Of a stretch of 64,000 bases of DNA, positions 1 to 64,000 are shown one piece after another (the stretch's first letter is position 1; each line of letters opens with the position of its first letter). Both the position numbers and the translations under genes were made by a program. Source of the stretch: Minisyncoccia bacterium (GTDB taxonomy: Bacteria; Patescibacteriota; Minisyncoccia; SW-4-49-11); NCBI GenBank assembly GCA_044341565.1, contig JBIIRM010000002.1, positions 1,812 to 65,811 on the forward strand, read 5' to 3'. The notes under the pieces are model-generated. The model was not told where the DNA came from. It worked only from the letters and a program-made list of their open reading frames with translations, and made no database searches.

Positions 1-303
1 AGGATGTTTACGATTGATTTTGGCTATACTATTTTCCATAATTTCATCAAAGCTAATATTTAGCTCATCTAATGTTAAATTAAAATACCATAACAAATCT
101 CCCAGTTCTTCTTTTACCTTTTTGGTGTCTAAAGGGGAAAGGGCTTTTTTGGATTTTTTAATTAAATCTAATACTTTTACCGATTCAGTGACAAGCCCGG
201 TGCTGGCATAATCTAATCGGGGAGAGGCATCTCCCGTATGAAAATCACTATAATTTGCATAATCGGTTCTAAGTGCTTGCTTTTTATAATCATTTAAATC
301 CAT
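1..303 (-). CDS. MazG-like nucleoside triphosphate pyrophosphohydrolase (partial, 3' end runs off the window)
   Basis: Not in the ORF track because there is no stop in the window. Hand translation of the minus strand from ATG at 303 gives MDLNDYKKQALRTDYANYSDFHTGDASPRLDYASTGLVTESVKVLDLIKKSKKALSPLDTKKVKEELGDLLWYFNLTLDELNISFDEIMENSIAKINRKHP. The EELGDLLWY ... NxxKxxRK pattern is typical of all-alpha MazG-type NTP-PPases. Confidence 0.55.
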   Translation of the reverse strand, partial: MDLNDYKKQALRTDYANYSDFHTGDASPRLDYASTGLVTESVKVLDLIKKSKKALSPLDTKKVKEELGDLLWYFNLTLDELNISFDEIMENSIAKINRKHP

Positions 304-307
304 ATAT

Positions 308-3286
308 TTATATTCCGTAATTGATAGCCCCAATAGTAGGAAATTTAGCTTTAGTTGAATTAAAGAATAATTGGAGATCTTCTAAAGGAAGTGGTCTATT
401 ATAGGCAGATATATGAGATATATTTCCTCGATCAAGATAATAGATAGATGTGGTATAGGGAGGAGTGATGAGATTAGATGGGTAAATATCTGGAGCAGTA
501 AATACAAGATCCCCATTAATATATAGCCTAATTGGTTCATTTATGGTATTCGTAATAGCAATATGATACCATTTATTAGCTTCTGGGAGTATATTCGTAT
601 TATATGTATACTCTAGATATTCATAATCATCAGTCAGGTTATTATATGTAGCGCTACCAGTATTTATCATAAAATAACCTGACTCTATATATACAGAGTT
701 ATTAAAGGAATCCATTTGATCACTAGCATACGTAGAAATTAACGTAGTAGTATTCTCATCTAATACGGGCTTCACCCAAGTCATATAGGTAGAATTAGCC
801 AGAGACTCATCACCAGATAAATCTGTATTTATTGTAGTATAGTCAGCTCCTCTTAAACTACCCCCCTCATTAGAATCATACATAATACTAGGGTCTAAGG
901 ATATATCTCTATCATTAGGACTTAAATCATTCCAAGTTGTACCGCTTCCAGGATAAGATTCTGCACATACGTCTACATACTGAAGCAGACCATTATTGAT
1001 AGGAGGAGAAATACAATCTGTAGGGAAAATAAATGGATTAGTAGCTGGTAATTCTGGAGTTTCCTTAAAACAACTAAATATACAATTAGCATTATTACGA
1101 AGAGTAGGGAATGACACACCATTGCTTTGCCAAATAGTATCAAAATTCCAAGTATTAAAACTATTAGTCTGATACATTTGAGAAGTTGTAAGTGGAGTAG
1201 CATTATCTGCGGAAGATGTCTGTAAACTCGTCTCAGTATTCCAATAATTATTAGTACTATTTACTGCTAAATCTCCAGGATTAGTCAAAACAAACTCAAC
1301 TTGTCCAGCAAAACCGTTATTAATAGGATTTATAGCAAGAGGATTTTCAGAAATGACTTTTCCAGTAGAATAGCTACTCCTAATAACAGAATCTGTATTA
1401 TTGCCAACAAATCCACCAGTATAGATGCCCAATAGGAGAGTGTCTGTAGGTCCGAATAAATCCGAATTAGGCAATATCATCACATTACCTGTGGCATAAG
1501 AATTATGAATACCTATTTCTATAGGAGGATTGGTGTCTGCAATAGTAATTTCTGTACTTTCACCACCCAATATTGGATTTACTCCCTGCATATTACCTAC
1601 AAATCCTCCTGCATAATCAGACCCAATAGACACATTACCTGTAGTATATGAATTCATAATAGAAGTAGTCGCTCCACTCATACTACCAACAAAACCACCA
1701 GCAGTATAGGTATCAACAGACACATTGCCCGTAGCATGGGAGTTGCGAATACTTCCGCCGCCCATTATAGCTACAAATCCTCCTCCATGACCTCCTAATT
1801 TTCCTATATCAGGCTCATATACTACAGTTACATCTCCATTAGCACAAGAATTGAGTATTTCACCATTCTGCATTTGTCCTACAAGTCCACCAATAGATGC
1901 CCCCCCATCAACATCTGCATTAGCTGTAGAATTAGATATAGTCCCATCTTCCATCCAACCTATAAGCCCACCAATAATATTTCCACTACCATGTACCTGT
2001 CCATTAACAAGAGAATTGTCTATAAGTCCATTATTCATCCAACCCACAAGTCCGCCTCCATAGTAACCAAATCTTGCCCAAGATACACCCTCTACAACAG
2101 CATTACGTATTTCAGTTGTACCATCTGCATATCCCACTAGACCTCCTACATAGTGCTTTGCTAATATATAATTATCTTGTAATACAATATCATAAATCTT
2201 TGCATTATTCGTACGAGAAAATAATCCTACATAATAATTAAAGCCATCATTAAACCATGACCCCTCACGATTAATAGTAAGCCCTAATATCCCATATCCA
2301 TTACCATCAAAAGTCCCTGTAAAAGGTTCATCCGTATACCCATCTCCACCGATAGGGATAAATCCAAGTCCTTCATTCCAAGTCTCAGTACCTGTGGCAT
2401 CAATATGATTACCAAGTTTATAGGCAGCATTTAAGTCTTCACTCATAGCCTGTAATTCCCAGTCATTGTTAATAATATATGGGTTTTCTTTGGTACCATT
2501 CCCTGCTAGATCTGTAAAGACCTCTTCAATATTGGTAGGTTCAGAATCATGAGGTGTAGAGAGAGTATTAATAATGGAAATCTGGTTACTATATGTGGTA
2601 CCAGAATTAGTAGTGACATAAGCTCGGACATAATAATTATTCCTAATTTGCATATCATTAAACGAGGAGTCAAAATTACCATCAATATCAGAAGAAGATA
2701 TAACATTGTCAGAAAGAGTTGGATTAGGAGTTGTAGAATAAACAATTCCATTCCCTAATATAGTAGTGTTACCAGCTATAATAACAGTATTAATATCTGC
2801 ACAAGTGGCATTACACTTTACAAGAGTAACATTGATACTTAAGGGAACTGGTAAATTAGGGGTATTGGGGATAGTAATAGTGGGAGTAGGAGTATTAGGA
2901 ATAATAGTAGGGGTAGGAGTAGTTGGTTTAGCTTTAGGCTTCTGAGCTAATTTTTTAGGAGGGATAATAGGAGTGATTTCTTCATCCACCTTAATTTCGG
3001 GCTCAGGAAGCTGAATATCTATATCTGGAGTATTAGGTATAGGGGCATTAGGCTTTATTGGAGTAGAGACTTTAGGAGGTATAGGTGTCTGAACCAGAGG
3101 AGCTTTATTAAAAAAGCCATTAAATAAAGAAGGAATAATCCCCCCAGCAATAACAATAACAAATAATAATAAAATAGCAGTAATAATAATTAATCTATTT
3201 CTTCTTTTCGCTTCTTGTTTTTTTTGTTCATTAAACCTGAGCTGTATAGCAGGATCCTGCTCTATATTAAAGGGGATATTTTCCAT
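308..3286 (-). CDS. Large membrane-anchored surface protein: N-terminal TM helix, Pro/Thr-rich stalk, GLUG-type glycine repeat region, C-terminal LamG/concanavalin-like domain
   Basis: 992-aa ORF. TM segment LIIITAILLLFVIVIAGGIIPSLF, then a P/T/K-rich spacer. Many GG(L/F)(V/I)G(Y/W/Q/S/N) repeats (GGLVGY, GGLVGW, GGLIGW, GGLVGQ, GGFVGS, GGFVGN). The C-terminal WYHIAITNTINEPIRLYINGDLVF resembles Laminin_G_3 lectin folds. Confidence 0.6.
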   Translation of the reverse strand: MENIPFNIEQDPAIQLRFNEQKKQEAKRRNRLIIITAILLLFVIVIAGGIIPSLFNGFFNKAPLVQTPIPPKVSTPIKPNAPIPNTPDIDIQLPEPEIKVDEEITPIIPPKKLAQKPKAKPTTPTPTIIPNTPTPTITIPNTPNLPVPLSINVTLVKCNATCADINTVIIAGNTTILGNGIVYSTTPNPTLSDNVISSSDIDGNFDSSFNDMQIRNNYYVRAYVTTNSGTTYSNQISIINTLSTPHDSEPTNIEEVFTDLAGNGTKENPYIINNDWELQAMSEDLNAAYKLGNHIDATGTETWNEGLGFIPIGGDGYTDEPFTGTFDGNGYGILGLTINREGSWFNDGFNYYVGLFSRTNNAKIYDIVLQDNYILAKHYVGGLVGYADGTTEIRNAVVEGVSWARFGYYGGGLVGWMNNGLIDNSLVNGQVHGSGNIIGGLIGWMEDGTISNSTANADVDGGASIGGLVGQMQNGEILNSCANGDVTVVYEPDIGKLGGHGGGFVAIMGGGSIRNSHATGNVSVDTYTAGGFVGSMSGATTSIMNSYTTGNVSIGSDYAGGFVGNMQGVNPILGGESTEITIADTNPPIEIGIHNSYATGNVMILPNSDLFGPTDTLLLGIYTGGFVGNNTDSVIRSSYSTGKVISENPLAINPINNGFAGQVEFVLTNPGDLAVNSTNNYWNTETSLQTSSADNATPLTTSQMYQTNSFNTWNFDTIWQSNGVSFPTLRNNANCIFSCFKETPELPATNPFIFPTDCISPPINNGLLQYVDVCAESYPGSGTTWNDLSPNDRDISLDPSIMYDSNEGGSLRGADYTTINTDLSGDESLANSTYMTWVKPVLDENTTTLISTYASDQMDSFNNSVYIESGYFMINTGSATYNNLTDDYEYLEYTYNTNILPEANKWYHIAITNTINEPIRLYINGDLVFTAPDIYPSNLITPPYTTSIYYLDRGNISHISAYNRPLPLEDLQLFFNSTKAKFPTIGAINYGI

Positions 3287-3394
3287 GAAGTATATTTTGT
3301 ATTTATTAAGATACTATTATTATAGCACAATTATTGAAAAAATATAATATTATGATATACTAAATATATTCTTAAAAATATACAAATATACGCT

Positions 3395-5149
3395 ATGAAA
3401 ACTGATTCTGAATTTGTTATTGCAATTGCGGGTAAGGCTGGACAAGGAGTGCTTAGTATGGGTGACTTTATACAGCACATTGCAAAAGATTTGGGATTAT
3501 ATAGTTTTATCTGGGTAGATTATCCTAGTCTTATTAAAGGGGGGCATAATATCGTATTTATTCGTATATCTAATATCCCTATATATGCTCCTGTTGAATA
3601 TATTAGTTATCTTATTGCTCTTGATGCTGAAAGTATAGAAATACATTTTGATGAAATTGTGAATAAAGGAGTTCTTATATATGATAATGATATTGTAAAA
3701 CAAAAAATTAGTCGTAAAATAACTAAAAAACAACAATTTTTTGGTGTAGGGGTGCCATTCAATGCTATTTCTCGAGGTATTAATAAATCATCTCGCTATG
3801 TGAATACCGCTGCAATAGCTGTATTACATTTTGTATTAAATTGGTCTTTAGATACATATACTCATATTATTGAAAAGAAATTCAAGAAGAAAAGCCAAAA
3901 AATTGTTGATGATAATATAGCGGCTTTGAATCAAGCTTATGCATATGTTGAGGAGCATTATGATCATATTTTTAGTAAGGAGCTTAATCAGGGAGAAGCA
4001 AAACCATATTATTCTATTAATGGAAGTCAGGCTTTGGCCTATGGAGCTATCAAGGCGGGGGTGAAATTTACCGCGGCTTATCCGATGACTCCGGCTACTC
4101 CCATATTTGATTCCTTAGCTCAATATGCCGATGAATATGGAATTATTGCCAAACAAGCTGAGGATGAGATTTCAGCAATTTGTATGACAGTAGGAGCTTC
4201 TTATGCAGGCGCTCGGGCTCTTACCATGTCATCAGGAGGGGGTTTTTCTTTAATGGTAGAGGCTTTGGGACTTGCTGGTATTACAGAAACTCCACTTGTC
4301 GTGATTAATGCAATGCGAGGGGGACCAAGTACAGGGCTTCCTACTAAAACTGAGCAATCAGATCTGCGATTTGTATTGCATGCCTCACAGGGGGAATTCC
4401 CAAGAGTAGTATTGGCTCCTGGAGATAGTGTAGAATTATATACTATGATACAAGAGGCATTTAATCTTGCTGATTTATATCAATTACCGGTACTTGTATT
4501 AACTGATAAATATTTAGCTACTTCACAAATGATATTCCCAAAAGATATTGATTTGAATGCAACTAATATTGATAGGGGAATATTAATTCATAGTAAAAGT
4601 GATATTGGGAGTGACAAATATGCTCGATATCTCTTTACCCAGGATGGTGTCTCTCCGAGAGCCCTTCCTGGTTCTCGAGGTATTACTTTTCATTCAGGAT
4701 CTGATGAACATAATGAGTATGGGGAAATTAGTGAAGATGCTCAAAATAGAGTGAAAATGATGGATAAGAGAATGAAAAAAGAGCATAGTCTTTTACCATC
4801 TATTCCAAAGCCAGAAGTATATGGTAATACTTATTCAGAAATTACTCTTATTAGCTGGGGGTCAACCAAATGGGCTTGTATTGAGGCAATAGAATTATTA
4901 GCTAAACATAATATTACTGCTAATGTAATACATTTTACTTATATATATCCTTTTAATATTCGGAAAACACAACCATTATTAAGTCGTATTAATAGAGCTA
5001 TAGTAGTAGAAAATAATGCTACGGGTCAATTCGCTGGACTTTTGAAACAGTATTTTAATTTTGAACCTGAGCATGCATTATTAAAATATGATGGACATCC
5101 TTTTTATCCGACTGAAATTAGTAATATTATTCGTAAAGAAATGTTTTAA
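3395..5149 (+). CDS. 2-oxoacid:ferredoxin oxidoreductase, alpha subunit (fused gamma+alpha domains)
   Basis: 584 aa. The N-terminal IAIAGKAGQGVLSMG is gamma-type; YPMTPATPI and a transketolase-like C-terminal domain follow. The TPP-binding beta subunit starts 4 nt downstream. Substrate (pyruvate or 2-oxoglutarate) cannot be told from sequence alone. Confidence 0.85.
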   Translation: MKTDSEFVIAIAGKAGQGVLSMGDFIQHIAKDLGLYSFIWVDYPSLIKGGHNIVFIRISNIPIYAPVEYISYLIALDAESIEIHFDEIVNKGVLIYDNDIVKQKISRKITKKQQFFGVGVPFNAISRGINKSSRYVNTAAIAVLHFVLNWSLDTYTHIIEKKFKKKSQKIVDDNIAALNQAYAYVEEHYDHIFSKELNQGEAKPYYSINGSQALAYGAIKAGVKFTAAYPMTPATPIFDSLAQYADEYGIIAKQAEDEISAICMTVGASYAGARALTMSSGGGFSLMVEALGLAGITETPLVVINAMRGGPSTGLPTKTEQSDLRFVLHASQGEFPRVVLAPGDSVELYTMIQEAFNLADLYQLPVLVLTDKYLATSQMIFPKDIDLNATNIDRGILIHSKSDIGSDKYARYLFTQDGVSPRALPGSRGITFHSGSDEHNEYGEISEDAQNRVKMMDKRMKKEHSLLPSIPKPEVYGNTYSEITLISWGSTKWACIEAIELLAKHNITANVIHFTYIYPFNIRKTQPLLSRINRAIVVENNATGQFAGLLKQYFNFEPEHALLKYDGHPFYPTEISNIIRKEMF

Positions 5150-5152
5150 TAT

Positions 5153-6022
5153 ATGAAACCAAAAAAAGACTTATCATCACATTATACTCAATCAACTCCA
5201 AACTGGTGTCCAGGATGTGGGAATTATGGAATTTGGGTGGCACTCAAAAATGCTTTACAAGAATTAAAAATCCCAGCTCATAAAGTGGTATTAGTGGGAG
5301 ATGTTGGATGTTCAGGTAAATTATCCTATTGGACAGATTATAACGGATTTGCTGGATTACATGGAAGATCTATTCCTATTGCTGAGGGAATAAAAATGGC
5401 TAATTCTGATCTTACTATTATTGTAGTAGGAGGGGATGGGGGATTATTAGGAGAAGGATTACAGCATTTTTTGCATGCTTGTCGTCGTAATGTAAATATA
5501 GCAGTTATATTACATAATAATCAGGTATATGGACTTACTACAGGTCAGACTTCACCAACTTCTGATCCTGGATATAAAAGTTCAACCACTCCAGAAGGAT
5601 CTTATGAAACACCCTTAAATCCATCTCTTTTAGCTCTTACCGCACAGGCAACTTTTGTATCAGCAAGCTTTGCGGGGAATGTTCCTCATTTGACTCAAAC
5701 TATTAAATCAGCTATTCTACATCCAGGATTTGCTCTAGTTGATGCGTATCAGCCTTGTGTGACATATAATTATATTAATACCTATGAATTCTATTCCAAG
5801 AGGGTATATGATGTAACAACAACTCCCTATAAACCTAATGATAGATTTCGTGCAATGAAAAAATCTACCGAAATTGAAGGGGGTAAAAAATTCCCAATAG
5901 GAATATTATTTCAGGATACGGAGAAGCCATCTTTGCAGGAAAATATTCAAAATAGAGTGAAGCCACTCGTAAAACAACCAATCAAAAATATTTCCGTTAA
6001 GTCTTTATTTGAACAAGATTAG
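5153..6022 (+). CDS. 2-oxoacid:ferredoxin oxidoreductase, beta subunit (TPP-binding)
   Basis: WCPGCGNYGI and VVGGDGGLLGEG thiamine-diphosphate motifs; tightly coupled to the alpha subunit. Confidence 0.85.
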   Translation: MKPKKDLSSHYTQSTPNWCPGCGNYGIWVALKNALQELKIPAHKVVLVGDVGCSGKLSYWTDYNGFAGLHGRSIPIAEGIKMANSDLTIIVVGGDGGLLGEGLQHFLHACRRNVNIAVILHNNQVYGLTTGQTSPTSDPGYKSSTTPEGSYETPLNPSLLALTAQATFVSASFAGNVPHLTQTIKSAILHPGFALVDAYQPCVTYNYINTYEFYSKRVYDVTTTPYKPNDRFRAMKKSTEIEGGKKFPIGILFQDTEKPSLQENIQNRVKPLVKQPIKNISVKSLFEQD

Positions 6023-6025
6023 TAT

Positions 6026-6850
6026 ATGTCAGCTAAAATAGGAAAACTTCATATTGATACATTAAGTAAAAAAGAAGTTTTATCTCGAATTGAAAATGCA
6101 ATTGAGAAAAAAGATATATTGCAAATTGTAACTCCCTATTCAGAATTTGTAGTGGAGGCAGAATATAATACTAAATTTAGGGATGCAATTAATGCTAGTG
6201 AATTAAGGTTACCAGATGGAATTGGAATATTATGGGCAGGAGCTTATTTAGCTCATAAATGGAAGAGTTTATGGGGATCTTTATATGCTATTATGAATCA
6301 AGATAGTAAATTATATGCTATTTTTCCAGAAAAAATTAGTGGCTCAGACTTGATTTATGATATATTAGCTCTTGCAAGCAAAGCAGGATCAAGAATATAT
6401 TTATTGGGAGCAACAGAAGATGTATCGATAGCTGTACAGCAATATATTCATCAAGAATATCCTCGTATTACAATTGCTGGACGCAATACCAAAAAAGTTA
6501 AATTACAAGACAATGAATTATATCAAGAAATATTAGATAGTCATTCAGATATTGTATTAATAGCTTTGTCTTATCCTAAACAGGAAATTATTGGAAGTCA
6601 GCTAAAACAGTATTTTATTAAATATAAGCATAAAGGAATTATTGCCTGTATAGGAGGAAGTCTAGATTTTATTGCAGGTAGCCAGAGACGAGCTCCGAAA
6701 TGGATGCAAAAGCTAGGGTTGGAGTGGCTATTTCGTATAATTCAGCAGCCCAAAAGGATTAGACGAATTTATAAAGCTACCGTAGAATATATTCTTCTAA
6801 TCTCGAAGTATAAATCAAATATTGACAAAAACAAGGATAATGCTGTATAA
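6026..6850 (+). CDS. WecB/TagA/CpsF-family glycosyltransferase
   Basis: LPDGIGILWA, KQEIIG, GGSLDFIAGSQRRAPKWMQKLGLEWLFRIIQQPKR are the characteristic Glyco_tran_WecG motifs. Confidence 0.85.
   Translation: MSAKIGKLHIDTLSKKEVLSRIENAIEKKDILQIVTPYSEFVVEAEYNTKFRDAINASELRLPDGIGILWAGAYLAHKWKSLWGSLYAIMNQDSKLYAIFPEKISGSDLIYDILALASKAGSRIYLLGATEDVSIAVQQYIHQEYPRITIAGRNTKKVKLQDNELYQEILDSHSDIVLIALSYPKQEIIGSQLKQYFIKYKHKGIIACIGGSLDFIAGSQRRAPKWMQKLGLEWLFRIIQQPKRIRRIYKATVEYILLISKYKSNIDKNKDNAV
6786..6829. repeat. Direct repeat copy A (44 bp perfect; similarity continues about 25 nt further). Covers the 3' coding end of the WecG-like gene plus a -35 box.
   Basis: AATATATTCTTCTAATCTCGAAGTATAAATCAAATATTGACAAA is identical at 9054-9097. 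Confidence 0.95.
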
Positions 6851-6851
6851 T
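6822..6851 (+). promoter_or_regulatory. Sigma70-type promoter for the pilin-propeller gene
   Basis: TTGACA (6822-6827), 18-nt spacer, TG then TATAAT (6846-6851). The -10 box overlaps the stop codon of the upstream gene. Confidence 0.5.
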
Positions 6852-6863
6852 TAATAAACATAT

Positions 6864-9017
6864 ATGAAAATAAAAATAAAAAGAGTAAAGAAAGGATTCA
6901 CCTTACTCGAGATACTACTCGTAATAGTCGCAATAGGAATATTAGCAGCAATAGTATTAGTAGCAATCAACCCAAATAGACAAATAAGCCAAGTAAGGAA
7001 TGCGCAAAGGAGGTCGGATGTCAATACATTATATAAAGCACTGGAACAATATCTAATAGATAATCAAGTATATCCAGCAGATATAGATGGAACAACATCA
7101 AAAGAAGTTTGTAATACAGGAACAAGAAGTATAACAGATGATCTCCCCGATGAAAATTATTGTGATGGAAAAGCCGACTTAAGAGTCTTAGTCCCAGATT
7201 ATATAGCAGCCATACCAGTAGATCCAAGTGGGAATAACTATACAGTAAGGAAAAATGAAAGTAATAGCAATAATATTAAAATTTGTGTTAATGCCCCTGG
7301 GGTAGAATTAGGAAAAATTATAAAAATAAACTGTGAAGGCGAGGATGTAGCCTCAGGAGTACTTTTGCCATCAGATATATCGCCTTTTATAGAAGGTTTT
7401 GATGATTCTCTTGGAGAGTCGTTGTACGACGAACCTGGCACTAACGATGGAAGCTATGGATATGTATTTAATACCACTGAAGAGAGTATTGTAAACGCTT
7501 TAGGTTTTTCAGCACAAGACAACTGGACAAACACCAATCTAACATATACAGTTCAACTTTTGTCTTTTTCTGTTAACCCAGAAGATCCTGACATAGAGAC
7601 CTCCCTTACCTACCTATCTCTAGCAGAACTCACATTCAATCCCAATGATCCCGACTTACTTTTAGTTGATGGTTACTACTGGAAGCCTCTTCCAACTCCT
7701 ATTAATCTTGCAGCGTCCTCAAGCGATCCATATACCGGTTATAGCATAGTCGCTATTGGTAACTTTACTGATAATTTAGATCTAACACTACGTGGTAATT
7801 TTAAGGAAATTGATGGGCAACCGATCTTCTCTTCTTTGGGACTATATGAATTTGGTGGCTATAATCAAGTAGGTGCTCCATTTTATCCTTTGCCAATTCA
7901 AAGTAATGATCAATATGGATATTGGAATACTAATATATCAATTAAGTCACTTCAGGATCCTACCCCTGAAGGCTTTAATGGCCGAGTCGAAACTTTGGCT
8001 ATTCAATCAGATGGTAAAATATTTGTGGGGGGATGGTTTACTAACTATGAAGGGGTTGATTCAGTAAATAAAATAACCCGTCTTAATAGTGATGGAAGTA
8101 GAGATGATACCTTTATAGGCTCAGGATTTGATTCAGAATATAACGATGATTTGGAAGTTACTAGAGTTGACACTATTGCCATCCAAGCTAATGGCAAGAT
8201 AGTAGTGGGAGGCTCATTTACCAGCTACCAAGGAATAGCATCTAATAGAATAATCCGTCTTAATAGTGATGGAAGTATAGATACAAGTTTTAATGTAGAG
8301 ATAGAGTTTGATGATTGGGTGAGCGCTATTGCTATCCAGTCAGATGGAAAAATATTAGTAGGAGCAGATTATAATAAAATAATCCGTCTGAATAGTAATG
8401 GAAGTATAGACAGTAGCTTTAATATAGGAACAGGTTTTAATAATGCTGTAACTAATATTACTTTACAAAGTGATGGAAAAGTATTGGTAGGAGGAGTTTT
8501 TACTGGATATAATGGAGAATTAGCTAATAGAATAACCAGACTTAATTCAAATGGAAGTATAGACACAAGCTTTAATATGGGTACAGGCTTTGATAGTTGG
8601 GTTAACACCATCGCCATACAGGATGATGGAAAGATAATAGTGGGTGGAAATTTTTCTAGTTATCAGGGAGTAACAGCTAATAAAATAATCCGTCTGAATA
8701 GTAATGGAAGTATAGACAGTAGCTTTAATATAGGAACAGGTTTTAATAATGCTGTAACTAATATTACTTTACAAAGTGATGGAAAAGTATTGGTAGGAGG
8801 AGTTTTTACTGGATATAATGGAGAATTAGCTAATAGAATAACCAGACTTAATTCAAATGGAAGTAGAGATCTTAGCTTTGATATGGGATCAGGATTTAAT
8901 AATACGGTACAAACAATAACCGTTGATAGTGATGGAAAGATAATAGTAGGAGGTGATTTTACTAGTTATAAAGATCAAATTGCTAATTATTTTATTATAA
9001 TATATGAAGAATTGTAG
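6864..9017 (+). CDS. Type IV pilin-like protein fused to a roughly seven-blade beta-propeller (delta-60/DUF5122-like repeats); candidate pilus-displayed adhesin
   Basis: 717 aa. The N-terminus [27 protein letters not shown] is a prepilin cleavage/methylation motif (G|FTLLE). The C-terminal half carries seven (I/L)Q(S/A/D)DGK(I/V)(I/L)VGG and six (I/T)RLNS(D/N)GS(I/R)DxSF repeats. Confidence 0.8.
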   Translation: MKIKIKRVKKGFTLLEILLVIVAIGILAAIVLVAINPNRQISQVRNAQRRSDVNTLYKALEQYLIDNQVYPADIDGTTSKEVCNTGTRSITDDLPDENYCDGKADLRVLVPDYIAAIPVDPSGNNYTVRKNESNSNNIKICVNAPGVELGKIIKINCEGEDVASGVLLPSDISPFIEGFDDSLGESLYDEPGTNDGSYGYVFNTTEESIVNALGFSAQDNWTNTNLTYTVQLLSFSVNPEDPDIETSLTYLSLAELTFNPNDPDLLLVDGYYWKPLPTPINLAASSSDPYTGYSIVAIGNFTDNLDLTLRGNFKEIDGQPIFSSLGLYEFGGYNQVGAPFYPLPIQSNDQYGYWNTNISIKSLQDPTPEGFNGRVETLAIQSDGKIFVGGWFTNYEGVDSVNKITRLNSDGSRDDTFIGSGFDSEYNDDLEVTRVDTIAIQANGKIVVGGSFTSYQGIASNRIIRLNSDGSIDTSFNVEIEFDDWVSAIAIQSDGKILVGADYNKIIRLNSNGSIDSSFNIGTGFNNAVTNITLQSDGKVLVGGVFTGYNGELANRITRLNSNGSIDTSFNMGTGFDSWVNTIAIQDDGKIIVGGNFSSYQGVTANKIIRLNSNGSIDSSFNIGTGFNNAVTNITLQSDGKVLVGGVFTGYNGELANRITRLNSNGSRDLSFDMGSGFNNTVQTITVDSDGKIIVGGDFTSYKDQIANYFIIIYEEL
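8372..8559 (+). repeat. Intragenic perfect duplication, copy 1 (188 bp, offset 306 bp)
   Basis: Nucleotide-identical to 8678-8865. Encodes KIIRLNSNGSIDSSFNIGTGFNNAVTNITLQSDGKVLVGGVFTGYNGELANRITRLNSNGS. Confidence 0.9.
8678..8865 (+). repeat. Intragenic perfect duplication, copy 2
   Basis: Identical to 8372-8559 by direct comparison of the sequence lines. Confidence 0.9.
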
Positions 9018-9053
9018 TAGATATCAATCTACCAAAAGAGTTATATCACATTA

Positions 9054-9097
9054 AATATATTCTTCTAATCTCGAAGTATAAATCAAATATTGACAAA
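9054..9097. repeat. Direct repeat copy B (non-coding here)
   Basis: Identical 44-mer to 6786-6829. Followed by a related stretch: CATAAGTATAATAATGTATAATTAA here versus AACAAGGATAATGCTGTATAATTAA in copy A. Confidence 0.95.
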
Positions 9098-9119
9098 CAT
9101 AAGTATAATAATGTATAAT
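9090..9119 (+). promoter_or_regulatory. Sigma70-type promoter for rpmF (duplicate of the promoter at 6822)
   Basis: TTGACA (9090-9095), 18-nt spacer, TG then TATAAT (9114-9119). Confidence 0.5.
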
Positions 9120-9145
9120 TAACAGTAATTAAGTAATTATTTTGT

Positions 9146-9283
9146 ATGGCAGTACCAAAGAAGAGACATAATCATAGTAGAACCGGGAAAAACCGTTCTC
9201 ATCATGCTTTAAAACAAGTAGAAGCAAGAGTACGAGGAGTTTCTCATCGTTTGAAGAAATTTTTGACCCGAACTAATGGATAA
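9146..9283 (+). CDS. rpmF: 50S ribosomal protein L32
   Basis: Below the ORF-track size cut-off. Hand translation gives MAVPKKRHNHSRTGKNRSHHALKQVEARVRGVSHRLKKFLTRTNG*. MAVPKKR...R..HHAL is the L32 signature. Confidence 0.85.
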   Translation: MAVPKKRHNHSRTGKNRSHHALKQVEARVRGVSHRLKKFLTRTNG

Positions 9284-9321
9284 TGTTTAGTTTATAAATC
9301 GTCCTTAAATACCAAAAAAAT

Positions 9322-9756
9322 ATGGCAAATAGGCACTTTATGAGATCAGTAGCAATGCAAACACTGTATCAGATTGATGTTGCTGATTTATGGGAATATG
9401 AACAACTTTGGGATATTATTCAAGAGTCTTTATATCGTTTAGCTGAGGGAATAGAGGATATTTCTTATATTAAAGAGGTTATTTCAGGAGTATTAGAGCA
9501 TCGTACTCAAATTGATGCGGCTATTAGTAAATATGCTACTGGTTGGGTGGTAGAGACTATTGCTCCTGTTGAGCGAAATATTTTGCGTCTTGCAATTTAT
9601 GAAATTGACTACTATCAAGATAAAGATATTCCTCCTAAAGTTGCTATCAATGAAGCTATTGAACTAGCCAAAGCATTTAGTGGACCCGCAGCGGGGAAAT
9701 TTGTCAATGGAATATTAGGAGGATTATATAAGGATAAAGAGCCTATGAGTGTATGA
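9322..9756 (+). CDS. nusB: Transcription antitermination factor NusB
   Basis: 144 aa. R.AMQ.LYQ N-terminus, [22 protein letters not shown]. Confidence 0.85.
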
Positions 9757-10433
9757 GTAGATTAGCCATACTACAAGAGAAAATTGGATACCATTTTAAG
9801 AATATTGATTTATTAGAGCAAGCTTTAACACATAGATCTTATCTTAATGAAAACCCAGCATTTAAACTTGGCCATAATGAAAGGTTTGAGTTTTATGGGG
9901 ATGCAATATTAGAAGATATTGTTACAGCCTATTTGTTTCATCATTATACTGATAAAAATGAAGGGGAATTAACTAATTTAAGGGCAGCTCTTGTTAGGGG
10001 AGCTCATTTAGCTGAAATAGCTGAGCGCTTGGAATTAGACCAGTATTTAAATATATCTAATGGCGAGCGTAATGATCCAGGAGCAAAATCTTATATTAAT
10101 GCTAATGCAATTGAGGCTTTAATAGCAGCTATTCGACTAGATGGGGGATATGAAGTGGCCCAGAATTTTATTGATACCTTTATTATTCCAGATATCGAGA
10201 TAATTATTAAAGAAAAATTATTTATTGATGCTAAAAGTGTATTTCAAGAAAAAATTCAAGAACAAAAAGGTATTACTCCTCGATATGAAGTTATTACGGA
10301 GAAGGGTCCAGACCATAATAAAATATTTGAAGTGGCAGTATATGTAGAAAATATTGAATATGGAAAAGGTAAAGGTGCTTCTAAACAAAAAGCAGAGCAG
10401 GATGCTGCAAAAAATGCACTTGATAACATATAA
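9753..10433 (+). CDS. rnc: Ribonuclease III
   Basis: [13 protein letters not shown] catalytic motif, [17 protein letters not shown], and a C-terminal dsRBD ([14 protein letters not shown]...[18 protein letters not shown]). 4-nt overlap with nusB. Confidence 0.9.
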
Positions 10434-10436
10434 TAT

Positions 10437-10895
10437 ATGCATATAGGATATGATATTGATGGAGTTTTAACAAAGCGTGATTATACTCATGTATCTCGCT
10501 TTGGAATTAGGGGATTTATTGCCTTTTTTCAAGCATATTTCCCCCAAGTGATTAAACGTTGGACATTAAATCAGCCTTTACAAGATGATATAGAAATTGC
10601 CCAAAAAATTTCAAATGAACATACTATTTCTATTATTACGGCAAGACCAGCATCATTCCGCCGTTATACTGCACAATGGTTAAAAAATATTGCAAAAATA
10701 GAATATGATCATTTATATTGTGTAGGGCTTAAGAATGGGTTTTCTGAGCGTAAATTAAAAGTTGCTCAAGATTTGGAAATTGATGTTTTCCTGGATGATA
10801 CCAAAGAGACTATTGAATTATTTGAGGCCAATGGAATTAATGCTCATAAATTTGAAACATGGGCTGAGGTACAAGTCTATCTTAAAACATTATGA
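10437..10895 (+). CDS. HAD-superfamily hydrolase, putative (deoxy)nucleotidase-like
   Basis: N-terminal YDIDGVLT (HAD motif I), SIITARP, FLDDT. Confidence 0.5.
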   Translation: MHIGYDIDGVLTKRDYTHVSRFGIRGFIAFFQAYFPQVIKRWTLNQPLQDDIEIAQKISNEHTISIITARPASFRRYTAQWLKNIAKIEYDHLYCVGLKNGFSERKLKVAQDLEIDVFLDDTKETIELFEANGINAHKFETWAEVQVYLKTL

Positions 10896-11794
10896 CAATA
10901 TTACAAGGTTTTATATTAGGTTTAGTACAAGGTATTACTGAAGTACTCCCTGTATCGAGTACTGCTCATCTTATATTAACGCAAAAATTATTGGGGCTTG
11001 ATAGTATTGGAATTTCATTTGATGTTATGATGAATTTTGGAAGTTTGATTGCAATTATTATTTATTTTAGGGATATATGGCTTGATTTAATTGTGGGAGT
11101 ACTCAATTTTATCAAAATCCGTGTCAGTGTTTGGCTGAGAGCAAGACCTCACATAAAACAATATACCCCAAGATTCAAATCGATGGAAACTCAGTATTCA
11201 TTGGAGACATCATTTTATACACAATCTTTACAATCAGCTAGAACAGCAGTATTTTTAGCCCTAGCTACTCTTCCGGCTCTTTCAATTGGATATATATTAA
11301 AAGATTGGATTGAAAGCTATGCCAGAACCCCATTTGTTATAGCTATTGCTTTGATTATGGGTGCTATTCTTCTTGAAATTGCTGACAGAATAGGAAAAAG
11401 AGAATTAACATTGCATACTATTACTCCAATGAGAGTTTTGATTATTGGATGTACTCAAGTATTATCTCTTATCCCTGGATTTTCCCGTACGGGTTCCACT
11501 ATGACGGGGGGATTATTTGTAGGGCTTAATCGTAAAGATAGTGCAGCCTTTGCTTTTTTATTAGGGGCTCCTGTTATTCTGATTGCAACAATTGCTACAT
11601 TGCCAGATTTTATTGCTGAATATAGTTATTCTGCTGCAAGTGTAATTGCATTTATTACCTCAGGAATTGTTACTTATATTACTATTCATATTTTGTATAC
11701 CATTATACAAAAGCAATCCTTTCGTATTTTTGTTGTGTATCGTATTATTCTTGGTATACTATTATTAGTAGCTATATATAAATCAATATTATGA
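10892..11794 (+). CDS. uppP: Undecaprenyl-diphosphate phosphatase
   Basis: ILGLVQGITEVLPVSSTAHLIL, PGFSRTGSTMTGGL, polytopic membrane protein. Confidence 0.9.
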   Translation: MTILQGFILGLVQGITEVLPVSSTAHLILTQKLLGLDSIGISFDVMMNFGSLIAIIIYFRDIWLDLIVGVLNFIKIRVSVWLRARPHIKQYTPRFKSMETQYSLETSFYTQSLQSARTAVFLALATLPALSIGYILKDWIESYARTPFVIAIALIMGAILLEIADRIGKRELTLHTITPMRVLIIGCTQVLSLIPGFSRTGSTMTGGLFVGLNRKDSAAFAFLLGAPVILIATIATLPDFIAEYSYSAASVIAFITSGIVTYITIHILYTIIQKQSFRIFVVYRIILGILLLVAIYKSIL

Positions 11795-12537
11795 AAACAA
11801 TTGTCTGTAATTGGAAAATGAATCCAAGCTCCATTGAAGAGGTAAATGAAATTGTTGATATTATTGCGGGGAATACTACTTCGGTAGGAAGAGCCGAGCT
11901 TATTATATTGCCTCCAAGTATTTATATATCTACCTTACAGCAATATCAATCTCGTTTATTTGCATCTCTGGGGGTACAGGATATTTCCTCTCAAGCCTCT
12001 GGAGCTTATACAGGACAGCTTTCAGCAGAAATGGTATATAATCTGGGACTCGAATATGCTCTTATTGGGCATTCTGAGACAAGAATATATCAACATTATA
12101 CTACTCAGGATATAGCAGATAAACTTACTCAGGTTCTTACACATAATCTTATTCCTATTCTTTGTGTGGGGTATGAAGAAAATCCTAATTTAGAGGAAGT
12201 AAATACAGATACAATAAAACAAGAATTATATGACATTATTGAACCCAATAAAGAATTATTAGCGGGGAAACATATTATTATTGCTTATGAGCCAATTTGG
12301 GCTATCGGTACTGGAAAAACGCCAAGTCTTGAGAGTATTGAGACTGTGAGTATTTTTATTAAGCGTATGGTTTTGGATATTTTAACTCCAGAGTCTCAAA
12401 ATACAGTGGCGGTATTATATGGAGGTAGTGTGAATAAAGACAATATACAGGAATTATCATCGATTCCTTCAGTGTCAGGTTTTTTGATAGGGGGAGCTTC
12501 TCTTGATAAGGAGCAAATCCCTATTTTATTAGGATAA
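11791..12537 (+). CDS. tpiA: Triosephosphate isomerase
   Basis: CNWKMN, IGHSETR, AYEPIWAIGTGKT, YGGSV. Confidence 0.9.
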   Translation: MKTIVCNWKMNPSSIEEVNEIVDIIAGNTTSVGRAELIILPPSIYISTLQQYQSRLFASLGVQDISSQASGAYTGQLSAEMVYNLGLEYALIGHSETRIYQHYTTQDIADKLTQVLTHNLIPILCVGYEENPNLEEVNTDTIKQELYDIIEPNKELLAGKHIIIAYEPIWAIGTGKTPSLESIETVSIFIKRMVLDILTPESQNTVAVLYGGSVNKDNIQELSSIPSVSGFLIGGASLDKEQIPILLG

Positions 12538-12594
12538 CAGATTGAGTGTTCCGTAATACTATGTTATGCTAACAGTATAGTTAATATAAGAAGT

Positions 12595-12999
12595 ATGAAA
12601 ATAGATATTATTACTCAAACTCAAGAAAATACCGATTATCGTAAAGTTATTGCAACCGGAGCCGACAGTCAATTAGTATTAATGAGTTTAGCCCCAGGAG
12701 AAGATATTGGAGAAGAGGTATATGGTGAAATAGATCAAATTACTGTGGTTGTGGATGGTACAGGTAGGCTTGAAATACCTGGGGAAGAAGATGATGGAAT
12801 TGAAGTAGGAGATTTAATTTTTACTCCAGCGGGGATACAACATAATATTATTAATGATTCTGAAGGGGGTTTAAAATTATATACTATTTATGCTCCTCCA
12901 GAACATGAACCTGGAGAAGTATTAGAAAAACAAGAAGAAGATTTAAGTGAAATTGAACAGGAAGAATTAGATGAAGTTTTAGATCAATTTGATGAATAA
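12595..12999 (+). CDS. Cupin-domain protein with acidic C-terminal tail
   Basis: Cupin_2-like core (GEDIGEEVYGEIDQITVVVDGTG...IFTPAGIQHNIIN). E/D-rich tail. Confidence 0.6.
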   Translation: MKIDIITQTQENTDYRKVIATGADSQLVLMSLAPGEDIGEEVYGEIDQITVVVDGTGRLEIPGEEDDGIEVGDLIFTPAGIQHNIINDSEGGLKLYTIYAPPEHEPGEVLEKQEEDLSEIEQEELDEVLDQFDE

Positions 13000-13002
13000 T
13001 AT

Positions 13003-13662
13003 ATGCATATACTCATCATAGAAGATGAAGCTGAAATAGCCAATACCCTTAAAATTTATTTAGAAAAACAAGGGTATGCTGTTGATATACGCTATGATGG
13101 AGATATGGGATTTTCAGCTTTAAAGTTGAATCAATATGATTGTTGTCTGTTAGATTTGAATTTACCTGGTAAAGATGGTATGGCAATTATTCATGATATC
13201 AGGGAGCTTGGGAATTTAATTCCAATTATTATGCTTACCGCCCGTTCTCAAATATATGATAAATTAGATGGATTTAAGCATGGGGCAGATGATTATATTA
13301 CCAAGCCCTTTCATTTGGCTGAAGTATTAGCTCGAATAGAGGCAGTTATACGAAGATTTTCAGACAATAAGCATACTCAATTAACTCTTGCTCAATATGA
13401 GATTATCCCTCATCAAAATCGAGTAATAGGGGATAATAAAACCATTGAGCTCTCAACTAAAGAGATGAGATTACTAGAATATTTAGTCCGTAATCAAAAT
13501 CGAATTATATCAGCAGAAGAATTATTAGAGCATGTATGGGATGATTCAGTAGATATGTTTTCTGATACGGTAAAAACTCATATCAAAACTCTAAGGCGTA
13601 AAATTGATCCTAATAAAACCTTAATCAAAACGGTAAAAGGAAAAGGCTATGGAATAATCTAG
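13003..13662 (+). CDS. OmpR-family DNA-binding response regulator
   Basis: Receiver domain (ILIIEDE, LLDLNLPGKDG, ITKP) plus a winged-helix output (LSTKEMRLLEYL...VKGKGYGI). Confidence 0.9.
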   Translation: MHILIIEDEAEIANTLKIYLEKQGYAVDIRYDGDMGFSALKLNQYDCCLLDLNLPGKDGMAIIHDIRELGNLIPIIMLTARSQIYDKLDGFKHGADDYITKPFHLAEVLARIEAVIRRFSDNKHTQLTLAQYEIIPHQNRVIGDNKTIELSTKEMRLLEYLVRNQNRIISAEELLEHVWDDSVDMFSDTVKTHIKTLRRKIDPNKTLIKTVKGKGYGII

Positions 13663-13779
13663 GATTCATTATTGAGCATATTGATATATTTGTGTTTTTC
13701 TTCACGTTGGCTTCACTCATATAGGTATATTCTATAAATAGAATCACAAGATGATTCAATAATAACTAAGGATACCAAT

Positions 13780-13935
13780 ATGAGATACCAGAAGCAATTT
13801 GTTCAACAAAAGGTTAGGGTACTCGGGATGGCATCACATCTTAAGCTAACTAATCATAGATCAAGTATAGGTTCACATACGATGATCAAAAAAGATGGTG
13901 CCGAAAGAGTATTCAAAGGCAAACATAGGTATTAG
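13780..13935 (+). CDS. Hypothetical small basic protein (51 aa) inside the RR-HK spacer. It may instead be part of a non-coding RNA.
   Basis: Hand translation gives MRYQKQFVQQKVRVLGMASHLKLTNHRSSIGSHTMIKKDGAERVFKGKHRY*. AAGGA lies 7 nt upstream of the ATG. No recognisable family. Confidence 0.25.
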   Translation: MRYQKQFVQQKVRVLGMASHLKLTNHRSSIGSHTMIKKDGAERVFKGKHRY

Positions 13936-14010
13936 AGGTCAACCTTGATCTAATACAATTAAAGTACTTTGCACCTTATTCACACAATAACAATTAAATC
14001 ATATTATCAC

Positions 14011-14026
14011 TATCTGATATCAGATA
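14011..14026. repeat. Perfect 16-bp palindrome TATCTGATATCAGATA
   Basis: Self-complementary by inspection. Located about 90 nt upstream of the histidine kinase start. Function unknown; it could be an operator or an RNA hairpin. Confidence 0.9.
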
Positions 14027-14069
14027 TATATACTCCTAAGTGGAGAAAAGCTGTTTAGCAAATAGAAAA

Positions 14070-14097
14070 AGAGAAGTTTAAACCTTCTCTCTTTTCT
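14070..14097 (+). terminator. Intrinsic terminator-like hairpin ending the RR-HK spacer unit
   Basis: AGAGAAG-tttaaac-CTTCTCT, followed by CTTTTCTGTGTT. Confidence 0.5.
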
Positions 14098-14114
14098 GTG
14101 TTATAATTCACAAT

Positions 14115-15260
14115 ATGTCTCAATATATTCACACATTACAATTTCGACTCACCATGTATTATACAGGACTTTTTGTTCTGTTGAGTCTTATTGTACTGAT
14201 AACATTGAATGTATTGGCAGCAAGATATTATCAGCAAACTGAATTAGGTTTAGATGGATTATCTGAATACAGTAATGTTTTTTCTGGATTTGAAGATGGA
14301 AGTTTCCCTCAAGATAAATTTATTGAAGTTATTCGTGAAATTCGTGAGCAAGATTTATCTACGATTCGCCGCAGTTCATTTTTTATATTTGCAATTCTTG
14401 TAGGGTTATCTTTAGCGGGGGGGAATGCTATATCAGCCCAAGTGTTAAGCCCTATAAAAGATATTAATAAACAAATTAAAGCAATTCAAGCTGAGTCAAT
14501 TGAAAAAATAACATATCCTCATTTAGACGAAGAATTACAAGAACTCATCTCATCAATTAATGAGATGCTTTTGCGTTTGGGGAAAAGTTTTCGCTCACAA
14601 AAGGAATTTATTGAATTTGCCTCTCATGAGCTCAAAACTCCATTATCTGTAATGATGGCAAAAACTGATTTAGTATTAGCAGATACCAAATTAGGCAAAG
14701 ACAACACGGTATTATTACAGGGAATACAAACTAAAATTGATTATCTCAATGATTTAATTAATGATTTATCTTTATTATCTTTATCAAAAGAACATTTGCA
14801 ATTTGAATCGATAAGTATACAGTCAATTTTAGATACCGTTATACATAATGTACAAGCAAAAGCTAAGTTAAAAGATATTACCATTACTATTACAGGTAAA
14901 AAGCTTAATACAACTTTACCCCTAGTACCCATTTTGATTACTCAAGCGGTAGAGAATATTATAGAAAATGCTATTCAATATTCTAGTAAAGGGGGTACAA
15001 TTATTATTGATACCCAAATTTATAAAAAATTCTTTACTATGCGTATTCAAGATACGGGTATTGGAATTCCAGAAAATGTTATACATCGTATTTTTGATAA
15101 ATTTTATCGAGTAGATGCATCAAGATCCAGGCATACTGGAGGTAGGGGACTAGGGCTAACCCTTACCAAAGCAATTATAGAATTACATAATGGAACTATT
15201 CGAGTTGAATCTGAGGAAGGTAAGGGAACAGTATTTACTCTACATATCCCAATTGGCTAA
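14115..15260 (+). CDS. Sensor histidine kinase (two TM segments, HAMP-like, HisKA, HATPase_c)
   Basis: FASHELKTPLS (H-box), N-box ENAIQYS, DTGIGIP, GGRGLGLTL. Confidence 0.9.
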   Translation: MSQYIHTLQFRLTMYYTGLFVLLSLIVLITLNVLAARYYQQTELGLDGLSEYSNVFSGFEDGSFPQDKFIEVIREIREQDLSTIRRSSFFIFAILVGLSLAGGNAISAQVLSPIKDINKQIKAIQAESIEKITYPHLDEELQELISSINEMLLRLGKSFRSQKEFIEFASHELKTPLSVMMAKTDLVLADTKLGKDNTVLLQGIQTKIDYLNDLINDLSLLSLSKEHLQFESISIQSILDTVIHNVQAKAKLKDITITITGKKLNTTLPLVPILITQAVENIIENAIQYSSKGGTIIIDTQIYKKFFTMRIQDTGIGIPENVIHRIFDKFYRVDASRSRHTGGRGLGLTLTKAIIELHNGTIRVESEEGKGTVFTLHIPIG

Positions 15261-15265
15261 TAGTA

Positions 15266-16084
15266 TTAGCGACTAGATATAAGAGACTTATACAAAAGTA
15301 TTCCAAAAAATAGTATTGCATTGATAGTTACAATAGTAGCTCCCGTTGGGATATTTCCAATAAAAGAAATAATAATTCCAATCAGTATACTAATAAGGGC
15401 AATAATAATAGCAAAAATAATAGTTTGCTGAAAACTTTTTGCAATTTGTAAACTAGAACTTGCAGGAAGAATAAGTAAAGCTGAAATTAATAATGCACCA
15501 GCTAATTTGATACTCATAATAACGGTAAGAGCAGTAATAATAGAGAATACTATATCTAATCTAGATACGGGAAGCCCACTAATTTTAGCTTGTTCGGTAT
15601 TAAATGAAATTGCTACAAATTCTTGATAAAAAAGGATAATAATAGATAGTATAGAAATTGATCCAATAATAGCAAATATCAATTCCTGCTGATTAATAGC
15701 TAAAATATTACCAAAAAGATAGCTAAAAATATCAATATTAAATCCTGTGGTAATACTTGATATAATAACTCCAATAGCAAGTCCAAGAGATGCGAGTATT
15801 CCAATAATAGCATCTCCTTCAATAATATTATTCCGAGTGAGAGTATAAATAATAAGAGATGCAATAATCACAAGGGGGATAGCAACAAATAAGGGATATA
15901 TGCCAAAAGCAATACCAATAGCAATTGCTCCAAAACTAATATGAGCAAGACCATCTCCAATTAGAGACATTTTACGAAGTACCAGAAATACCCCAAGAAC
16001 TGCACAAACAAGCCCAAGGAAAAACCCGGCAATAATAGCCTGCTCAACGAATTGATATTGTAAGAGGTTAATAAGATTATTCAT
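15266..16084 (-). CDS. Metal (Zn/Mn-type) ABC transporter permease, ABC-3 family
   Basis: Polytopic membrane protein in the ZnuB/MntB-like family. The track ORF extends to 16120, but the ATG at 16084 (MNNLINLLQYQF) gives only an 8-nt overlap with the upstream ATPase gene and is preferred. Confidence 0.8.
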   Translation of the reverse strand: MNNLINLLQYQFVEQAIIAGFFLGLVCAVLGVFLVLRKMSLIGDGLAHISFGAIAIGIAFGIYPLFVAIPLVIIASLIIYTLTRNNIIEGDAIIGILASLGLAIGVIISSITTGFNIDIFSYLFGNILAINQQELIFAIIGSISILSIIILFYQEFVAISFNTEQAKISGLPVSRLDIVFSIITALTVIMSIKLAGALLISALLILPASSSLQIAKSFQQTIIFAIIIALISILIGIIISFIGNIPTGATIVTINAILFFGILLYKSLISSR

Positions 16085-16826
16085 GTTGATGACAAATAAG
16101 ATGTTTTGACCCCTCTCCAAAATAATTACTCATGGAATCAGATTCGCAAAATTCATGAAAGTCCCCCCAAAAGATAATATGAGTATCAATGAGAAGAATT
16201 TTATCAGCATAATTTCCAATATCATTAGTATCATGCGTGATAAGGAGAATAGTTAAACCTTGTTTATGAAGTTTACTAATTTGCTCATAAAAGGTATTTC
16301 TAATTTCAGGATCAAGAGCATTGGTGGGCTCATCGAGAATTAATACCTTTGGTTTTGATACCAGAGCTTTTGCTAGCCATACTCTTTGCCTTTGACCTCC
16401 TGATAAATCATGAATAGAGGTTTTTGCTAAATCCTGTATATCAAGAGATTTGAGAGTTTCATGAATAGTTTGTATATTATCTTTGCTAAGTATACGAGGC
16501 CAAGAAAGGGTCGAAATCAGCCCTAGGGACACGATTTCCTCTACTGTCGCAGGGAATTGATGAGAATATTGATTTAAAGATTGAGGTACATACCCTATAT
16601 AATTCCAATTATGAAAATTAGCAAGGGGTTTATCCCAAAGCTTAATAGAACCCGTATAGGGATTTAGATTTAATATGGTACGAATAAGAGTAGATTTTCC
16701 TGCTCCATTTGGACCGGTAATACCAATAAAATCACCTTGTTTAATATCAAGGCTAATACTCTGTAATATCTGACTTATGCCAAATGATACAGAGACATTA
16801 TCAAGGGATATAATACTATTCTTCAT
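16077..16826 (-). CDS. Metal ABC transporter ATP-binding protein (ZnuC-like)
   Basis: Walker A GPNGAGKST, signature LSGGQRQR, Walker B LILDEPT. Confidence 0.9.
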   Translation of the reverse strand: MKNSIISLDNVSVSFGISQILQSISLDIKQGDFIGITGPNGAGKSTLIRTILNLNPYTGSIKLWDKPLANFHNWNYIGYVPQSLNQYSHQFPATVEEIVSLGLISTLSWPRILSKDNIQTIHETLKSLDIQDLAKTSIHDLSGGQRQRVWLAKALVSKPKVLILDEPTNALDPEIRNTFYEQISKLHKQGLTILLITHDTNDIGNYADKILLIDTHIIFWGDFHEFCESDSMSNYFGEGSKHLICHQHE

Positions 16827-16843
16827 TGAGATAAGTATAGCAT

Positions 16844-17845
16844 TTATTTACAATCAAGCCCAGCACGTAAATTCTCTAGATTTTCTCGCATAATATCAAT
16901 AAAAGATATTCCAGATTTGAATTGATCAGATGTGATATTATGTGCACCATTGAGTAATAATATTGGGACTCCCGTTTCATCTGATATAGTCTTTGCGATA
17001 CGAGGTTCAATTAATTCTTCACTAAATACGGCCTTGGATTTTTCTTCCTTAACTTCATCAATTAGCATTGCAATATCTTTAGCTGAAGTATCACTATTAG
17101 GGCTTAATTCTTCCGTGGTAATATATTCAAGATTATATTTACGAGCTAAATATTCGAATGTCCTATGTCCAGCTTGAATAATAGTTTTATTTGTACAAGT
17201 TGAGAGAGTATTAGTATAATCTGTATCAAGTTGAGTTAAATTTTGTATTAATTTCTCTGTATTTTGACTTAATAGACTATTATCTATGATATTTTTTGAG
17301 GATACAGTATCAGAAATTGTCTTTGTTGCGATAATAGTATTATTAAAGTCTAACCAGAAATGAGGATCTATAGCAGATTTTCCATCCTTATTGTCATTAT
17401 GTTCCTCATCATGATGATTATCATGCCCGTGGTCATGACTGTGATTCTCGGAAGACTCAATAAGGGGAATATTTTTACTTGCATCAATAACTGTTACTGA
17501 TTGTGGTAGATTGCTAATAATATCTTTTACCCAAGGCTCCATATACTCACCAGTATAGATGAATATATCTGCTTCTTGAATTTTGATAATATCCTGCGGA
17601 GTCGGCTCAAAGGAATGAGGCTCTATGCCAGGGGGTAGTAGAAGAGATATATTAGCCTTATCTCCTATTAAGATTTTGGTAATATCATAGAAGGGGAATA
17701 AAGTAGTTACAATAACGGGTTTTTGTGCTTGGTTCGGAATTTGTGTAGTATTTGTGGATGTATTTTGGGGTCTATTGATTGCAAATACGGCTGCTACCCC
17801 TAATAGGAGGAGAGTAATGATTAATATGAAGCGAGATAATTTCAT
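16844..17845 (-). CDS. Metal ABC transporter substrate-binding protein (ZnuA-like, His-rich loop)
   Basis: Start reassigned to the ATG at 17845 (MKLSRFILIITLLLLGVAAVFA signal/anchor). ZnuA-type His/Asp loop HSHDHGHDNHHDEEHND. DPHFWLD motif. Confidence 0.85.
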   Translation of the reverse strand: MKLSRFILIITLLLLGVAAVFAINRPQNTSTNTTQIPNQAQKPVIVTTLFPFYDITKILIGDKANISLLLPPGIEPHSFEPTPQDIIKIQEADIFIYTGEYMEPWVKDIISNLPQSVTVIDASKNIPLIESSENHSHDHGHDNHHDEEHNDNKDGKSAIDPHFWLDFNNTIIATKTISDTVSSKNIIDNSLLSQNTEKLIQNLTQLDTDYTNTLSTCTNKTIIQAGHRTFEYLARKYNLEYITTEELSPNSDTSAKDIAMLIDEVKEEKSKAVFSEELIEPRIAKTISDETGVPILLLNGAHNITSDQFKSGISFIDIMRENLENLRAGLDCK

Positions 17846-17963
17846 TATGTTAGAATTACTAATATAAATATAGTATATACTAGTTGCAAATGATTTGCAA
17901 CTAGTTGAATTGGACTCTGATGAAGTATATGATAGAATAAGTATAAGATTCAATATAATATAT

Positions 17964-18356
17964 ATGATTAATAAAAATAAAAAAGGATTTACCTTATTAG
18001 AAATAATACTCACAATTACTGCAATTGGGATATTATCGGCAATAGCTTTGGTGGCATTAAACCCGAATAAACAATTAGAGGCGGGAAAAGCGGTTAAAAG
18101 AAAAGCAGATATGGATGCTATTGCAAAGGCAATAGAGCAATATGTTGTCAATAATCGGGGACAATATCCACCAGCCCTACAATCTGTAGTGACAGGAGGA
18201 ACGGTAGGATTATGTGCTACAAATCCTTGTACAGGAGGTATAGATTTGACTACAGATCTAGACCCCTATATAGCAGCTATACCATTACCTGATATAGGTC
18301 AATATACTATTACTAAAACAGCCGCAGGTATTATATTGGAATATTCGTCTTTCTGA
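17964..18356 (+). CDS. Type IV pilin-like protein (prepilin N-terminal methylation domain)
   Basis: Start reassigned to the ATG at 17964: MINKNKKGFTLLEIILTITAIGILSAIALVALNPNKQ. The N-terminal 70 aa are clearly related to the N-terminus of the 6864 gene. Confidence 0.8.
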   Translation: MINKNKKGFTLLEIILTITAIGILSAIALVALNPNKQLEAGKAVKRKADMDAIAKAIEQYVVNNRGQYPPALQSVVTGGTVGLCATNPCTGGIDLTTDLDPYIAAIPLPDIGQYTITKTAAGIILEYSSF

Positions 18357-18415
18357 TATAATTTTAACTAATATAATCAGATAAATCTTTTCAATCATAT
18401 GATATACTATATTAT

Positions 18416-19051
18416 ATGATTGTATTTATTCGAAGAAGTATAGGTATTCTAATTATCGGAGCTATAATTTTTATTGCATATACGAATGCTTCAATTTCCC
18501 ATGACCCTATACCATTTATTAAAAATAAAGCAGATGATTTAAAAGATCATAAGGTGGGTTTGGTATTAGGAACCAGTGAGCGTATGATTGGGGGAGGGGA
18601 TAATCCCTATTTCGTCAATCGTATTGAGGCAGCAGTAGAATTATATCAAAAAGGTAAAATCAAAAAGATTTTAGTAAGTGGAGATAATGCAGATATCTCT
18701 TATAATGAGCCTAAGGCAATGCAAACAGCATTATTGGAGCGGGGTATTCCTAAGGAGGATATAGTACTCGATTATGCGGGATTTCGTACTCTTGACTCTG
18801 TAGTACGCTCCCGAGATATATTTGGGCAAAATGATATTGTTATTATTTCTCAGGAATTTCATATCAAAAGAGCAGTATATATTGCCCGAACTTTGGGCAT
18901 TGATGCAGAGGGATTTGTCGCAAAAGGAGTTCCAGTAAAATCGAGTATTCGTACACAGGCACGAGAAATTCTGGCTCGAACTCAGGCATGGACTGATATA
19001 CATATCTTGAATCGGCAACCTAAATTCCTTGGAGAAAAAGAAGTCATATAA
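18416..19051 (+). CDS. SanA/YdcF (DUF218) family membrane-anchored protein
   Basis: N-terminal TM; VLGTS...NPYFVNRIEAAVELYQKGKIKKILVSGDN...YNEP; ISQEFHIKRA. Confidence 0.75.
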   Translation: MIVFIRRSIGILIIGAIIFIAYTNASISHDPIPFIKNKADDLKDHKVGLVLGTSERMIGGGDNPYFVNRIEAAVELYQKGKIKKILVSGDNADISYNEPKAMQTALLERGIPKEDIVLDYAGFRTLDSVVRSRDIFGQNDIVIISQEFHIKRAVYIARTLGIDAEGFVAKGVPVKSSIRTQAREILARTQAWTDIHILNRQPKFLGEKEVI

Positions 19052-19053
19052 AC

Positions 19054-19080
19054 AAAAAGAAGTATCTGATACTCCTTTTT
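19054..19080. terminator. Bidirectional intrinsic terminator between convergent genes
   Basis: AAAAAGAAGTAT-ctg-ATACTCCTTTTT: a hairpin flanked by an A-tract and a T-tract. Confidence 0.45.
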
Positions 19081-19087
19081 GTTAGCT

Positions 19088-19288
19088 TTAGACAGCTAAG
19101 CTTTTATTAATAGTTCGCATACAAGTAGTACAAGCTTTTACTTTAGTTCCATCAGGAAGAGTATAGGGCTGTACATTTACTTTTTGAGTATGCTTACTAG
19201 TAGGATTATAATTACCACGTAAAAGTTTACGCTTGGTTACAACCATCGCTTTTTTTGAACAAATTGGTAATTCACATCGTCGAGACAT
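19088..19288 (-). CDS. rpmB: 50S ribosomal protein L28
   Basis: MSRRCELPICSKKAMVVTKRKLLRGNYNPTSKHTQKVNVQ...KVKACTTCMRT has the L28 pattern. Confidence 0.8.
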   Translation of the reverse strand: MSRRCELPICSKKAMVVTKRKLLRGNYNPTSKHTQKVNVQPYTLPDGTKVKACTTCMRTINKSLAV

Positions 19289-19350
19289 ACTATAAAGTTA
19301 ACGGTATTATTGAGATTGATGACAAAATATGGTATTATTATACCTGTTAG

Positions 19351-20001
19351 ATGAATAAAAGTCAACTGCCTATCAATATGGATACAACTTTAATTATATT
19401 TCAAATTATTATTTTGATATTTGCGGTGATTATTCATGAGGTGTCACATGGAGTAATAGCTTTAGCCCTTGGAGACCCGACAGCAAAATTAGCAGGAAGA
19501 TTAACCCTCAACCCTATCCCTCATATTGATATATATGGTTCAATTATATTACCTCTATTGATGGGGATTGCCAGTAGTGGGGCTTTTATGTTTGGTTATG
19601 CTAAGCCAGTTCCATTTAATCCTTATTTATTAAGAGATCAAAAATGGGCGCCAGCTCTGGTTGCACTTGCGGGGCCAGGGTCAAATATATTATTAGCTTT
19701 AGGGCTTGGGGCATTGTATCGTATAGCGGGATTATTTATGGTAATTCCCCAAGAAGTAGCACAATTATTTGGTATTGCAGTAATTATTAATATTGTACTT
19801 GCGGTATTTAATTCTATTCCCATTCCTCCCCTTGATGGATCCAAAATGATTGCTCCACTACTTCCCTATAATATTATTAGGAGTAAAGCCTATGCCGTAT
19901 TAGAAGAACAAGGAATGTTTATTGTACTCATATTTGCTTTATTTGGTTTTGGACTGATTAGTCCTTTTATATTTAGGCTCACTAATTTAATTTTGGGTTA
20001 A
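19351..20001 (+). CDS. Site-2 protease family (peptidase M50) membrane metalloprotease
   Basis: HEVSHG (HExxH) within a TM helix, polytopic, PIPPLDGSK. Confidence 0.8.
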   Translation: MNKSQLPINMDTTLIIFQIIILIFAVIIHEVSHGVIALALGDPTAKLAGRLTLNPIPHIDIYGSIILPLLMGIASSGAFMFGYAKPVPFNPYLLRDQKWAPALVALAGPGSNILLALGLGALYRIAGLFMVIPQEVAQLFGIAVIINIVLAVFNSIPIPPLDGSKMIAPLLPYNIIRSKAYAVLEEQGMFIVLIFALFGFGLISPFIFRLTNLILG

Positions 20002-20002
20002 T

Positions 20003-20284
20003 ATGCAATATGTAAAACTTATTGTGTCAGGGCGAGTGCAAATGGTGAGATTTCGAGTCTTTGTAGTCAGTATCGCAAAAAAACTCAATATTATAGGTAC
20101 AGTAGAAAATCTTCCAGATGGGACGGTTCAAATTGAAGCCTGGGGGGAGTCAAAACAATTACAAGAGCTGATTAAGAGAGTTCATAAAGGATCTACTCTT
20201 TCACGCGTTGACAATGTGGCTGAGTTTTGGGATAATAAAGAGTATATTGTAGTCAGTTCACGAGAGTTTAGAATAATACACTGA
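20003..20284 (+). CDS. Acylphosphatase
   Basis: 93 aa. SGRVQMVRFRVFV (compare GRVQGVGFR) and GTVENLPDGTVQIEAWG. Confidence 0.75.
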   Translation: MQYVKLIVSGRVQMVRFRVFVVSIAKKLNIIGTVENLPDGTVQIEAWGESKQLQELIKRVHKGSTLSRVDNVAEFWDNKEYIVVSSREFRIIH

Positions 20285-20287
20285 AAT

Positions 20288-20740
20288 ATGCAGATACTTT
20301 TAAATCAAGATGTCCCATCAATAGGTAAAAAAGGAGATATTATCACCATATCAGAAGGGTATGGACGAAATTTCTTATTGCGTAAAAGATTGGGTATAAT
20401 ACCAACAGCTCAAGATATTGCTCGCAAAAACTCTCAAGTCAAGCAGTCAGAAGCAAATGAAAAAGCTCATCTAGAAGCTCTAAATAATCTCAAAAGCAAA
20501 TTAGAGAATTATTCATTAACTTTCATTGCCAAGACCAATTCAGAAGGACATTTGTTTGGGGCTATTAAAGAAAGTGATATTGTCTTAAAACTTAATACTG
20601 AATTTGGAGAATTATTCGAAAAGCAAATGATTCATATTGCAAGTCCCATTAAAGCAATAGGAAAATATACTATTGATATTCATCTCACCCACATTATAAA
20701 AACTAAGCTAGAACTGTATGTCAATTCGGAAAACGAGTAA
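20288..20740 (+). CDS. rplI: 50S ribosomal protein L9
   Basis: MQILLNQDVPSIGKKGDIITISEGYGRNFLL N-terminal domain. Confidence 0.9.
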   Translation: MQILLNQDVPSIGKKGDIITISEGYGRNFLLRKRLGIIPTAQDIARKNSQVKQSEANEKAHLEALNNLKSKLENYSLTFIAKTNSEGHLFGAIKESDIVLKLNTEFGELFEKQMIHIASPIKAIGKYTIDIHLTHIIKTKLELYVNSENE

Positions 20741-22376
20741 AGCAAAAAAATCAAATCCTAAATATATTTTTGTAGTTGGGGGTGTAATGTCAGGAGTGGG
20801 TAAGGGGATTACCACCTCATCAATGGCTTTAATTCTCCAATCTCGTGGCTTCAATGTGACAGCTGTCAAAATTGATCCTTATGTCAATGTAGATGCGGGG
20901 ACTATGAATCCATTGGAGCATGGGGAGACTTTTGTACTTGCTGATGGCCTTGAATGTGATCAGGATATGGGGAATTATGAGAGATTTCTTGATACTAAAT
21001 TGACACGAACTAATTATATGACTACAGGTTCTGTGTATCAATCAGTGATAGAGCAGGAGCGGGCACTTAAATTTGAAGGAAAATGTGTAAGTGTAGTGCC
21101 ACATATCCCGAATGAGGTAACAAGTCGCATTAAACAAGCTCAGAAAACACATGATGCCGATATTACTATTATTGAAATTGGAGGGACCGCAGGTGAATAT
21201 GAGAATTTATTATTCTTAGAATCAGCGAGATTACTTAAATTAGAAAACCCACAAGATGTATTATTTGTATTGGTAAGTTATCTTCCTATTCCAAGTAAAA
21301 TTGGTGAGATGAAAACGAAACCAACTCAGCATGCCTCAAGACTACTTAATAGTGCTGGGATACAAGCAGATATGATTGTAGCTCGTTCTAGTCACCCCCT
21401 TGATGATATACGAAAACAAAAATTATCTATTATGTGTAATGTCTCAGCAGATGATGTTATCTCAGCTCCTGATGTAGATAGTATTTATCATGTGCCAATT
21501 AATTTTGAATATGATAATCTTTCAACCAAATTATTAAAAAAATTAGATTTACGACCTCGTAAAAGAGATTTGAAAGAATGGACTAGCTTTACCCAAAAAA
21601 TTGATACTGCAAATAAGGAAATTAAAATTGGTATTGTAGGGAAATATTTTAATAGTGGAAATTTTGTATTAAGTGATGCCTATATATCAGTAATTGAGGC
21701 AATTAAGCATGCGAGTTTTTCTTCTCGCCTCAAGCCAGTAATTGATTGGATAGATAGCTCTGAATTTGAAAATGATTCTAAAAAAGTTTCAAGACTCAAA
21801 CAATATGATGGAATTATTATTCCAGGAGGATTTGGTGAGCGAGGAGTAGAGGGAAAATTAAAAGCGATACAATATGCCCGTGAGAATAAAATCCCATATT
21901 TGGGACTATGTTATGGTATGCAACTCGCCGTAGTAGAATTTGCTCGTAATGTGGCTAAGATTAAAGGTGCTCATACAGCAGAAATAGATCCTAAAACTCC
22001 AAATCTAGTAATTGATATTATGGAGGGGCAGGATACTAATTTGGAACAAGAAGCAATGGGAGCAACTATGAGATTAGGAGAATATCTTTGTGATATAACC
22101 CCTAAAACTCTTACACGTAAATTATATAATACTGCTCAAGTTCAGGAGAGACATCGTCATCGCTATGAAGTAAATAATCAATATCGGGAAGAATTAGAAA
22201 AAGCTGGACTTACTATTGCAGGAGTTAATACAGAGAATAATTTAGTAGAAATTATTGAACTTGCCAGTCACCCATTCTTTATAGGGACACAATTTCATCC
22301 TGAACTTATTTCTCATCCTCTTGACCCACATCCATTATTCAAGGGTTTTGTAAAAGCTTGTCAAAAAAGTAAATAG
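20718..22376 (+). CDS. pyrG: CTP synthase
   Basis: KYIFVVGGVMSGVGKGI, and a GATase domain with GLCYGMQL and HRHRYEVN. Confidence 0.95.
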   Translation: MSIRKTSKAKKSNPKYIFVVGGVMSGVGKGITTSSMALILQSRGFNVTAVKIDPYVNVDAGTMNPLEHGETFVLADGLECDQDMGNYERFLDTKLTRTNYMTTGSVYQSVIEQERALKFEGKCVSVVPHIPNEVTSRIKQAQKTHDADITIIEIGGTAGEYENLLFLESARLLKLENPQDVLFVLVSYLPIPSKIGEMKTKPTQHASRLLNSAGIQADMIVARSSHPLDDIRKQKLSIMCNVSADDVISAPDVDSIYHVPINFEYDNLSTKLLKKLDLRPRKRDLKEWTSFTQKIDTANKEIKIGIVGKYFNSGNFVLSDAYISVIEAIKHASFSSRLKPVIDWIDSSEFENDSKKVSRLKQYDGIIIPGGFGERGVEGKLKAIQYARENKIPYLGLCYGMQLAVVEFARNVAKIKGAHTAEIDPKTPNLVIDIMEGQDTNLEQEAMGATMRLGEYLCDITPKTLTRKLYNTAQVQERHRHRYEVNNQYREELEKAGLTIAGVNTENNLVEIIELASHPFFIGTQFHPELISHPLDPHPLFKGFVKACQKSK

Positions 22377-22381
22377 ACATA

Positions 22382-22410
22382 TTGACAATTATTGATTCAT
22401 ATGCTATTAT
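22382..22410 (+). promoter_or_regulatory. Sigma70-type extended -10 promoter for rpsP
   Basis: TTGACA (22382-22387), 17-nt spacer ending in ATGC, TATTAT (22405-22410). Confidence 0.55.
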
Positions 22411-22447
22411 ATTTATAAGAATTGTATAAATTATCATATTTTAACTT

Positions 22448-22729
22448 ATGTTACGAATTCGATTGTCCCGAGTAGGGAAGAAAAATACTCCTATTTATAA
22501 AGTGGTTGTTGCAGAAAAAAGCCGTCCTGTAAAAGGAAAATTTATTGAATCTCTTGGGGTATATAATCCAGGGAATAAAGATCAAGCTCTTAATGCAGAA
22601 CGAATTAAGTATTGGATTTCAGTTGGAGCTCAGCCTTCACAAACAGTACATAATCTTTTGATACGACATAATATCATAGAAGCTACAAAAATCCCTGTAA
22701 CACGATTCAAAGCTAGTGAGTCAAAATAA
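22448..22729 (+). CDS. rpsP: 30S ribosomal protein S16
   Basis: MLRIRLSRVGKKNTPIYKVVVAE...LGVYNP. Confidence 0.95.
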   Translation: MLRIRLSRVGKKNTPIYKVVVAEKSRPVKGKFIESLGVYNPGNKDQALNAERIKYWISVGAQPSQTVHNLLIRHNIIEATKIPVTRFKASESK

Positions 22730-22738
22730 ATTTATATA

Positions 22739-22787
22739 TAGATTTTACTAATCAGGAGTAAAAAGGGTTCGATTCCCTCAAATCTAC
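22739..22787 (+). other. tRNA-like acceptor/T-arm minihelix (about 49 nt, no D arm), followed by a T-run
   Basis: TAGATTT (22739-22745) pairs with AAATCTA (22780-22786). An exact T-arm consensus (A)GGG-TTCGATT-CCC(T) lies at 22764-22778. An internal hairpin TACT-AATCAGG-AGTA is present. CATTTTTT follows. Confidence 0.4.
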
Positions 22788-22891
22788 ATTTTTTAGAGAA
22801 AATTACATTGCTGTTTGCATATCTTATTTTATATTACAGGCAGAATAGCTATAGATAATCTCAAAGAAAATAATAATATTAATCGCATTAT

Positions 22892-24658
22892 ATGCAATCA
22901 AAACGACCGTACAATAATAATTTACAGAATAAGAATAACCGTTCTCGATCTCAAGGAAAAAGTTTTGCTCAAAAAAGAACTATTCCTGAAACCTCACGCC
23001 AAGCTCTCAAGATAATTCCTTTGGGAGGCCTTGATGGTGTTGGCAAGAATATGTATATATTTGAACAAGAGAATGATATTCTGATTGTCGATATGGGGCT
23101 TCAAATGCCCGGTGCTAATCAACCAGGAATTGATTATATTATCCCCAATACACAATATTTGATGGATAATAGCTCCAAAATAAAGGGAGTAGTATTAACT
23201 TCACCACATCCCGATCATATTGGGGCTGTTCCATATCTTTTACATTTATTCCCTAATTTGCATATTTATGCAACCGAGGCTTTATTTGCAATATTGGAGT
23301 CTAGGCAAGATTTTTATTCTCAAGGGGTAAAATACAAAAAACATATTATTAAACCCTATAATTCTATACGAGTAGGATCCTTTAAAGTGAATGTTTTCCC
23401 AACTCCATTTAATGTTATGGGTTCAATAGGATTATGTGTGTATACTATGCAAGGAAAGGTATTTTATCTCTCTAGCTATAAATTGGATAGTGAATCTACA
23501 GAAAAAAATGAATTTCTCGATTATATAAAGGAATTAGCTGGAGCTGATACATTTGCTCTTTTATCAGGTAGTTCAGCTACAGAATCACAGGGATTTGCAC
23601 CGACAGAAGCATCTATTGCAGAACATATTGATTCGGTTATAGCTCGCAAGACAGGTGCTGTATTTGTGTCTACATTCCCCTCTATGATTGGGCGCATGCA
23701 ACAAATTGTCAATGCAATAGAAGCTCATAACAAGCATTTATTCATTGAAGGAAAAAGTTTACTTAATACTTTTAATACATGTCGCAAAAAGGGGCTTATT
23801 CAAATAAAATCAGGTACTATAGTAGGGCCTAGTTTACTCGGGGATACTCCAAGAGAGCAATTAGTAGTATTAATATCTGGTTCTCATGGAGATGATATTC
23901 CTCATTTGATGAGACTGGCTAATAATGAGCATAGTGTATTCTCAATTAAAGAAGGGGATATTGTTATGTATCCTGGGGCTTTAATTCCTGGAAATGCCCG
24001 TTCAGCAGCTCGAGTAAATGATAATTTTGCTAAATTAGGAGCTTTTGTAGAATATTATCAGCCATTAGATACACGATTTGGGGCTTATGGAAGACATGAA
24101 GATAGTCTAGCTGTATTAAAAGCAATTCGTCCTAAATATTATGTACCTATTAGTGGATCACATCATTTGTTGAGGTCTAATGGAGATATTGCCATTGAAG
24201 GTGGGTATCCAGATCGCAATGTTGTAGTTGGTATGAATGGAAAAGTTATTCTATTTGATTATAAACAAAGACGTATTACTCCGGAAAAAGTTCCTACTTC
24301 CAATGTAATTGTAGATGGGCTTGGAGTTGGTGATTTAACCAATGTAGTTATACATGATAGGCAAACAATGTCAGAAGAGGGTATATTCCATATTGTAGCC
24401 CTACTGAATGCAGATACTCGAGAAATATCAGGAGATATTGTGGTAGTATCAAAAGGATTTGTAGATAATGAATCTTCAGATAAATTATTTAATGAAGTAA
24501 AAGAACAAACAAGATTAATTGTATTAGCTCTTTTGAAACAATCTGATGAAGTAAATATTGCCTATATACAAGATCAAGTAAGAGAGAATATTGGTCGCTT
24601 ATTACTTACGAAAACGGAAAGAAGACCAATGATTTTACCAATAATAATGAATATTTAA
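22892..24658 (+). CDS. Ribonuclease J paralog with degenerate metal-binding motif and basic N-terminal extension
   Basis: 588 aa beta-CASP/metallo-beta-lactamase architecture collinear with the next gene. Motif 2 reads SPHPDH rather than HxHxDH. Confidence 0.8.
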   Translation: MQSKRPYNNNLQNKNNRSRSQGKSFAQKRTIPETSRQALKIIPLGGLDGVGKNMYIFEQENDILIVDMGLQMPGANQPGIDYIIPNTQYLMDNSSKIKGVVLTSPHPDHIGAVPYLLHLFPNLHIYATEALFAILESRQDFYSQGVKYKKHIIKPYNSIRVGSFKVNVFPTPFNVMGSIGLCVYTMQGKVFYLSSYKLDSESTEKNEFLDYIKELAGADTFALLSGSSATESQGFAPTEASIAEHIDSVIARKTGAVFVSTFPSMIGRMQQIVNAIEAHNKHLFIEGKSLLNTFNTCRKKGLIQIKSGTIVGPSLLGDTPREQLVVLISGSHGDDIPHLMRLANNEHSVFSIKEGDIVMYPGALIPGNARSAARVNDNFAKLGAFVEYYQPLDTRFGAYGRHEDSLAVLKAIRPKYYVPISGSHHLLRSNGDIAIEGGYPDRNVVVGMNGKVILFDYKQRRITPEKVPTSNVIVDGLGVGDLTNVVIHDRQTMSEEGIFHIVALLNADTREISGDIVVVSKGFVDNESSDKLFNEVKEQTRLIVLALLKQSDEVNIAYIQDQVRENIGRLLLTKTERRPMILPIIMNI

Positions 24659-24659
24659 T

Positions 24660-26435
24660 ATGAAATCGTATCAACACTCTGAAATTAAGAGAGGAACAAC
24701 TTTTGTGACAGATTTAAGTCATAAAAGTAATGACTATCTTAATGCAAAAGAACCATTTAAGACTAAAGATAATCTTTTGAAAATTATTCCACTGGGTGGA
24801 TCAGAAGAAATTGGAGGTCGTAATATGACGGTAATAGAATATGGAAAAGATATTCTCGTCATTGATATTGGGATGAAATTCCCAGAAGAAGATCAACCAG
24901 GAGTTGATTATATTATCCCCAATCCCAGTTATCTTAAGGGGAAAGAGGATAATATTCGAGCTGTACTAATTACGCATGGACATATGGATCATATTGGAGG
25001 AGTATCTCAGGTTATGTCTATGATTGGTAATCCTCCTATATATGCACCTGCCCTACCTCTTGCTATGATGCAAAGACGACAAAGTGAATTCACTACCGTG
25101 CCTCCATTAAATGGAAAAGTAGCTAAATTAAATGAAAAGCTTAAATTTGGAGTATTTACTGTAACCTTTCTTCATATTAATCACAGTATTCCAGATTCAA
25201 CTATGATTAAGATTGAAACTCCAGAAGGAGTTATTCTGCATACGGGAGATTTCAAAATAGATGCTACTCCTATTGGAGAAGAGCCAGCTAATTTGGAAAT
25301 GTATCGCAAAATTGGTGATGAGGGAGTATTGGTATTATTATCTGATAGTACTAGTGCTTCTCGTCCCGGAAGAGTAACTTCTGAGATGACAATTCAAAAT
25401 AATATTGATCATATTTTTGAGAATGCTACCGGTAAAATTATTGTTACTACATTTTCTAGTACACTCAATCGTATACAACAAATGATTCATTTATCTGAAA
25501 AATATAATCGTAAAGTTGTAATTGAAGGATTTAGTATGAAAACGAATGTTCAAATTCTCCATGAAATTGGATATGCACATTTTTCTCCTCAAACTGTTAT
25601 TAGTGCACAAGAGGCTCGTAATATTCCTCCAGAAAACCTTACTATTATTTGTACAGGAGCTCAGGGAGATGAACGCTCAGCCCTAACCCGTATGGCTAAT
25701 CGTGAGCATCGGAATTTCCATATTGAAAAGGGAGATACCGTAGTATTCTCATCTTCTGTAGTTCCAGGTAATGAGGAGTCAGTACAAAAGGTGAAAGATG
25801 CTATTGCTCGCCAAAGAGCTCATATTATTCATTATAAAATGATGGAAGTTCATGTTTCCGGACATGCACAAAGAGATGATTTAAAACAATTATTAGATTT
25901 AATTCGTCCTAAATATTTACAGCCAATTTATGGAGATTTTTATTCTCTCAAATCTCATCGTGATTTAGCTCTAGAAGTTGGTATGAAAAAAGATAATATC
26001 TTACTTACTGATAATGGAAGAATTATAGAAATATATAAGGGTGAAGCCCGTGTAACTACTGAGAAAGTTAATGCTAGCACTATGATGGTGGATGGACTCG
26101 GAGTAGGGGATTTAAAAGAAATTGTAATCCGAGATAGACAATCTTTGGCTCAAGATGGTATTGTAACGGTAGTAGCTTTAGTTGATTTCAAAAAGGGAAA
26201 GCTTATTCGTGAACCAGAAATTATTTCTAAGGGATTTGTACATATACAAACATCTACCAAATTAATACAATCTATACAAGCTCGAGTACAAGAGCATATT
26301 GAGAAGAAATTGTCTCATGGAGAAGATCAAAGTATTGAATATATTCAACAATCAATTCGTGAAGATTTAGGTCTATTCTTATTCAGAACTACCCATAGAA
26401 GACCAATGATTATACCGGTTATTATTGAAATATAA
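24660..26435 (+). CDS. rnj: Ribonuclease J
   Basis: 591 aa. LKIIPLGGSEEIGGRNM, canonical THGHMDHIGG, beta-CASP and C-terminal domains. Confidence 0.9.
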   Translation: MKSYQHSEIKRGTTFVTDLSHKSNDYLNAKEPFKTKDNLLKIIPLGGSEEIGGRNMTVIEYGKDILVIDIGMKFPEEDQPGVDYIIPNPSYLKGKEDNIRAVLITHGHMDHIGGVSQVMSMIGNPPIYAPALPLAMMQRRQSEFTTVPPLNGKVAKLNEKLKFGVFTVTFLHINHSIPDSTMIKIETPEGVILHTGDFKIDATPIGEEPANLEMYRKIGDEGVLVLLSDSTSASRPGRVTSEMTIQNNIDHIFENATGKIIVTTFSSTLNRIQQMIHLSEKYNRKVVIEGFSMKTNVQILHEIGYAHFSPQTVISAQEARNIPPENLTIICTGAQGDERSALTRMANREHRNFHIEKGDTVVFSSSVVPGNEESVQKVKDAIARQRAHIIHYKMMEVHVSGHAQRDDLKQLLDLIRPKYLQPIYGDFYSLKSHRDLALEVGMKKDNILLTDNGRIIEIYKGEARVTTEKVNASTMMVDGLGVGDLKEIVIRDRQSLAQDGIVTVVALVDFKKGKLIREPEIISKGFVHIQTSTKLIQSIQARVQEHIEKKLSHGEDQSIEYIQQSIREDLGLFLFRTTHRRPMIIPVIIEI

Positions 26436-26438
26436 TAC

Positions 26439-27158
26439 ATGAGCCCGATTCATAATAGTTTCGCGTATCTGATTAAACAAATAGATTTACCTGATACTGA
26501 TAGATTGGGAGTATTTTATACCAAGGAGTATGGAAAACAAACCTTATTATTAAAGGGAATCAAAAAATCTACATCAAAATTACAATATCGATTATATGAT
26601 TGGGGAAAATCAGATATTGAATTTATTGTGGGAAGAAATATATCCAGGCTTATTGCCATTAGGGATATTGATTCACATACGGATATATATAAAAGTATAG
26701 AAGGGGCTGCCCTTATGGGACTTATATTTGAATTATTAGATCAATTAACAGATGATAATCATAGGGATATTGGGGTATTTGAATGTATAGAAGACTATAT
26801 TGATTTAGTTAGACATCATTATACGAAACCTCAATTATTAGTAGGGTGGCTATTAATACGATTATTATATATGCTTGGATATGGAATGAATTTATCTCAT
26901 TGTGTTATTACAGGTAATACTAAGGCTAAAGATTTTGGTATTAGTGTGAGGTCGGGAGGGCTTGTAATATCCCAGTTAGCTGCAGATATAGATGATTATA
27001 TTGAAGTGAATACCGAATTGATTTATACTTTGCGTCAATGGCAAAAAGGTATTTGGTTAGAAATTGAAGATTTTCCTTGGAGTATTGTTCAATATCATTT
27101 ACAATGGTATAAACTTAAAAGTAATTCTTTAGCTATAATTCGTAAAAGTGTGATATAA
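26439..27158 (+). CDS. recO: DNA repair protein RecO
   Basis: 239 aa with an N-terminal OB-fold-like region; position after the RNase J genes. Family call rests on overall pattern only. Confidence 0.65.
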   Translation: MSPIHNSFAYLIKQIDLPDTDRLGVFYTKEYGKQTLLLKGIKKSTSKLQYRLYDWGKSDIEFIVGRNISRLIAIRDIDSHTDIYKSIEGAALMGLIFELLDQLTDDNHRDIGVFECIEDYIDLVRHHYTKPQLLVGWLLIRLLYMLGYGMNLSHCVITGNTKAKDFGISVRSGGLVISQLAADIDDYIEVNTELIYTLRQWQKGIWLEIEDFPWSIVQYHLQWYKLKSNSLAIIRKSVI

Positions 27159-27183
27159 TAAATTATATATTGCTAAAAATACT

Positions 27184-29088
27184 ATGGCATTAAAAGATAT
27201 AGAAAAACAAATTTATCAAAAAGAAGATCGTGAAGTCTTAGATCAGGAGCGTACGCAGCATACACCATATAGTGTATATGCTAAACATGATGAGGCTCAG
27301 GCTCCATCACTGACTTCTTTTGAGACTGCAGATCAAACATTTGTTCAAAAACATAAGAAGAAAATTACTTTATGGAGCTTGATTGCTTTAACAGTATTTG
27401 TGGTAATAGGAATAGCTGGTTTTATATATGCCCTTAATCAGCAAAGATTTTCTGATAAAAGAGTAGTATTAGAGGTAAAGGGAGAATCTCAAGTAAGTGC
27501 CGGTGAAGAGCTTAGCTATACACTTACATATCGTAATGATAACCTTGTAGCTTTAGAGAATGCTGAGATTACGGTGGAATTACCAAAGGCCCTAACAGAT
27601 TCTTCCCTGAATATTCTTGGACAAGAAAAATCAGAAATACGTGAATATTCCTTAGGAGAATTAGCTCCACGTTCCAAAGGAGAAATCACCATAAAAGGAC
27701 GATTAATAGGGGAACAGGGAAATATACAGACTATTAAAGCAACATTAAATTATAAACCAAGTATTTTAAGCTCAAGTTTTGATACTAAAACTGAATTTGC
27801 AACTACCATAGCAGATAGCCCTGTCATTATTGATATACAATCTCCTCTCGAAAGTGTAAGTGGGGATACAGTTAATTATGTAGTAACGGTTAATAATAAG
27901 GGATCAAGTGATTTAAAGGATTTAGAATTGCGTTTAGAATATCCTGATACTTTTGCTTTTGTTTCGTCTAATATACCAGCTACGGGAAATGAGCAAAATA
28001 CCTTTACTATATCCAACTTAAAAGCAAAAGGAGCTTTTAGCGTAACTGTTAGCGGTAATCTTGGAGGTACTGATCAAGAAATTAAAATTCTAAAAGCCCA
28101 AATTGGAGAAAATAAACAAGGAGCATTTACTTTGTATGCAAGTAGTCAGAATTCAACTAAATTAGGCTCTCCTTATGTGAGTGTGGTACAAAAAGTAAGC
28201 CCTGCCTCAGGAATAGTGTCGGCAGGTGAAACTCTAGAGTATACTGTCAGTATTCGAAATAATACGCAAGTGAGAATAGGGGAGGGATTATTAAAAGTCA
28301 AACTGGATAGTAATTTATTGGACATAACTAAATTAAGAGCTTTAGGAGCTGATTTTGATGCGGGTAGTAATACCATTATTTGGCGAGCCAATGCATTACC
28401 TCAACTTAAGACATTTGCCCCAAATGAAGAGGGGACGGTTACTTTTTCTGTACCAGTAAAGCGTATTATTCCTATTGATGATTTTCAAGATATTAATTAT
28501 GTTATTAAAACACAGGCTACATTTGAAAGTGATGAAGTTCCTACAACTCTTGGAGTTAATAAAATTATTCAAGGGAATGCTAGTGAAGTAAAATTAGCTA
28601 CACGTCTTATTTCAAAATCAAATATATATTATAAAAATTCAGCAAGTTCTATTATTAATAATGGCCCTATTCCATTGAAATTAGCTCAAACTACAACATT
28701 TACGGTGAATTGGGAAATACAAAATTTGAGTAATGATGTCTCTGGTGTAGTATTAAAGGCTACATTACCAGCTAATGTTACTTGGACGGGACAGAGTACA
28801 AATAATGGTATTGGAAAATTAAGTTATAATGATAAAACCAAAGAAATTGTTTGGGATATTGGTAATGTACCCGCTAATACAGGATTATTAAGGCCTCTTT
28901 ATAGAGCGGTATTCCAGATTGCAATTAATCCTACTCCAAATCAATTAGGACAAGAGCCAAGTTTATTGAGTAAAGTAAATTATACGGGAAAAGATGTATT
29001 TACAGGAATTGATTTGTCTGGTAACATAGATATTCCAACTAGTAATCAAGTTACTGATGTAAAAGGTCAGCTTACTGTAGAGAATTAA
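27184..29088 (+). CDS. Membrane-anchored surface protein with repeated DUF11/CARDB-like Ig-fold domains
   Basis: One TM helix (ITLWSLIALTVFVVIGIAGFIYAL). Recurrent (V)S(A)G(E/D)xLxYT(L/V)...N(N/D) modules, e.g. VSAGEELSYTLTYRNDN, VSGDTVNYVVTVNNKG, VSAGETLEYTVSIRNNT. Confidence 0.55.
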   Translation: MALKDIEKQIYQKEDREVLDQERTQHTPYSVYAKHDEAQAPSLTSFETADQTFVQKHKKKITLWSLIALTVFVVIGIAGFIYALNQQRFSDKRVVLEVKGESQVSAGEELSYTLTYRNDNLVALENAEITVELPKALTDSSLNILGQEKSEIREYSLGELAPRSKGEITIKGRLIGEQGNIQTIKATLNYKPSILSSSFDTKTEFATTIADSPVIIDIQSPLESVSGDTVNYVVTVNNKGSSDLKDLELRLEYPDTFAFVSSNIPATGNEQNTFTISNLKAKGAFSVTVSGNLGGTDQEIKILKAQIGENKQGAFTLYASSQNSTKLGSPYVSVVQKVSPASGIVSAGETLEYTVSIRNNTQVRIGEGLLKVKLDSNLLDITKLRALGADFDAGSNTIIWRANALPQLKTFAPNEEGTVTFSVPVKRIIPIDDFQDINYVIKTQATFESDEVPTTLGVNKIIQGNASEVKLATRLISKSNIYYKNSASSIINNGPIPLKLAQTTTFTVNWEIQNLSNDVSGVVLKATLPANVTWTGQSTNNGIGKLSYNDKTKEIVWDIGNVPANTGLLRPLYRAVFQIAINPTPNQLGQEPSLLSKVNYTGKDVFTGIDLSGNIDIPTSNQVTDVKGQLTVEN

Positions 29089-29095
29089 ACAGTTT

Positions 29096-30262
29096 ATGTT
29101 TGAGATATCAGAGAAAATCCATGCTCTAAGACATGGTATATTAGAGACGACACATAATAATATATCTACTCCTTTTTTTATGCCCGTGGCCACTAAGGGT
29201 AGTATTCGAGGTATTGGTAATCAGGAAATACTAACTCAATTCCCAACCGATATTATCTTGATGAATACCTATCATCTGTATTTGAAACCAGGATATGAAT
29301 TAGTACATAAGCTAGGAGGATTACATCAATTTACCAATTGGCCCAAAGCTATTTTGACAGATAGTGGGGGATTTCAGGTATTTAGTTTATCTAATATTAA
29401 TAAAATTACTGAAGAAGGGGTATATTTCCGGTCTCATCTAGATGGAAGTGAGCATTTATTAAGTCCAGAAGAGTCTATTCGCACACAATATTATTTAGGT
29501 AGTGATATTATTATGGTTTTAGATGAATGTCCCCCTGGGAATTCTGATAGAGCCTATATTTTGAAATCATTAGAATTAACAACAAGATGGGCAAAACGCT
29601 CCAAAGATGAATTAGAAAGATTATTGCAAAGTGATCCCAGAAAAGATAATAGCAGACCATTATTATTTGGCATTGTACAAGGTGGTATTTATGAAGATTT
29701 ACGCAAATTAAGTTTAGCCCAATTACAAGAAATTGGATTTGATGGATATGCAATTGGAGGTGTTTCAGTAGGGGAATCGAGAGCTGATGTATTACAAGTA
29801 ATACAATGGATTACTCCATTATTACCGGAAAATAAACCTCGCTATTTGATGGGGCTTGGTAAACCAGAAGAAATTGCCTATGCCAGTTCACTTGGTGTAG
29901 ATATGTTCGATTGTGTTATCCCAACGAGAGAAGCCCGCCATGGTACAATATATGTTTGGAAATCAGCCAATAAGGAACAAGATGTACATCAATATTTACG
30001 TGATTTAGAGCAAAATAAAGAGTCAGCAAGTCTTCCAGAAATAAAATTCTTTGATATTCTCAAAATACAAAATCTTATATATCGGGAAGATACTCATACT
30101 ATTGATCCTTATGCTGAGTGGGAGGGATCTCAAGCATATACGAGAGCTTATATACGGCATTTGTATAATGTCAAAGAACAATATGCCCTAGAATATCTGA
30201 GTAGACATAATTTACAATTCTATTTGGAGATGATGCAATATATTAGATCATTTAAGGGATAA
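29096..30262 (+). CDS. tgt: Queuine tRNA-ribosyltransferase
   Basis: TPFFMPVATKGS, LTDSGGFQVFSL, LMGLGKPEE, DCVIPTR. Confidence 0.9.
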   Translation: MFEISEKIHALRHGILETTHNNISTPFFMPVATKGSIRGIGNQEILTQFPTDIILMNTYHLYLKPGYELVHKLGGLHQFTNWPKAILTDSGGFQVFSLSNINKITEEGVYFRSHLDGSEHLLSPEESIRTQYYLGSDIIMVLDECPPGNSDRAYILKSLELTTRWAKRSKDELERLLQSDPRKDNSRPLLFGIVQGGIYEDLRKLSLAQLQEIGFDGYAIGGVSVGESRADVLQVIQWITPLLPENKPRYLMGLGKPEEIAYASSLGVDMFDCVIPTREARHGTIYVWKSANKEQDVHQYLRDLEQNKESASLPEIKFFDILKIQNLIYREDTHTIDPYAEWEGSQAYTRAYIRHLYNVKEQYALEYLSRHNLQFYLEMMQYIRSFKG

Positions 30263-30266
30263 GAAT

Positions 30267-31010
30267 ATGAAAATAGGAGTATTATGGTTCCCTGGATGGA
30301 CATCAACAGAGCATGATTTACATGAAATGATGCAATATTTACAAGAAAAAGGTATTGAATATAAAAGTATTAATTTAAAGGGACATAATACCAAATCCTC
30401 TGATTTACATGGAGTAACATATCAGGATTGGCTATATCAAGCTGAGAGAGCTTATCTTCAGGCTATGAAAAAGTGGGATATTGTATTTGTAGGGGGGCTT
30501 TCTACTGGGGGGCAATTAGCTTTGTATATAGCTTCCAAATATCCGGTAAATGGGATTATTTCTATTGGTACTCCACTTCGTATTAAGATTCAATGGAGTA
30601 TGAGATATTTTGCTCATCTTCTCAAATATATACCCTATCAAATACAGAAAAAGAATTCATTTCCTGAAAAACGTATTCAAGAAATATCATTATCTCGTAA
30701 GGGAGCCTATAATTCTTTTCCTATTAGTTCAGCGGCTCAAGTGTATTTATTGACCAAACAGGTAAGAAGATTTTATATTAAAAAGGTGAAAGACCCAATT
30801 TTACTTATACAATCAACTACGGATCATTTGATACCAGATTATAATATTGATATATTCAAAAAATGGCTTAAAACTCCAGCCAAATATATTCAAACTATGT
30901 GGATTAAAGATTCCTATCATCTGGTAAATTTAGATCATAGTAAAGAAAAAGTATTTAAGAAAATATATGCATTTATTCAAAAATATAGTATGATACAAAA
31001 AGATAAATAA
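30267..31010 (+). CDS. Alpha/beta hydrolase (esterase/lipase-like)
   Basis: GGLSTGG nucleophile elbow (GxSxG); 247 aa. Confidence 0.6.
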   Translation: MKIGVLWFPGWTSTEHDLHEMMQYLQEKGIEYKSINLKGHNTKSSDLHGVTYQDWLYQAERAYLQAMKKWDIVFVGGLSTGGQLALYIASKYPVNGIISIGTPLRIKIQWSMRYFAHLLKYIPYQIQKKNSFPEKRIQEISLSRKGAYNSFPISSAAQVYLLTKQVRRFYIKKVKDPILLIQSTTDHLIPDYNIDIFKKWLKTPAKYIQTMWIKDSYHLVNLDHSKEKVFKKIYAFIQKYSMIQKDK

Positions 31011-31021
31011 TATATATATAT

Positions 31022-31699
31022 ATGTCAAATTTAGTATTCGATATTGAAACAGTAGGGGATAATTGGGAATCTTTAGATGTTGATACTCAAAAATATTTAT
31101 TAAAATATGCTGAGAATGAGGAGCAACAAGAATTAGTAAAGACCACATTAGGATTATATCCTCTTACAGGTCAAATTGTTGCAATAGGATTATATGACCC
31201 TGATAAAGATATTAAAAGTGTGTACTTACAGGCTCCTAATGGTAAATTAGAAGAACGATATGAAAAGGATGGAGTACATTATTTGGTGGGTAGCGAGGCT
31301 GAAATCTTAGAAAAGTTTTGGGCTACTATTCGCAAGTATTCAACCTTTATTACCTTTAATGGAAGATCATTTGATTGTCCTTATATTTTGATGCGATCAG
31401 CCATTCATCGTATTAAACCTACTAAAAATTTGATACCATATCGCTATTCTGATAAAGAGCATATTGATTTATTTGATCAATTAACATTTTATAATACAAC
31501 AAAACGATTTAATTTAGATTATTTTTGTAAACGATTTGGGATTACAAGTCCAAAAAGTGCTGGAGTTACCGGTTTAGATGTACCTCAGATGTTTATTGAT
31601 GGTAAATATCATGATATTGCAGAATATTGTATGAGAGATGTAGTCGCAACAGGTGAACTATTTCAAATTTGGCGAGATTATATTAAATCTTCTCTATGA
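31022..31699 (+). CDS. RNase H-like 3'-5' exonuclease domain protein (PolB-exonuclease-like)
   Basis: LVFDIETVG (Exo I-like DxE), FNGRSFDCPYI, and a C-terminal YCMRDV (Exo III-like). Confidence 0.55.
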   Translation: MSNLVFDIETVGDNWESLDVDTQKYLLKYAENEEQQELVKTTLGLYPLTGQIVAIGLYDPDKDIKSVYLQAPNGKLEERYEKDGVHYLVGSEAEILEKFWATIRKYSTFITFNGRSFDCPYILMRSAIHRIKPTKNLIPYRYSDKEHIDLFDQLTFYNTTKRFNLDYFCKRFGITSPKSAGVTGLDVPQMFIDGKYHDIAEYCMRDVVATGELFQIWRDYIKSSL

Positions 31700-32547
31700 G
31701 CCTTAAACTCTCAATTGTTATTTTAGCTTGGAATAATCAAAAAGATTTACAGGCTTGTATTGAGTCTATCAGGGATACATATAAGGAATATTATCAGCTT
31801 ATTATTATCGATAATGGCTCTACAGATAATACGGCTGCATATTTACAGGAATTAGATCAAATATGGGATAATAAGAAAGCTCTATTAACTATTATTACGA
31901 ATAAAGATAATTTGGGTTATGCTGCGGGGAATAATGTTGCCTTAAAACATATTCAGGGGGAATATACTCTTTGGCTTAATCAAGATATTGTAGTACAGCC
32001 AAGTAGTATTGAGGAATTGGTCGCTATATTAGATAGGCATTCTGAATATAGTATGGTGGCTCCTCAATTACAATATCCAGATGGGAGTATACAAAAAAGT
32101 TGTAGGCAGCTCCCGAACCCTAAACATATGCTCAGCTCAGTTATTAAGGGGGCATGGAATGATAATTTTGATTATACTCAAAGCCAAGAATGTGAACAAC
32201 CTATGGCATCAGCTATTATGATACGAAGTAGTATTATACAGGAAATTGGGGGATTTGATGATAATGCTGATTATTGGTTATTCTTTAATGATGTCGATTT
32301 ATCCAAAAATTTGCAATCAAGAGGATATATTACCTATTATGTAGCCCAGGCTCATATGTATCATTATCATGGGGCAAGCACTAAAAAACTTCTTAATATG
32401 AAGAAAAGACTATATTGGCAAAGGGGATTTAATCGATATTTTAGTAAATGGTATTATACTCAATGGTATCAAAAAATAGCATTATATATATTCTCATGGA
32501 TATTATTTGGAGGACTGAGTATAAGAGATGTAATTCGTGGAAAATAG
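31696..32547 (+). CDS. Glycosyltransferase family 2
   Basis: LSIVILAWNN, IIIDNGSTDNT, a DxD-like NQDIV, GGFDD. Confidence 0.8.
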   Translation: MSLKLSIVILAWNNQKDLQACIESIRDTYKEYYQLIIIDNGSTDNTAAYLQELDQIWDNKKALLTIITNKDNLGYAAGNNVALKHIQGEYTLWLNQDIVVQPSSIEELVAILDRHSEYSMVAPQLQYPDGSIQKSCRQLPNPKHMLSSVIKGAWNDNFDYTQSQECEQPMASAIMIRSSIIQEIGGFDDNADYWLFFNDVDLSKNLQSRGYITYYVAQAHMYHYHGASTKKLLNMKKRLYWQRGFNRYFSKWYYTQWYQKIALYIFSWILFGGLSIRDVIRGK

Positions 32548-32594
32548 TAGTAATATATGATATAATAGATAGCAATTAAGAACAAGATATTGGT

Positions 32595-34028
32595 ATGATT
32601 AAAACAAGAATAGCTCCCTCTCCTACAGGAAATCTTCATATAGGAACTGCAAGGACGGCATTATTTAATTATTTATACGCCAAAAATCAAAAAGGAATAT
32701 TTTCTATTCGTATTGAAGATACTGATATCGCTCGCTCAACTAAAGAATCAGAGCAAGATATTATAGAGGGATTAGAATGGCTTGGATTAATTCCTGATGA
32801 GGGTGTTTCGGTGAAAGGGGAAATAGGGGGGCTGGGACCTTATCGCCAAAGTCAAAGAGGGGATATATATAAACCCTATTTGGAACAATTAATACAAAGT
32901 GGCAATGCTTTTTGGTGTAATCTTACTGAACAAGAAATTGATATCTTAAAACAGCAGGCTAATGACAAAAACGAGCAATTTGTATTGAGGTCTCCCTATC
33001 GTGATCAGAGTATTGAGCCTACTCAAGAATCAGTTTTAAGATTTAAGGTAAGTGACACTAAAATTAGTTTTGAGGATAAAATTAAAGGATTCATTGAATT
33101 TGATACTTCTTTACTGGGTGATTTTGTCATAGCAAAAAATTTAGATTATCCTCTATATAATTTTGTAGTAGTAATAGATGATGAATTAATGCAAATTACC
33201 CATATTATCCGAGGAGATGATCATATCGCAAATACCCCAAAGCAAATACTTATTAATCAGGCTTTGGGATTTAGCCGTAAGAATTTTGCTCATTTACCTC
33301 TTATTCTGGCTCCTGATAAATCAAAAATGTCTAAGCGTTTTGGAGCAACCTCTATTCGAGAATATAAGGATCAGGGATATTTACCAGAAGCTCTTATTAA
33401 TTTCCTCGCTTTACTTGGATGGAATGAAGGAAATGATAGGGAATATTATACTATGGGTGAAATCATCGAGAAGTTTAGTCTTAAGCGGGTACAGAAAAGT
33501 GGAGCAATTTTTAATATTCAGAAATTAGACTCAATTAATTCTCATTATATCAAGCAATTAAGCCCTGAGGAACAAATTGAACTTGGTACTCAATATCTTA
33601 TACAAAATGGATTTGATATTGATATATGGAGCCCTAAACAGCTCAAAGCCATTATTCAACTCGAAATAAATCGTATCAAAAAATTTGCTGATATTGGTAA
33701 GGAAATTGGCTTTTTATGGAATCAGCCTGAATATAGTCCTGATATATTGGCTTTTAAGGCTATGACAAAAGAAGATAGTATTGTAAGTCTTGAGTGGTCT
33801 TATCAATTAGTGTATACTATAGAGGAAAGTCAATTTGATACAATAGAGTCTATTATAAAAGATGCTATACAAAAAGATAATAGACAAATGGGAGAAATAT
33901 TATGGCCTTTAAGAGTTGCATTATCGGGATTAGAAAAGTCGCCATCACCATTCGAGATGATCTCAATAATGGGTAAAGAGGAGACTCTAAAACGCATTCA
34001 ATATGCTCAAAATATGCTGAGAGAATAA
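32595..34028 (+). CDS. gltX: Glutamate--tRNA ligase
   Basis: RIAPSPTGNLHIGTARTALFN (HIGH) and KMSKR. Confidence 0.95.
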   Translation: MIKTRIAPSPTGNLHIGTARTALFNYLYAKNQKGIFSIRIEDTDIARSTKESEQDIIEGLEWLGLIPDEGVSVKGEIGGLGPYRQSQRGDIYKPYLEQLIQSGNAFWCNLTEQEIDILKQQANDKNEQFVLRSPYRDQSIEPTQESVLRFKVSDTKISFEDKIKGFIEFDTSLLGDFVIAKNLDYPLYNFVVVIDDELMQITHIIRGDDHIANTPKQILINQALGFSRKNFAHLPLILAPDKSKMSKRFGATSIREYKDQGYLPEALINFLALLGWNEGNDREYYTMGEIIEKFSLKRVQKSGAIFNIQKLDSINSHYIKQLSPEEQIELGTQYLIQNGFDIDIWSPKQLKAIIQLEINRIKKFADIGKEIGFLWNQPEYSPDILAFKAMTKEDSIVSLEWSYQLVYTIEESQFDTIESIIKDAIQKDNRQMGEILWPLRVALSGLEKSPSPFEMISIMGKEETLKRIQYAQNMLRE

Positions 34029-34067
34029 TTGACACAATATAAGTCCTAGAACAAACAAGAATACAAT

Positions 34068-35315
34068 ATGAAATTAAGACATACAATTGCAGTATTCAGT
34101 ATAATAGCCTTGATTATAACTCAAGGAGCTATTCCAGTATTAGCAGTAACCCAATCAGAGATTAATACAAAAAATGCTCAAATTCAAAAAATTGAACAAC
34201 AAATTCAAGCAATTCAGAATAAAAAAAATCAAACTTCACAGCAAAAAAGTAGTAAAGAAGCAGAAGTTAATGCACTGAGAGGACAGGTCAATCAATTGAA
34301 TTCAGATATTAAAAATTTGCAGGGACAATTAGTAGAAGTGGGCCAAAAATTAAATGAAACAGAAGGAAATATTCAAGAAACAACACAAAATATTCAAGAT
34401 TTAGAAAGTCAAATTGCAAGTAATAAAGAGACAATTAGAAGTTTAGTAGAGAGTTTATATAAGCAGTCTCAAGTAAAAAATGAAATCGTCGCAGCTGTAA
34501 GTGCAGATACATTATCTGAAGTATTCAATGAGGTAGAATATTCCGATACGATGCAAAGTAAAATACAAGTTCTTCTTGCTGATATTATGTCAAAAAAAGA
34601 AGCCCTAGATATAGCAAATCAAAATTTGTCCAATCAAAAGGCTACATTAGCATCTACACAGGGTACATTACAGGATAGAAAAGAATCAATTGAAAGTAAT
34701 AAAAATCAAGTTCAAAATCAAGCTCAAGCTTCTGCTGTAGCTGTAAATCAATTAAATTCTAGTCTTAATAGTTTGTCATCTCAGGAACAAGTGCTTGAGA
34801 AGCAAAGACGAGCAACAGCGGTTGAACTTGCTAATTTAGAAGCGGCTTTATCTCGTCAATTTGGAGGTGGGGGAACAGTATGTTCAGCTCGAGGATATTC
34901 TTGGCCTGTACAGGGGGGTAAAATTACACAAGGATATGGTATGACTTCATTTGCAAAAACAGGAGCTTATGGAGGTGCTGGACATAATGGCATTGATATT
35001 GGGGCTCCAAACGGTACTCCTGTATATGCTACCGCAGCAGGTACGGTGGTAAGTGTTGGATTTAATAATAATTCCTATGGAAAATGGATAGTAATTAAAC
35101 ATACAGACGGATACTTCTCATTATACGGTCACTTATCAGCTCAAAATGTATCAAATGGACAATCTGTCACCAGAGGACAGAGAATTGGGGCAATAGGTTC
35201 AACAGGTTTTGCAACAGGGCCTCATCTTCATTTTACGATTTATTTGCCTAATTCTCTCAGAATTGGATCTAGTCCACAGGGAGCTCCGGTAAACCCATCA
35301 AGTTGTGGCTATTAG
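34068..35315 (+). CDS. Secreted coiled-coil + M23 peptidase (murein endopeptidase, EnvC/PcsB-like architecture)
   Basis: Signal peptide; about 250 aa of Q/N/E-rich coiled coil; GHNGIDIGAPNGTPVYA...GPHLHFTI M23 motifs. Confidence 0.85.
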   Translation: MKLRHTIAVFSIIALIITQGAIPVLAVTQSEINTKNAQIQKIEQQIQAIQNKKNQTSQQKSSKEAEVNALRGQVNQLNSDIKNLQGQLVEVGQKLNETEGNIQETTQNIQDLESQIASNKETIRSLVESLYKQSQVKNEIVAAVSADTLSEVFNEVEYSDTMQSKIQVLLADIMSKKEALDIANQNLSNQKATLASTQGTLQDRKESIESNKNQVQNQAQASAVAVNQLNSSLNSLSSQEQVLEKQRRATAVELANLEAALSRQFGGGGTVCSARGYSWPVQGGKITQGYGMTSFAKTGAYGGAGHNGIDIGAPNGTPVYATAAGTVVSVGFNNNSYGKWIVIKHTDGYFSLYGHLSAQNVSNGQSVTRGQRIGAIGSTGFATGPHLHFTIYLPNSLRIGSSPQGAPVNPSSCGY

Positions 35316-35318
35316 TAT

Positions 35319-35768
35319 ATGAAAAAACGTTTAAGTAGTAAATCAACGACAAAATCTCCTTCAAAGCATTATGTTCGAAATGGATTTATTGGATTATTGC
35401 TTATTATAGCTATTGGATTTATTGCAAAGAATCTTTTTATTATATTTGAACGTAAATATGCAATAGAACAAGAAAAACAAGCATTAACTAAACAAGTTGC
35501 TCGTATTAAACAAGATTTTTTGTCTCTAGAGCAGATAAAAGAATATATTAGCTCTTCTGCTTATCAAGAAAAAGAAGCTAAACAAAAACTTGATCTCAAG
35601 AAACCAGGTGAACAAGTAGTATTAATAACTCCAGGCTCAATTACGGCTAATCTTAATGATCAAGATTTAGTATCAATTCTAAGAGCCCCCCAAGCCGAAA
35701 AAAGACTTCCAGCTCAAACCAATCCAGAGCGATGGTGGGCATTTTTCTTTGATAAAGAGCGATTATAA
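35319..35768 (+). CDS. Septum formation initiator (FtsB/DivIC-like)
   Basis: Basic N-terminus, a single TM, then the coiled coil AIEQEKQALTKQVARIKQDF and LDLKKPGEQVV. Confidence 0.6.
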   Translation: MKKRLSSKSTTKSPSKHYVRNGFIGLLLIIAIGFIAKNLFIIFERKYAIEQEKQALTKQVARIKQDFLSLEQIKEYISSSAYQEKEAKQKLDLKKPGEQVVLITPGSITANLNDQDLVSILRAPQAEKRLPAQTNPERWWAFFFDKERL

Positions 35769-35773
35769 TAATG

Positions 35774-35845
35774 TTGTCCGACCAGGACTCGAACCTAGAT
35801 TAACAGGACCAAAACCTGTCGTCCTACCAATTAGACGATCGGACA
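35774..35845 (-). tRNA. tRNA-Gln (anticodon TTG), CCA not encoded
   Basis: The reverse complement folds by hand into a cloverleaf: TGTCCGA/TC/GTCT-AATTGGTA-GGAC/G/ACAGG-TTTTGGT-CCTGT/TAAT/CTAGG-TTCGAGT-CCTGG/TCGGACA/A. Confidence 0.85.
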
Positions 35846-36081
35846 TATAAATTAAATTATATCAAATATTTTAGGATAAATCAATTATTTTTAATTTACT
35901 CCAAAGAATGGTGCAATAATATAAGAAAGTAGTCCTAATAATATGATGATAAAAAATATAATAAATACTGTTTTTTTAACAAAGCGTTTGAGTTTTGGGG
36001 AAATAGTCATAATTAATTGAAATTTTATCATATATAGTGTATAATACATCTATGAGTATAATAATGTCAAGATAAATCTGT

Positions 36082-36750
36082 ATGAAAAAAGAAGTTATAT
36101 CATTAGTGGTAGAAAAGCGTGAAAAGAAAGGAAGTAGCCAAAGTGTTATTTTACGAAAACAAGGATTAGTTCCAGGAGTATTATATGGAAGTGGACTGGG
36201 TAAGGCAAAGCCAGAATTAATACAAATTAATGCTCTTGAGCTTAATAAAATATTAGCTGAAGTAGAAGAGTCAACTCTTATTACTATTGTCTTGGGAAAA
36301 AAATCATATCCTACTCTTGTGAAGGATATTCAAAGAAATCCATTAAAGGCTGAAATTTTATCTATTGATTTTTTTGCACCTGATTTAAATGAAGAGGTTG
36401 AAACACCCGTAGTTCTTGAATTTGAGGGAGTATCTCAATCAGAAAAAGATGGAAATATTTTAATCAAAATTCATCAAGAAATAGAGGTAGCTGCTTTGCC
36501 TGGAGATTTGCCAGAACATATAGTAGTTGATATATCAACTCTTGAGACAGTAGATGATGTGATTCGTGTTTCTGATTTAGTATTCCCAAAGGGAGTTACC
36601 TCTTTACTTGAGGCAGAAGAATTAATTGCAATTACGGAAGCTCCACAATCGGAAGAAGAGCCAGAACTTAGCAAAGAAGAATTAGATGCTTTAGAGAAAT
36701 CTCAAGCTGAAAATAACTCTAAAGATAAAGAGGAAGAAGAAACAGAATAA
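36082..36750 (+). CDS. rplY: 50S ribosomal protein L25/general stress protein Ctc
   Basis: REKKGSSQSVILRKQGLVPGVLYG...VKDIQRNPLK; acidic C-terminal tail. Confidence 0.85.
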   Translation: MKKEVISLVVEKREKKGSSQSVILRKQGLVPGVLYGSGLGKAKPELIQINALELNKILAEVEESTLITIVLGKKSYPTLVKDIQRNPLKAEILSIDFFAPDLNEEVETPVVLEFEGVSQSEKDGNILIKIHQEIEVAALPGDLPEHIVVDISTLETVDDVIRVSDLVFPKGVTSLLEAEELIAITEAPQSEEEPELSKEELDALEKSQAENNSKDKEEEETE

Positions 36751-36758
36751 TATTTACT

Positions 36759-38117
36759 ATGAGTTCTAAAAACAAAAATAATTTCATCTCAAAAATCATA
36801 CAATATAGTAGTATATATGTATTGATATTGGGTTTTATTTTAATTCCTGCATATCCTGTATTAGCTAATTCTAAATTGGAAGACACCAAGAAGAATTTGA
36901 GTACTGAATTGACTAAAATTCAAGATTTAACTGATTCTAAAAAAGAAACTGATGTAAAAGTGAGAACATTGGCTAAAGAATTAGAGTCTCTTGATAATGA
37001 AATTAATTCTTCTCAAAAAAATCTTGATGCTACTAATAAAGATATTAATTCTATACAAACAGAATTAGGTGAAACTCGACAATATATTAGTACTTTGGAG
37101 CAAACAATTGTTGCTCAAAAATCTCTGATTAAGGAATATATTAGTAGTTTATATACTCAAAAAGATGTATCATTATTCGAGGTGGTATTATCTGAAGATC
37201 AATTATCTGAATTATTAGGTTCAGTGCAGAAAACAGGAGTTATGCAAGACTCTATTACTGAATCTATTGGTTTAATTCAAGCCAAAGAAAAAGAAATTGT
37301 ATCAGAAAAACAACATTTATTTGATAAAGAAGAAGAGCTAATTGCATTGAGACAGTCTCAAGAACAGCAAAAGAATTTATTAGAGCAAACTCAATCAGAT
37401 AAAGAAACCTTATTTGCCCAAACTAAAGGGGAGCAATCTCAATATGAAGCTTTATTAAAAGAATCATTTGCAACTAAGCAAAATCTTTTGAATAGTATTA
37501 AAGTATTAGGTGGTTCTGATGGAAGACCAGGAGCTATTTCTCTAGAAGAAGCTTATGCTTTGGCTTCGGCTAATACGGCAAGACTTGGTAATAAAATACG
37601 TCCAGAATATTTAGTCGGTGTGATGAAAACAGAGTCTGGACTTGGAGGTAATGTAGGGAGGTCATTTTATAAAGATTCATTAAGTGGATGTGCTGCACGT
37701 GAAGGGAATACCACAAAATTAAATTATACTCGCGAAGAACAATCTTTTGAAAAAATTACTTCTGCATTAAATTTACCAATTACTCAACCGGTATCTGGAT
37801 GTCCTTATCCTAAATATATTGGAACGGGAGGAGCTATGGGGCCTGCTCAAGTAATGCCTGCAACATGGCTTGGCTATGAAGGAAAATTAAAAGGATTAAA
37901 AGGGTCAGCTGTAAGCCCATGGAGTATTGAAGATGCTATGCTGGCAATGGGAATGATTTTACTTGGTAAAGTGGGGGATCAATCTATTGCAGGTAATGAG
38001 GAATTAGAACGTAAAGCTGCCTTATGTTATCTTGGGGGATGTAATGTTAAGAATATGTGGTATGCAGATACAGTATTAAATGAAGCTACAAGAACCAAAG
38101 AATTACTTGGAAAATAA
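36759..38117 (+). CDS. Secreted coiled-coil + lytic transglycosylase (SLT_2/MltB-like) protein
   Basis: N-terminal TM/signal, a long coiled coil, then VMKTESGLGGN and GGAMGPAQVMPATW motifs. Confidence 0.65.
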   Translation: MSSKNKNNFISKIIQYSSIYVLILGFILIPAYPVLANSKLEDTKKNLSTELTKIQDLTDSKKETDVKVRTLAKELESLDNEINSSQKNLDATNKDINSIQTELGETRQYISTLEQTIVAQKSLIKEYISSLYTQKDVSLFEVVLSEDQLSELLGSVQKTGVMQDSITESIGLIQAKEKEIVSEKQHLFDKEEELIALRQSQEQQKNLLEQTQSDKETLFAQTKGEQSQYEALLKESFATKQNLLNSIKVLGGSDGRPGAISLEEAYALASANTARLGNKIRPEYLVGVMKTESGLGGNVGRSFYKDSLSGCAAREGNTTKLNYTREEQSFEKITSALNLPITQPVSGCPYPKYIGTGGAMGPAQVMPATWLGYEGKLKGLKGSAVSPWSIEDAMLAMGMILLGKVGDQSIAGNEELERKAALCYLGGCNVKNMWYADTVLNEATRTKELLGK

Positions 38118-38176
38118 AATCCCCTCACACTAAACAGAGAAAAGGGGATTGATTTAATTTATGTTATAAGGTCTTT

Positions 38177-38764
38177 TTATAGGGAGGGTACGGAAGCGGT
38201 GTATTTGCTCCATGCATGAATTTGTCCTTCGGTTAGGTTTTGAGCCTTTTGTACGGTATCTGATAAATCATCTAGACTAAAAGCAATATCTTGTCCAGCA
38301 TTAAGACTTTTTTGATAATAGGTATTTTTCAATACTGTTTCAGCATATAGTCTTTGTTCTTTTGACAGAGATATATTTTTCTCTTTGATATACTCAGATA
38401 CTGCATTTCGAGCTAAATGAGTGACCCCATCACCCATTCTTGCCTTTACCGTAATCTCAGAGTCATTTTTTTGAATATCTACACTCGTATCATTATTCTT
38501 TTTTTCATCTTCAGTCTTTGCAGCTTCGTCTTGATTCTCAGTCTTATCAGTCATTTCATCCTGTGTCTTATCTTCGTCTTTCTTTATATCTTCAACTTTC
38601 TCTTCTACGCTCTTATCTTTCTTATCAGTATTGGTATCTCGGTTGAATGCATATACTCCACTAACTATCAAGAATATGATTAAAAATATTGATAAAATAT
38701 TTTTAGCCCAAAATCCTTGCTCTTCTTCTGGTTGTTCTTCTGTTGTTTTCTTTTCTTCACTCAC
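38177..38764 (-). CDS. Hypothetical membrane-anchored protein with acidic/lysine-rich linker
   Basis: 195 aa. TM ILSIFLIIFLIVSGVYAF, a D/E/K-rich low-complexity region, and a small C-terminal domain. Confidence 0.5.
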   Translation of the reverse strand: MSEEKKTTEEQPEEEQGFWAKNILSIFLIIFLIVSGVYAFNRDTNTDKKDKSVEEKVEDIKKDEDKTQDEMTDKTENQDEAAKTEDEKKNNDTSVDIQKNDSEITVKARMGDGVTHLARNAVSEYIKEKNISLSKEQRLYAETVLKNTYYQKSLNAGQDIAFSLDDLSDTVQKAQNLTEGQIHAWSKYTASVPSL

Positions 38765-38792
38765 TTCTATTCACCTCCTTTCTTTGATTAAT

Positions 38793-39638
38793 CTATTGAT
38801 TGAATTCTATCAGTATATGTCGGTCTAAACCTTGTAAATCTGGATATATGGTTATATTAGATGCTACAAAGATTGTCTGTATAATATCTTGTAAAGGACT
38901 GACTTGTTCAGGGTTTATCTCAATTAATATCTTGGGATATACAATAAAACAACTCTTAATATCTTGTATTAACCTGATATAATGCTCTAATCCATTATTA
39001 TTGGAATAAAGCGCTAAATCTGGTTCATATAAAAGGGAGTCGTCTGTATATTGATTTTGATCGAGATAAGGTAAATTTGCAATAATTAAATTAGGTTGTA
39101 ATTCTTGAGGGAATACATCAATAAGATCTCCCTCAAAAAACTCAATAAGACTTTGCTTACCTGTAATTAGTATAGCATTATTTTGTGCAATCTGTAAGGC
39201 TAATGGGGATATATCAGAGGCATATATGTCAGCATTTGGCATTTCAATAGCTAGAGTAACAGCAATACAACCGCTACCAGTACCGATTTCCCAAATAATG
39301 GGGTGGGCAATATTCTCAAATACTATTTTTGTAATATCAATAATAGCTTCAGTTTCTGGGCGAGGTATTAATACCTGTTCATTCACGATAAAGTCTCGTC
39401 CATAAAATTCTTTATGTCCTATAATATAAGCAATTGGCTTATGCTTTAGCCTCTCCTGTACACATTCTTGTATAGCCTCTATTTCCCTAGTCAATATAGT
39501 ATCCTCCTGATGCATTATAGTCTCAAGTTTATTGAGCCCTAATACATATTCAATAATAATATAGGTATCCAATTCAGGAGTAGGGGATAGAGATTGAAGA
39601 GTAGTATTACTCTGTTGTATTATTTCTTTGATAGTCAT
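38793..39638 (-). CDS. prmC: Release factor glutamine methyltransferase
   Basis: GTGSGCIA SAM motif and IIANLPY (NPPY-type) motif. The track ORF begins at a GTG at 39668; the ATG at 39638 (MTIKEIIQQS) is preferred. Confidence 0.8.
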   Translation of the reverse strand: MTIKEIIQQSNTTLQSLSPTPELDTYIIIEYVLGLNKLETIMHQEDTILTREIEAIQECVQERLKHKPIAYIIGHKEFYGRDFIVNEQVLIPRPETEAIIDITKIVFENIAHPIIWEIGTGSGCIAVTLAIEMPNADIYASDISPLALQIAQNNAILITGKQSLIEFFEGDLIDVFPQELQPNLIIANLPYLDQNQYTDDSLLYEPDLALYSNNNGLEHYIRLIQDIKSCFIVYPKILIEINPEQVSPLQDIIQTIFVASNITIYPDLQGLDRHILIEFNQ

Positions 39639-40650
39639 CGAATGCTTGTAAAATAAGGGTAAAATCACCTAATAATATTCCTTCTATATTCGAAAAATTT
39701 TGTTTAATCCTATGATCAGTTATACGGTCTTGGGGGAAATTATAGGTACGAATTTTCTCTGATCTATCTCCAGTCCCAATTTGATTTTTTCGAAAAGAAG
39801 CTTCTTTTTCAGCTTGCTCTTGTTTCATTCTATCTAGAATACGAGTACGTAAAATTTTCATTGCCTTTTCCTTATTTTTGAGCTGAGATTTTTCATCTTG
39901 GCAAGAAACTACTACATTAGTAGGGATATGAGTAATACGAACAGCTGAATCAGTGGTATTAACACTTTGTCCTCCTGGTCCACTGGATCGAAATACATCA
40001 ATTTTTAAATCATTAGGATTAATATCGATGTCAACTTCTTTTGCAATAGGTAATACGGCAACAGTAATAGTAGAAGTATGTACACGGCCAGCTTTTTCTG
40101 TTTTGGGTACTCTTTGCACTCGATGAACTCCACTTTCATATTGTAGATATTTATAGACCTCTGGTCCCCGAGCTTCAATAACAATTTCTTTTATTCCTCC
40201 TACCGAATTCTCGGATAAAGATAATATCTCCGTTTTAGCTCCATTTTTCTGAAGAAAATTAATATAAGCCTTGAATAGCTCTAAAGCAAATAAACCGGCC
40301 TCATCTCCTCCAGCCCCTGCTCGAATTTCTACAATAATTTCATCTGCAAAAGTTTCTTTGGGAGATATAATATCATGCCAAGCTTTTTCTTTTTCAGTTA
40401 ATTCTAATTCCAAACGAGCAATTTCCTCTTCGGCAATTTCTTTCATCTCGGGGTCGCTGAGTAGAACTTTAGCTTCTGCTAATTGAGATTTTATTGTCTC
40501 AATACCTTGTAATAAGGTAATATGACTGGCAAGTTCAGTATGTCTTTTTGAAATAGTAATAAAATCAGAACTACCAAATATCTGAGGTTCAGACATTTGG
40601 GTAGATAATAGTTCATATTCTGCTTGAATATCGGGTAGGGAGGGAATCAT
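39607..40650 (-). CDS. prfA: Peptide chain release factor 1
   Basis: SGPGGQSVNTTDSAVRITHIPT (GGQ) and VQRVPKTE (PxT tripeptide, RF1-type). Confidence 0.9.
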   Translation of the reverse strand: MIPSLPDIQAEYELLSTQMSEPQIFGSSDFITISKRHTELASHITLLQGIETIKSQLAEAKVLLSDPEMKEIAEEEIARLELELTEKEKAWHDIISPKETFADEIIVEIRAGAGGDEAGLFALELFKAYINFLQKNGAKTEILSLSENSVGGIKEIVIEARGPEVYKYLQYESGVHRVQRVPKTEKAGRVHTSTITVAVLPIAKEVDIDINPNDLKIDVFRSSGPGGQSVNTTDSAVRITHIPTNVVVSCQDEKSQLKNKEKAMKILRTRILDRMKQEQAEKEASFRKNQIGTGDRSEKIRTYNFPQDRITDHRIKQNFSNIEGILLGDFTLILQAFDDYQRNNTTE

Positions 40651-40680
40651 ATTATTGTCCCTAAATATAAGTTGAGGGAG

Positions 40681-40902
40681 TTATTTATTTGAGAGCTTAT
40701 CTTTCTTCTCTAATTTAGCTCGGAATTTCTCAACTCTTCCAGCGGTATCTACCAAAGTTCTTTTTCCTGTATAAAAAGGATGACATTTTGAACATACTTC
40801 AATAGAAATTTTTTCTCTTGTAGCTCCAATTTCAAATTCAGTACTACAAGAAATACATTTAACAGTAGTATGATAATAGGTTGGGTGAATGCCAGATTTC
40901 AT
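40681..40902 (-). CDS. rpmE: 50S ribosomal protein L31
   Basis: MKSGIHPTYY...C.C...CHPFYTGK. Confidence 0.9.
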   Translation of the reverse strand: MKSGIHPTYYHTTVKCISCSTEFEIGATREKISIEVCSKCHPFYTGKRTLVDTAGRVEKFRAKLEKKDKLSNK

Positions 40903-40992
40903 AAATAGATATATTAATCATTACATAATTGTCTATAAGTATAGCATATATATCTCATAAAGTCAATCCATATGAGTGGTATTGTAATACAG

Positions 40993-41021
40993 TTGTTTTG
41001 TGTATATTTGTATGCTATACT
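40993..41021 (+). promoter_or_regulatory. Extended -10 promoter for the glycan locus
   Basis: TTGTTT, 17-nt spacer ending in ATGC, TATACT (41016-41021). Confidence 0.45.
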
Positions 41022-41049
41022 TTTACTATATTATAATACATATCATAAT

Positions 41050-41802
41050 ATGGAGTCCAATCTCACTTTGGGTGATATTATATCCAAAATACAAAGAAAA
41101 TTTAATACGGTTATTATTATAACACTTATTTTTGTATTAGTCGGAGTGGGTATTACTCTTATTATACCAAAACAATATAGGGGAGAATCTCAATTTGTTG
41201 TTATTCAAAAGGCAAATCCAGAAATTGACTCCTATACGGCACAAAGATCAATTGATTCTAAAGTAGATTTATTAGTGAATTTGGTATATACTGATACATT
41301 TTTTGCAAGTGTTACAGCGGATAATGTTGATATCAAGAATGCATTTCCTGAAAATCTGAAGGATAGAAGAACCGCATTTGCTCGTAATATTATTGTTGAA
41401 GCTAAGGGAACTGGTTTTGTCTCAGTATCAACCTATGATGTCTCCTCTGAACTTGCCCTTACTATGAATAAAGTCGTAGTGGATAAATTAATTGAACAGG
41501 CAAAGGTATTATTTGGAGAAACAGGTACTATTCAAGTTGTAAATCAATCATCTCTGTATGATGGAGTTGGGCGGCCAGATATTTTGGTTAATCTCTTGGG
41601 ATCAGCTCTATTAGGATTTTCTATTGCGATTGGATATGTTATTGCAAGGCGAGATCAAAGTATATCATATGATTTTGGTGTTGATAATTTTGTGTCCCCA
41701 CAACTTCCTGATGAATATGAAATAGCTGAAAACCCTATTATTGATTTAACTCCACCCCCATCTATAAGTCCAGATACAGAGTATGACTCAGATAAGTTCT
41801 AA
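41050..41802 (+). CDS. Wzz/chain-length-determinant-like membrane protein
   Basis: Start reassigned to the ATG at 41050 (MESNLTLGDI). N-terminal TM, then PKQYRGESQFVV; a second TM near the C-terminus. Confidence 0.5.
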   Translation: MESNLTLGDIISKIQRKFNTVIIITLIFVLVGVGITLIIPKQYRGESQFVVIQKANPEIDSYTAQRSIDSKVDLLVNLVYTDTFFASVTADNVDIKNAFPENLKDRRTAFARNIIVEAKGTGFVSVSTYDVSSELALTMNKVVVDKLIEQAKVLFGETGTIQVVNQSSLYDGVGRPDILVNLLGSALLGFSIAIGYVIARRDQSISYDFGVDNFVSPQLPDEYEIAENPIIDLTPPPSISPDTEYDSDKF

Positions 41803-43177
41803 TATAATTATTGGACTTGGGGCTATAAGTTTACTTATATGTATTTTACTTAATGCTCCTGGTATCATATTTGCGGCAGTTATTCTTAGTTGGGTATTTG
41901 TATTCATATTATCTATTTCTTTAGAAGTAGGTTTATTTACTTTGATTTTTTTACGGCCAGCTATAGATATTATTAGCCCTTTTACATTACCTGATTTTCC
42001 TATTATTAATTTGGGATCTACTATTGCTATAATGATAATAGTATTGTCATTCATATATATATATAAACACCGAATAGTAGTATATAATTCACATATCCCT
42101 TTAATGTGGAGTTTAGGACTGATTGTACTTGTATATATTATTTTTAGTTTTACAGGGATTTCATTGTTTGTCGGATTACAGGAAACAGTGAGAGTATTGA
42201 GTTTTATTATGCTCTATTTTGTGGGGTGGATATATGTTTCACATCAAAATAAATTAATGAATATAATGAGAGTTATTATATATGGGAGTATTATTCCACT
42301 ATTCGTTGCATATATTGAATATTTTTCTGGCACAGGATTATATACTAATCCTGGGTTTGAAAATCGTATTGCAGGTACATTTGGACATCCTAATGTACTT
42401 GCGTATTATTCTATTATTATCCTTGCATTAATTGGGAGTATATGGCTGAATAAGAATACTACTATTTCAATAGATGAAAAGAGATTATTAGGAAGTATTG
42501 GCTTATTATATATTATTATTCTTTTGGTTACTTTTACACGAGGTGCCTGGTTTGGGCTTATCATGTTAATTGCCTTAATAGGATTAATTAAATATCCACG
42601 TAAAAGTTTAATTATTACATCAATAGGATTAGGATTTATTGCTTTAGTATTATCTATATATCAGATTTTATCTCCCCCTACTGTTTTAGATTTACCGCCA
42701 CTAACTACTTTACCTGTGATTAATAGAGTATCAGGCTTATTTAATGCCGACCCCAGTGATTCGGTGATATGGAGATTAACTATGTGGACAGATATGTATG
42801 AAAAAGCCTGGGAGTCCCCTATAATAGGTTTTGGTACAGGAAGTTCTCAAATTATGGTTGAGCAAACACGAGGTACATTTAGAGGTTCTCTTGAAGTACA
42901 TAATGATTATATCAAAATATTCCTAGAACAAGGATTGATTGGCCTTATGATATATGGAATATTAATACTTAATATTCTAGGAGTATTATATTATCGCTAT
43001 ATACAGGGTAAAAATATCTATATTTTATATTTAGCATCCTTGATGACGGTGATTTATATAGTGAGTTTTTGGGATAATTTACTTCGTGGAACAGTATTAA
43101 TGTGGATATTATTCCTTTTATTGGGGGCAGTATTACATTATCAGAGTTTAGATAATAAATCAGATACGAGTATATGA
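41783..43177 (+). CDS. O-antigen ligase/polymerase-like (Wzy_C) polytopic membrane protein
   Basis: At least 10 predicted TM helices. TFTRGAWFGLIMLIALIG loop typical of Wzy_C proteins. Confidence 0.65.
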   Translation: MTQISSNIIIGLGAISLLICILLNAPGIIFAAVILSWVFVFILSISLEVGLFTLIFLRPAIDIISPFTLPDFPIINLGSTIAIMIIVLSFIYIYKHRIVVYNSHIPLMWSLGLIVLVYIIFSFTGISLFVGLQETVRVLSFIMLYFVGWIYVSHQNKLMNIMRVIIYGSIIPLFVAYIEYFSGTGLYTNPGFENRIAGTFGHPNVLAYYSIIILALIGSIWLNKNTTISIDEKRLLGSIGLLYIIILLVTFTRGAWFGLIMLIALIGLIKYPRKSLIITSIGLGFIALVLSIYQILSPPTVLDLPPLTTLPVINRVSGLFNADPSDSVIWRLTMWTDMYEKAWESPIIGFGTGSSQIMVEQTRGTFRGSLEVHNDYIKIFLEQGLIGLMIYGILILNILGVLYYRYIQGKNIYILYLASLMTVIYIVSFWDNLLRGTVLMWILFLLLGAVLHYQSLDNKSDTSI

Positions 43178-44238
43178 AAATTTTAGTATTAGGTCGACAA
43201 CATATAGCTAAATCAGAGGATATTATTAAAGGTCTTCAGGATTTGGGACATACTGTACATTATCTCCTTTTCCCTTCCCTCCAATATCCTCAAAATTATT
43301 ATACTACTCATACAGGAAATATATCGACTCTATCATATACATCCAAGATAGCATATTATTGGGGACATTATCATAGTATACGGAAATATATGACATCTCA
43401 TCTTGATACGGATTATGATTATATTTTAGCTATAGATTGGTTTGAGGGATATATTGCTCTTTCACTCCGAGATTATTTTAAGGATATCCCTATAATATAT
43501 TATGCCTATGATTATTATTTTTATTCTAATAGACTTTCATCACGCTATATTATTAACAAAATAGAGGCCTCAGTATATAAGCGGGCAAATATGGTCTGGG
43601 CTTTGAGTTCACAAATTATTATAGAACATGAAAAAAAACATATTAATAAATCTTTGGTATTGACTATACCATTAGGGATTCATACTCAAAAAATTGCTCC
43701 CTATAAACCCGATTCAAGACAAATACTCTTTATGGGTAATTTTAAAGAAGGGCATAATTTACGATTATTGGTAAATGTTTTTGCAAAATTATCTCCAGAC
43801 TATCATCTACATCTTATAGGTAAGGGTAATTTATATCAAGAAATTGAGAAAATAATTCAACCTGCAAGCTCTAATATTACTTTATATGGATTTCAAGATG
43901 AACAGCAAATACAAGAATTAGTAGTGAAGCATCATATTGGTTTTGGAATAGCTTTATATGAGAATACATTAGAAATATCTTGTGCTGATCCAGGGAAAAT
44001 TAAAGATTATCTTTCATTGGGGCTCCCAATTATTACTACTCCATATCCTAGTATAAGTAAGGATATACAAGAATATAATTTAGGATTAGTAATACAAGAT
44101 AATGAAGAAAGTTTATATACAACATTAATTCATATAGATGAAAATAATATGAATAAGTTTGCAAAAAATATTATAAGATACACTCAACAACATAGTTATG
44201 CTAAAATATTAGCTAAAGCTTTATCTCAGAGTAAATGA
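43174..44238 (+). CDS. Glycosyltransferase (GT-B fold, GT4-like)
   Basis: 354 aa. C-terminal half resembles Glycos_transf_1 (FMGNFKEGHN...LGLPIITTP). Confidence 0.5.
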   Translation: MKILVLGRQHIAKSEDIIKGLQDLGHTVHYLLFPSLQYPQNYYTTHTGNISTLSYTSKIAYYWGHYHSIRKYMTSHLDTDYDYILAIDWFEGYIALSLRDYFKDIPIIYYAYDYYFYSNRLSSRYIINKIEASVYKRANMVWALSSQIIIEHEKKHINKSLVLTIPLGIHTQKIAPYKPDSRQILFMGNFKEGHNLRLLVNVFAKLSPDYHLHLIGKGNLYQEIEKIIQPASSNITLYGFQDEQQIQELVVKHHIGFGIALYENTLEISCADPGKIKDYLSLGLPIITTPYPSISKDIQEYNLGLVIQDNEESLYTTLIHIDENNMNKFAKNIIRYTQQHSYAKILAKALSQSK

Positions 44239-44300
44239 TATCTATTGATAAAATGTCATATATATGATAGGGTAGAGATGTCCATCTTTGGTTATTTACC

Positions 44301-44696
44301 ATGAAAAAGCTCTTTCTCCCTTTTGTAACAGCAATTTCAGTTCTATTCCCAATGGCAGCAACAGCTCAATGGTGGGGTGAATCTTTTGAAAGTATTGAAT
44401 ATAATGGGGTGATAATTCGCTCCGATATTCGTCCACGCACTATTATTTGTCCTATTGTGGAATCACAAGGATTACCTTGTGATGGATATCAAGGATTCAA
44501 TGCATCCACCAGGACTCATATTTTTAGAAATAATGGGAATTGGAATAATAATAGAAACTGGAATAATCAGTGGCAAAACCCAGGATGGAATAATAATCAA
44601 CATTGGAGACAGCCTAATTCAGGATGGAATAATAATGGAGGTTGCCTCTTCAAAAAATGGACGCGAGATGGTGGCTTTGCAATCGGGAATTGCTGA
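44301..44696 (+). CDS. Secreted Asn/Trp-rich small protein (island unit 1, host-like AT-rich composition)
   Basis: Signal peptide MKKLFLPFVTAISVLFPMAATAQ. NWNNNRNWNNQWQNPGWNNNQHWRQPNSGWNNNGG low-complexity block, encoded by a recurring TGGAATAATAAT unit. Cys residues flank the block. Confidence 0.7.
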   Translation: MKKLFLPFVTAISVLFPMAATAQWWGESFESIEYNGVIIRSDIRPRTIICPIVESQGLPCDGYQGFNASTRTHIFRNNGNWNNNRNWNNQWQNPGWNNNQHWRQPNSGWNNNGGCLFKKWTRDGGFAIGNC

Positions 44697-44718
44697 TACA
44701 TTATTTTCCAATCTCAAG

Positions 44719-44747
44719 CCGGTAGCAATAGCTGCCGGTATTTTTTT
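44719..44747 (+). terminator. Intrinsic terminator of island unit 1
   Basis: CCGGTAGC-aata-GCTGCCGG (one G.U pair), followed by TATTTTTTT. Confidence 0.65.
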
Positions 44748-44758
44748 GTTTTTATATC

Positions 44759-44787
44759 TTGACAAATAAGATATAATATGCTATAGT
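44759..44787 (+). promoter_or_regulatory. Extended -10 promoter of island unit 2
   Basis: TTGACA (44759-44764), 17-nt spacer ending in ATGC, TATAGT (44782-44787). Confidence 0.6.
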
Positions 44788-44812
44788 CACTAAGTCGTTT
44801 CGTGGATAAACC

Positions 44813-45124
44813 ATGAAAACTCTTACCAAGTTCATCGCCGGCGCTCTGCTGGCAGGCACCACACTTCTGACCGTGGCTCCCGCCACGGCTCAGTCCCTCA
44901 GCGGCAGGGTCGCCGTCGGACCCATCGGGTCCACCACGAGGGCCTGGACCTCGGTCTCCGAAGCTCAGTCCCTGTGTGCCCGCAATGGGTGCTGGGTGAC
45001 CGATGGGGTGGAGGTGTCACCCGGTAATTGGGTACCGAACACTCTGTTCCCGGGGGCGAAATCCCTCAGGGATTCAGCTGGGAACGGCCTGCTCGAGATT
45101 CCTCGAGCGACATCTCCTCGCTGA
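44813..45124 (+). CDS. High-GC secreted small protein, unknown function (island unit 2)
   Basis: 103 aa. Signal peptide MKTLTKFIAGALLAGTTLLTVAPATAQ. GC-rich third codon positions (gcc ggc gct ctg ctg gca ggc acc). Line 44881-44940 counts 44/60 G+C. Confidence 0.7.
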   Translation: MKTLTKFIAGALLAGTTLLTVAPATAQSLSGRVAVGPIGSTTRAWTSVSEAQSLCARNGCWVTDGVEVSPGNWVPNTLFPGAKSLRDSAGNGLLEIPRATSPR

Positions 45125-45150
45125 GGTGTCAGTTCAGTTTAGTTCAATAA

Positions 45151-45176
45151 GCCTCTGCAATGCAGGGGCCTTTTTT
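45151..45176 (+). terminator. Intrinsic terminator of island unit 2
   Basis: GCCTCTGC-aat-GCAGGGGC (one G.U pair), followed by CTTTTTT. Confidence 0.7.
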
Positions 45177-45199
45177 ATATATTGAAATGTTGTCAATAC

Positions 45200-45228
45200 T
45201 TGACTTTTTGGTTTAAATATGCTATTAT
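45200..45228 (+). promoter_or_regulatory. Extended -10 promoter of island unit 3
   Basis: TTGACT (45200-45205), 17-nt spacer ending in ATGC, TATTAT (45223-45228). Confidence 0.6.
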
Positions 45229-45255
45229 AGATCCGTCTTTCATGGGTTTATCCTA

Positions 45256-46254
45256 ATGAAAAAGTTCATTCCCATCTTGCTTGGCTCTGTTTTACTGGCT
45301 TCGGCTGGAAAGGCGGAGACATTGCCTTTGAGGCTCCAGATCAGCACCCCAGATTCCAATCGGGCGGTGAGGGTGATCATAAGTCCCAGTCAAGCGAAAG
45401 CCTCGGCAGGGCTGGTAACAGCTCGTCCTGGTTCCAATCCCTCGGACTGGGCACCTCAGTACAATAGACTGATTAACCAAAAGGCCCTCGGGTCTCGCGG
45501 TCAATCGGGTGCTGGGCTCACAGCAGGTACGCCTCGGCGTTTCTGTCTGGTGCCTTTGTACCAGGAGGTGAAAAATCTCTCTGCGCTCCCTTGTGGAGCT
45601 TATGGGGAGAGTATCAACTTCCGGTCCAATGGACCCCTTGCCTTCAGCCTTATCAGTGTCAAATCTGATGGTGGATGGCAATGGCTCGACAATGGGCCTA
45701 AGGGGGCTGGTACTGGTGGTCTTACTCTTGTAAGTTCACCAGGCTGGGAAGTTGCTGGGTGGGGACATACCTCAAAAGGGTATGTCCCCACCAGCAGGGG
45801 AGTATTCTTTGGCCCCATCTTCACGGGTGGGGACTTGGCTACCTCGAGGATTTTATCCTCGACTCCCGCCTCGGCGGTGAGGGAGCCTATCTGGCGTCTG
45901 CCAGATTCTGGGCTCAGGTTCCCGGCAGTGATCACGGTCAGCAATGATCGTATCACTCTCTCCACCACCCCCATTCCCGGGGCGCAATATTTCTTCCTCC
46001 CTCGGGAGGGCGGTATGTCGGTAGGACGCGAATTCATCGCAATTCAGCCAGGAGTAGCATTCCAAGCTGGAGTTCAGCTGAACTCCTCCGCTACCGATGC
46101 TGGCACCTTTGGTGCCAAGCTTCCCGATGGCAAGATTGCCTGGATTCAATGGGGATCTCGTCCTGATGGACGTGACACCCGGGTCAAGGTGATTAATCAA
46201 GGTGGTCAGCCCTGGGTTCAGCAAGGTTGGAGCTTGGTCCGCGTTCATCGCTGA
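45256..46254 (+). CDS. High-GC secreted protein, unknown function (island unit 3)
   Basis: 332 aa. Signal peptide MKKFIPILLGSVLLASAGKAE. G/P/S/W-rich mature part. Promoter, terminator and signal peptide all support the + strand over the open antisense frames. Confidence 0.75.
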   Translation: MKKFIPILLGSVLLASAGKAETLPLRLQISTPDSNRAVRVIISPSQAKASAGLVTARPGSNPSDWAPQYNRLINQKALGSRGQSGAGLTAGTPRRFCLVPLYQEVKNLSALPCGAYGESINFRSNGPLAFSLISVKSDGGWQWLDNGPKGAGTGGLTLVSSPGWEVAGWGHTSKGYVPTSRGVFFGPIFTGGDLATSRILSSTPASAVREPIWRLPDSGLRFPAVITVSNDRITLSTTPIPGAQYFFLPREGGMSVGREFIAIQPGVAFQAGVQLNSSATDAGTFGAKLPDGKIAWIQWGSRPDGRDTRVKVINQGGQPWVQQGWSLVRVHR

Positions 46255-46271
46255 TCAGACTCCTCATATCA

Positions 46272-46298
46272 GCCCTCACAATTTGTGGGGGCTTTTTT
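46272..46298 (+). terminator. Intrinsic terminator of island unit 3
   Basis: GCCCTCACA-att-TGTGGGGGC (one G.U pair), followed by TTTTTT. Confidence 0.7.
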
Positions 46299-46337
46299 AT
46301 TTCTCTCCAAAAACACTATAATAGATGTTGTTAGCTA

Positions 46338-46366
46338 TTGACAAAATCGTGTTTTTATGCTAGTAT
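46338..46366 (+). promoter_or_regulatory. Extended -10 promoter of island unit 4
   Basis: TTGACA (46338-46343), 17-nt spacer ending in ATGC, TAGTAT (46361-46366). The TTG of the -35 box is what the ORF track used as a start codon. Confidence 0.6.
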
Positions 46367-46394
46367 GCGAGAGTTCTTTACCAGGAGTTTTACG

Positions 46395-47528
46395 ATGAAA
46401 AATCGTAACATCTTGGGGATGTTTGCAATCGTTCTTCCACTACTTGCCCCTATGGGTGTCAAGGCGGAGAATTTGCTCTCATCACCTCAATCGAATATCC
46501 AGGCAGAAATGCCTCGGAGACTCTCAACTCGAGAGCAAGCAGCTGAGCTTCGCGCCATGCGTGAAGCTGCCGAGGCTCGTAATGCTGGAAGTGTTCCGCA
46601 AATGTCACAGACTCCACCTGGACCACCACCGGTTTTGCCGGTAACTCAGGTTGTGACACAACAACCTGTCAATCCTGTGGTTGCAGGACCTGTTGTTACC
46701 CCTTTTCAAAAGGGCGGTGGAGAATCCTCCCTGTTCGGTGGTAATAACACCAATATCAGGGGGGAGGCAGAGTACAGTAGCACTCCCAGCCAGATCAATT
46801 CCAAGGCTGGAGTCACGCTGGCTCCCAAGGGGAAACCTTTCCTGATGCAAGTTACCGGCTATCAAAGCTCGGGAACTTGCCCAGCAGGTCCGGGAGGTAC
46901 TTGTTCCTATGATTCCAGTAAGCTGGATATCTATGGGGCTCTGAGAGGCTGGTCTTCCACTACCGAGTGGAATGCTGGTCCCTTTGTCCGTTTCCAGCAG
47001 AATAATGCTAATGGGACTTGGAAAAGCCCCGATGGTCTTTATTCCGGTGAATGGAAGTCGGATAAGCCTCAGACTGATGTCGGTATCCGAGCCCGGATTC
47101 GTCATCGCCTGGACCCCAAGTCTTCCGCCAATCCTTGGATTGGTGCAGGTGGCGAATACGATTTCGCCAATGGAGGCTATGACGCCTTCGGCGAAGGCGG
47201 TATTCGCCCCGGCAACTCCAAGAATCCCTGGAATCTGTATGTCCAGGGGGGTGTGAATACTGACGGAGGATATTTTTATCCCGAGGTCACCACACCTAAT
47301 CTGGTGGGGGATGCCAATTCGAAGCTGCAGGTCCAGCTTCAGGCAAAGGGAGTTCTTTATGGCCTCGGCCGTGATAACTCCACTAGTCGAGTTGAACTCG
47401 GGGCCCCCATCACCCTGAATCTCAGCCGCAATACGGCTATTCAGGTGGTGCCAGCCTATGTGCTGGGACTCGACTCCAATACCCGCTCAGGGTTTGGGGG
47501 CACAGTAAAGCTCCGCTTCGGCTTCTGA
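46395..47528 (+). CDS. Moderately high-GC secreted protein with outer-membrane beta-barrel hallmarks (island unit 4)
   Basis: Start reassigned to the ATG at 46395, with GGAG 8 nt upstream. Signal peptide MKNRNILGMFAIVLPLLAPMGVKAE, a Pro-rich stretch, then a G/N/Y/W-rich region with alternating-hydrophobic strands. The protein ends in GGTVKLRFGF* (terminal Phe, hydrophobic at -3, -5, -7). Confidence 0.75.
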   Translation: MKNRNILGMFAIVLPLLAPMGVKAENLLSSPQSNIQAEMPRRLSTREQAAELRAMREAAEARNAGSVPQMSQTPPGPPPVLPVTQVVTQQPVNPVVAGPVVTPFQKGGGESSLFGGNNTNIRGEAEYSSTPSQINSKAGVTLAPKGKPFLMQVTGYQSSGTCPAGPGGTCSYDSSKLDIYGALRGWSSTTEWNAGPFVRFQQNNANGTWKSPDGLYSGEWKSDKPQTDVGIRARIRHRLDPKSSANPWIGAGGEYDFANGGYDAFGEGGIRPGNSKNPWNLYVQGGVNTDGGYFYPEVTTPNLVGDANSKLQVQLQAKGVLYGLGRDNSTSRVELGAPITLNLSRNTAIQVVPAYVLGLDSNTRSGFGGTVKLRFGF

Positions 47529-47606
47529 AGTAAAACCAAAAATGATAGCAACTAACCCCTCACGGGGAGCAGTCGCCTTGACCATCTCTGGTTTTATACC
47601 CCTATA

Positions 47607-47640
47607 TCTCCAGCTGCTTGCAGTTGGGGATTTTCATTTT
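47607..47640 (+). terminator. Intrinsic terminator of island unit 4
   Basis: TCTCCAGCTG-cttg-CAGTTGGGGA (two G.U pairs), followed by TTTTCATTTT. Confidence 0.65.
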
Positions 47641-47687
47641 GTAAGAATATAGGCTATAATAGATTTTATATCTGCTCTTTTAGATTC

Positions 47688-47879
47688 ATGAGACGCAACC
47701 CAGTCTTACTGATTATATCTATTTTGGTAGCTGTAATCATTCAGCATAGTATTGCCGAAGAAGATATTATGTCAGAGAATATTCCTCATCAGTCTCAGGT
47801 ACTGCTTAGTATTTTGTCTCTCCTCTCAGGTTTGATTGGAGCTGATATATTTATGACAGGTATTCGACTCATTTGGTAA
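47688..47879 (+). CDS. Small hydrophobic (two-TM) protein, unknown function (island unit 5)
   Basis: 63 aa, MRRNPVLLIISILVAVIIQHS...LLSILSLLSGLIGADIFMTGI. TATAAT at 47655-47660 upstream and a hairpin downstream. By eye its GC looks intermediate between host and island (not counted). Confidence 0.45.
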   Translation: MRRNPVLLIISILVAVIIQHSIAEEDIMSENIPHQSQVLLSILSLLSGLIGADIFMTGIRLIW

Positions 47880-47896
47880 TGCTTCAACTTTAGGTT

Positions 47897-47930
47897 CACT
47901 CTCAATTCGAGGGTGGGCTTTTCTTTATTT
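47897..47930 (+). terminator. Intrinsic terminator of island unit 5
   Basis: CACTCTC-aattc-GAGGGTG (one G.U pair), followed by GGCTTTTCTTTATTT. Confidence 0.55.
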
Positions 47931-47946
47931 CAGTTGTTGAAAACTT

Positions 47947-47975
47947 TTGACATTTGAGTCAAAATATGCTATAAT
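47947..47975 (+). promoter_or_regulatory. Extended -10 promoter of the downstream glycosyltransferase gene
   Basis: TTGACA (47947-47952), 17-nt spacer ending in ATGC, TATAAT (47970-47975). Confidence 0.6.
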
Positions 47976-48006
47976 TTATATTAATTAGATTACTATTAGT
48001 ATTTTC

Positions 48007-49188
48007 ATGAAAATTGCTTTTATAGGTCAAAAAGGTATTCCTGCCTCAGCTGGGGGTGGTGTGGAGAACTATGTTGATAATATTGCAGTGAGACTTGCTC
48101 GACGGAACCATGATATTATTGTTTATACACGTAAATCCTATGCTCCTGAAGGGAATTATAAAGGGGTACAGGTAATTGAAACCCCTTCTATTGCCACCAA
48201 AAGTTTGGATGCTATTACTCATACATTTACTTCTATTTGGAATAGTTTTTTTATCCCAGATTTGGATGTACTTCATATCAATTCAGTGGGCCCCGCCTTA
48301 TTAACTCCATTTGCTCGCCTCGGATTTGCTATCAAATATCTATTTGGACATAGATATACCAAGGTGGTATTTACATTTCATAGTGCTGATTGGTATCATG
48401 GAAAATGGAATCTTTTTGCTAAGTCAATGTTAAAATTAGGGGCTTGGACAGGATGTCATTTTGCTGATGAAGTAGTAACAGTTTCTAAGAGTTTACGCTA
48501 TTTTATATCTCGAGAATTTGATATTAAGGCTACTTATATACCAAATGGTACCGTGTTTAATCATATTAGTTCTGATTCAAAATTAGCCAAATTTGGTCTC
48601 AAAAAACAAGGCTATATTGTATTTATTGCAAGACTAGTTAAACATAAAAATGCTCATATTTTGATACAGGCGTATCAGCAAATGGCTCATAAATATGGGA
48701 AAAAGCTTGTTATTGTGGGAGGACCTTCTTATACCAGAGAATATGAACAATATCTTCATGATTTAGCAGATGGAGATAAAAATATTATATTTACCGGTCA
48801 TCAATTAGGCAGAACATTAAAACAATTATTTGCTAATGCAGCAATATATGTTCTTCCATCATCTTCAGAGGGATTATCTATTTCTCTTTTGGAGGCAGGA
48901 AGTTATGGAATTCCTGTTATTGTATCCGATATTCGCGAAAATCTTGAAATTGTGGGGGATCTTGGGCATATTGCAAAGGTGAATAATATTGCTTCTCTCA
49001 AACATCAATTAGAGCATGTATTGGGGGATTATCGAGGAGCTTTGGAACTTGCGGACATATTACAAGAGGAAATACGGTATCATTATTCTTGGAATCATAT
49101 TATAAAAGCTCTTGAAAATGTATATCAGAGAGACTCTCGTCTATATAGGGGTGCTGGTATTCAGGTTACGGCAGCTTTGAAATATTAA
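48007..49188 (+). CDS. Glycosyltransferase family 4 (GT-B)
   Basis: MKIAFIGQKGIPASAGGGVENYV N-terminus; C-terminal PSSSEGLSISLLEAGSYGIPVIVSD (E-x7-E-type region). Confidence 0.8.
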   Translation: MKIAFIGQKGIPASAGGGVENYVDNIAVRLARRNHDIIVYTRKSYAPEGNYKGVQVIETPSIATKSLDAITHTFTSIWNSFFIPDLDVLHINSVGPALLTPFARLGFAIKYLFGHRYTKVVFTFHSADWYHGKWNLFAKSMLKLGAWTGCHFADEVVTVSKSLRYFISREFDIKATYIPNGTVFNHISSDSKLAKFGLKKQGYIVFIARLVKHKNAHILIQAYQQMAHKYGKKLVIVGGPSYTREYEQYLHDLADGDKNIIFTGHQLGRTLKQLFANAAIYVLPSSSEGLSISLLEAGSYGIPVIVSDIRENLEIVGDLGHIAKVNNIASLKHQLEHVLGDYRGALELADILQEEIRYHYSWNHIIKALENVYQRDSRLYRGAGIQVTAALKY

Positions 49189-49193
49189 TAGAT

Positions 49194-50480
49194 ATGAAAA
49201 AAGTCTCTCCCAAAAAGAGAATTTTGACTATATTAGGTATTATACTATTGATTATTATTAGTATAAGTCTTATTATTTGGGGAATTATTTGGTCTCAATA
49301 TAGACAGGAAATTAATTTGGCTCAAGCTATACAAAAACAGGGAGATGTCACCTATTTAGTATTATTCCAGAACACCTTAGAATTAAGACCAACAGGGGGA
49401 TTTGTAGGTAATTTTGCAGAAGTTACTTTGAGTAAAGGAAAAGTGAAAAAGTATACTATTTATAATACGAATGCCTTTGATTATGGAAAGCCTGGTATTA
49501 ATGCTCCTGAGCCTATAAAAATTATGCTAGGAGTCGATACATTACAAATGAGAGATGGAAATTGGTCTCCAGATTTTCCTACTACAGCAAAACAAATGAT
49601 TGATTTATATAAATTGGAGGGGGGAAGTCAAAATATAAATGGTATTATTGCAGTAAATGCTGCTGTTCTCCCTGAAATATTAAAAATTATTGGGCCAGTG
49701 AATGTAGAGGGAATAGATGGAGAATTAAATGCCGATAATGTATTATTATCTGTACAATATGAACTTAATTTTGGATTTATTGATAAGGGGATAAGTCGTG
49801 CTGACCGTAAAGAGCCTATTAAAAATTTAGCAGTTGAAGTAGAGAAGAGAATTCGCAAAGCCTCTCCTCAAACATTATATAAAATTGGGAATATGCTTAT
49901 AGAGCAGGCTAATCAAAAGCAACTATTATTATGGAGCTCAGATCAAAAAGTACAAGATAAAGTTGAGACTTTGAATTGGGATGGGGCTATTGAGAATAAT
50001 GGGGAGGGGGATTATTTTATGTTAGTAGATGCTAATTTAGGTTCTCTCAAAACAGATTATTATATGAAGCGAGATATTAGTAAAACAGTTAATACTTGTG
50101 GGGACAAATTATGCTCCACAATTACCATACGATATACTAATACTGCTCAGACTGCCTCACCTCTCAATAATGATTATAAGTCATATAGTAGAATATTATT
50201 ACCACAAAATGCTTTTATTAATACTATTACTGGTATTGAAAAAGACAAAATTGACTATAATAGCGAATATAATAAAAAAGTAGCAGGATTTCAAATAGAT
50301 ATTCCTTTTAATAGTACTAAGGATATTTTCATTGATTATACTATTCCCAAAACTCAACAATATAGTTTGCAAATTCAAAAACAGCCAGGTATTGCAGGAT
50401 TTGGATTTAATTTAGATTATAAGCCAAAGTCAAAACAAGTATCTGAATATATTAATTCTGATTGGAATTGGAAAGAATAA
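49194..50480 (+). CDS. DUF4012-domain membrane-anchored protein
   Basis: N-terminal TM. LFQNTLELRPTGGFVGNFAEV is the characteristic DUF4012 motif. Confidence 0.7.
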   Translation: MKKVSPKKRILTILGIILLIIISISLIIWGIIWSQYRQEINLAQAIQKQGDVTYLVLFQNTLELRPTGGFVGNFAEVTLSKGKVKKYTIYNTNAFDYGKPGINAPEPIKIMLGVDTLQMRDGNWSPDFPTTAKQMIDLYKLEGGSQNINGIIAVNAAVLPEILKIIGPVNVEGIDGELNADNVLLSVQYELNFGFIDKGISRADRKEPIKNLAVEVEKRIRKASPQTLYKIGNMLIEQANQKQLLLWSSDQKVQDKVETLNWDGAIENNGEGDYFMLVDANLGSLKTDYYMKRDISKTVNTCGDKLCSTITIRYTNTAQTASPLNNDYKSYSRILLPQNAFINTITGIEKDKIDYNSEYNKKVAGFQIDIPFNSTKDIFIDYTIPKTQQYSLQIQKQPGIAGFGFNLDYKPKSKQVSEYINSDWNWKE

Positions 50481-52607
50481 TTATTCAAAATGTACGGTAT
50501 CTTCAAAATGCGATAGACGAGATTTTAATTCTGGATACATATTAAGAGTAGTATCTTGATTCAGGATTTCTTGTGATATATTACGAGTTTGTACAATAAT
50601 CTCTTTATTGAGTAATGCCTCCATACTAATATCTGATATTCCACTTTGATTAGATCCAATAAATTGACCTGGACCTCTAATAGCTAAATCTTTTTCCGCG
50701 AGCTCAAATCCATTATTGGCTTTTTCAATAGCTTTTAATCTTTGATTCATGGACACTTCTTGCTCACCCGTTTCAAATAGAAAACAAAAGGATTGATATT
50801 CTCCTCGGCCCACTCTTCCTCGGAATTGATGTAATTGAGCGAGTCCAAAGCGCTCAGCCCCTTCTATCACCATAATACTGGCATTCGGGATATCAATACC
50901 AACTTCTATTACTGAGGTGGCAACAAGTATATCAAATGTCCGATTTTTGAAATCTTGAATAATTGTATCTTTTTCGGCAGTTTTCATTTTCCCATGCATC
51001 ATATTAATTCTCAGATCAGGGAATATATTTTGAGATAAGTCAATAAAAGTTTCTTCTACGGATTTGATATCAGATTCTTCATCAGCTTCAATCTTGGGGC
51101 ATACCACAAAGGCTTGTCTACCGGATTGTATATGTTTACGTATAAAGGTATAGGCTTCTGATCTTTTGGATGGAGGTACTAATTTAGTTTTTATGAGTTT
51201 TCTTCCAGCGGGATATTCATCTAATAGAGATATATCTAAATCCCCATATATACTAAGAGCTAAAGTTCTTGGTATTGGGGTTGCTGTCATACTTAAGAGA
51301 TGAGAAATTGTCTCAGAGCTTTTATCCTTAGCTTTACTAATCATAGTTTGTAATTCTGCTCTTTGCTTTACTCCGAATCGATGTTGCTCATCTACGATAA
51401 CAAGAGCAAGATCTTTATATTGTAATTGATCAGTAATAACACTATGAGTACCAATAACAATATCAATATTTCCCCTTGCAATTTTACGTAATAATTCTTT
51501 TTTAGGAATAGTAGTCCAAGACCCAAGTTCAATATCAGTAGATATACGAGATTCTTTAGAGGTAATCAAGGCGATAATTGGGGGTGAGGTTATATTCTGT
51601 GTTAATTTGGTGATTCCTTCAAAATGTTGAGTTGCAAGTATTTCAGTAGGGGCCATCATTACCGATTGAGCTGTATTAAAATAGGAATTAAGCATTGCTA
51701 TTGTTGCGACAATGGTTTTGCCAGTACCAACATCTCCCTCTAATAATCTATTCATAGGGGATGGTTTGGCAATATCACCCAGGATTTCTTGTATAGATTT
51801 TTGCTGAGCCTTGGTTAGCTCAAAGGGTAGCTTACTAATAAATTCTTGAATTCTGTCTGTTTGAGTCATTAATGCAGGAGCATATTTAGATTGAAAGAGC
51901 AGTTTTTGTTTGGCAATATATAATTGCATAATAAAAGCTTCTTCGAATATTAGTCTTTGTTTAGCTTGATGAATATTATCGGTACTGCGAGGATAATGTA
52001 AATATTGAATAGCGGTATTAATATCAGGGATATGAGCTTTTTGTAAAACCCATTCAGGTAAAGTCTCAGGTAATAGTCCAAATTGCTTAATAGCAAGATC
52101 AATACGATATCTTAACATTTTTGAGGTTATACCAAAGGTTTCTGGGTAAATAGGTACTAATCGATGAGAATGTAAGAGGATTTTTTGTGGTAATATTCTC
52201 TCAAAACTAATATTGCTAAGAGGGGATTTAGTATTAGGTTTTATAATAGCAGATAGGGCATATTGTGAACCTATTTGAAGAGACTCAAATAATAATTTTT
52301 GATTAAAAAGGGTAATAGTATATTGATCAGTCTCATCTTGTATAGTAATTTCCCCCAAAACAAGATTACGACCTCTGAGGCGAGTCGATTTCTTATGAAT
52401 AATAGTTATTTCAAATACAGCAGGAGTTCCTGGGATAATAGTATTAATATTATTTAAGGTTTGAAAATGAGTATAATTAATAAATTTTTTGGGTGGATAT
52501 AAAAGGAGTTGTGCAAGAGTATGAATTCCTAATTTATGAAAACTGCTAATAAGCCTAGGAGTAGGTTTTGGCTTTAATTCTTCAATAGGGGTATAGAGAA
52601 CATTCAT
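50481..52607 (-). CDS. recG: ATP-dependent DNA helicase RecG
   Basis: Wedge domain plus SF2 helicase motifs GDVGTGKT, VDEQHRFG, MTATPIPRT, QLHQFRGRVGRG. Confidence 0.95.
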   Translation of the reverse strand: MNVLYTPIEELKPKPTPRLISSFHKLGIHTLAQLLLYPPKKFINYTHFQTLNNINTIIPGTPAVFEITIIHKKSTRLRGRNLVLGEITIQDETDQYTITLFNQKLLFESLQIGSQYALSAIIKPNTKSPLSNISFERILPQKILLHSHRLVPIYPETFGITSKMLRYRIDLAIKQFGLLPETLPEWVLQKAHIPDINTAIQYLHYPRSTDNIHQAKQRLIFEEAFIMQLYIAKQKLLFQSKYAPALMTQTDRIQEFISKLPFELTKAQQKSIQEILGDIAKPSPMNRLLEGDVGTGKTIVATIAMLNSYFNTAQSVMMAPTEILATQHFEGITKLTQNITSPPIIALITSKESRISTDIELGSWTTIPKKELLRKIARGNIDIVIGTHSVITDQLQYKDLALVIVDEQHRFGVKQRAELQTMISKAKDKSSETISHLLSMTATPIPRTLALSIYGDLDISLLDEYPAGRKLIKTKLVPPSKRSEAYTFIRKHIQSGRQAFVVCPKIEADEESDIKSVEETFIDLSQNIFPDLRINMMHGKMKTAEKDTIIQDFKNRTFDILVATSVIEVGIDIPNASIMVIEGAERFGLAQLHQFRGRVGRGEYQSFCFLFETGEQEVSMNQRLKAIEKANNGFELAEKDLAIRGPGQFIGSNQSGISDISMEALLNKEIIVQTRNISQEILNQDTTLNMYPELKSRLSHFEDTVHFE

Positions 52608-52618
52608 ACATATAATAT

Positions 52619-52695
52619 TGGTGTACCTAAGAGGGTTCGAACCTCTGACCTCAGGTTCCGCAAACCTGCGCTCTATCCAACTGAGCTATAGGTAC
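52619..52695 (-). tRNA. tRNA-Arg (anticodon GCG), CCA encoded
   Basis: The reverse complement GTACCTATAGCTCAGTTGGATAGAGCGCAGGTTTGCGGAACCTGAGGTCAGAGGTTCGAACCCTCTTAGGTACACCA folds as a perfect cloverleaf. Anticodon loop is TTGCGGA. Confidence 0.9.
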
Positions 52696-52696
52696 A

Positions 52697-53173
52697 TTAA
52701 ATTTTAAGGAAATGATCTAAGGTGTCAAAAAATGATTCTTTCCCATCTTCTCTAGGGATAAATTGCTCAAGTATATCAGCAATATCATCAGGATTTTCTT
52801 TTCCAAGAGGAATGCGGGTATGGGTTAAGACACCTTTTGCCATATGAAGAGATATGAATCTGACATCTTGTCTTATAAAAACACCAAATGATTCAATATC
52901 TTGAAATTGAAATGTTCTTTTGGAGTCTAAATTAATTCCTGTCTCAGTAATTTCAACAGTTATATATTCAGGATCTTTACTTGATATTAATAGGGTAACA
53001 ACAAAGGTTAAAACAAATACCACAAACATCATTGGGGAGCGGGTGAATATTGCATATACCAAAAGGAGAACACCTATAATACCAAAAAGAGCATACCAAG
53101 TAGGGGTTTTTTCATATTTATCAAACTCTAAGGCTTGATAGTTGTAAAGAGATGATTTTTTTTGTTTAGCCAT
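52697..53173 (-). CDS. Hypothetical membrane protein (two N-terminal TM helices plus a small soluble domain)
   Basis: 158 aa. WYALFGIIGVLLLVYAIF and MMFVVFVLTFVVTLLI. Confidence 0.5.
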   Translation of the reverse strand: MAKQKKSSLYNYQALEFDKYEKTPTWYALFGIIGVLLLVYAIFTRSPMMFVVFVLTFVVTLLISSKDPEYITVEITETGINLDSKRTFQFQDIESFGVFIRQDVRFISLHMAKGVLTHTRIPLGKENPDDIADILEQFIPREDGKESFFDTLDHFLKI

Positions 53174-53233
53174 AATAAATATATTGGTATTTCGAGTTAA
53201 TTATAGCATATATCTTTTGATTCGAAAAGATAA

Positions 53234-53926
53234 TTATATCCTTTGATCTTTTCGCCAAGACTCGATGGCTTGATGATTTCCTGATAATAATATTTCGGGC
53301 ACTTCCCAATTAGCAGGGGCATCAGGTTTAATTAATTGGGGATTAGTAGGAGTAAAAATAGCTGGACGAGAATAATGAGGATATTCCTTAGTATCAGTAT
53401 TAGTCCAGGATTCCTCAGTTAGAGATTCTTGATTACCAAGTACTTCAGGAATATGTCGAGAAATAGCATCGAGCATAACCAGAGCAGGTAATTCACCCCC
53501 TGTTAATACAAATTGCCCAATAGATAAGGATTCATGGGTTAAATATTTTTCTACTCTTGAGTCCACACCTTCATAGCGACCACAAATAAAAATAATATGA
53601 TTATAGGTATCCCCAAGAGATATAGCCTTTTCTTGATTAAATATTGGAGCCCCCGCCTTGGTTAAAATAATATGTTTTTTGGTATCAGGATATTGATTAA
53701 TGAGGGAAGAAAGAGCCTCATAAATAGGTTCTATTTGTAATATCATACCAGCACCACCCCCAAATGGAGTATCATCAACTTTATTATGAGGATTATTGGT
53801 ATAATCACGTATATTATGAATACCAACTTCAATACTTTGTTTGAGATTTTGAGCCCTCCCAACTACTCCATTATTAATATAAGGAGTAATAATTTCTGGA
53901 AAAAGAGTTAATATATCAAAACGCAT
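53234..53926 (-). CDS. trmD: tRNA (guanine37-N1)-methyltransferase
   Basis: MRFDILTLFPE, FGGGAGMIL, CGRYEGVD, LTGGELPA. Confidence 0.95.
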   Translation of the reverse strand: MRFDILTLFPEIITPYINNGVVGRAQNLKQSIEVGIHNIRDYTNNPHNKVDDTPFGGGAGMILQIEPIYEALSSLINQYPDTKKHIILTKAGAPIFNQEKAISLGDTYNHIIFICGRYEGVDSRVEKYLTHESLSIGQFVLTGGELPALVMLDAISRHIPEVLGNQESLTEESWTNTDTKEYPHYSRPAIFTPTNPQLIKPDAPANWEVPEILLSGNHQAIESWRKDQRI

Positions 53927-53929
53927 ATA

Positions 53930-54253
53930 TTAGAGATTCAAGTTATCCACAGCTTGATTAATATCTTCTGAATTAGATAATCGAGTTTCATTTCTCACAC
54001 CTTGTTCTGGCTCAAGAATTTTGAGATTAACTCGAGCATTATTACGAGCTCCCACAATACGGAGAAGGGAGCGAATTGCCTTGGCAGTAGATCCTGCCTT
54101 TCCAATCACATAACCCATATCACTGGGATTGACTTGTAACGTTATTAATACTCCCATTTCATCCACTGTTCTTTCAATCAGAACATCATTAGGATTATCT
54201 ACAATTGACTTAACAATATATGAAACAAATTCTTTATCTACGGTGCTTTCCAT
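53930..54253 (-). CDS. KH-domain RNA-binding protein (UPF0109/KhpA-like)
   Basis: VIGKAGSTAKAIRSLLR carries the GxxG KH motif; adjacent to trmD. Confidence 0.75.
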   Translation of the reverse strand: MESTVDKEFVSYIVKSIVDNPNDVLIERTVDEMGVLITLQVNPSDMGYVIGKAGSTAKAIRSLLRIVGARNNARVNLKILEPEQGVRNETRLSNSEDINQAVDNLNL

Positions 54254-54339
54254 TTCTGTGTTTTTATCTGTTAATCAAAGTTATATAAACTTTATTGCTA
54301 TTATATCATATCTTTTATACTCTTGATAATAGATATTGG

Positions 54340-55047
54340 CTAATGAGCCAAAACAAGCGCATGTATATCGCAAAAACCCTGTTTATATAAGGATTTAGCA
54401 GCCTCTTCAATTGTGGATAACGTAGTTGTAACATCATCAATAATAATTATGGTAGAGTTTTTTGGAGCTCGAGAATAAGCCTCAAAAGAATCAATTACAT
54501 TCTCTATTCTATCTTGCCTGTCTTTAATACGCATTTGTTGTGGGGTATCACGTATACGCTGTAAATCAAGATAAAGAGGTAATTTGAGCTTATCAGCTAA
54601 ATATTGAGCTAATAATACAGATTGATTATATCCCCGAAATTGTAATCGTTTGTTATGAAGGGGAATGGGACAGAGAATAATATTGGACTTTAATCGTATA
54701 TGTTGTGTGAGGGTACGAAGCATTATGGCTCCTAGGGGCTCAGCTATTTGGGGAATATTTTTATACTTGAGATAATGAATACTTTTACGTATAATTGGAT
54801 CATTAAATGGGGTACAGGTAAGTATACTCATAAGTTTACCCTCTACAAGATTAGGTTGAATATTTGTATGTATTTTGGGGACAAATAATGATTTCTGTTG
54901 TATATATTTGTGTATCCAGAGATTAGGCTTATGTAGGATTTTGGATAGGCAATCAGCGCATAAATTCGAAATATGAAGTTTATGGCAAATAATACATTGA
55001 TTCGGTATTATGCTATTTTGTAATAATGTGGATAGTGAATCTTGCAT
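54340..55047 (-). CDS. ComF-family protein (phosphoribosyltransferase domain)
   Basis: N-terminal Cys pairs CIICHK...CADC; C-terminal PRT motif IIIIDDVTTTLST. Confidence 0.8.
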   Translation of the reverse strand: MQDSLSTLLQNSIIPNQCIICHKLHISNLCADCLSKILHKPNLWIHKYIQQKSLFVPKIHTNIQPNLVEGKLMSILTCTPFNDPIIRKSIHYLKYKNIPQIAEPLGAIMLRTLTQHIRLKSNIILCPIPLHNKRLQFRGYNQSVLLAQYLADKLKLPLYLDLQRIRDTPQQMRIKDRQDRIENVIDSFEAYSRAPKNSTIIIIDDVTTTLSTIEEAAKSLYKQGFCDIHALVLAH

Positions 55048-55070
55048 ATTTATATACCATATGATATTAT
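55042..55070 (+). promoter_or_regulatory. Extended -10 promoter for the pilus operon
   Basis: TTGCAT (55042-55047), 17-nt spacer ending in ATGA, TATTAT (55065-55070). Confidence 0.45.
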
Positions 55071-55103
55071 TATACTATAGAATAATATCAATAAATAAAA
55101 GCA

Positions 55104-56174
55104 ATGTTAGGATTAGGAGTAAAAAATTCGTTTGGTATTGATATTGGTACACAAACTATTAAAATTTCGGAAGTTCAAAAACAAGGAGGGAAAATATCCG
55201 TGATTAATTATAGTATTTGGGATGATGATTTAGATAATATTATTCAAGAGAAAAACGGGGAACATATTATTTCTGTATCTCAGATTACCACCATTATACA
55301 AGCTATGCTTAATGCTGCTAAAATGGAAATAAAGGAGGCATATATTGCAATCCCTTCATATTTAGCTTTTTCAGCAGTTGTTCAATTTCCTCTTATGTCA
55401 TTTGAAGAATTGTCTACAGCTGTACCACTTGAAGCAAAACAATATATTCCTGTTCCTTTAACCAGCGTGCAATTAGATTGGATGAATTTAGGGCCTAATA
55501 AGGAAAAAGATAAATTAAATGTATTAGTAATTGCCATTCCTAATAGTGTGGTAAATACGTATATTGAAGTAAGTAAAGCCCTAGGTATTACGATTAAGGG
55601 ATTTGAATTAGATGCTTTCTCTATTATTCGTTCTATTGATTTGCCCAATAGTCAAGTATGTGTTGTAGATATTGGGGCAAGAACCAGTACGGTAAGTATT
55701 GTTAATACAGAAGATCAATTGCAATTAATACAATCATTTGATTTTGGAGGGAATCATATTACGGATAAAATTTCATCTTCTCATAATATATCCAGTATAG
55801 AAGCAGAAAAACTCAAAAAAGATAATGGAATATCTGGTCCTAAGTCAGAAATATCAGCCTTAATACAATCTGGGATTAAGAGCTTTTTTGAAAATGAAGT
55901 ATTGCGTATTATTCACCAATTCCAAGATAATAATGAAGAAAAAATACAAGATATTGTATTGCTTGGTGGCTTTGCTAAAATGGACGGTATTCGAGAATTT
56001 GTTGATTTAGTTATTAATAATCAATTAGGAGTAAGTCAAAAAATTACTATTACTGTTGCAGAACCCTATTCTAATCTGAGCATTAAAGGGGTGAAGGATA
56101 AGGAAGTTCTGCATGCAATTTGGCATGATTTGGTATTGTCAATTGGTATTTCACTTAAAGATTATGTCGAATAA
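55104..56174 (+). CDS. pilM: Type IV pilus assembly ATPase-like protein PilM
   Basis: FGIDIGTQTIKISEV actin-like fold; 356 aa; first gene of the pilus cluster. Confidence 0.8.
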   Translation: MLGLGVKNSFGIDIGTQTIKISEVQKQGGKISVINYSIWDDDLDNIIQEKNGEHIISVSQITTIIQAMLNAAKMEIKEAYIAIPSYLAFSAVVQFPLMSFEELSTAVPLEAKQYIPVPLTSVQLDWMNLGPNKEKDKLNVLVIAIPNSVVNTYIEVSKALGITIKGFELDAFSIIRSIDLPNSQVCVVDIGARTSTVSIVNTEDQLQLIQSFDFGGNHITDKISSSHNISSIEAEKLKKDNGISGPKSEISALIQSGIKSFFENEVLRIIHQFQDNNEEKIQDIVLLGGFAKMDGIREFVDLVINNQLGVSQKITITVAEPYSNLSIKGVKDKEVLHAIWHDLVLSIGISLKDYVE

Positions 56175-56175
56175 T

Positions 56176-56706
56176 ATGGAAAATATTAGCTTTATTCCTA
56201 ATAGACAAAAAGGCTCAGAGGGATATGTGACTATTAAAGAGGAGCATCCTTATCGGGGGTATATTATTGGATTTATATTGACATTAATTATATACATAGG
56301 AGTATTGGGTTCTGTTTATTGGGTTTATATTATAAAGCCTACGAATGAATATAATCAAATTTTAGCAGATTTAAATGAAAGAAATAGTGTATATTATCCA
56401 AAAGATGATTTAGAAAAAACAGTGTATAATGTGAATACATTGATTTCTCAAACATATGATCCAGTTGAAATTATGAAAGAAATTGAAGCAACATATACTA
56501 CTGGGTTTAAAACAAGTTCTTGGGTATATAGTGCACAAAAAAAGACTATTATTCTTTCAGCACAAGCGCTTTCTTTTGATGATGCTAATTCTCAAATATC
56601 TAAGATAAAGGAGGTTAAAGGTGTTATAGATGCTTCTTCCCCAGATATTAGGAAGAATTCTGAGGGTAGTGGAGTTAGTCTTGATATATTGATTAAGTTA
56701 AAGTAG
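56176..56706 (+). CDS. PilN-like pilus assembly membrane protein
   Basis: Single TM (YIIGFILTLIIYIGVLGSVYWVYII) plus a periplasmic-type domain, immediately after pilM. An alternative ATG at 56164 cannot be excluded. Confidence 0.5.
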   Translation: MENISFIPNRQKGSEGYVTIKEEHPYRGYIIGFILTLIIYIGVLGSVYWVYIIKPTNEYNQILADLNERNSVYYPKDDLEKTVYNVNTLISQTYDPVEIMKEIEATYTTGFKTSSWVYSAQKKTIILSAQALSFDDANSQISKIKEVKGVIDASSPDIRKNSEGSGVSLDILIKLK

Positions 56707-56711
56707 ATGAT

Positions 56712-57242
56712 ATGAATCAAAAAACCCTTTTATCCATTTCATTCTGTATTATATTTATTACTTTGATTTGGACAATAACTAATTTTTATACTGATTTTTT
56801 GACAAGTAAATTCTCTGGAGTAAAGGAATTACAGAAAAAAACACAAATTACCCAATCATTTGCTGATCAAAAGTCGCCCTCAGAATTGGCAAAAAGAATA
56901 AATGAATTCACACCAGATTCACTGGATAAGACCGCGATTACAACAGAATTTACACAATTTGCAAGAGAATCTAATATTGAAATAGCTTCCATCTCTGTAG
57001 ATGAGCAGGGTTCACTAATAAAAGATACTAATAACTTAGATACCAATAATACTTCTATTAATACATTAAGACCAGTGAATATTTTATTAAAAATAACTGG
57101 AGGTAGAAGAGAAATATATACTTTTTTACAAAAATTAATACAATCAAAGCGATATATAGGGGTGAATACCGTTAGCTTATCTTTTGCTAAAGGATTAGGT
57201 AATATAGAGGGAGCTATTAATGCAATAACATATTATAAATAA
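56712..57242 (+). CDS. PilO-like pilus assembly membrane protein
   Basis: Single N-terminal TM plus a roughly 140-aa domain. Assigned by position in the pilM-N-O order only. Confidence 0.4.
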   Translation: MNQKTLLSISFCIIFITLIWTITNFYTDFLTSKFSGVKELQKKTQITQSFADQKSPSELAKRINEFTPDSLDKTAITTEFTQFARESNIEIASISVDEQGSLIKDTNNLDTNNTSINTLRPVNILLKITGGRREIYTFLQKLIQSKRYIGVNTVSLSFAKGLGNIEGAINAITYYK

Positions 57243-57244
57243 AT

Positions 57245-57427
57245 ATGAAAAATATATCTCAAATTATTGAAAGGTATCACAAATTCATTATAGTATCAGT
57301 TAGTATTATAGCTGTAGGCTATTTTGGATATCAAATATTTGCTATTATATTAAATCATATATCTGTTGGGGATACCGATATAGTAGCACCTAGCTTTGAT
57401 ACTATTAGTAGTTATTTTAAGTTATAA
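57245..57427 (+). CDS. Small membrane protein in the pilus operon
   Basis: 60 aa with one TM (FIIVSVSIIAVGYFGYQIFAIIL), tightly packed between the pilO-like gene and pilB. Confidence 0.4.
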   Translation: MKNISQIIERYHKFIIVSVSIIAVGYFGYQIFAIILNHISVGDTDIVAPSFDTISSYFKL

Positions 57428-57428
57428 T

Positions 57429-59144
57429 ATGCAATTAGATTTAAAAAAAACATTTGAATTGTTGAAAAATGAATTTCCTGATAAATTTAAGTCAATAGCT
57501 TCTTTTGATACTATAACAGAATCAGAAATTAAAGCCTTTCTCGAGAAAAATTTTACGGAAAAAGAATTAATAACAGTAAATGCTCAAATTTTGGGATTAG
57601 AATTTATAGATTTAGAGAATATTAGTATACCAAAAGAATTATATGATATTTTACCGGTTAATATTATGCAAAGATATACCTTAATTCCTTTTGCACAAGA
57701 AAATAATACTATTTCTATCGCTATTGCTGACCCACAAAATTATACTGCTATACAAGCTCTTAAGTTTATTTTTCAAGAAAAAAAATTATCTTTTGAGTTA
57801 TTGGTCGCAATAGAATCAGATATTAAACGAACTCTCAAAAGAACAGGAACTTTAAAAAATGCAGTTACAGAAAATCTTGAGGAATTTCATCAAAAAAATG
57901 AAGCAGAACAAATACTCCCAGATACCACAGGTATTACAACAGAAAATTTAGAAAGTGCTCCTATTATCAAAATTGTATCTGTTATTATTAGAAATGCCGT
58001 AGAAGGGGGAGCATCAGATATACATATTGAAGGAACTGATGAATCGGTACGGGTAAGATTTCGTGTGGATGGAGTATTACATACTAGTTTGATTTTACCA
58101 AAAGAAGCCTATTCTCCCGTTGTTGCTCGTATTAAAATTTTATCAAATCTCAAAATTGATGAGCAAAGAAAGCCCCAGGATGGAAGATTTTCTATTTTAG
58201 ATAAAGATAAAAAAGTAGATTTTCGTGTATCGACTTTCCCTACCCAATATGGAGAAAAGGTAGTATTGAGAATTTTAGATACTTCGAACGGTATTAGATC
58301 ATTAGAGCAATTAGGATTTATTGGTCCTCGAGTAAACTTGATTCAAGAAGCAATCAAAAAACCATTTGGTATGCTTCTATTAACAGGACCAACGGGATCT
58401 GGTAAATCAACTACAGTTTATACTCTGTTATCACAAATTAATACGGATGATATTAATATTGTGACATTAGAGGATCCAATAGAATACTATTTATCTGGAG
58501 TTAATCAGTCTCAGGTAAAGCCAGAAATAAATTACACCTTTGCTTCTGGACTTAGATCAATTTTGAGGCAGGATCCAGATGTTATTATGGTAGGAGAAAT
58601 CCGAGATGGTGAAACCGCAGGGCTTGCGGTACAATCAGCTTTAACGGGGCATATTGTGTTCTCAACTCTACATACTAATGATGCTCCAGGAGCATTACCT
58701 CGGCTTATTGATATGGGGGTAGAGCCATTTTTGTTATCTGCCTCACTACAAATAGTTATTGCACAGCGATTAGTAAGAAAATTATGTGAGGAATGTAAAC
58801 AAGCAGTTCCCTTAGATGGAAAAGAAAGAGAATATATACAAGAGTCTTTGACTACATTAACTCCCGAATATATCAAAGAAGTATATAATGGTAATTATGA
58901 TACATTATACACGCCTGTGGGCTGTGCCAAATGCTCGGGTGGATTCAAAGGAAGAATGGCAATTTTTGAGGTAGTGGTAATGACAGAGGAATTACAAGCA
59001 ATTGTAGAAAAAAAATTCAATGAAAATGAGGTTTCTGAATATCTTCGAGCCCATGATTATGTTACCCTAAAACAAGATGGTATATTAAAGGTATTGCAGG
59101 GATATCTTTCTCTCCCAGAGTTATTAACAACTATAGAGATATAG
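57429..59144 (+). CDS. pilB: Type IV pilus extension ATPase PilB (GspE family)
   Basis: Start reassigned to the ATG at 57429 (MQLDLKK). T2SSE_N domain, Walker A GPTGSGKSTT, Asp/His boxes, and a tetracysteine motif CEEC...CAKC. Confidence 0.9.
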   Translation: MQLDLKKTFELLKNEFPDKFKSIASFDTITESEIKAFLEKNFTEKELITVNAQILGLEFIDLENISIPKELYDILPVNIMQRYTLIPFAQENNTISIAIADPQNYTAIQALKFIFQEKKLSFELLVAIESDIKRTLKRTGTLKNAVTENLEEFHQKNEAEQILPDTTGITTENLESAPIIKIVSVIIRNAVEGGASDIHIEGTDESVRVRFRVDGVLHTSLILPKEAYSPVVARIKILSNLKIDEQRKPQDGRFSILDKDKKVDFRVSTFPTQYGEKVVLRILDTSNGIRSLEQLGFIGPRVNLIQEAIKKPFGMLLLTGPTGSGKSTTVYTLLSQINTDDINIVTLEDPIEYYLSGVNQSQVKPEINYTFASGLRSILRQDPDVIMVGEIRDGETAGLAVQSALTGHIVFSTLHTNDAPGALPRLIDMGVEPFLLSASLQIVIAQRLVRKLCEECKQAVPLDGKEREYIQESLTTLTPEYIKEVYNGNYDTLYTPVGCAKCSGGFKGRMAIFEVVVMTEELQAIVEKKFNENEVSEYLRAHDYVTLKQDGILKVLQGYLSLPELLTTIEI

Positions 59145-59201
59145 GCAAAATAATAAAGATATGATATTATTAATACAAAATAAGAGTAAATAAACATATA
59201 T

Positions 59202-59582
59202 ATGAAGAATCACATATTATTGATTGAGGATGATAGTTTCATTACACAAATGTATGCTACAAAAATTGATGAATTAGGTTTTAATGTATTTACCGCCTCT
59301 AATCAACCTGAGGTAAAGGATATTCTTGCTAAAAATGGAAAACAAATTAGTTTAATTCTTCTTGACCTTATACTTCCTGATGTGAGTGGATTTGATATAT
59401 TGCAATGGATAAAAAAGCAAGCTAATCTTAAAGATATTCCTGTAGTTGTCTTGAGTAATTTATCTTCTCAGGCTGATATTAATCAAGCTTTTGAGCTTGG
59501 GGCAGTTGATTATATTGTAAAATCAAATTATACTCCTACTGAGGTAATGCGTACGGTACAAAAGTATTTACCAACATCTTAA
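59202..59582 (+). CDS. CheY-like single-domain response regulator
   Basis: ILLIEDD, LILLDLILPDVSG, VVVLSN, DYIVKS. No output domain. Confidence 0.85.
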   Translation: MKNHILLIEDDSFITQMYATKIDELGFNVFTASNQPEVKDILAKNGKQISLILLDLILPDVSGFDILQWIKKQANLKDIPVVVLSNLSSQADINQAFELGAVDYIVKSNYTPTEVMRTVQKYLPTS

Positions 59583-59592
59583 ACACAGATAT

Positions 59593-60666
59593 ATGTCAAT
59601 CGATTTAAAACCAATAATAACACAAATAGTAAATATCAAAGGATCAGATATTCATCTTACTACGGGGAGTAAACCAGTACTTAGAATTAAGAATAGATTA
59701 ATTCCTCTTGAAGATCAGCCGGTATTAACTAAGGAGGTTCTTGATGAATTCTTAAAATCTATTTTACGAGAAGATCAAGTAATAGCCTTATATGCTGGTG
59801 AGGAACAAGATTTTGCCTATACATTCCCTGAATCAAATGCTCGATTCCGTGTAAATGCTTTTATTGCTCAAGCTAATCCTAATCTGGTAATGAGATATTT
59901 ACCATCTGAGATTTTAACCTTTGAGCAATTGGGGCTTCCCTCTGTTATGCATCAATTCTCTCAATTAATACAAGGATTTGTGCTTGTTACCGGGCCAACA
60001 GGTTCGGGTAAATCTACTACATTAGCATCAGTGATTAATGAGATTAATCATACCCGAGATGTAAAAATTGTTACTATTGAAGATCCAATTGAATTTATTT
60101 ATACTTCAGATAAAAGTATTATTACTCAAAGAGAAGTAGGTTATGATACTAAAAGTTTTACCAATGCACTTCAATCATCTTTTCGTCAGGATATAGATGT
60201 TATTCTTTTAGGGGAAATGAGAGATTTGGATACTGTTCAAGTTGCAGTAACTGCAGCTGAGACAGGGCATCTTGTTTTTTCAACACTTCATACCAATAGT
60301 GCTGCCCAGTCCATTGACCGTATTATTGATACCTTCCCTGTTCATCAACAAGGACAGGTAAGATCTCAATTATCTACATCTCTACAAGCTGTTGTCTCAC
60401 AGAGACTTATACCTACTATTAAAGGAGATTTAACTCCAGCTCTTGAAATCCTATTAGCTAATAATGCGGTAAAAAGTCTTATTCGAGAAAATCGAATTTA
60501 TCAATTGGACACTGTTATTGAAACTCATCGTAAAGAAGGTATGATATCTATGAATTTATCATTATTTGATCTTATTCGCACAGGAATTGTATCATTCGAA
60601 ACGGCTTTATTATATTCCCCTGACCCCATTAGTTTGAGGAATATGCTAAAACGATCAACATTATAA
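59593..60666 (+). CDS. pilT: Type IV pilus retraction ATPase PilT
   Basis: 357 aa. GSDIHL, GPTGSGKSTTLAS, ILLGEMRD, GHLVFSTLHT. Confidence 0.9.
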   Translation: MSIDLKPIITQIVNIKGSDIHLTTGSKPVLRIKNRLIPLEDQPVLTKEVLDEFLKSILREDQVIALYAGEEQDFAYTFPESNARFRVNAFIAQANPNLVMRYLPSEILTFEQLGLPSVMHQFSQLIQGFVLVTGPTGSGKSTTLASVINEINHTRDVKIVTIEDPIEFIYTSDKSIITQREVGYDTKSFTNALQSSFRQDIDVILLGEMRDLDTVQVAVTAAETGHLVFSTLHTNSAAQSIDRIIDTFPVHQQGQVRSQLSTSLQAVVSQRLIPTIKGDLTPALEILLANNAVKSLIRENRIYQLDTVIETHRKEGMISMNLSLFDLIRTGIVSFETALLYSPDPISLRNMLKRSTL

Positions 60667-60676
60667 TACATAATAT

Positions 60677-61894
60677 ATGGCAAAATTTAGTTATTTAGCA
60701 AAATCACAAGATGGGAAATCAAGACAAGGATTTATCAATGCTGTTAATGAGGATATTGCTTTAACAGATTTACAATCTAAGGGACTTATTGTTATTTCTC
60801 TGAAAAATACTAATAGTCAATCTTTATTTAAACAAGATTTAGAAATATTTAATAGGGTATCAGAAAGAGAATTAGTAATATTTTCTCGTATAATGGCAAC
60901 ATTTTTAGAAGTACAAATTCCTTTAATTGAAGCCCTCTCACTAATAAGACAGCAGAATAAGAAGAATAAATACTTTATATCAATACTCGATCAATTAATA
61001 GCAGATGTTCAAGATGGTAATTTATTATCTGAGGCAATGGCGAAGCATCCAAAAGTATTCAGCCAATTATATGTTGCTATGACGCGTTCTGGGGAGGCTG
61101 CAGGAGGATTACAAGAATCTCTCTTATATATGGCGGATTATCTTGAGGGGCAATATGATTTGAATAATAAAATTAAGGGAGCTTTAGCATATCCGGTATT
61201 TGTATTATTAGTGTTTTTTATTATTGGACTTGGTATCGCATATTTTGTCCTACCACAATTAGTACAAGTTCTTAATGATTTAGGGACAGATGTGCAATTA
61301 CCTTGGACTACACAACTTATTATATTGGGTTCTAAGCTATTACAACAATTTATAGGAGTTATAGTAGGAGGACTTATACTCTTTGTGGGAGGATTTATAC
61401 TCTTTCTTCGTACAGAGGGGGGTACAAGATGGGCTGATAAATGGAAATTAAAATTGCCACTTTTTGGAGCATTATTTGTAAAATTATATGTAACTCGTTT
61501 CTCTTCCAATATGAACACTCTATTACAGGGAGGAGTTCCTATTCTTACAGCTCTTGAAATTAGTTCAATGGTAGTGGGTAATATTGTATTCAAAAATATT
61601 ATTCAGGACGCTATTAATACTATGAAGGATGGTGGAGAATTATCCAAGGCACTGCTACAGCATAAGGAATTCCCATACGTGGCATCTCAAATTATATCGG
61701 TAGGAGAGAAAACGGGAAAAATGAATTCTGTATTAAAAACATTATCACGATTTTATAAAACAGAAGTAGATAATGTCGTAGCTAATTTAACAGTATTATT
61801 GGAGCCAGTTATGATAGTAGTACTGGGAATAGGAGTTGCAATATTTGTAGTATCTATATTGCTTCCTATTTACAATATAGCAGGTTCAATTTAA
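60677..61894 (+). CDS. pilC: Type IV pilus platform protein PilC (GspF family)
   Basis: 405 aa. Two T2SSF repeats and three TM regions. Confidence 0.9.
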
Positions 61895-61937
61895 TATATA
61901 TATATATGAAATATATACAGAAGGGGGGTGTAAACAA

Positions 61938-62354
61938 ATGAAACAGTTAAAAAAAGGATTTACACTTATTGAGCTTTTGGTTGTTATTGCTATTATTGGT
62001 ATTTTAGCAGCTATTGTACTTGTCAATGTATCTCAAGCTCGTCAAAAAGCTAGAGCAGCTGCTATTCTTGCGGCTTTGGGCCAGGTTAGAACATATATGG
62101 AGTTAAATGTCAATGCAAATGGTAGTTATCCAGCAGTATCAACTTTAACTAGTATTGCACAAAGCGTTGCAAATAGCCAAGGAACTACATTAACAGGAAG
62201 TGGTGCAAACTCAGCAACTTATCGAGCTTATACAACCCCTAGTAGTACTGGGGCTTGGGGCGCTGGTATTACAGCTATATGTGTGGATAGTACCGGTACT
62301 AGTAAAACGTATACCACGACATTTACTCCGGGAACTGCAGACACTTGTCCATAA
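61938..62354 (+). CDS. Type IV pilin (probable major pilin)
   Basis: [31 protein letters not shown]-rich globular part with a C-terminal Cys pair. Strong SD AAGGGGGG 9 nt upstream. Confidence 0.9.
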
Positions 62355-62445
62355 TTCAAATTACTTTGTATAGATAAGAGATTGTTTAATCTTTTATCTA
62401 TCAAAATAATTGGAATATATTGTGTATAAAGATAAATAGAATAAT

Positions 62446-63276
62446 ATGGATGCAATATATTATATATTAGGAATAATATTTACTTTAGGTTTGGGTATAG
62501 GAAGTTTTTTGAATGTGGTATTATTCAGGATGACTACTGAGAAAAAGTTCTGGAATGGTAGATCAGAATGTATGAGTTGTCATCATACTCTTGAATGGTA
62601 TGAGCTGATACCATTATTCTCTTATATTATACAGAGAGGTAGATGTAGAGAATGTCAAGTAAAGCTATCTCTGCAATACCCTTTGGTTGAATTATTAACA
62701 GCGATACTGTTTACAGGATTTGCTTATTTGTATATTCCGGATTTAATATCTCTGTATAGTTTTACCCCTATACAATATATACGAGGGCTTATTATATATA
62801 TTCTTATAACTCAACTTATTATTGTCTTTGTATATGATTTGCAGTATCAATTAATTTCCGTAATTCAGCTAAGAGCCATACAAATATTAGGGTTAATATA
62901 TTTTGGTATAGACTATTATCAAGCTCGTATTATGCCAGATTCTCTTATTACCGCTTTATTAAGTGCTGGTATTGTATTATTCTTGTATATTATTACCAAA
63001 AAGCAAGGTATAGGTTGGGGGGATGTGGAATTATTTGCGGGATTGGGATTATTTATCCCCTTAATGTGGTTTGTCCCATTTTTCTTTGGGTCATTTGTAA
63101 TAGGAATGATATGGGGAATACTAGTAATGATTATGAATCGCAATTCTTCTCTGAAGCAAAAAATTGCTTTTGGACCAAGTATTATACTTTCATTTGTAAT
63201 AATATATACCTTAATTCAAGTACAGCTTGTACCAAGTACTAATATATGGTATTATTGGATTATATATAATATATAA
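62446..63276 (+). CDS. pilD: Prepilin peptidase (A24 family) with N-terminal Cys-rich domain
   Basis: CMSCHHTLEWYELIPLFSY...GRCRECQ. Polytopic, with GWGDVE and a second Asp-containing motif region. Confidence 0.85.
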   Translation: MDAIYYILGIIFTLGLGIGSFLNVVLFRMTTEKKFWNGRSECMSCHHTLEWYELIPLFSYIIQRGRCRECQVKLSLQYPLVELLTAILFTGFAYLYIPDLISLYSFTPIQYIRGLIIYILITQLIIVFVYDLQYQLISVIQLRAIQILGLIYFGIDYYQARIMPDSLITALLSAGIVLFLYIITKKQGIGWGDVELFAGLGLFIPLMWFVPFFFGSFVIGMIWGILVMIMNRNSSLKQKIAFGPSIILSFVIIYTLIQVQLVPSTNIWYYWIIYNI

Positions 63277-63278
63277 AA

Positions 63279-63764
63279 ATGAAAAAAGGATTTACATTAG
63301 CAGAATTAATCGTATCCATCTCCATTATCACCCTATTATCTGTTATTGGTGTACAGACTTATGTTACTGCTCAGCGTAGCGCACAATTAAAGTCAGATGT
63401 AATAACAGTGACTTCTGCTATTAGACAAGCTCAGAATAGAGCTTTATCTCCTTCTCGAAGTGATTTAACTGGAATAGGAATTGATGATGAGCTTTGTGCT
63501 ATGGGGGTGGAGGTAATTGCACCAAAGACAATTAAAAGTTATTATGTTGTGAAGCCATGTAGTACTACTACTCCCACTTATTATGGTACAGACATAGTAT
63601 TACAAAGTGCTACATTGAAGTCAGGAGGGAAATTTGAATTCAGATTACCTTTTGCTAATAATAGATCCACAGCACAATCAATACAATTAGAATTGCCAGG
63701 ATCAGGAGTGGTGGAAAAAACAATCACTGTTACAAAAGATTCTGGATTAATTAAGGTTGAATAA
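63279..63764 (+). CDS. Minor pilin/pseudopilin
   Basis: MKKGFTLAELIVSISIITLLSVIGV prepilin motif. Confidence 0.8.
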   Translation: MKKGFTLAELIVSISIITLLSVIGVQTYVTAQRSAQLKSDVITVTSAIRQAQNRALSPSRSDLTGIGIDDELCAMGVEVIAPKTIKSYYVVKPCSTTTPTYYGTDIVLQSATLKSGGKFEFRLPFANNRSTAQSIQLELPGSGVVEKTITVTKDSGLIKVE

Positions 63765-63765
63765 A

Positions 63766-64000
63766 ATGAAAAGAGGAGCAACATTAGTAGGAGCAATAGT
63801 AGCAACAATGATATTGTCAATTTCCTTTATAGCAATTTTAGATTTACAGGCAGGTATTATTAAAGCTCAATCTAATAACCAATATGACAATACTGCTAAT
63901 TTATTAATGTCAGAGGGCTTAGAAATAGTAAGAGCCATATATCAAAGTAATCTCAATGATACAGGTACATGGAATAAAGGATTGGCAGATGGTACATATG
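63766..64000 (+). CDS. Minor pilin-like protein (partial, continues beyond the window)
   Basis: ATG at 63766. MKRGATLVGAIVATMILSISFIAILDLQAG is a hydrophobic pilin-like N-terminus lacking Glu5. No stop before the window end. Confidence 0.55.
   Translation, partial: MKRGATLVGAIVATMILSISFIAILDLQAGIIKAQSNNQYDNTANLLMSEGLEIVRAIYQSNLNDTGTWNKGLADGTY

What the first reader, a model, noticed from the sequence alone, without database searches (positions are those of the whole stretch)
6786..9119. Pilin-propeller gene bracketed by a duplicated gene-end-plus-promoter segment
**Observation.** The 44-mer AATATATTCTTCTAATCTCGAAGTATAAATCAAATATTGACAAA occurs at 6786-6829 and again at 9054-9097. About 80% identity continues through the TG-TATAAT box of each copy.

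**Context.** Copy A is the last ~15 codons (EYILLISKYKSNIDK) of the WecG/TagA-like gene plus the promoter of the 717-aa pilin-propeller gene. Copy B is non-coding and sits in front of rpmF.

**Interpretation.** A 2,268-bp unit (promoter plus gene) therefore appears to have been inserted or duplicated between the tagA-like gene and rpmF. It leaves a non-coding relic of the tagA-like 3' end and gives both genes the same promoter. No transposase or integrase is present, so the mechanism is unclear. Recombination between the direct repeats could excise the gene.
Basis: seen in the sequence. Interest (0 to 1): 0.5.

Follow-up and report, generated by a model that had tools for sequence, protein, structure and literature searches.

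The report
Pilin gene inserted with duplicated promoter
In one lineage of an ultrasmall (CPR/Paceibacteria) bacterium, a surface pilin-propeller gene was spliced by recombination between a cell-wall gene and a ribosomal-protein operon, and the 69-base stretch that is both the end of the first gene and the operon's promoter was duplicated so both stay functional; it is a clean but not unprecedented example of gene gain.

Summary
The 44-mer is exact at 6786-6829 and 9054-9097. The repeat is really 69 nt (64/69 identical), and all 5 mismatches lie in the 18-nt spacer between TTGACA and TATAAT.

The insertion reading is supported. Ten sequenced relatives, plus about 19 further near-identical contigs of the L089-like population, have tagA directly followed by rpmF, with the rpmF promoter inside the last codons of tagA. 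Only the window's lineage (three assemblies) carries the pilin/delta-60-propeller gene there.

- **Role of each copy:** copy A completes tagA and drives the new gene. Copy B is the ancestral rpmF promoter plus a 42-nt non-coding tagA tail.
- **Mobile-element signs:** there is no recombinase, terminal inverted repeat or structured att-like site.
- **Imported patch:** window ~6700-9135 sits in an L004-like genome and, with the insert removed, is about 97% identical to the always-empty L089 population.
- **Two alleles:** spacer B equals L089's (18/18) and spacer A is the L005/L091 allele (17/18), so the copies are two alleles, not drifted duplicates.
- **Left joint:** it falls in a 6-10-nt microhomology between two -10 regions.

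Best mechanism: homologous plus illegitimate recombination, then homologous import. No excision product was found. This is a well-documented new member of a known kind of event, of moderate interest.

The parts
6026..6850 (+). WecG/TagA/CpsF-family glycosyltransferase gene (274 aa). Its last ~30 codons contain the downstream promoter, and its stop TAA (6848-6850) lies inside the -10 box.
   Evidence: PF03808 E=1.1e-45, TIGR00696 above cutoff; ORF and frame
6698..9140 (.). Imported recombinant patch (breakpoints 6698-6707 and 9131-9140). It is L089/L009-type DNA embedded in an L004-like genome and carries both repeat copies and the inserted gene.
   Evidence: Sliding-window identity and informative-site runs. 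With the insert removed, the patch matches L089 with 1/86, 3/44 and 0/49 mismatches in successive segments, while the flanks are 75-80% identical.
6786..6854 (+). Repeat copy A (69 nt): the coding end of tagA plus the promoter now driving the pilin-propeller gene. Spacer 6828-6845 is the L005/L091-type allele.
6822..6851 (+). Promoter A: TTGACA-18 nt-TATAAT (12/12), with TG immediately upstream of the -10 box
   Evidence: sequence
6849..6863 (+). Left joint and pilin 5'UTR. AATTAA (6849-6854) is shared by the tagA-end promoter and the conserved pilin promoter module. From here the sequence is homologous to pilin modules of L089/L093/L094/L095.
   Evidence: 86% DNA identity over 221 nt starting at AATTAATAAACAT; upstream alignment of 14 pilin genes
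6864..9017 (+). Inserted gene: 717-aa prepilin-type N-terminus (cleavage motif KKG|FTLLE), pilin head (~1-156), orphan middle domain (~157-370) and delta-60/DUF5122 beta-propeller repeats (~370-717)
   Evidence: PF07963, TIGR02532, PF17164 (E=4.6e-85, 7 stretches) and TIGR02608, all above cutoffs; the middle domain has no homologue outside its own 90% cluster
8372..8977 (+). Intragenic tandem duplication of a 306-bp two-blade unit, absent from the two other strain assemblies (615 and 621 aa versus 717 aa)
9018..9053 (+). 36-nt tail of the insert, of unknown origin, with a weak hairpin GTAGAT-ATCA-ATCTAC. The right (illegitimate) joint is at 9053|9054. L001 has a 19-bp deletion here that removes the stop codon.
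9054..9122 (+). Repeat copy B (69 nt): a non-coding relic of the tagA end (reads YILLISKYKSNIDKHKYNNV* in frame, equal to the L089 TagA tail) plus the ancestral rpmF promoter. Spacer 9096-9113 is identical to L089's.
9090..9119 (+). Promoter B: TTGACA-18 nt-TATAAT (12/12), the conserved promoter of rpmF-nusB-rnc in all relatives
9123..9145 (+). rpmF leader, with conserved AAGTAATTAT. The right recombination breakpoint of the patch lies at 9131-9140.
9146..10433 (+). rpmF (L32, 45 aa), nusB and rnc: the downstream operon whose expression is preserved by copy B

Best explanation
A ~2.2-kb gene for a pilin-headed, delta-60 beta-propeller surface protein was gained at the tagA|rpmF junction of one Paceibacteria (CPR) lineage by recombination, not by a mobile-element enzyme.

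In this clade the promoter of rpmF-nusB-rnc is embedded in the last ~30 codons of tagA, and the tagA stop lies inside the -10 box. A gene can therefore be placed between the two only if the shared segment is present twice. The result is that copy A finishes tagA and drives the new gene from a perfect consensus promoter with a leader of only a few nucleotides. Copy B keeps the original promoter on the essential operon, with 42 nt of inert tagA tail upstream of the spacer.

The steps below are inferred, not shown.
1. In some genome X with an A-type tagA end, a pilin module lost its own poly-G promoter. It became fused to the tagA-end promoter at the microhomology TATAA(A)TTAA.
2. X DNA entered a sister lineage of the L089 population through two junctions. 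One was a homologous crossover in the 22-24-nt stretch at the end of the 44-mer that is identical among the alleles. The other was an illegitimate joint between the 36-nt tail and the first base of the 44-mer. This gave the direct repeat with two different spacer alleles. The outcome is of the homology-facilitated illegitimate recombination or Campbell-type kind.
3. The filled junction (~6700-9135) was then transferred by ordinary double-crossover homologous recombination into the L004-like genome seen in the window.
For: - **Gain:** all 10 sequenced relatives with an intact junction are empty, tagA-(~30 bp)-rpmF. So are about 19 further contigs of the L089-type population. Both the closest relative of the flanks (L004, 94-95% identity over 11.6 kb, with the insert as the only large indel) and the closest relative of the patch (L089) are empty.
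- **Embedded promoter:** TTGACA-N18-TATAAT lies inside the tagA 3' end in every relative, and the tagA stop lies inside the -10 box even in distant L082. The two copies are the only 12/12 consensus promoters in 5900-9900, and there is no terminator between the pilin gene and rpmF.
- **Imported patch:** informative sites are L004-type up to 6697, L005/L009-type from 6708 to 9130, and L004-type from 9141. Identity to L004 falls to 66% in 6695-6844.
- **Two alleles:** spacer B plus the leader are identical to L089 in six strains. Spacer A matches L091 and L005/L090 at 17/18. At L005-versus-L009 informative sites, spacer A is 5/0 L005-like and its flanks are 15/4 L009-like (Fisher p = 0.003).
- **44-mer:** the three differences from L089 are all synonymous in the tagA frame.
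- **Left joint:** homology to the conserved pilin promoter/5'UTR module begins at AATTAATAAACAT, inside the -10 region.
- **No enzyme signature:** there is no recombinase or transposase in 308-20740, no terminal inverted repeats and no structure in the repeat (z about 0).
- **Literature:** one-sided homology plus an illegitimate joint, and single crossovers that duplicate 109-950 bp of the anchor, are documented (PMC3240628). Displacement arrays with orphaned gene ends have been attributed to the same process (PMC5361080).
Against: - **No intermediates:** neither X (an A-type tagA end fused to this pilin gene without copy B) nor the donor (an L089-like genome with a filled site) has been found. 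All 24 L089-type contigs read are empty.
- **Right joint:** its native partner is unknown, so microhomology there cannot be assessed.
- **Topology:** a linear two-joint event that places the illegitimate joint upstream of the homologous crossover needs a circular intermediate or two sister duplexes. A simple reciprocal single crossover would predict X-type bases at positions 1-20 of copy B, which cannot be verified.
- **Mismatch distribution:** 0 mismatches in the 44-mer against 5 in the spacer is not reproduced by average substitution rates among orthologous alleles, so some gene conversion may also be involved.
- **Small samples:** the allele typing rests on 18-nt spacers.
Confidence: 0.6

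Rival explanations
1. An older in-situ duplication with concerted evolution and recurrent excision. The gene was inserted once, with an exact 69-nt duplication, in the common ancestor of the L089/L009/L006 lineages and the patch donor. The non-coding copy B then drifted in its spacer while gene conversion kept the 44-mers identical. L089 and L009/L006 are excision products of recombination between the repeats, so their present TagA tails descend from copy B.
For: L089's junction is exactly the predicted A x B recombination product: tagA tail + 44-mer + spacer B + leader. Three of spacer B's five differences from A match the L009/L006 state. The three window-specific 44-mer changes lie within 9 nt, are synonymous and occur in both copies, so one short A-to-B conversion tract would explain them. 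Conversion tracts could not easily include a spacer that has only 11 nt of homology on its right.
Against: It requires at least two independent excisions that each went to fixation; 24 of 24 L089-type contigs are empty. It also requires long persistence of a gene for which no diverged copy exists anywhere: the middle domain is found only in one 90% cluster. Perfect identity of a 44-nt non-coding relic would have to be maintained over ~20-25% genomic divergence. Frequent repeat recombination would be expected to delete the gene rather than maintain it.
Confidence: 0.2
2. A mobile-element or site-specific insertion. A transposase, integrase or integron-like enzyme encoded elsewhere inserted a cassette with a very long target-site duplication, or with attL/attR cores.
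For: Direct repeats bracket the insert exactly. The target gene's 3' end is restored, as with islands integrated in tRNA genes. The 44-nt core is identical in both copies.
Against: There is no recombinase gene in the insert or within about 6-11 kb on either side. There are no terminal inverted repeats or att/attC-like structure. Sixty-nine bp is far beyond known target-site duplications (own knowledge). A target-site duplication or att core would be identical at birth, yet the spacers are two natural alleles. Other pilin-headed insertions in relatives show no bracket repeats. The 28-mer is absent from viral contigs.
Confidence: 0.07
3. The arrangement is ancestral and was lost from all relatives, or the repeat is a dispersed promoter element or an assembly artefact.
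For: The distant relative L082 also has a pilin-propeller gene directly after tagA.
Against: The L082 protein shares only the generic pilin head (43%) and the propeller repeats, not the middle domain, and L082 has no rpmF downstream and no bracket repeat. The repeat has only two copies in 64 kb, and its orthologue is single-copy tagA coding sequence in all relatives. Three independent assemblies show the same structure.
Confidence: 0.03

Closest known systems
Homology-facilitated illegitimate recombination (HFIR) and single-crossover (Campbell-type) integration during natural transformation or conjugation (de Vries & Wackernagel 2002; Prudhomme et al. 2002; Meier & Wackernagel 2003, as cited in PMC5361080; PMC3240628)
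   Same: There is a one-sided homologous anchor (the tagA end) next to foreign DNA. There is an illegitimate joint at short microhomology (6-10 nt at the left joint). The anchor is duplicated on both sides of the insert; PMC3240628 reports 109-950-bp duplications from single crossovers. No dedicated recombinase is needed.
   Different: This is a natural event inferred from comparative data, not an experimental one. The duplicated anchor is only 44-69 nt. The two anchor copies carry different alleles. The duplication is functionally required, because the anchor is both a gene end and a promoter. The filled site was subsequently moved again by ordinary homologous recombination.
Displacement arrays at T6SS effector-immunity, Rhs and CDI loci (PMC5361080 and references therein)
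   Same: A conserved upstream gene region serves as the recombination anchor for incoming modules. Orphaned fragments of the previous gene end are pushed downstream and persist as relics. No integrase is involved.
   Different: The relic here is a 42-nt tail retained together with a working promoter for an unrelated essential operon, not an orphan toxin tip or immunity gene. There has been a single insertion, not an array. The cargo is a pilin-type surface protein.
Genomic islands integrated at tRNA/tmRNA gene 3' ends (own knowledge)
   Same: The insert is bracketed by direct repeats that reconstitute the 3' end of the target gene, leaving a partial non-functional copy at the far end.
   Different: There is no integrase and no tRNA target. 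The repeat copies are allelic variants rather than an identical att core. The cargo is a single gene.
Pilin-headed modular surface proteins of Patescibacteria type IV pili (T4P biology in Saccharibacteria: PMC11623550)
   Same: The protein has an N-terminal prepilin cleavage/methylation motif and a pilin head shared at 50-74% identity with hundreds of CPR proteins. Their C-terminal domains vary: FGE-sulfatase, LamG or delta-60 propeller.
   Different: This particular combination (head, orphan middle domain and a 5- or 7-repeat delta-60 propeller) occurs only in this strain cluster. Its function as a minor or tip pilin adhesin is inferred, not shown.

Membership tests
HFIR / single-crossover recombinational insertion | Homologous anchor adjoining the foreign DNA on one side | tested here: met
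   The tagA end and promoter (6700-6854) are homologous to the recipient allele. The crossover is inferred within the 22-24-nt stretch that is identical among alleles.
HFIR / single-crossover recombinational insertion | Illegitimate joint at short microhomology on the other side | tested here: inconclusive
   The left (older) joint shows 6-nt perfect / 10-nt gapped microhomology between the two -10 regions. The right joint, 9053|9054, cannot be assessed because the native sequence after the pilin gene is unknown.
HFIR / single-crossover recombinational insertion | Duplication of the anchor flanking the insert (single-crossover outcome) | tested here: met
   69-nt direct repeat at 6786-6854 / 9054-9122
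HFIR / single-crossover recombinational insertion | Donor and recipient alleles distinguishable in the product | tested here: met
   Spacer A is the L005/L091 type (17/18). Spacer B is the L089 type (18/18). Fisher p = 0.003.
Transposon / IS element | Transposase gene and terminal inverted repeats | tested here: not met
   The insert holds only the pilin-propeller ORF. No transposase or integrase domain is present in genes from 308 to 20740. There are no terminal inverted repeats.
Transposon / IS element | Short identical target-site duplication (typically 2-15 bp) | tested here: not met
   The repeat is 69 nt, with 5 allelic differences.
Integrase-mediated island / integron cassette | Adjacent tyrosine or serine recombinase gene; att/attC site with characteristic structure | tested here: not met
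   There is no recombinase. The repeat folds no better than shuffles (z = -0.08 and -0.06).
Type IV pilin-like proteins (prepilin N-terminal cleavage/methylation) | N-terminal G|FxxxE motif followed by a hydrophobic helix | tested here: met
   KKG|[24 protein letters not shown]02532 scores 26.7 bits against a cutoff of 16.3, and PF07963 scores 24.2 against 21.2.
Delta-60 repeat / DUF5122 beta-propeller proteins | Tandem ~51-60-aa delta-60 repeats | tested here: met
   PF17164 scores 280 bits with 7 stretches. TIGR02608 scores 183.5 bits against a cutoff of 76.5. The repeat period is 153 nt. The fold itself was not modelled.
WecG/TagA/CpsF glycosyltransferases (the gene whose end is duplicated) | Full-length Glyco_tran_WecG domain | tested here: met
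   PF03808 matches residues 59-249 with E = 1.1e-45. The duplicated segment encodes residues 254-274, beyond the Pfam domain but conserved among relatives.

The most novel reading that the evidence does not exclude
Pilin-headed genes of Paceibacteria may behave as a recombinase-free mobile cassette family. A conserved portable module would supply the homology: a promoter with a variable poly-G tract, a 5'UTR and the first ~75 codons of the pilin head. That homology would let diverse C-terminal adhesin domains hop between unrelated intergenic sites and between genomes by natural transformation. The tagA|rpmF event would then be one instance in which such a cassette swapped its phase-variable promoter for a constitutive housekeeping promoter.
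Probability: 0.25. Interest if true: 0.65.

Novelty: new member of a known kind. Interest (0 to 1): 0.4.

Why it matters
- **Documented gene gain in an uncultivated group:** this is an unusually complete natural record of how a CPR bacterium gains a surface-protein gene. The group has tiny genomes and few classical mobile elements. Both parental empty sites were identified, both recombination breakpoints are mapped to within about 10 nt, and the alleles of the two repeat copies can be traced to separate lineages.
- **Why the duplication is there:** the genome is so compact that a promoter overlaps the preceding gene's coding end. Insertion is therefore viable only if the overlap is duplicated, which explains the repeat without invoking an enzyme.
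- **Cargo:** the gene is a strain-variable pilin-type putative adhesin (5 versus 7 propeller repeats between strains). This is the class of protein expected to determine host attachment in episymbiotic CPR bacteria.
- **Population structure:** the data imply frequent homologous exchange between Paceibacteria that differ by 20-25% in DNA sequence.

Tried and rejected
1. **Longer relic:** I tested whether the relic extends left of 9054 in degenerate form. The local alignment score was no better than shuffles (p = 0.33).
2. **Shared 12-mer:** GTAGATATCAAT occurs both in the window's 36-nt tail and in the L082 pilin leader. One copy in the window is within chance expectation, so I dropped it.
3. 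**Rate test:** I tried to separate 'two orthologous alleles' from 'neutral drift of copy B' using substitution rates among relatives. The rates are saturated and inconsistent between pairs (overall spacer/coding ratio 1.3), and both models predicted more 44-mer differences than observed. I replaced this with allele typing.
4. **Exact 28-mer scans:** scans of metagenome contigs and viral contigs gave no hits, so no excision variant or extra copy was found there.
5. **Excision product by protein:** the window's TagA 90% cluster has a single sequence. All seven L089-type TagA variants have the B-type tail, and all contigs read are empty.
6. **L082 as ancestral arrangement:** I considered the L082 tagA-then-pilin-propeller order as evidence of ancestry. 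I rejected it because the proteins share only generic modules.
7. **Bracket repeats elsewhere:** I looked for them at other pilin-gene insertion sites (L005/L090, L092, L094, L095) and found none. L093 has only tandem paralogues.
8. **Rfam:** a scan of 6000-10500 found nothing.
9. **Middle domain:** searches for homologues of residues 157-370 found none.


Full report
**1. Observation**

The 44-mer is present exactly at 6786-6829 and 9054-9097. No third copy exists in the 64-kb window even with 3 mismatches, and none is expected by chance. Extension gives a 69-nt direct repeat, 6786-6854 / 9054-9122, 64/69 identical and 2268 bp apart.

All five mismatches lie in the 18-nt spacer between TTGACA and TATAAT (p = 7.6e-4). 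The left edge is sharp, with no significant tagA similarity upstream of 9054. To the right, the copies diverge immediately after TATAATTAA.

Copy A encodes the last 21 residues of the WecG/TagA-family ORF 6026-6850, and the stop codon lies inside the -10 box. The -10 box ends 12 nt before the ATG of the 717-aa ORF 6864-9017. Copy B is intergenic, and its -10 box ends 26 nt before the rpmF ATG. These two sites are the only 12/12 sigma-70 consensus matches in 5900-9900, and no terminator separates the pilin gene from rpmF.

The inserted ORF has four parts:
- a prepilin cleavage/methylation N-terminus;
- a GspG-like pilin head;
- an orphan middle domain;
- delta-60/DUF5122 propeller repeats.

**2. 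The site is empty in every relative**

Using the TagA protein, I fetched eight related Paceibacteria/Parcubacteria genomes with TagA at 62-86% identity. All seven with an intact junction have the order porA-porB-tagA-rpmF-nusB-rnc-hyp-uppP-tpiA, with about 30 bp between tagA and rpmF.

In each of them a TTGACA-N18-TATAAT promoter lies inside the tagA 3' end, followed by a conserved leader, AAGTAATTAT…ATGGCAGTACC. A degenerate-pattern scan of metagenome contigs added three more empty sites, L089-L091. Of the 24 contigs read for L089-type TagA, five were shown as tagA followed directly by rpmF. The other 19 were collapsed by the tool as having mostly the same neighbours.

The filled arrangement occurs only in the window's strain cluster: the 132-kb source contig, a 75-kb contig and L001. 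The window and its closest relative L004 are colinear over about 13.9 kb at 94-95% identity, and this insert is the only large indel. The gene is therefore a gain, and copy B plus its leader is the ancestral rpmF promoter region.

**3. Why a duplication**

The tagA coding end and the rpmF promoter overlap completely. The -35 box lies 7 codons before the stop, and the stop lies inside the -10 box. This is true even in the distant relative L082.

A gene inserted after the tagA stop would separate rpmF-nusB-rnc from their promoter. A gene inserted before the promoter would truncate tagA. Only an arrangement with the shared segment on both sides preserves both functions. This is inference from the anatomy and does not depend on the mechanism.

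One consequence is that the new gene is driven by a consensus promoter with a very short leader. The -10 box ends at 6851 and the ATG is at 6864.

**4. The junction is a recombinational import**

I aligned the window, with the insert removed, against seven relatives. It is 96-100% identical to L004 on both sides. In 6695-6844, identity to L004 falls to 66%, while identity to L005/L009/L006 rises to 83-87%.

Informative sites switch from L004-type (up to 6697) to the other type (6708-9130) and back again (from 9141). With the insert removed, this patch compares to L089 as follows:

| Segment | Mismatches to L089 |
|---|---|
| tagA tail (6700-6785) | 1 of 86 |
| 44-mer | 3 of 44 |
| spacer B, -10 box and leader | 0 of 49 |

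Sequence outside the patch is only 75-80% identical to L089. So the filled junction arose in, or passed through, a sister lineage of the L089 population. It then entered the L004-like genome by double-crossover homologous recombination, with breakpoints at 6698-6707 and 9131-9140.

**5. The two copies are two alleles**

- Spacer B is identical to L089's spacer in six strains.
- Spacer A differs from it at 5 of 18 positions but matches L091 and L005/L090 at 17 of 18.
- At sites that distinguish L005 from L009, spacer A is 5/0 L005-like, whereas the tagA tail, both 44-mers, spacer B and the leader together are 15/4 L009-like (Fisher p = 0.003).
- The three differences between the window's 44-mer and L089's are all synonymous in the tagA frame and occur in both copies.

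Simple duplication followed by drift cannot produce a 28% spacer difference against a patch background divergence of only 1-3%. An A-type promoter spacer must have arrived with the gene.

**6. The left joint**

The window's gene shares 86% DNA identity over 221 nt with L089's post-tpiA pilin gene, starting at AATTAATAAACAT (6849), inside the -10 region.

That gene belongs to a family (L089, L092, L093a, L094, L095, L096) with a conserved promoter module: TTGACA-…-G7-10-…-TATAAATTAATAAACATCTATG. In the window, everything upstream of AATTAA is tagA-end sequence instead. The switch lies in a microhomology that is 6 nt perfect, or 10 nt with one indel, between the two -10 regions.

The 36-nt tail after the stop codon has no recognisable relative, so the right joint (9053|9054) cannot be analysed.

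**7. Mechanism**

There is no recombinase or transposase in genes from 308 to 20740. There are no terminal inverted repeats, no structure in the repeat, no Rfam hit and no viral match.

The pattern has three elements: one homologous junction, microhomology at an illegitimate junction, and a duplicated anchor carrying distinguishable alleles. It fits homology-facilitated illegitimate recombination or single-crossover integration. Both are documented experimentally, including anchor duplications of 109-950 bp (PMC3240628). Both have also been invoked for displacement arrays with orphaned gene ends (PMC5361080).

My minimal model has three steps; all are inferred.
1. A pilin module became fused to an A-type tagA-end promoter.
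2. The fusion was integrated into an L089-sister chromosome, creating the repeat.
3. The filled junction was imported by homologous recombination into the present genome.

The main rival is an older in-situ duplication with gene conversion of the 44-mer, in which L089 and L009 are excision products. It is self-consistent. L089's junction has exactly the form of an A x B deletion product. However, it needs repeated fixed excisions and long persistence of a gene that has no diverged copies anywhere.

**8. Excision**

No excision variant was found. The window-type TagA cluster has a single sequence, and the window-type 28-mer is absent from the scanned metagenome contigs. Excision through the 44-nt identity remains plausible but untested.

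**9. Comparison and verdict**

This is a recombinational gene insertion with anchor duplication, which is a known kind of event, and it is here documented unusually completely in a CPR bacterium. The features that define a transposon, an integrase-mediated island or an integron cassette were tested and not met.

The cargo belongs to the large family of modular pilin-headed CPR surface proteins (for T4P roles in CPR see PMC11623550). Its role as an adhesin is inferred.

Novelty: new member of a known kind. Interest: moderate (0.4). The most novel reading still open is that pilin-headed genes form a recombinase-free cassette system, with a portable and possibly phase-variable promoter/head module.

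Noticed in passing
window 8372-8977; L001 3204-3500: A 306-bp (two-blade) tandem duplication inside the propeller region, with copies 88% identical and long exact stretches. The other two strain assemblies lack exactly 102 aa (615 and 621 aa versus 717 aa). This is either real blade-number polymorphism (5 versus 7 repeats) or short-read assembly collapse.
   Followed up: partly
L089 (reverse strand) ~7325; L092 6183; L093 232; L094 6950; L095 6951; L096 77: Pilin-headed genes in relatives share a conserved promoter module with a homopolymeric G tract of variable length (G7 to G10) between TTGACA and the -10 region. This is the classical design of a phase-variable promoter. The window's gene has lost this module.
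   Followed up: partly
L094 7001-7762 and L095 7001-7762: The identical 253-aa pilin-headed protein (P0156), followed by the same FGE-sulfatase-like ORF, sits in two unrelated contexts: after gyrB and after dnaK/vanZ. Both are at contig ends. This suggests a dispersed, recombining repeat that breaks assemblies.
   Followed up: no
L005 9372-10634, L090 8816-, L003 12337-, L089 ~7392-, L101 5172-: A second variable site. Several relatives carry a pilin-headed gene (FGE-sulfatase-type C-terminus where known) between tpiA and the cupin gene. These two genes are adjacent in the window, L004 and L002. No bracket repeat is present there.
   Followed up: partly
L082-L085 5140-11332: In a distant groundwater relative (TagA 45% identical), tagA is followed by a 953-aa pilin-propeller gene and then a pilin-headed DUF285 protein, each preceded by AAAAATATGATATAAT. 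The site and architecture are the same, but the protein is not orthologous in the middle region.
   Followed up: partly
L088 3247-8571: Two tandem pilin-propeller genes (886 and 856 aa) with near-identical upstream regions lie directly upstream of infA-rpsM-rpsK-rpsD-rpoA.
   Followed up: no
L001 3520-3561 versus window 9004-9053: A 19-bp deletion in strain L001 removes the window's stop codon and the small hairpin. The ORF then runs to a TAA that overlaps the first base of copy B, giving a new tail, YTKRVISH.
   Followed up: yes
window ~9940-10240 (rnc): A second mosaic segment. Here the window is closer to L002/L003 (85-89%) than to L004 (81-83%), the reverse of the surrounding sequence. This suggests frequent homologous exchange in the population.
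   Followed up: no
window 6757-6772 / 6787-6802: An imperfect 16-nt inverted repeat in tagA (88% complementary, 14-nt loop). Its right arm begins one base inside the left edge of the direct repeat. Two of the three window-specific synonymous changes increase its complementarity. This may be chance.
   Followed up: no
window 308-3286 (minus strand): A 992-aa ORF with GLUG motifs and a LamG (Laminin_G_3) domain, probably another large surface protein, lies just upstream of porA.
   Followed up: no
window 17964-18356, 61938-62354, 63279-63764: Three further small pilin-type genes (130-161 aa, GFTL[LIA]E motif) are present in the window. The first overlaps, on the opposite strand, the listed 5' end of a long ORF whose product looks like a metal-binding lipoprotein.
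   Followed up: no

Follow-up and report, generated by a model that had tools for sequence, protein, structure and literature searches.

A type IV pilin with three modules from a Patescibacterium, carrying a beta-sandwich and a seven-blade DUF5122 propeller: a candidate pilus adhesin

Introduction

What a prepilin signal is doing at the start of a 717-residue protein, and what the long remainder of that protein might contribute to a pilus, is the question raised by a gene of a Minisyncoccia bacterium (contig JBIIRM010000002.1). The gene was analysed together with its surroundings in a stretch of 64,000 nucleotides, hereafter the window. An initial annotation had read it as a pilin N-terminus fused to a seven-blade beta-propeller, a candidate pilus-borne adhesin that lies outside the main pilus cluster and appears recently inserted.

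Results

The N-terminal pilin module

6864 to 9017, + strand: complete reading frame of the tri-modular pilin, 717 aa, ATG start, stop codon included
6864 to 6896, + strand: class III (prepilin) leader MKIKIKRVKKG, cleavage predicted after Gly11, N_methyl and TIGR02532 above cutoff
6897 to 7367, + strand: pilin module, residues 12–168, hydrophobic alpha-1 helix and GspG-like globular head with four Cys
17964 to 18356, + strand: small paralogous pilin, 130 aa, sharing 44% identity with the large protein's pilin module

The product, identical to a protein (P0122) already deposited in NCBI/JGI under an automatic name, begins with MKIKIKRVKKG followed by FTLLEILLVIVAIGILAAI, which places Gly at −1, Phe at +1 and Glu at +5 of the cleavage site. 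By inspection, MKIKIKRVKKG/FTLLE is a canonical prepilin signal with the short basic leader of class III, and both signal models scored above their cutoffs on the 717-aa protein; Pfam N_methyl (PF07963) reached 24.2 bits versus 21.2, and TIGR02532 reached 26.7 bits versus 16.3. Residues 10–139 matched TIGR01710 (GspG) with an E-value of 4e-14, at 52.8 bits versus an equivalog cutoff of 88.85. A profile search of the pilin module against solved structures returned GspG (5wda) at 7e-11 as well as type IV major pilins, with the match spanning the helix and extending into the head.

The AlphaFold2 (AF2) model of this part consists of a helix at residues 14–67 followed by three to four strands, with a pLDDT of only 45–69; the modest values for the globular head arise because few homologues could be aligned. 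A helix-then-strands model together with profile matches to pilins and GspG argues against an ordinary uncleaved membrane anchor devoid of a pilin fold. The kinship with the small pilin at 17964, which the initial annotation had confined to the first 70 or so residues, proved stronger than claimed, as the 44% identity spans the whole module of ~130 aa.

Pilus machinery in the window

55104 to 61894, + strand: type IV pilus machinery, comprising PilM, PilB ATPase, a response regulator, PilT ATPase and the platform protein PilC
61938 to 62354, + strand: candidate major pilin within the cluster, 138 aa
62446 to 63276, + strand: prepilin peptidase PilD (A24_N_bact and Peptidase_A24), expected to process the leader
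63279 to 63764, + strand: prepilin-type protein of 161 aa, a further (minor) pilin

A complete type IV pilus gene set that includes PilD lies about 48 kb downstream of the large pilin gene, and PilM, PilB, PilT, PilC and PilD were all confirmed within the window. Two small ORFs in the PilN/O position of the cluster had no HMM match, and the window showed no components specific to the T2SS. PilT and PilM together are typical of T4a pili. In its signal, its helix-plus-head topology and the peptidase and machinery encoded in the same window, the product of 6864 to 9017 has the features of a type IV pilin.

The cargo: a beta-sandwich and a DUF5122 propeller

7368 to 7946, + strand: middle module, residues 169–361 (193 residues), beta-sandwich of an unnamed family
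7968 to 9014, + strand: seven-blade DUF5122/delta-60 beta-propeller, residues ~369–717, identified by Pfam, NCBIfam, AF2 and Foldseek
8372 to 8559, + strand: 188-nt exact intragenic repeat, copy 1, in blade 4
8678 to 8865, + strand: 188-nt exact intragenic repeat, copy 2, in blade 6

The C-terminal half contains seven DUF5122 repeats (PF17164, 280 bits versus a cutoff of 27), which were also recovered as seven delta_60_rpt repeats (TIGR02608, 183.5 bits versus 76.5); the delta-60 repeat is the entry that we take to be IPR013431. In the AF2 model, residues 370–717 form seven blade units with a pLDDT of about 85–97, so that the repeats are confidently predicted to fold as a propeller. Foldseek matches to this model were all propellers, the best being seven-bladed WD40 folds with TMt values of 0.73–0.75, and they included CylK, an enzyme, and BT4663, a sugar-sensing protein. 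DUF5122 homologues number in the thousands, with 40–61% identity over the propeller half.

The proposed fusion of a pilin N-terminus to a seven-blade propeller is thus borne out by the N_methyl and DUF5122/TIGR02608 scores and by structure prediction. The description of the part behind the pilin holds only for the seven-repeat propeller, which starts at about residue 370; a separate domain of 193 residues (169–361) had been overlooked. These residues model well as a beta-sandwich. Their confidence was low in the full-length AF2 model because homologues of the middle domain were absent from the alignment supplied to that run.

Public versions of 615 aa and 621 aa lack precisely the 306-nt stretch between the 188-nt repeat copies. 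Such five-blade variants may reflect blade-number polymorphism, assembly collapse or recombination across the repeat, which are indistinguishable here.

The same pilin carrier with other cargo

The pilin module was found at 34 genome loci, every one of them in Patescibacteria, and about half of the ORFs at these loci are 300–950 aa long. The C-terminal modules there include Laminin_G_3 (twice), fn3, Gly_rich_2, Fib_succ_major and DUF5122. A survey for similar fusions in related genomes, as the initial annotation had suggested, yielded several further pilin-DUF5122 proteins (P0019, P0057, P0096, and two tandem copies at locus L008). Judged by these domain combinations, the carrier-plus-cargo design is modular, with the same pilin module joined to varied cargo across Patescibacteria.

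This architecture belongs to a class that is already described. A modular pilin in the sense of Raynaud et al. (2021) has an N-terminal pilin domain of the IPR012902 type and at least one domain that is not pilus-specific, and the present protein combines N_methyl with seven DUF5122 repeats and an unnamed beta-sandwich. The survey in that study counted more than 1,200 such proteins, distributed over 264 architectures and with many CPR members, and its Dataset S1 includes the architecture IPR012902-IPR013431-IPR013431 (PMC8179133).

Proposed function and alternatives

We propose, with a probability of roughly 0.62, that the protein is a tri-modular type IV pilin that is processed by PilD and displayed at the pilus tip as a minor pilin, where it serves as the adhesin or host-recognition end. 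PilD (62446 to 63276) would cleave the leader after Gly11, and the PilB/PilC/PilM machinery at 55–62 kb would place the alpha-1 helix in the pilus core, just as with any ordinary pilin. As the carrier, the pilin module would display at its C-terminus a cargo of about 550 residues outside the filament, namely the beta-sandwich (169–361), probably captured in this lineage from a family of stand-alone secreted proteins, and the seven-blade DUF5122 propeller (~369–717). This cargo appears too bulky for every subunit position, which makes a minor pilin of low abundance, at or close to the tip, the most likely identity of the protein; there it could form the ligand-binding end of the pilus.

We know of no ligand or function for DUF5122, and the term adhesin consequently rests on analogy. 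By that analogy, the protein is most likely a pilus-displayed adhesin, a reading that the initial annotation shared and that fits the published precedents of PilB and PilC of S. sanguinis and PilX2 of TM7x.

A somewhat unlikely alternative is a membrane-anchored surface protein, in which the prepilin N-terminus would serve only for export and anchoring, or would build a short pseudopilus stub, with the cargo held at the cell surface. T2SS pseudopilins and archaeal surface proteins with class III signal peptides behave in this manner. Among named HMMs, the one nearest to the pilin module is that of a pseudopilin, GspG, with 5wda as a structural counterpart, although the match stays under the equivalog cutoff and the window encodes PilT and PilM and no visible T2SS-specific components. 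The gene stands alone, 48 kb from the pilus cluster and beside a WecG-type cell-envelope glycosyltransferase that precedes it in two divergent lineages, a position that is also compatible with a cell-envelope role apart from pili. A cargo of ~550 aa is likewise very large for a filament subunit; against this, published modular pilins with bulky cargo do occur in pili (PMC8179133), and the pilin module shares 44% identity with a small, ordinary pilin encoded elsewhere in the window.

Improbable in our estimation is a pilus or surface module that does not adhere, such as a lectin-like scavenger of nutrients or polysaccharides, an enzyme, or a structural primer nucleating assembly in a minor-pilin tip complex. 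The propeller matches to CylK and BT4663 point in this direction, as does the abundance of DUF5122 proteins among the T9SS-secreted proteins of Bacteroidota, where no adhesin role has been demonstrated. Pfam and NCBIfam, however, found no catalytic family in the protein, sister pilins bear classic binding modules (a ConA-like lectin and fn3), and the TM7x precedent ties a propeller pilin to host binding (PMC12206443).

Origin of the middle module

Relatives of the middle domain are rare. Only five word-level homologues were found among 5.8 billion proteins, and a profile search matched 47 sequences (~47 clusters) among 1.84 billion representatives. Nearly all are stand-alone secreted proteins of ~250 aa, whose mature ectodomain corresponds exactly to the middle domain of the window protein, and the latter nests within the tree of these relatives. 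The closest are 51–61% identical and lie on contigs with 54–65% GC, compared with 34% for the window; one of them, the sole relative assigned to an organism, is from a Cyanobium genome. The GC content of these contigs and the Cyanobium relative suggest domain capture, and the middle module appears to have been taken from this stand-alone secreted family. Both GC and GC3 are native-like in the pilin and propeller segments, and the middle module alone looks laterally acquired. Profile searches of genome contigs with the middle-domain alignment and a scan of metagenome contigs with residues 1–368 gave only chance pattern matches.

The tails of the stand-alone relatives read VPGPLP, a hydrophobic stretch and RRLKRK, and resemble PEP-CTERM signals by eye only. 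Sorting by a PEP-CTERM/exosortase system was considered for these proteins and rejected by NCBIfam and Pfam criteria: TIGR02595, TIGR04155 and PF07589 did not match P0123–P0126, and among the distant relatives the best score of this type was 10.8 bits for cyano_PEP, versus a cutoff of 21.6.

One further reading is that the middle module is the ectodomain of a picocyanobacterial (Cyanobium-like) surface protein, mounted on the pilin for recognition of the envelope of a cyanobacterial host or prey; we regard this as a long shot. A host-derived domain could recognise that envelope by binding there the partner of the native protein itself. If this were true, the middle domain would be a sequence-level pointer to the host of an uncultivated CPR lineage, and host range would be set through domain capture into modular pilins.

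The window also contains a high-GC island at 44.8–47.6 kb that is conserved, syntenic and still high in GC in relatives, with no named homologues found. We weighed it as a second cyanobacterial signal or as a misassembly, and it neither supports nor refutes a cyanobacterial link.

A conserved locus with a duplicated promoter

6786 to 6854, + strand: 69-nt direct repeat, copy 1, overlapping the 3' end of the WecG-like gene
9054 to 9122, + strand: 69-nt direct repeat, copy 2, with a second perfect promoter at 9090 to 9119

The main pilus cluster occupies 55104 to 63764, and the gene indeed lies outside it; the flanking duplication taken as a mark of recent insertion does exist, as two copies of a 69-nt repeat (93% identical) that bracket the gene. 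The repeat itself calls for another explanation. Copy 1 holds a perfect sigma-70-type promoter (TTGACA-18-TATAAT, 6822 to 6851) whose end lies 13 nt ahead of the pilin start codon; copy 2 precedes a small L32-like ORF (9148 to 9285), followed by nusB-like and RNase III-like ORFs. As read from these elements, the repeat is a duplicated promoter and not an insertion scar, with one copy predicted to serve the pilin gene and the other rpmF-nusB.

A homologue with 42% identity occupies the same position, after POR-alpha/gamma, POR-beta and WecG, in a divergent genome whose WecG is 45% and POR-beta 59% identical to those of the window, so the gene must have long resided at the locus. A recent foreign insertion of the entire gene, marked by a target duplication, is accordingly very improbable, even though the downstream genes are not the same in the window and in the P0019 lineage, given a gene order kept among flanking proteins of such low identity, a paralogue of the pilin module in the window, native-like pilin and propeller segments with signs of lateral acquisition confined to the middle module, and a repeat that forms a complete promoter.

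Discussion

Every Patescibacterium in culture lives attached to other microbes, and to our knowledge the molecules by which these bacteria select their hosts are mostly unknown. Modular pilins are leading candidates for this role, as an already known bacterial route to a sticky pilus tip. The locus illustrates how easily cargo is exchanged on one conserved CPR pilin carrier, from lectin and fn3 to glycine-rich, Fib_succ_major and DUF5122 modules. Its unusual part is a cargo domain apparently captured from a stand-alone secreted family whose single organism-assigned member is cyanobacterial. Should captured domains mirror the partner organism, they could help to predict the hosts of uncultivated CPR bacteria from sequence alone; otherwise, the gene counts as an ordinary and already auto-annotated representative of a known class.

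Comparison with known systems

For the pilin module, GspG, the T2SS major pseudopilin, is the best-scoring named model, in contrast to a machinery that is T4aP-like (PilT, PilM) and a score below the equivalog cutoff. For the propeller, most DUF5122/delta-60 homologues have 14 blades or more, come from Bacteroidota and end in a T9SS sorting domain, whereas the window protein has seven blades and a pilin carrier in place of T9SS sorting. A distinct C-terminal closure motif of its propeller is common to other CPR pilin fusions.

PilY1/PilC of Pseudomonas and Neisseria are tip adhesins with a seven-bladed propeller and variable modules attached (PMC8179133). PilY1 is a non-pilin that docks on the minor-pilin complex, while the propeller of the window protein is covalently fused to a pilin, and no PilY1/Neisseria_PilC domain was among its Pfam hits at E≤1.

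Of the S. sanguinis proteins PilB and PilC, the modular pilin PilB has proven adhesin function and was placed at the tip of the pilus by modelling (Raynaud et al. 2021, PMC8179133). Like the window protein, PilB (vWA) and PilC (ConA-like lectin) combine a class III signal and a small pilin carrier with a bulky functional module grafted C-terminally through a short linker, and all are expected to be of low abundance, tip-exposed and ligand-binding. The window protein differs in that it belongs to a Patescibacterium and bears a cargo of two modules, an unnamed beta-sandwich and a DUF5122 propeller.

PilX2 of the Saccharibacterium Nanosynbacter lyticus TM7x is a minor pilin with a seven-bladed propeller and the proposed adhesin of the T4P-2 pilus, and its deletion lowered host binding from 10.6% to 4.6% (PMC12206443). 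Compared by description rather than by sequence, PilX2 and the window protein are both Patescibacterial and end in a seven-bladed beta-propeller. The propeller of PilX2 is of the RCC1 type, in contrast to DUF5122, and PilX2 has no predicted PilD site, whereas that of the window protein is canonical; the precedent is thus analogous rather than homologous. PilX2 is encoded in a pilin locus, while the window gene is solitary. As PilX1 of TM7x carries a beta-jelly-roll domain, both fold types of the cargo have precedents in TM7x, and the window protein bears both on a single polypeptide.

Domain Organization of the Propeller-Bearing Pilin

The 717-aa protein begins with MKIKIKRVKKG followed by FTLLEILLVIVAIGILAAI; its leader is short, basic and terminated by Gly, and precedes Phe at +1, Glu at +5, and a hydrophobic helix. 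Its modules are arranged as follows:

6864–9017, + strand: ORF of the tri-modular pilin, ATG start, 717 aa
Residues 12–168: pilin module, the first of three modules after the leader
Residues 169–361: middle module, between the pilin module and the propeller
Residues ~369–717: modelled propeller of DUF5122/delta-60 repeats

Two prepilin models scored above their curated cutoffs (Pfam N_methyl, 24.2 bits versus 21.2; NCBIfam TIGR02532, 26.7 bits versus 16.3), in agreement with the prepilin N-terminus proposed in the initial annotation. Residues 10–139 also matched the GspG model TIGR01710 (E = 4e-14); this score is under the equivalog cutoff, so the protein is not assigned to GspG, and by the features tested it is a type IV pilin. 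A profile of the pilin module and its relatives matched solved pilins at the sequence level: geopilin (8e-15), T2SS GspG 5wda (7e-11), and several type IV major pilins. The full-length AF2 model displays a long helix (residues 14–67) followed by beta-strands, the pilin 'lollipop', with a pLDDT of just 45–69 in this module because few homologues were alignable. The profile matches and the modelled helix and strands argue against a plain TM anchor devoid of a pilin fold, an outcome that would have refuted the initial annotation.

The suspected kinship with the small pilin at 17964 extends across the entire ~130 aa of that protein (44% identity), including its C-terminal 'YIAAIP...YT' strand. In a mechanical ORF call (17895–18356) the small pilin begins with TTG 17895; its prepilin motif (MINKNKKGFTLLE) and its homologues favour ATG 17964, which is most likely the true start.

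The C-terminal half of the large protein holds seven matches to DUF5122 (Pfam, 280 bits) and seven to the delta-60 repeat (NCBIfam, 183.5 bits), the latter of which we take to be IPR013431. It was modelled as seven repeated blade units with pLDDT about 85–97, and every Foldseek match to this model was a propeller. The top target-normalised TM-scores belonged to seven-bladed WD40 folds (G-beta, 0.75; beta'-COP, 0.73), with designed eight-bladed proteins ranking lower (0.63–0.65). The proposed seven-repeat propeller is thus borne out as a DUF5122 propeller by the features tested, and the concern that the repeats might fail to model as one is answered by the confident model.

Public sequences raise the question of blade number. 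P0122 is identical to the window protein, while P0121 (615 aa) and P0002 (621 aa) are the same protein less exactly 102 aa, or two blades, equivalent to exactly one missing 306-nt period. The propeller coding region contains a 188-nt exact repeat at 8372–8559 (blade 4) and 8678–8865 (blade 6), and the stretches following each copy have diverged. Recombination across this repeat, with genuine loss of blades, or its collapse in short-read assembly would produce exactly these shorter forms. The seven-blade form is probably the authentic one, given the distinct blades 5 and 7 and the confident seven-blade model.

Origin of the Middle Module

The middle module, overlooked in the initial annotation, had no match in Pfam or NCBIfam. 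Modelled alone from a 44-sequence alignment, it formed an all-beta domain (pLDDT 91.3, pTM 0.89), and a BFVD search returned just weak phage virion or tail matches. The modelled fold class is that of a surface-exposed, binding-type sandwich and points to no specific function.

A search of 5.8 billion proteins with this domain alone recovered five homologues: four stand-alone proteins of 250–255 aa (51–55% identity) and a 133-aa fragment (61% identity) in the complete genome of Cyanobium sp. M30B3. The stand-alone relatives possess an N-terminal signal peptide and a C-terminal tail like VPGPLPLLGAGSAF.WSRRLK.KIK, and the window domain aligns exactly with their mature ectodomain, from just past the signal peptide to just before the tail. 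In a profile search of 1.84 billion cluster representatives, nearly all of the 47 matches were stand-alone (230–290 aa), and the sole pilin-linked cluster was the window's own. A neighbour-joining tree placed the window domain as sister to a clade of stand-alone relatives (P0123–P0126), nested within the stand-alone family. Composition also weakly favours capture: contigs of the closest relatives have 54–65% GC versus 34% for the window, and GC3 is 0.27 in the middle segment, 0.21 in the pilin part, and 0.17 in the propeller part.

The simplest interpretation is capture of a stand-alone member of this family into the pilin gene, the donor being high-GC and possibly picocyanobacterial; of the relatives, just the Cyanobium one has an assigned organism. 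The Cyanobium copy (L009, 5929–6753; CP073761.1) carries an in-frame TAA at a conserved Tyr codon (GTD*WKP). An independent read assembly contains the identical copy, which may be a pseudogene in strain M30B3. A host-derived domain on the pilus that reveals a cyanobacterial partner would be notable if true; we consider it improbable. The relatives' tail resembles an exosortase-type (PEP-CTERM-like) sorting signal; no HMM matched it at threshold, the best being cyano_PEP (10.8 bits versus a cutoff of 21.6).

Age of the Locus and the Flanking Repeat

The gene had been regarded as recently inserted, with a flanking duplication. The duplication exists, as a 69-nt direct repeat (6786–6854 and 9054–9122, 93% identical) that is also present in a near-identical strain (L001). 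The claim of a recent insertion finds no support. P0019, a full-length homologue (42% identity, 953 aa, 14 blades), sits in the same gene order as in the window (POR-alpha/gamma, POR-beta, WecG-type glycosyltransferase, pilin-propeller) in four metagenome contigs and one MAG. Between the two lineages WecG is just 45% and POR-beta just 59% identical; the adjacency is therefore older than a deep divergence. The pilin and propeller segments have native-like GC and GC3.

The best reading of the repeat is a duplicated promoter, with one copy per transcription unit. The region has just two sigma-70 matches that are perfect at 12/12 positions (TTGACA-18-TATAAT; 6822–6851 and 9090–9119), and they fall exactly within the two copies. 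Copy 1 extends over the 3' end of wecG, and the duplicated segment includes the last ~20 codons of this WecG-like gene. The promoter in copy 1 ends 13 nt ahead of the pilin ATG, and no Shine-Dalgarno sequence is obvious there; the 5' UTR may thus be very short or the transcript leaderless. Copy 2 lies directly upstream of a small L32-like ORF (9148–9285), followed by nusB-like and RNase III-like ORFs. The small ORF (MAVPKKRHNHSRTGKNR...), which by eye resembles ribosomal protein L32 and is too short for the ORF-list threshold, is 100% conserved in L001.

Pilus Machinery and Other Genes in the Window

The gene lies about 48 kb from the pilus machinery, outside the cluster as previously stated. 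A complete type IV pilus gene set occupies 55.1–63.8 kb:

PilM (PF11104)
Two small ORFs after PilM, in the PilN/O position, no HMM match
PilB (T2SSE + MshEN)
59202–59582: single-domain response-regulator-like ORF, between the PilB and PilT genes
PilT (T2SSE)
PilC (T2SSF x2)
138-aa pilin, after PilC
PilD (A24_N_bact + Peptidase_A24)
161-aa pilin, after PilD

A pattern scan found four prepilin-type ORFs in the window. Elsewhere, 22892–24658 and 24660–26435 encode adjacent ~590-aa paralogues that by eye resemble RNase J-type metallo-beta-lactamase/beta-CASP ribonucleases.

A high-GC island spans 44800–47600 (GC 0.51–0.53 versus 0.33 for the window) and contains three ORFs with signal-peptide-like N-termini:

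44813–45124: first island ORF
45256–46254: second island ORF
46338–47528: third island ORF

None matched Pfam or NCBIfam, and they have just 29 homologues, all unnamed. Misassembly was ruled out, as the island is conserved, syntenic, and high-GC in relatives with copies 88% and 60% identical, where it is placed between a Wzz-Wzy-glycosyltransferase cluster and GT4-DUF4012. Just upstream, a 131-aa ORF (44301–44696) whose start looks like a signal peptide and whose low-complexity tail is rich in Asn and Trp (NWNNNRNWNNQWQNPGWNNNQHW...) had no family match.

Modular Pilins in Patescibacteria/CPR

We scanned bacterial and archaeal genomes, one for each species, using the globular portion of the pilin module, and confirmed 34 loci. 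All fall in Patescibacteria/CPR MAGs (Parcubacteria, Paceibacteria, Minisyncoccia, Peribacteria, Falkowbacteria, Uhrbacteria, and some labelled Saccharibacteria), with best identities of 60–62%; these matches suggest that the window, too, derives from a Patescibacterium. About half of the pilin ORFs are 300–950 aa long. Their C-terminal modules include Laminin_G_3 (x2), fn3, Gly_rich_2, Fib_succ_major, several unrecognised domains, and DUF5122, the last with 14 blades in L023, at least 6 in L034, and at least 1 in L028. Further pilin-DUF5122 fusions are P0057, P0096, and a tandem pair of paralogues on a CPR-like contig (L008; 7247–9907 and 10001–12571, 886 and 856 aa) adjoining the infA-rpsM-rpsK-rpsD-rpoA operon. 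The nearest pilin modules (60–62% identity) lack DUF5122 blades in the available sequence, two of the three being cut by contig ends; carrier and cargo have therefore probably recombined repeatedly.

Proposed Function and Comparison with Known Systems

The protein combines a prepilin signal, a pilin module, and two extracellular-type cargo domains, and the same genome encodes PilD and assembly machinery. PilD would cut the leader after Gly11, and the alpha-1 helix would insert into the filament core. The ~550-residue cargo appears too bulky for regular packing, and the protein would thus be a minor subunit, probably at the tip, whose cargo may bind a ligand on a partner cell or surface. This proposal draws on published systems. 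A less likely reading, the main rival, is that the prepilin N-terminus serves just to export a cell-surface protein and anchor it. Of the original proposal, the pilin-propeller adhesin candidate stands and the recent insertion does not.

By the features tested the protein is a modular pilin; it has no PilY1 domain match and is not placed with PilY1. Its JGI automatic name is 'delta-60 repeat / prepilin-type N-terminal cleavage/methylation domain'. More than 1,200 modular pilins in 264 architectures, many from CPR phyla, have been catalogued, and IPR012902-IPR013431-IPR013431 is already in Dataset S1 (PMC8179133). In the bimodular pilin PilB of S. sanguinis, adhesin activity is proven and tip placement comes from structural modelling (PMC8179133). 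In the cultivated Patescibacterium TM7x, PilX1 bears a beta-jelly-roll domain and the minor pilin PilX2 a seven-bladed propeller, and deletion of PilX2 lowered host binding from 10.6% to 4.6% (PMC12206443). The PilX2 propeller is RCC1-type, whereas that of the window protein is DUF5122. New here are the arrangement in three modules, the evidence for capture of the middle module from a stand-alone secreted family with cyanobacterial affinities, and the finding that the gene has long resided at its locus, with a duplicated promoter.

Follow-up and report, generated by a model that had tools for sequence, protein, structure and literature searches.

Why do GC-rich genes stand in the middle of an envelope-polysaccharide locus of an AT-rich, host-dependent member of the Ca. 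Saccharibacteria, and where did they come from? The genes were analyzed in a stretch of 64,000 nucleotides (the window), in which the locus has the layout Wzz-Wzy-GT, the site in question, and GT-DUF4012. This context agrees with a sequence-only reading of the same DNA, which had placed the genes inside a cell-envelope glycan locus. Comparison with related genomes showed that the site between the two glycosyltransferase genes is a cassette slot, the contents of which can be full, partial, unrelated, or absent. The following features were mapped, with u1 to u5 denoting the slot genes and GT_A and GT_B the bordering glycosyltransferase genes.

43174..44238, plus strand: GT_A, family-4 glycosyltransferase, left border of the slot (Pfam Glyco_trans_1_4, Glycos_transf_1, Glyco_transf_4; GC3 0.16)
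44301..44696, plus strand: u1, predicted exported protein of 131 aa, first slot occupant (ORF with signal-peptide-like N-terminus; GC3 0.29)
44718..44739, plus strand: predicted intrinsic terminator after u1, GCCGGTAGCAATAGCTGCCGGT followed by a T-run (conserved in relatives)
44747..44787, plus strand: promoter module of u2, 41 nt, TTGACA-17 nt-TG-n-TATAGT (11/12 consensus matches, extended -10; repeat family D1)
44813..45124, plus strand: u2, predicted exported protein of 103 aa with two Cys (ORF; coding pattern, dN/dS; GC3 0.70)
45151..45169, plus strand: predicted intrinsic terminator after u2 (conserved in relatives)
45188..45228, plus strand: promoter module of u3, 41 nt, TTGACT-17 nt-TG-n-TATTAT (reference copy of D1; conserved in relatives)
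45256..46254, plus strand: u3, predicted exported all-beta protein of 332 aa (homolog clusters, dN/dS, AF2 model; GC3 0.55)
46271..46293, plus strand: predicted intrinsic terminator after u3 (10-bp stem with 6 GC pairs, T-run)
46326..46366, plus strand: predicted promoter module of u4, 41 nt, TTGACA-17 nt-TG-n-TAGTAT (repeat family D1)
46395..47528, plus strand: u4, predicted outer-membrane-type barrel protein of 377 aa (GC3 0.51)
47606..47631, plus strand: predicted intrinsic terminator after u4
47631-47660: predicted promoter-like site upstream of u5
47688..47879, plus strand: u5, hydrophobic protein of 63 aa with two predicted TM segments (ORF, AT-rich; GC3 0.33)
47892-47920: predicted terminator after u5
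47935..47975, plus strand: promoter module of GT_B, 41 nt, TTGACA-17 nt-TG-n-TATAAT (12/12 consensus matches; copy of D1)
48007..49188, plus strand: GT_B, family-4 glycosyltransferase, conserved right border of the slot (Pfam; GC3 0.21)

The gene coordinates of the sequence-only reading were correct, including the start of u4 at 46395. A public 387-aa call for this gene starts at 46365, inside the predicted -10 element that ends at 46366.

The composition of u2, u3, and u4 is atypical for the genome, including the synonymous sites. GC3 was 0.12–0.30 in every other ORF of 90 aa or more in the window (roughly 60), and the values of u1 and u5 were just slightly higher than background. The GC contents at the three codon positions were 0.58/0.62/0.70 for u2, 0.57/0.55/0.55 for u3, and 0.59/0.51/0.51 for u4 (calculated with the 46365 start). 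The GC contents at 4-fold sites were 0.69, 0.53, and 0.49, respectively, compared with 0.21–0.27 for the flanks, and thus, as the earlier reading had stated, the shift is more than an effect of amino acid composition. Overall GC was 63% for u2, with up to 69% in 120-nt windows, and 56% for u3. Calculated per kb, the background of the window was 26–39%, and 51–53% was reached at 45–47 kb; no further GC spike was found within the 64 kb. The GC-rich ORFs are separated by AT-rich spacers, and the compositional boundaries coincide with the start and stop codons. The three GC-rich genes in AT-rich surroundings and the return of every spacer to AT-rich sequence had thus both been described accurately.

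A second assembly, an independent Logan contig from another pipeline, contains the locus with 100% identity. Among uncultured Ca. Saccharibacteria, no fewer than 12 related contigs from different samples carry diverged syntenic versions, with RecG identities of 75–98%. The slot contents varied among genomes whose RecG was 77–80% identical to that of the window: L010 and L011 contain u1 to u4, L013 contains u1, an unrelated GC-rich gene of 122 aa, and u4, and L009 contains three different GC-rich secreted genes. The slot of L012 is free of GC-rich DNA and provides the empty junction for which a search in relatives had been suggested. The first position is nearly constant: an ORF screen detected the u1 family (F2) in 11 of 14 slots, and a u1-like gene starting with TTG is present in L012. 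The position of u5 is variable and is taken by families F6 or F7 in relatives. GT_B was 77–100% identical in all relatives. The GC3 values turned out to be family-specific and stable across lineages (0.66–0.73 for the u2 family F4, 0.52–0.60 for u3, and 0.45–0.58 for u4), although the flanking synonymous sites are saturated among the same lineages.

The spacers behave differently from the ORFs. The 41-nt promoter module is present four times, ahead of u2, u3, u4, and GT_B, and the same promoter form was found at native genes at 22382, 40941 (minus strand), and 53203 (minus strand). Transcription of u2 to u4 therefore appears to be driven by host-type sigma-70 promoters with extended -10 elements and to end at intrinsic terminators, in line with the earlier proposal of expression from native signals. 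The u2 and u3 promoter modules and the u1 and u2 terminators are kept in relatives. The stem of the u1 terminator has acquired compensatory changes among relatives that retain the structure, and the same terminator is found upstream of different cassettes in L013, L021, and L024, so that it and the next promoter stay constant while the ORFs behind them differ. The same u4 promoter module stands ahead of two deeply divergent u4 types (about 30% identity) in L021, L024, and L013. Judged from these alignments, the AT-rich spacers represent a conserved native scaffold and the GC-rich ORF bodies the variable part. Simple import of several genes would not produce this pattern of native, conserved spacers and GC boundaries that fall at the ORF ends.

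The cassettes encode genuine proteins, and purifying selection acts on them. In diverged pairs, dN/dS was 0.14–0.25 for u2, u3, and u4 (0.17–0.24 for u2 and 0.14–0.25 for u3), compared with 0.05–0.11 for RecG and GT_B, and the cassettes evolve 2–4 times faster than their housekeeping neighbors. Homologs of u2 formed 10 clusters with 62–88% identity, and those of u3 formed 21 clusters with 74–100% identity and a mean column identity of 80%. Between L011 (clade B) and the window, dS was 0.64 in u3 and 0.34 in u4, but 1.1–1.6 in the flanks; the low cassette values beside high flank values show that cassettes have been exchanged between clades. Conversely, the flanks of L002 and the window are about 90% identical, while their u4 proteins share 34% identity. 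Recent synonymous changes leaned from GC to AT, as predicted for amelioration: singleton changes in this direction versus the reverse numbered 20:3 in u3 and 7:0 in u2, whereas u4 was unbiased (6:5), and the ratio was 24:13 in the W/L008 pair. This is a weak test, as few sites could be polarized and saturation of the AT-rich outgroups biases the flank control.

The N-termini of u1 to u4 were inspected for signal peptides. In each case a K/R-containing n-region and a hydrophobic core are followed by ATA/Q, ATA/Q, GKA/E, and VKA/E, respectively; that of u4 reads MKNRNILGMFAIVLPLLAPMGVKA/E. They fit the Sec-type signal peptides that had been claimed for the first four units, and signal peptides are conserved among the cassette homologs. 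The cassette products are therefore probably Sec-exported proteins of the envelope or the host interface, and a role as a host-interaction secretome, as proposed earlier, is plausible. The u1 protein has W- and N-rich repeats, contains Cys, and is encoded with tandem repeats (D2 and D3). The AF2 model of u3 is all-beta, but it is unreliable at a pLDDT of 45. In agreement with the earlier statement that no product belongs to a recognized family, no known family was found for the island proteins in Pfam, NCBIfam, and PHROGs (E limits of 0.1, 0.1, and 0.01), apart from one chance-level NCBIfam match of u5 (E 0.058, 11 bits compared with a cut-off of 995 bits).

The structure prediction for u4 revealed a feature that the sequence-only reading had missed, an outer-membrane-type beta-barrel fold. 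The predicted architecture comprises the signal peptide, a short helix, a Pro-rich linker (residues about 25–120), and, at the C-terminal end (residues about 120–377), a barrel with about 14 strands. The linker of about 95 residues is the most variable region of the protein. The barrel is predicted to be closed and antiparallel and is structurally similar to solved outer membrane proteins (OMPs), at 5–12% sequence identity. Most strands have the lipid-facing hydrophobic dyad pattern, with values of +2.4 to +3.0 on one face and −1.7 to −2.9 on the other. The C-terminus, ...TVKLRFGF, has the form of a beta-signal with an aromatic residue at its end. Of 35 homologs from both divergent types, 34 terminate with Phe or Leu, and the remaining one has an 11-residue tail beyond the motif. 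No match to curated OMP families was found in Pfam or NCBIfam, and the u4 profile had no hit among PDB sequences. According to the model, the probable role of u4 is that of a pore in a lipid layer beyond the cell's own membrane. Such a pore is something that a single-membrane bacterium should not need, and Saccharibacteria are described as monoderm (PMC12857230; bioRxiv 10.64898/2026.03.03.709456), as are Patescibacteria in the literature. The type IV pilus cluster at 55–64 kb of the window lacks a secretin gene.

We propose, with a probability of about 0.55, that the locus is a recombination-driven, lineage-specific cassette slot in the envelope-polysaccharide locus of an AT-rich clade of Ca. 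Saccharibacteria. Each cassette would be its own transcription unit of strong, host-type sigma-70 promoter with extended -10, Sec-signal ORF, and intrinsic terminator, and cassettes would pass between lineages by homologous recombination over the shared spacers and flanking genes. Natural transformation is the most likely route of uptake, because Saccharibacteria are naturally competent (PMC12857230). The products would act at the envelope or the host interface, with the u4 barrel on a variable Pro-rich tether. The GC richness would most simply be the legacy of a source outside the AT-rich lineage, be it a diderm or some member of the phylum with a higher GC content; genome GC within the phylum ranges from 32% to 51% (PMC7427843). 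It would have eroded only slowly because the cassette pool would be younger than the clade and repeatedly re-spread. Against a foreign legacy it can be held that import hardly yields GC-rich synonymous sites beside fully native spacers, and that a constant family-specific GC3 is also predicted by selection or biased gene conversion.

These points lead to another account, possible but rather doubtful, in which the cassettes are endemic to the clade and GC richness is actively maintained, either by nucleotide selection, e.g., for mRNA stability or expression, or by GC-biased gene conversion (gBGC) at a site with unusually frequent recombination. The slot demonstrably recombines, the donor family is absent from all searched data, GC3 is stable beside saturated flanks, the boundaries match the ORF ends between native spacers, and the excess of changes from GC to AT is equally predicted by a balance of mutation with selection or gBGC. 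However, the synonymous divergence of u3 within clade A equals that of the flanks, showing that no extra constraint acts on its synonymous sites, and conservation was no higher at 4-fold sites ending in G or C than at those ending in A or T (22 of 33 versus 6 of 12 changed). In addition, u1 and u5 are near background despite the same slot and similar promoters, and the predicted OMP-type fold of u4 points to diderm ancestry. The effects of gBGC reported in bacteria amount to a few percent and not to a shift of GC3 from 20% to 70%. Much less can be said for the original proposal of a recent, private acquisition by this genome from one or more high-GC donors, followed by partial amelioration, which we consider very unlikely. 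The atypical composition at all codon positions and the lack of homologs in known families would fit, but 12 or more related contigs, some with only 75–80% RecG identity, have the same genes at the same site and with the same GC levels, which contradicts a private insertion, as does the conserved native scaffold of promoters and terminators. Neither was a donor found. Run against 1.84 billion representative proteins, the u3 profile retrieved nothing beyond its own cluster and a single distant one, the sole known copy of the latter adjoining the tail of a GT_A-like gene on a 2.8-kb contig, and all u2 and u4 homologs with examined context were in this same slot. Besides the host-type signals, the predicted export of proteins of no known family, and the glycan-locus setting, the foreign synonymous composition, the empty slot of L012, and the lean from GC to AT stand of that proposal, whereas acquisition by this genome and the donor do not. 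The three GC levels do differ, but these data do not discriminate between different donors and unequal amelioration. Hardly any credence can be given to an artefact, i.e., a chimeric assembly or a GC-rich non-coding RNA with chance ORFs. Long chance ORFs do occur on both strands of GC-rich DNA, and gene callers picked minus-strand ORFs in u2 in some relatives. A chimera is contradicted by the identical second assembly and more than 10 diverged syntenic versions, and a structured RNA by the lack of Rfam matches in the island and by a coding pattern of substitutions and indels: u2 changes on the plus strand by indels in multiples of three and at third positions, dN/dS is about 0.2, and signal peptides are conserved.

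A more far-reaching idea, which must be regarded as improbable, is that u4, exported on its Pro-rich tether by a monoderm episymbiont, becomes inserted in the outer membrane of a bacterial host and works there as a parasite-made nutrient channel or attachment pore. The conserved beta-signal may then serve for use of the host BAM machinery, u2, u3, and the genes that replace them would supply co-evolving factors for accessory functions or host specificity, the slot would be a swappable host-range module, and the GC richness would stem from capture from diderm hosts. If true, this clade of Saccharibacteria would parasitize diderm and not actinobacterial hosts.

The proposed cassette slot was compared with known systems. 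Monomeric OMP barrels of about 14 strands are proteins of diderms (OmpG, FadL/TodX, CymA, PorV, BamG), whereas u4 is encoded by a Saccharibacterium, described as monoderm, and differs from them by its N-terminal helix and the Pro-rich tether of about 95 residues. OmpM-type attachment porins (PDB 8bym) also have an N-terminal tether, composed of an SLH domain and a coiled coil ahead of the barrel; u4 gave no SLH match and is tethered by a short helix with a Pro-rich linker, and an outer membrane is not known from the organism. In Saccharibacteria, small proteins with Sec signals are encoded in arrays that adjoin the type IV secretion system (McLean et al. 2020, PMC7427843). They resemble the slot as tandem small hypothetical signal-peptide proteins with a proposed role at the host interface, but they lie beside VirB genes, whereas no T4SS genes were found beside the slot, and they are not known to be atypical in composition or to be transcribed as separate cassettes.

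Integron arrays share with the slot the tandem single-gene cassettes, the strain-variable content, and the fixed site. Integron cassettes are usually promoter-less, whereas every cassette of the slot has its own predicted promoter and terminator, and neither an integrase gene alongside nor attC-like sites between the cassettes were found. Exchange at the slot looks homologous and not site-specific. Patchy presence among close relatives, including an empty site, and atypical composition are shared with genomic islands. However, mobility domains were absent from the slot and its immediate neighborhood, no tRNA lies in the island (the nearest are at 35.8 and 52.6 kb), the promoter modules are the only direct repeats between cassettes and none flank the slot, and homologs nested in another taxon, which would mark a donor of a classical genomic island, were not found in the searched data. 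The absence of integrase, transposase, tRNA, and flanking repeats had already been noted in the sequence-only reading, and PHROG, viral-contig, and plasmid matches for the island were also lacking.

Hypervariable islands in envelope glycan loci are known from O-antigen and capsule loci and from streamlined marine bacteria such as SAR11 and Prochlorococcus. Like the slot, they combine a Wzz/Wzy/glycosyltransferase cluster, variable content, conserved flanks, and atypical composition with replacement by homologous recombination without integrases. Most such islands exceed the genome in AT content and encode sugar-modifying enzymes, whereas the slot is 20–30 points GC-richer, has its compositional boundaries at ORF ends, and consists of separate single-gene units for predicted Sec-exported, non-enzymatic proteins. 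The slot neighbor GT_A, syntenic in other relatives, is itself swapped in some, with an unrelated minus-strand GT in its place in L012, L021-23, and L026.

The average GC content of the window is about 33%, with 1-kb bins of 26–39%. At 45–47 kb it rises to 51–53%, the bin at 47–48 kb has 46%, and 120-nt windows reach up to 69%. The rise lies in the slot, the site between two glycosyltransferase genes, which contains five genes (u1 to u5).

Slot genes and their flanks, with GC at codon positions 1/2/3 or at position 3 only (GC3)
43174–44238: GT_A, upstream glycosyltransferase gene
44301–44696: u1, GC3 0.29, slightly above background
44813–45124: u2, 0.58/0.62/0.70
45256–46254: u3, 0.57/0.55/0.55
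46395–47528: u4, 0.59/0.51/0.51
47688–47879: u5, GC3 0.33, slightly above background
48007–49188: GT_B, downstream glycosyltransferase gene

All of the roughly 60 other window ORFs of at least 90 aa had GC3 values of 0.12–0.30. At 4-fold sites, GC was 0.69 in u2, 0.53 in u3 and 0.49 in u4, and 0.21–0.27 in the flanking genes. The values for codon positions and 4-fold sites of the individual genes show that the shift exceeds an amino-acid effect. The spacers within the slot are back at about 30% GC. The sequence-only reading had claimed GC-rich genes in a low-GC genome, and the 1-kb bins, GC3 and 4-fold-site values bear this out; the sliding-window check that it proposed marked the region as exceptional, with no second comparable GC spike elsewhere within the 64 kb.

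A chimeric assembly was ruled out by diverged syntenic copies and by an independently assembled Logan contig that was 100% identical over 13.6 kb; the locus is also carried by a 75-kb JGI contig. GC-rich islands of AT-rich genomes are often rRNA genes or introns, and for this reason RNA was initially suspected. An rRNA or structured-RNA island was ruled out, as no RNA match fell into the island and the substitutions were of the coding type; a scan with Rfam at gathering thresholds and ARAGORN found only two tRNAs in the window (35.8 and 52.6 kb), neither of them in the island. When the DNA of the u2 region was aligned for six genomes, the indels in u2 were multiples of three and the substitutions mostly affected third positions, showing that u2 is coding on the plus strand. 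In the same alignment, the promoters were conserved and the terminator stems contained compensatory changes. The genes u2, u3 and u4 are functional, under purifying selection and relatively fast-evolving: their dN/dS values (NG86) were 0.14–0.25 in diverged pairs, and the same comparisons yielded 0.05–0.11 for RecG and GT_B and 0.17–0.23 for Wzy and GT_A.

The GC-rich DNA misled public gene calls, which put u2 on the wrong strand and gave u4 an over-extended start. Minus-strand ORFs were called at u2 in three related contigs (L002, 9698–9901(-); L003, 9515–9895(-); L004, 283–603(-)). The public call of u4 from ATG 46365 (387 aa) begins inside the predicted -10 element, and ATG 46395 is preceded by the Shine-Dalgarno sequence AGGAG. 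Contigs like this one could be at risk of loss or breakage by composition-based binning or contamination filters.

Homologs were counted in a collection of 5.8 billion clusters, which contained 21 homolog clusters of u3 (74–100% identity), 39 of u4, falling into two types, and 10 of u2; no u2, u3 or u4 homolog cluster carried a name or a Pfam domain. Likewise, u1–u5 and the alternative cassettes tested had no credible match in Pfam, NCBIfam or PHROGs; the sequence-only reading had recognised no family among the products. Searching PDB with a profile of the u4 alignment, scanning IMG/VR with the u3 and u4 alignments, and tblastn of u4 against plasmids all gave no match. Among 1.84 billion representative proteins, the cluster of u3 itself and a single distant cluster (contig L020) were all that the u3 profile matched. 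When 185,579 species-representative genomes were scanned with the u3 alignment, one locus was found (96% identity); it belongs to an uncultured Candidatus Saccharibacteria MAG and lies on a contig of 299 kb. A relationship between u3 and u4 was rejected, as the HHalign probability was 2.6%.

Metagenomes were scanned with the conserved flanking GT_B, so that relatives were found with or without the island. The synteny Wzz, Wzy, GT, slot, GT_B, DUF4012, RecG was present in every context fetched except L020, a 2.8-kb contig with only the tail of a GT_A-like gene beside the distant u3 homolog. Relatives with genomes of 30–33% GC carry the same spike of 50–65% GC. The contents of the slot differed among genomes of similar distance (RecG 77–80% identical to the window).

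Slot contents in related contigs
L010, L011: u1–u4
L013: u1, an unrelated GC-rich secreted gene (122 aa), u4
L009: u1 and three other GC-rich secreted genes (118, 213, 277 aa)
L012: only a u1-like gene and a 26%-GC spacer

The L012 slot, without remnants of GC-rich genes, is the junction of glycosyltransferase genes lacking them that the sequence-only reading had proposed to look for in relatives. Clustering of all slot ORFs into families led to the following positional scheme.

Occupants of the slot positions
Position 1: u1
Position 2: one of three small, very GC-rich families (F4, the u2 family; F5; F8)
Position 3: u3, F10, or empty
Position 4: u4 in 12 of 14 slots; F11 in L009
Position 5: small TM protein
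Position 6: GT_B

The 277-aa exported-type protein of L009 (8938–9771, 58% GC) carries the repeat APVSAPAPE(L/P) about ten times in tandem, ahead of a C-terminal domain of about 70 aa, and the antisense strand also has long repeat ORFs. The W/N-rich motif (NWNNN...) of u1 is encoded by tandem repeats of 18–22 nt (44529–44646), and Cys is the last residue of the protein; relatives differ in the number of repeats and in the C-terminal half, and unrelated proteins occupy the u1 position in L024 and L006. GT_A is replaced by an unrelated family-4 glycosyltransferase on the opposite strand in L012 (273–1535(-)), L021 (3324–4595(-)) and L026 (4631–5893(-)), and thus the variable region reaches into the glycan genes.

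The AT-rich spacers form a conserved scaffold of predicted promoters and terminators. The window, L013, L021 and L024 share the u1 terminator (CCGGTAGCAATAGCTGCCGG followed by a T-run) and the next promoter, which precede different ORFs. The promoter GATGTTGTTAnCTATTGACAAAAT...TATGCTAGT is found upstream of both u4 types, and a 41-nt promoter module occurs four times in the window, before u2, u3, u4 and GT_B. Five terminator-like sites (hairpin plus T-run) were called, one 3′ of each unit. Native genes elsewhere in the window carry the same promoter form, which characterizes the slot promoters as host-type signals. The genes u3 and u4 also share DNA for the end of the signal peptide, the 23-nt repeat D5 (45303–45325 and 46454–46476, 78% identical), which encodes this end and the cleavage region (GKAETL in u3, VKAENL in u4). 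Among the aligned u4 sequences, N-terminal regions and unrelated barrel types occur in shuffled combinations, which suggests recombination breakpoints directly after the signal peptide.

The cassettes were exchanged between lineages. By RecG and GT_B, the genomes fall into three groups, i.e., clade A (the window, L008, L002, L006), clade B (L009–L013, L021) and L003, and the 4-fold-site identity between groups was 0.29–0.48, which is about saturation at this base composition. Nevertheless, u3 and u4 of L011 from clade B are as near to the window as the clade-A copies, with 4-fold-site identities of 0.64 and 0.74 and dS values of 0.64 and 0.34, respectively, compared to 1.1–1.6 for the flanks. 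Conversely, the flanks of L002 are about 90% identical to the window, but its u4 only 34%. The u4 genes of L024 and L021 are 95% identical, with different u1-type genes. Saccharibacteria are naturally competent via type IV pili and ComEC (PMC12857230), which makes transformation the obvious candidate route; homologous recombination on the shared scaffold would then move the cassettes.

Two explanations of the GC richness were weighed. The genes could be a foreign legacy, or their GC could be maintained, with selection or, at a recombination hotspot, GC-biased gene conversion as the cause. A foreign legacy is favoured at roughly 2 to 1. The composition is foreign at all three codon positions. 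The cassette pool also appears to be younger than the clade split, and the predicted OMP fold of u4 would imply diderm ancestry; both were counted for a foreign origin. The fact that GC-ending 4-fold sites were no better conserved than AT-ending ones was counted likewise, and in clade A the synonymous divergence of u3 equals that of the flanks, so that no special constraint on synonymous sites was seen. The recent synonymous changes in u2 and u3 lean from GC to AT, which is suggestive only: the GC-to-AT:AT-to-GC ratios of synonymous singletons were 20:3 for u3, 7:0 for u2 and an unbiased 6:5 for u4, and 24:13 in the close pair of the window and L008, all from few polarisable sites, and the flank control of the polarisation was distorted by saturated AT-rich outgroups.

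Maintenance survives as the less favoured explanation, with the following evidence on its side. No high-GC donor was visible in the data searched, the borders of GC richness fall at the ORF ends, and GC3 is constant within each family (F4 0.66–0.73; u3 0.52–0.60, with 0.43 in the distant L020 homolog; u4 0.45–0.58). As the sequence-only reading proposed, the three GC levels may stem from several donors or from amelioration that has progressed to different degrees. Genome GC across the phylum ranges from 32% to 51% (PMC7427843), and thus a GC-richer Saccharibacterium with a homologous slot could be the donor of a foreign legacy. The ORF-precise GC contrast offers a clean natural test of amelioration versus selection or biased gene conversion in a highly AT-biased genome.

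The most important item of the locus is the predicted OMP-type beta-barrel of u4, with about 14 strands. The signal peptide is followed by a short helix, a Pro-rich linker and the barrel, in which most strands have a hydrophobic face alternating with a polar face. The last strand is T-V-K-L-R-F-G-F, and the last residue was Phe or Leu in 34 of 35 homologs of both types (about 30% identity), with a short tail past the motif in the remaining one. Column conservation was lowest in the N-terminal parts (0.43–0.46) and 0.6–0.96 across the barrel. Hypervariable extracellular loops, as expected for such a barrel, were not found in u4; instead, the variability is located in the N-terminal linker, and the barrel changes by swaps between types. 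The u3 protein is predicted to be all-beta, in an unreliable model (pLDDT 45).

Patescibacteria, including Saccharibacteria, are described as monoderm (PMC12857230; bioRxiv 10.64898/2026.03.03.709456), so that a barrel of the OMP type whose beta-signal is conserved would not be expected there. The protein could possibly insert into a host membrane, the clade might have an unrecognised outer lipid layer, u4 might be a domesticated import put to a different use, or the barrel model might be wrong. A parasite-made pore delivered into the outer membrane of the host is improbable, but would be of very high interest. If the barrel is real, it could mean an unrecognised outer lipid layer in some Saccharibacteria or a pore in the membrane of another cell, and either outcome would alter views of the envelope biology of episymbionts and of nutrient theft.

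The closest known kind of locus is the hypervariable, recombination-driven island in envelope-glycan loci. In contrast to those AT-rich islands, the slot is GC-rich; its cassettes for exported proteins are transcribed separately and have composition borders that coincide with the ORF ends, and one of them encodes a predicted porin-like barrel in a phylum described as monoderm. A classical island associated with an integrase or a tRNA was ruled out by tRNA, domain and repeat searches, an integron by domain and repeat searches of the slot, and a phage remnant by the lack of PHROGs and IMG/VR matches. Arrays of small proteins with Sec signals are known in Saccharibacteria beside the T4SS, and the available text of the source does not describe them as compositionally atypical (PMC7427843). 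Literature searches found neither GC-rich cassettes nor OMP-like barrels described for Saccharibacteria, which is weak evidence because the literature coverage was incomplete and many subscription journals lie outside it. CPR bacteria, Saccharibacteria included, need bacterial hosts, and few of the molecules at the surface of contact have been identified. The locus provides a compact, clade-wide set of candidates that evolve fast, are laterally exchanged and are predicted to be exported, each with a strong promoter.

Several further observations were made in the window. The closest relative, L008 (97% DNA identity), is a recombination mosaic with respect to window positions 35261–56000, with dS values of 0.00 for Wzy, u1 and GT_B, 0.02–0.06 for u2, u4, GT_A and DUF4012, 0.11–0.12 for u3 and RecG, and 0.41 for RF1. 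Besides GT1/GT4 domains, GT_B matches PF20706 'GT4-conflict' (family-4 glycosyltransferase in conflict systems; E 1e-10); this match overlaps the general glycosyltransferase domains and may mean nothing specific. A 452-aa protein without a significant Pfam match, 79–93% identical in relatives, is encoded at 36759–38117, flanked by the genes for ribosomal protein L25 and PrmC/RF1. The type IV pilus cluster at 55104–63764 is complete except for the absence of a secretin gene; it follows the slot at a distance of 7 kb, and its synteny is kept in relatives.

Gene order in the type IV pilus cluster
Start: PilM, two small unannotated ORFs, PilB (T2SSE with MshEN)
Middle: stand-alone response-regulator receiver between PilB and PilT
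End: PilT, PilC, pilin, prepilin peptidase, second pilin
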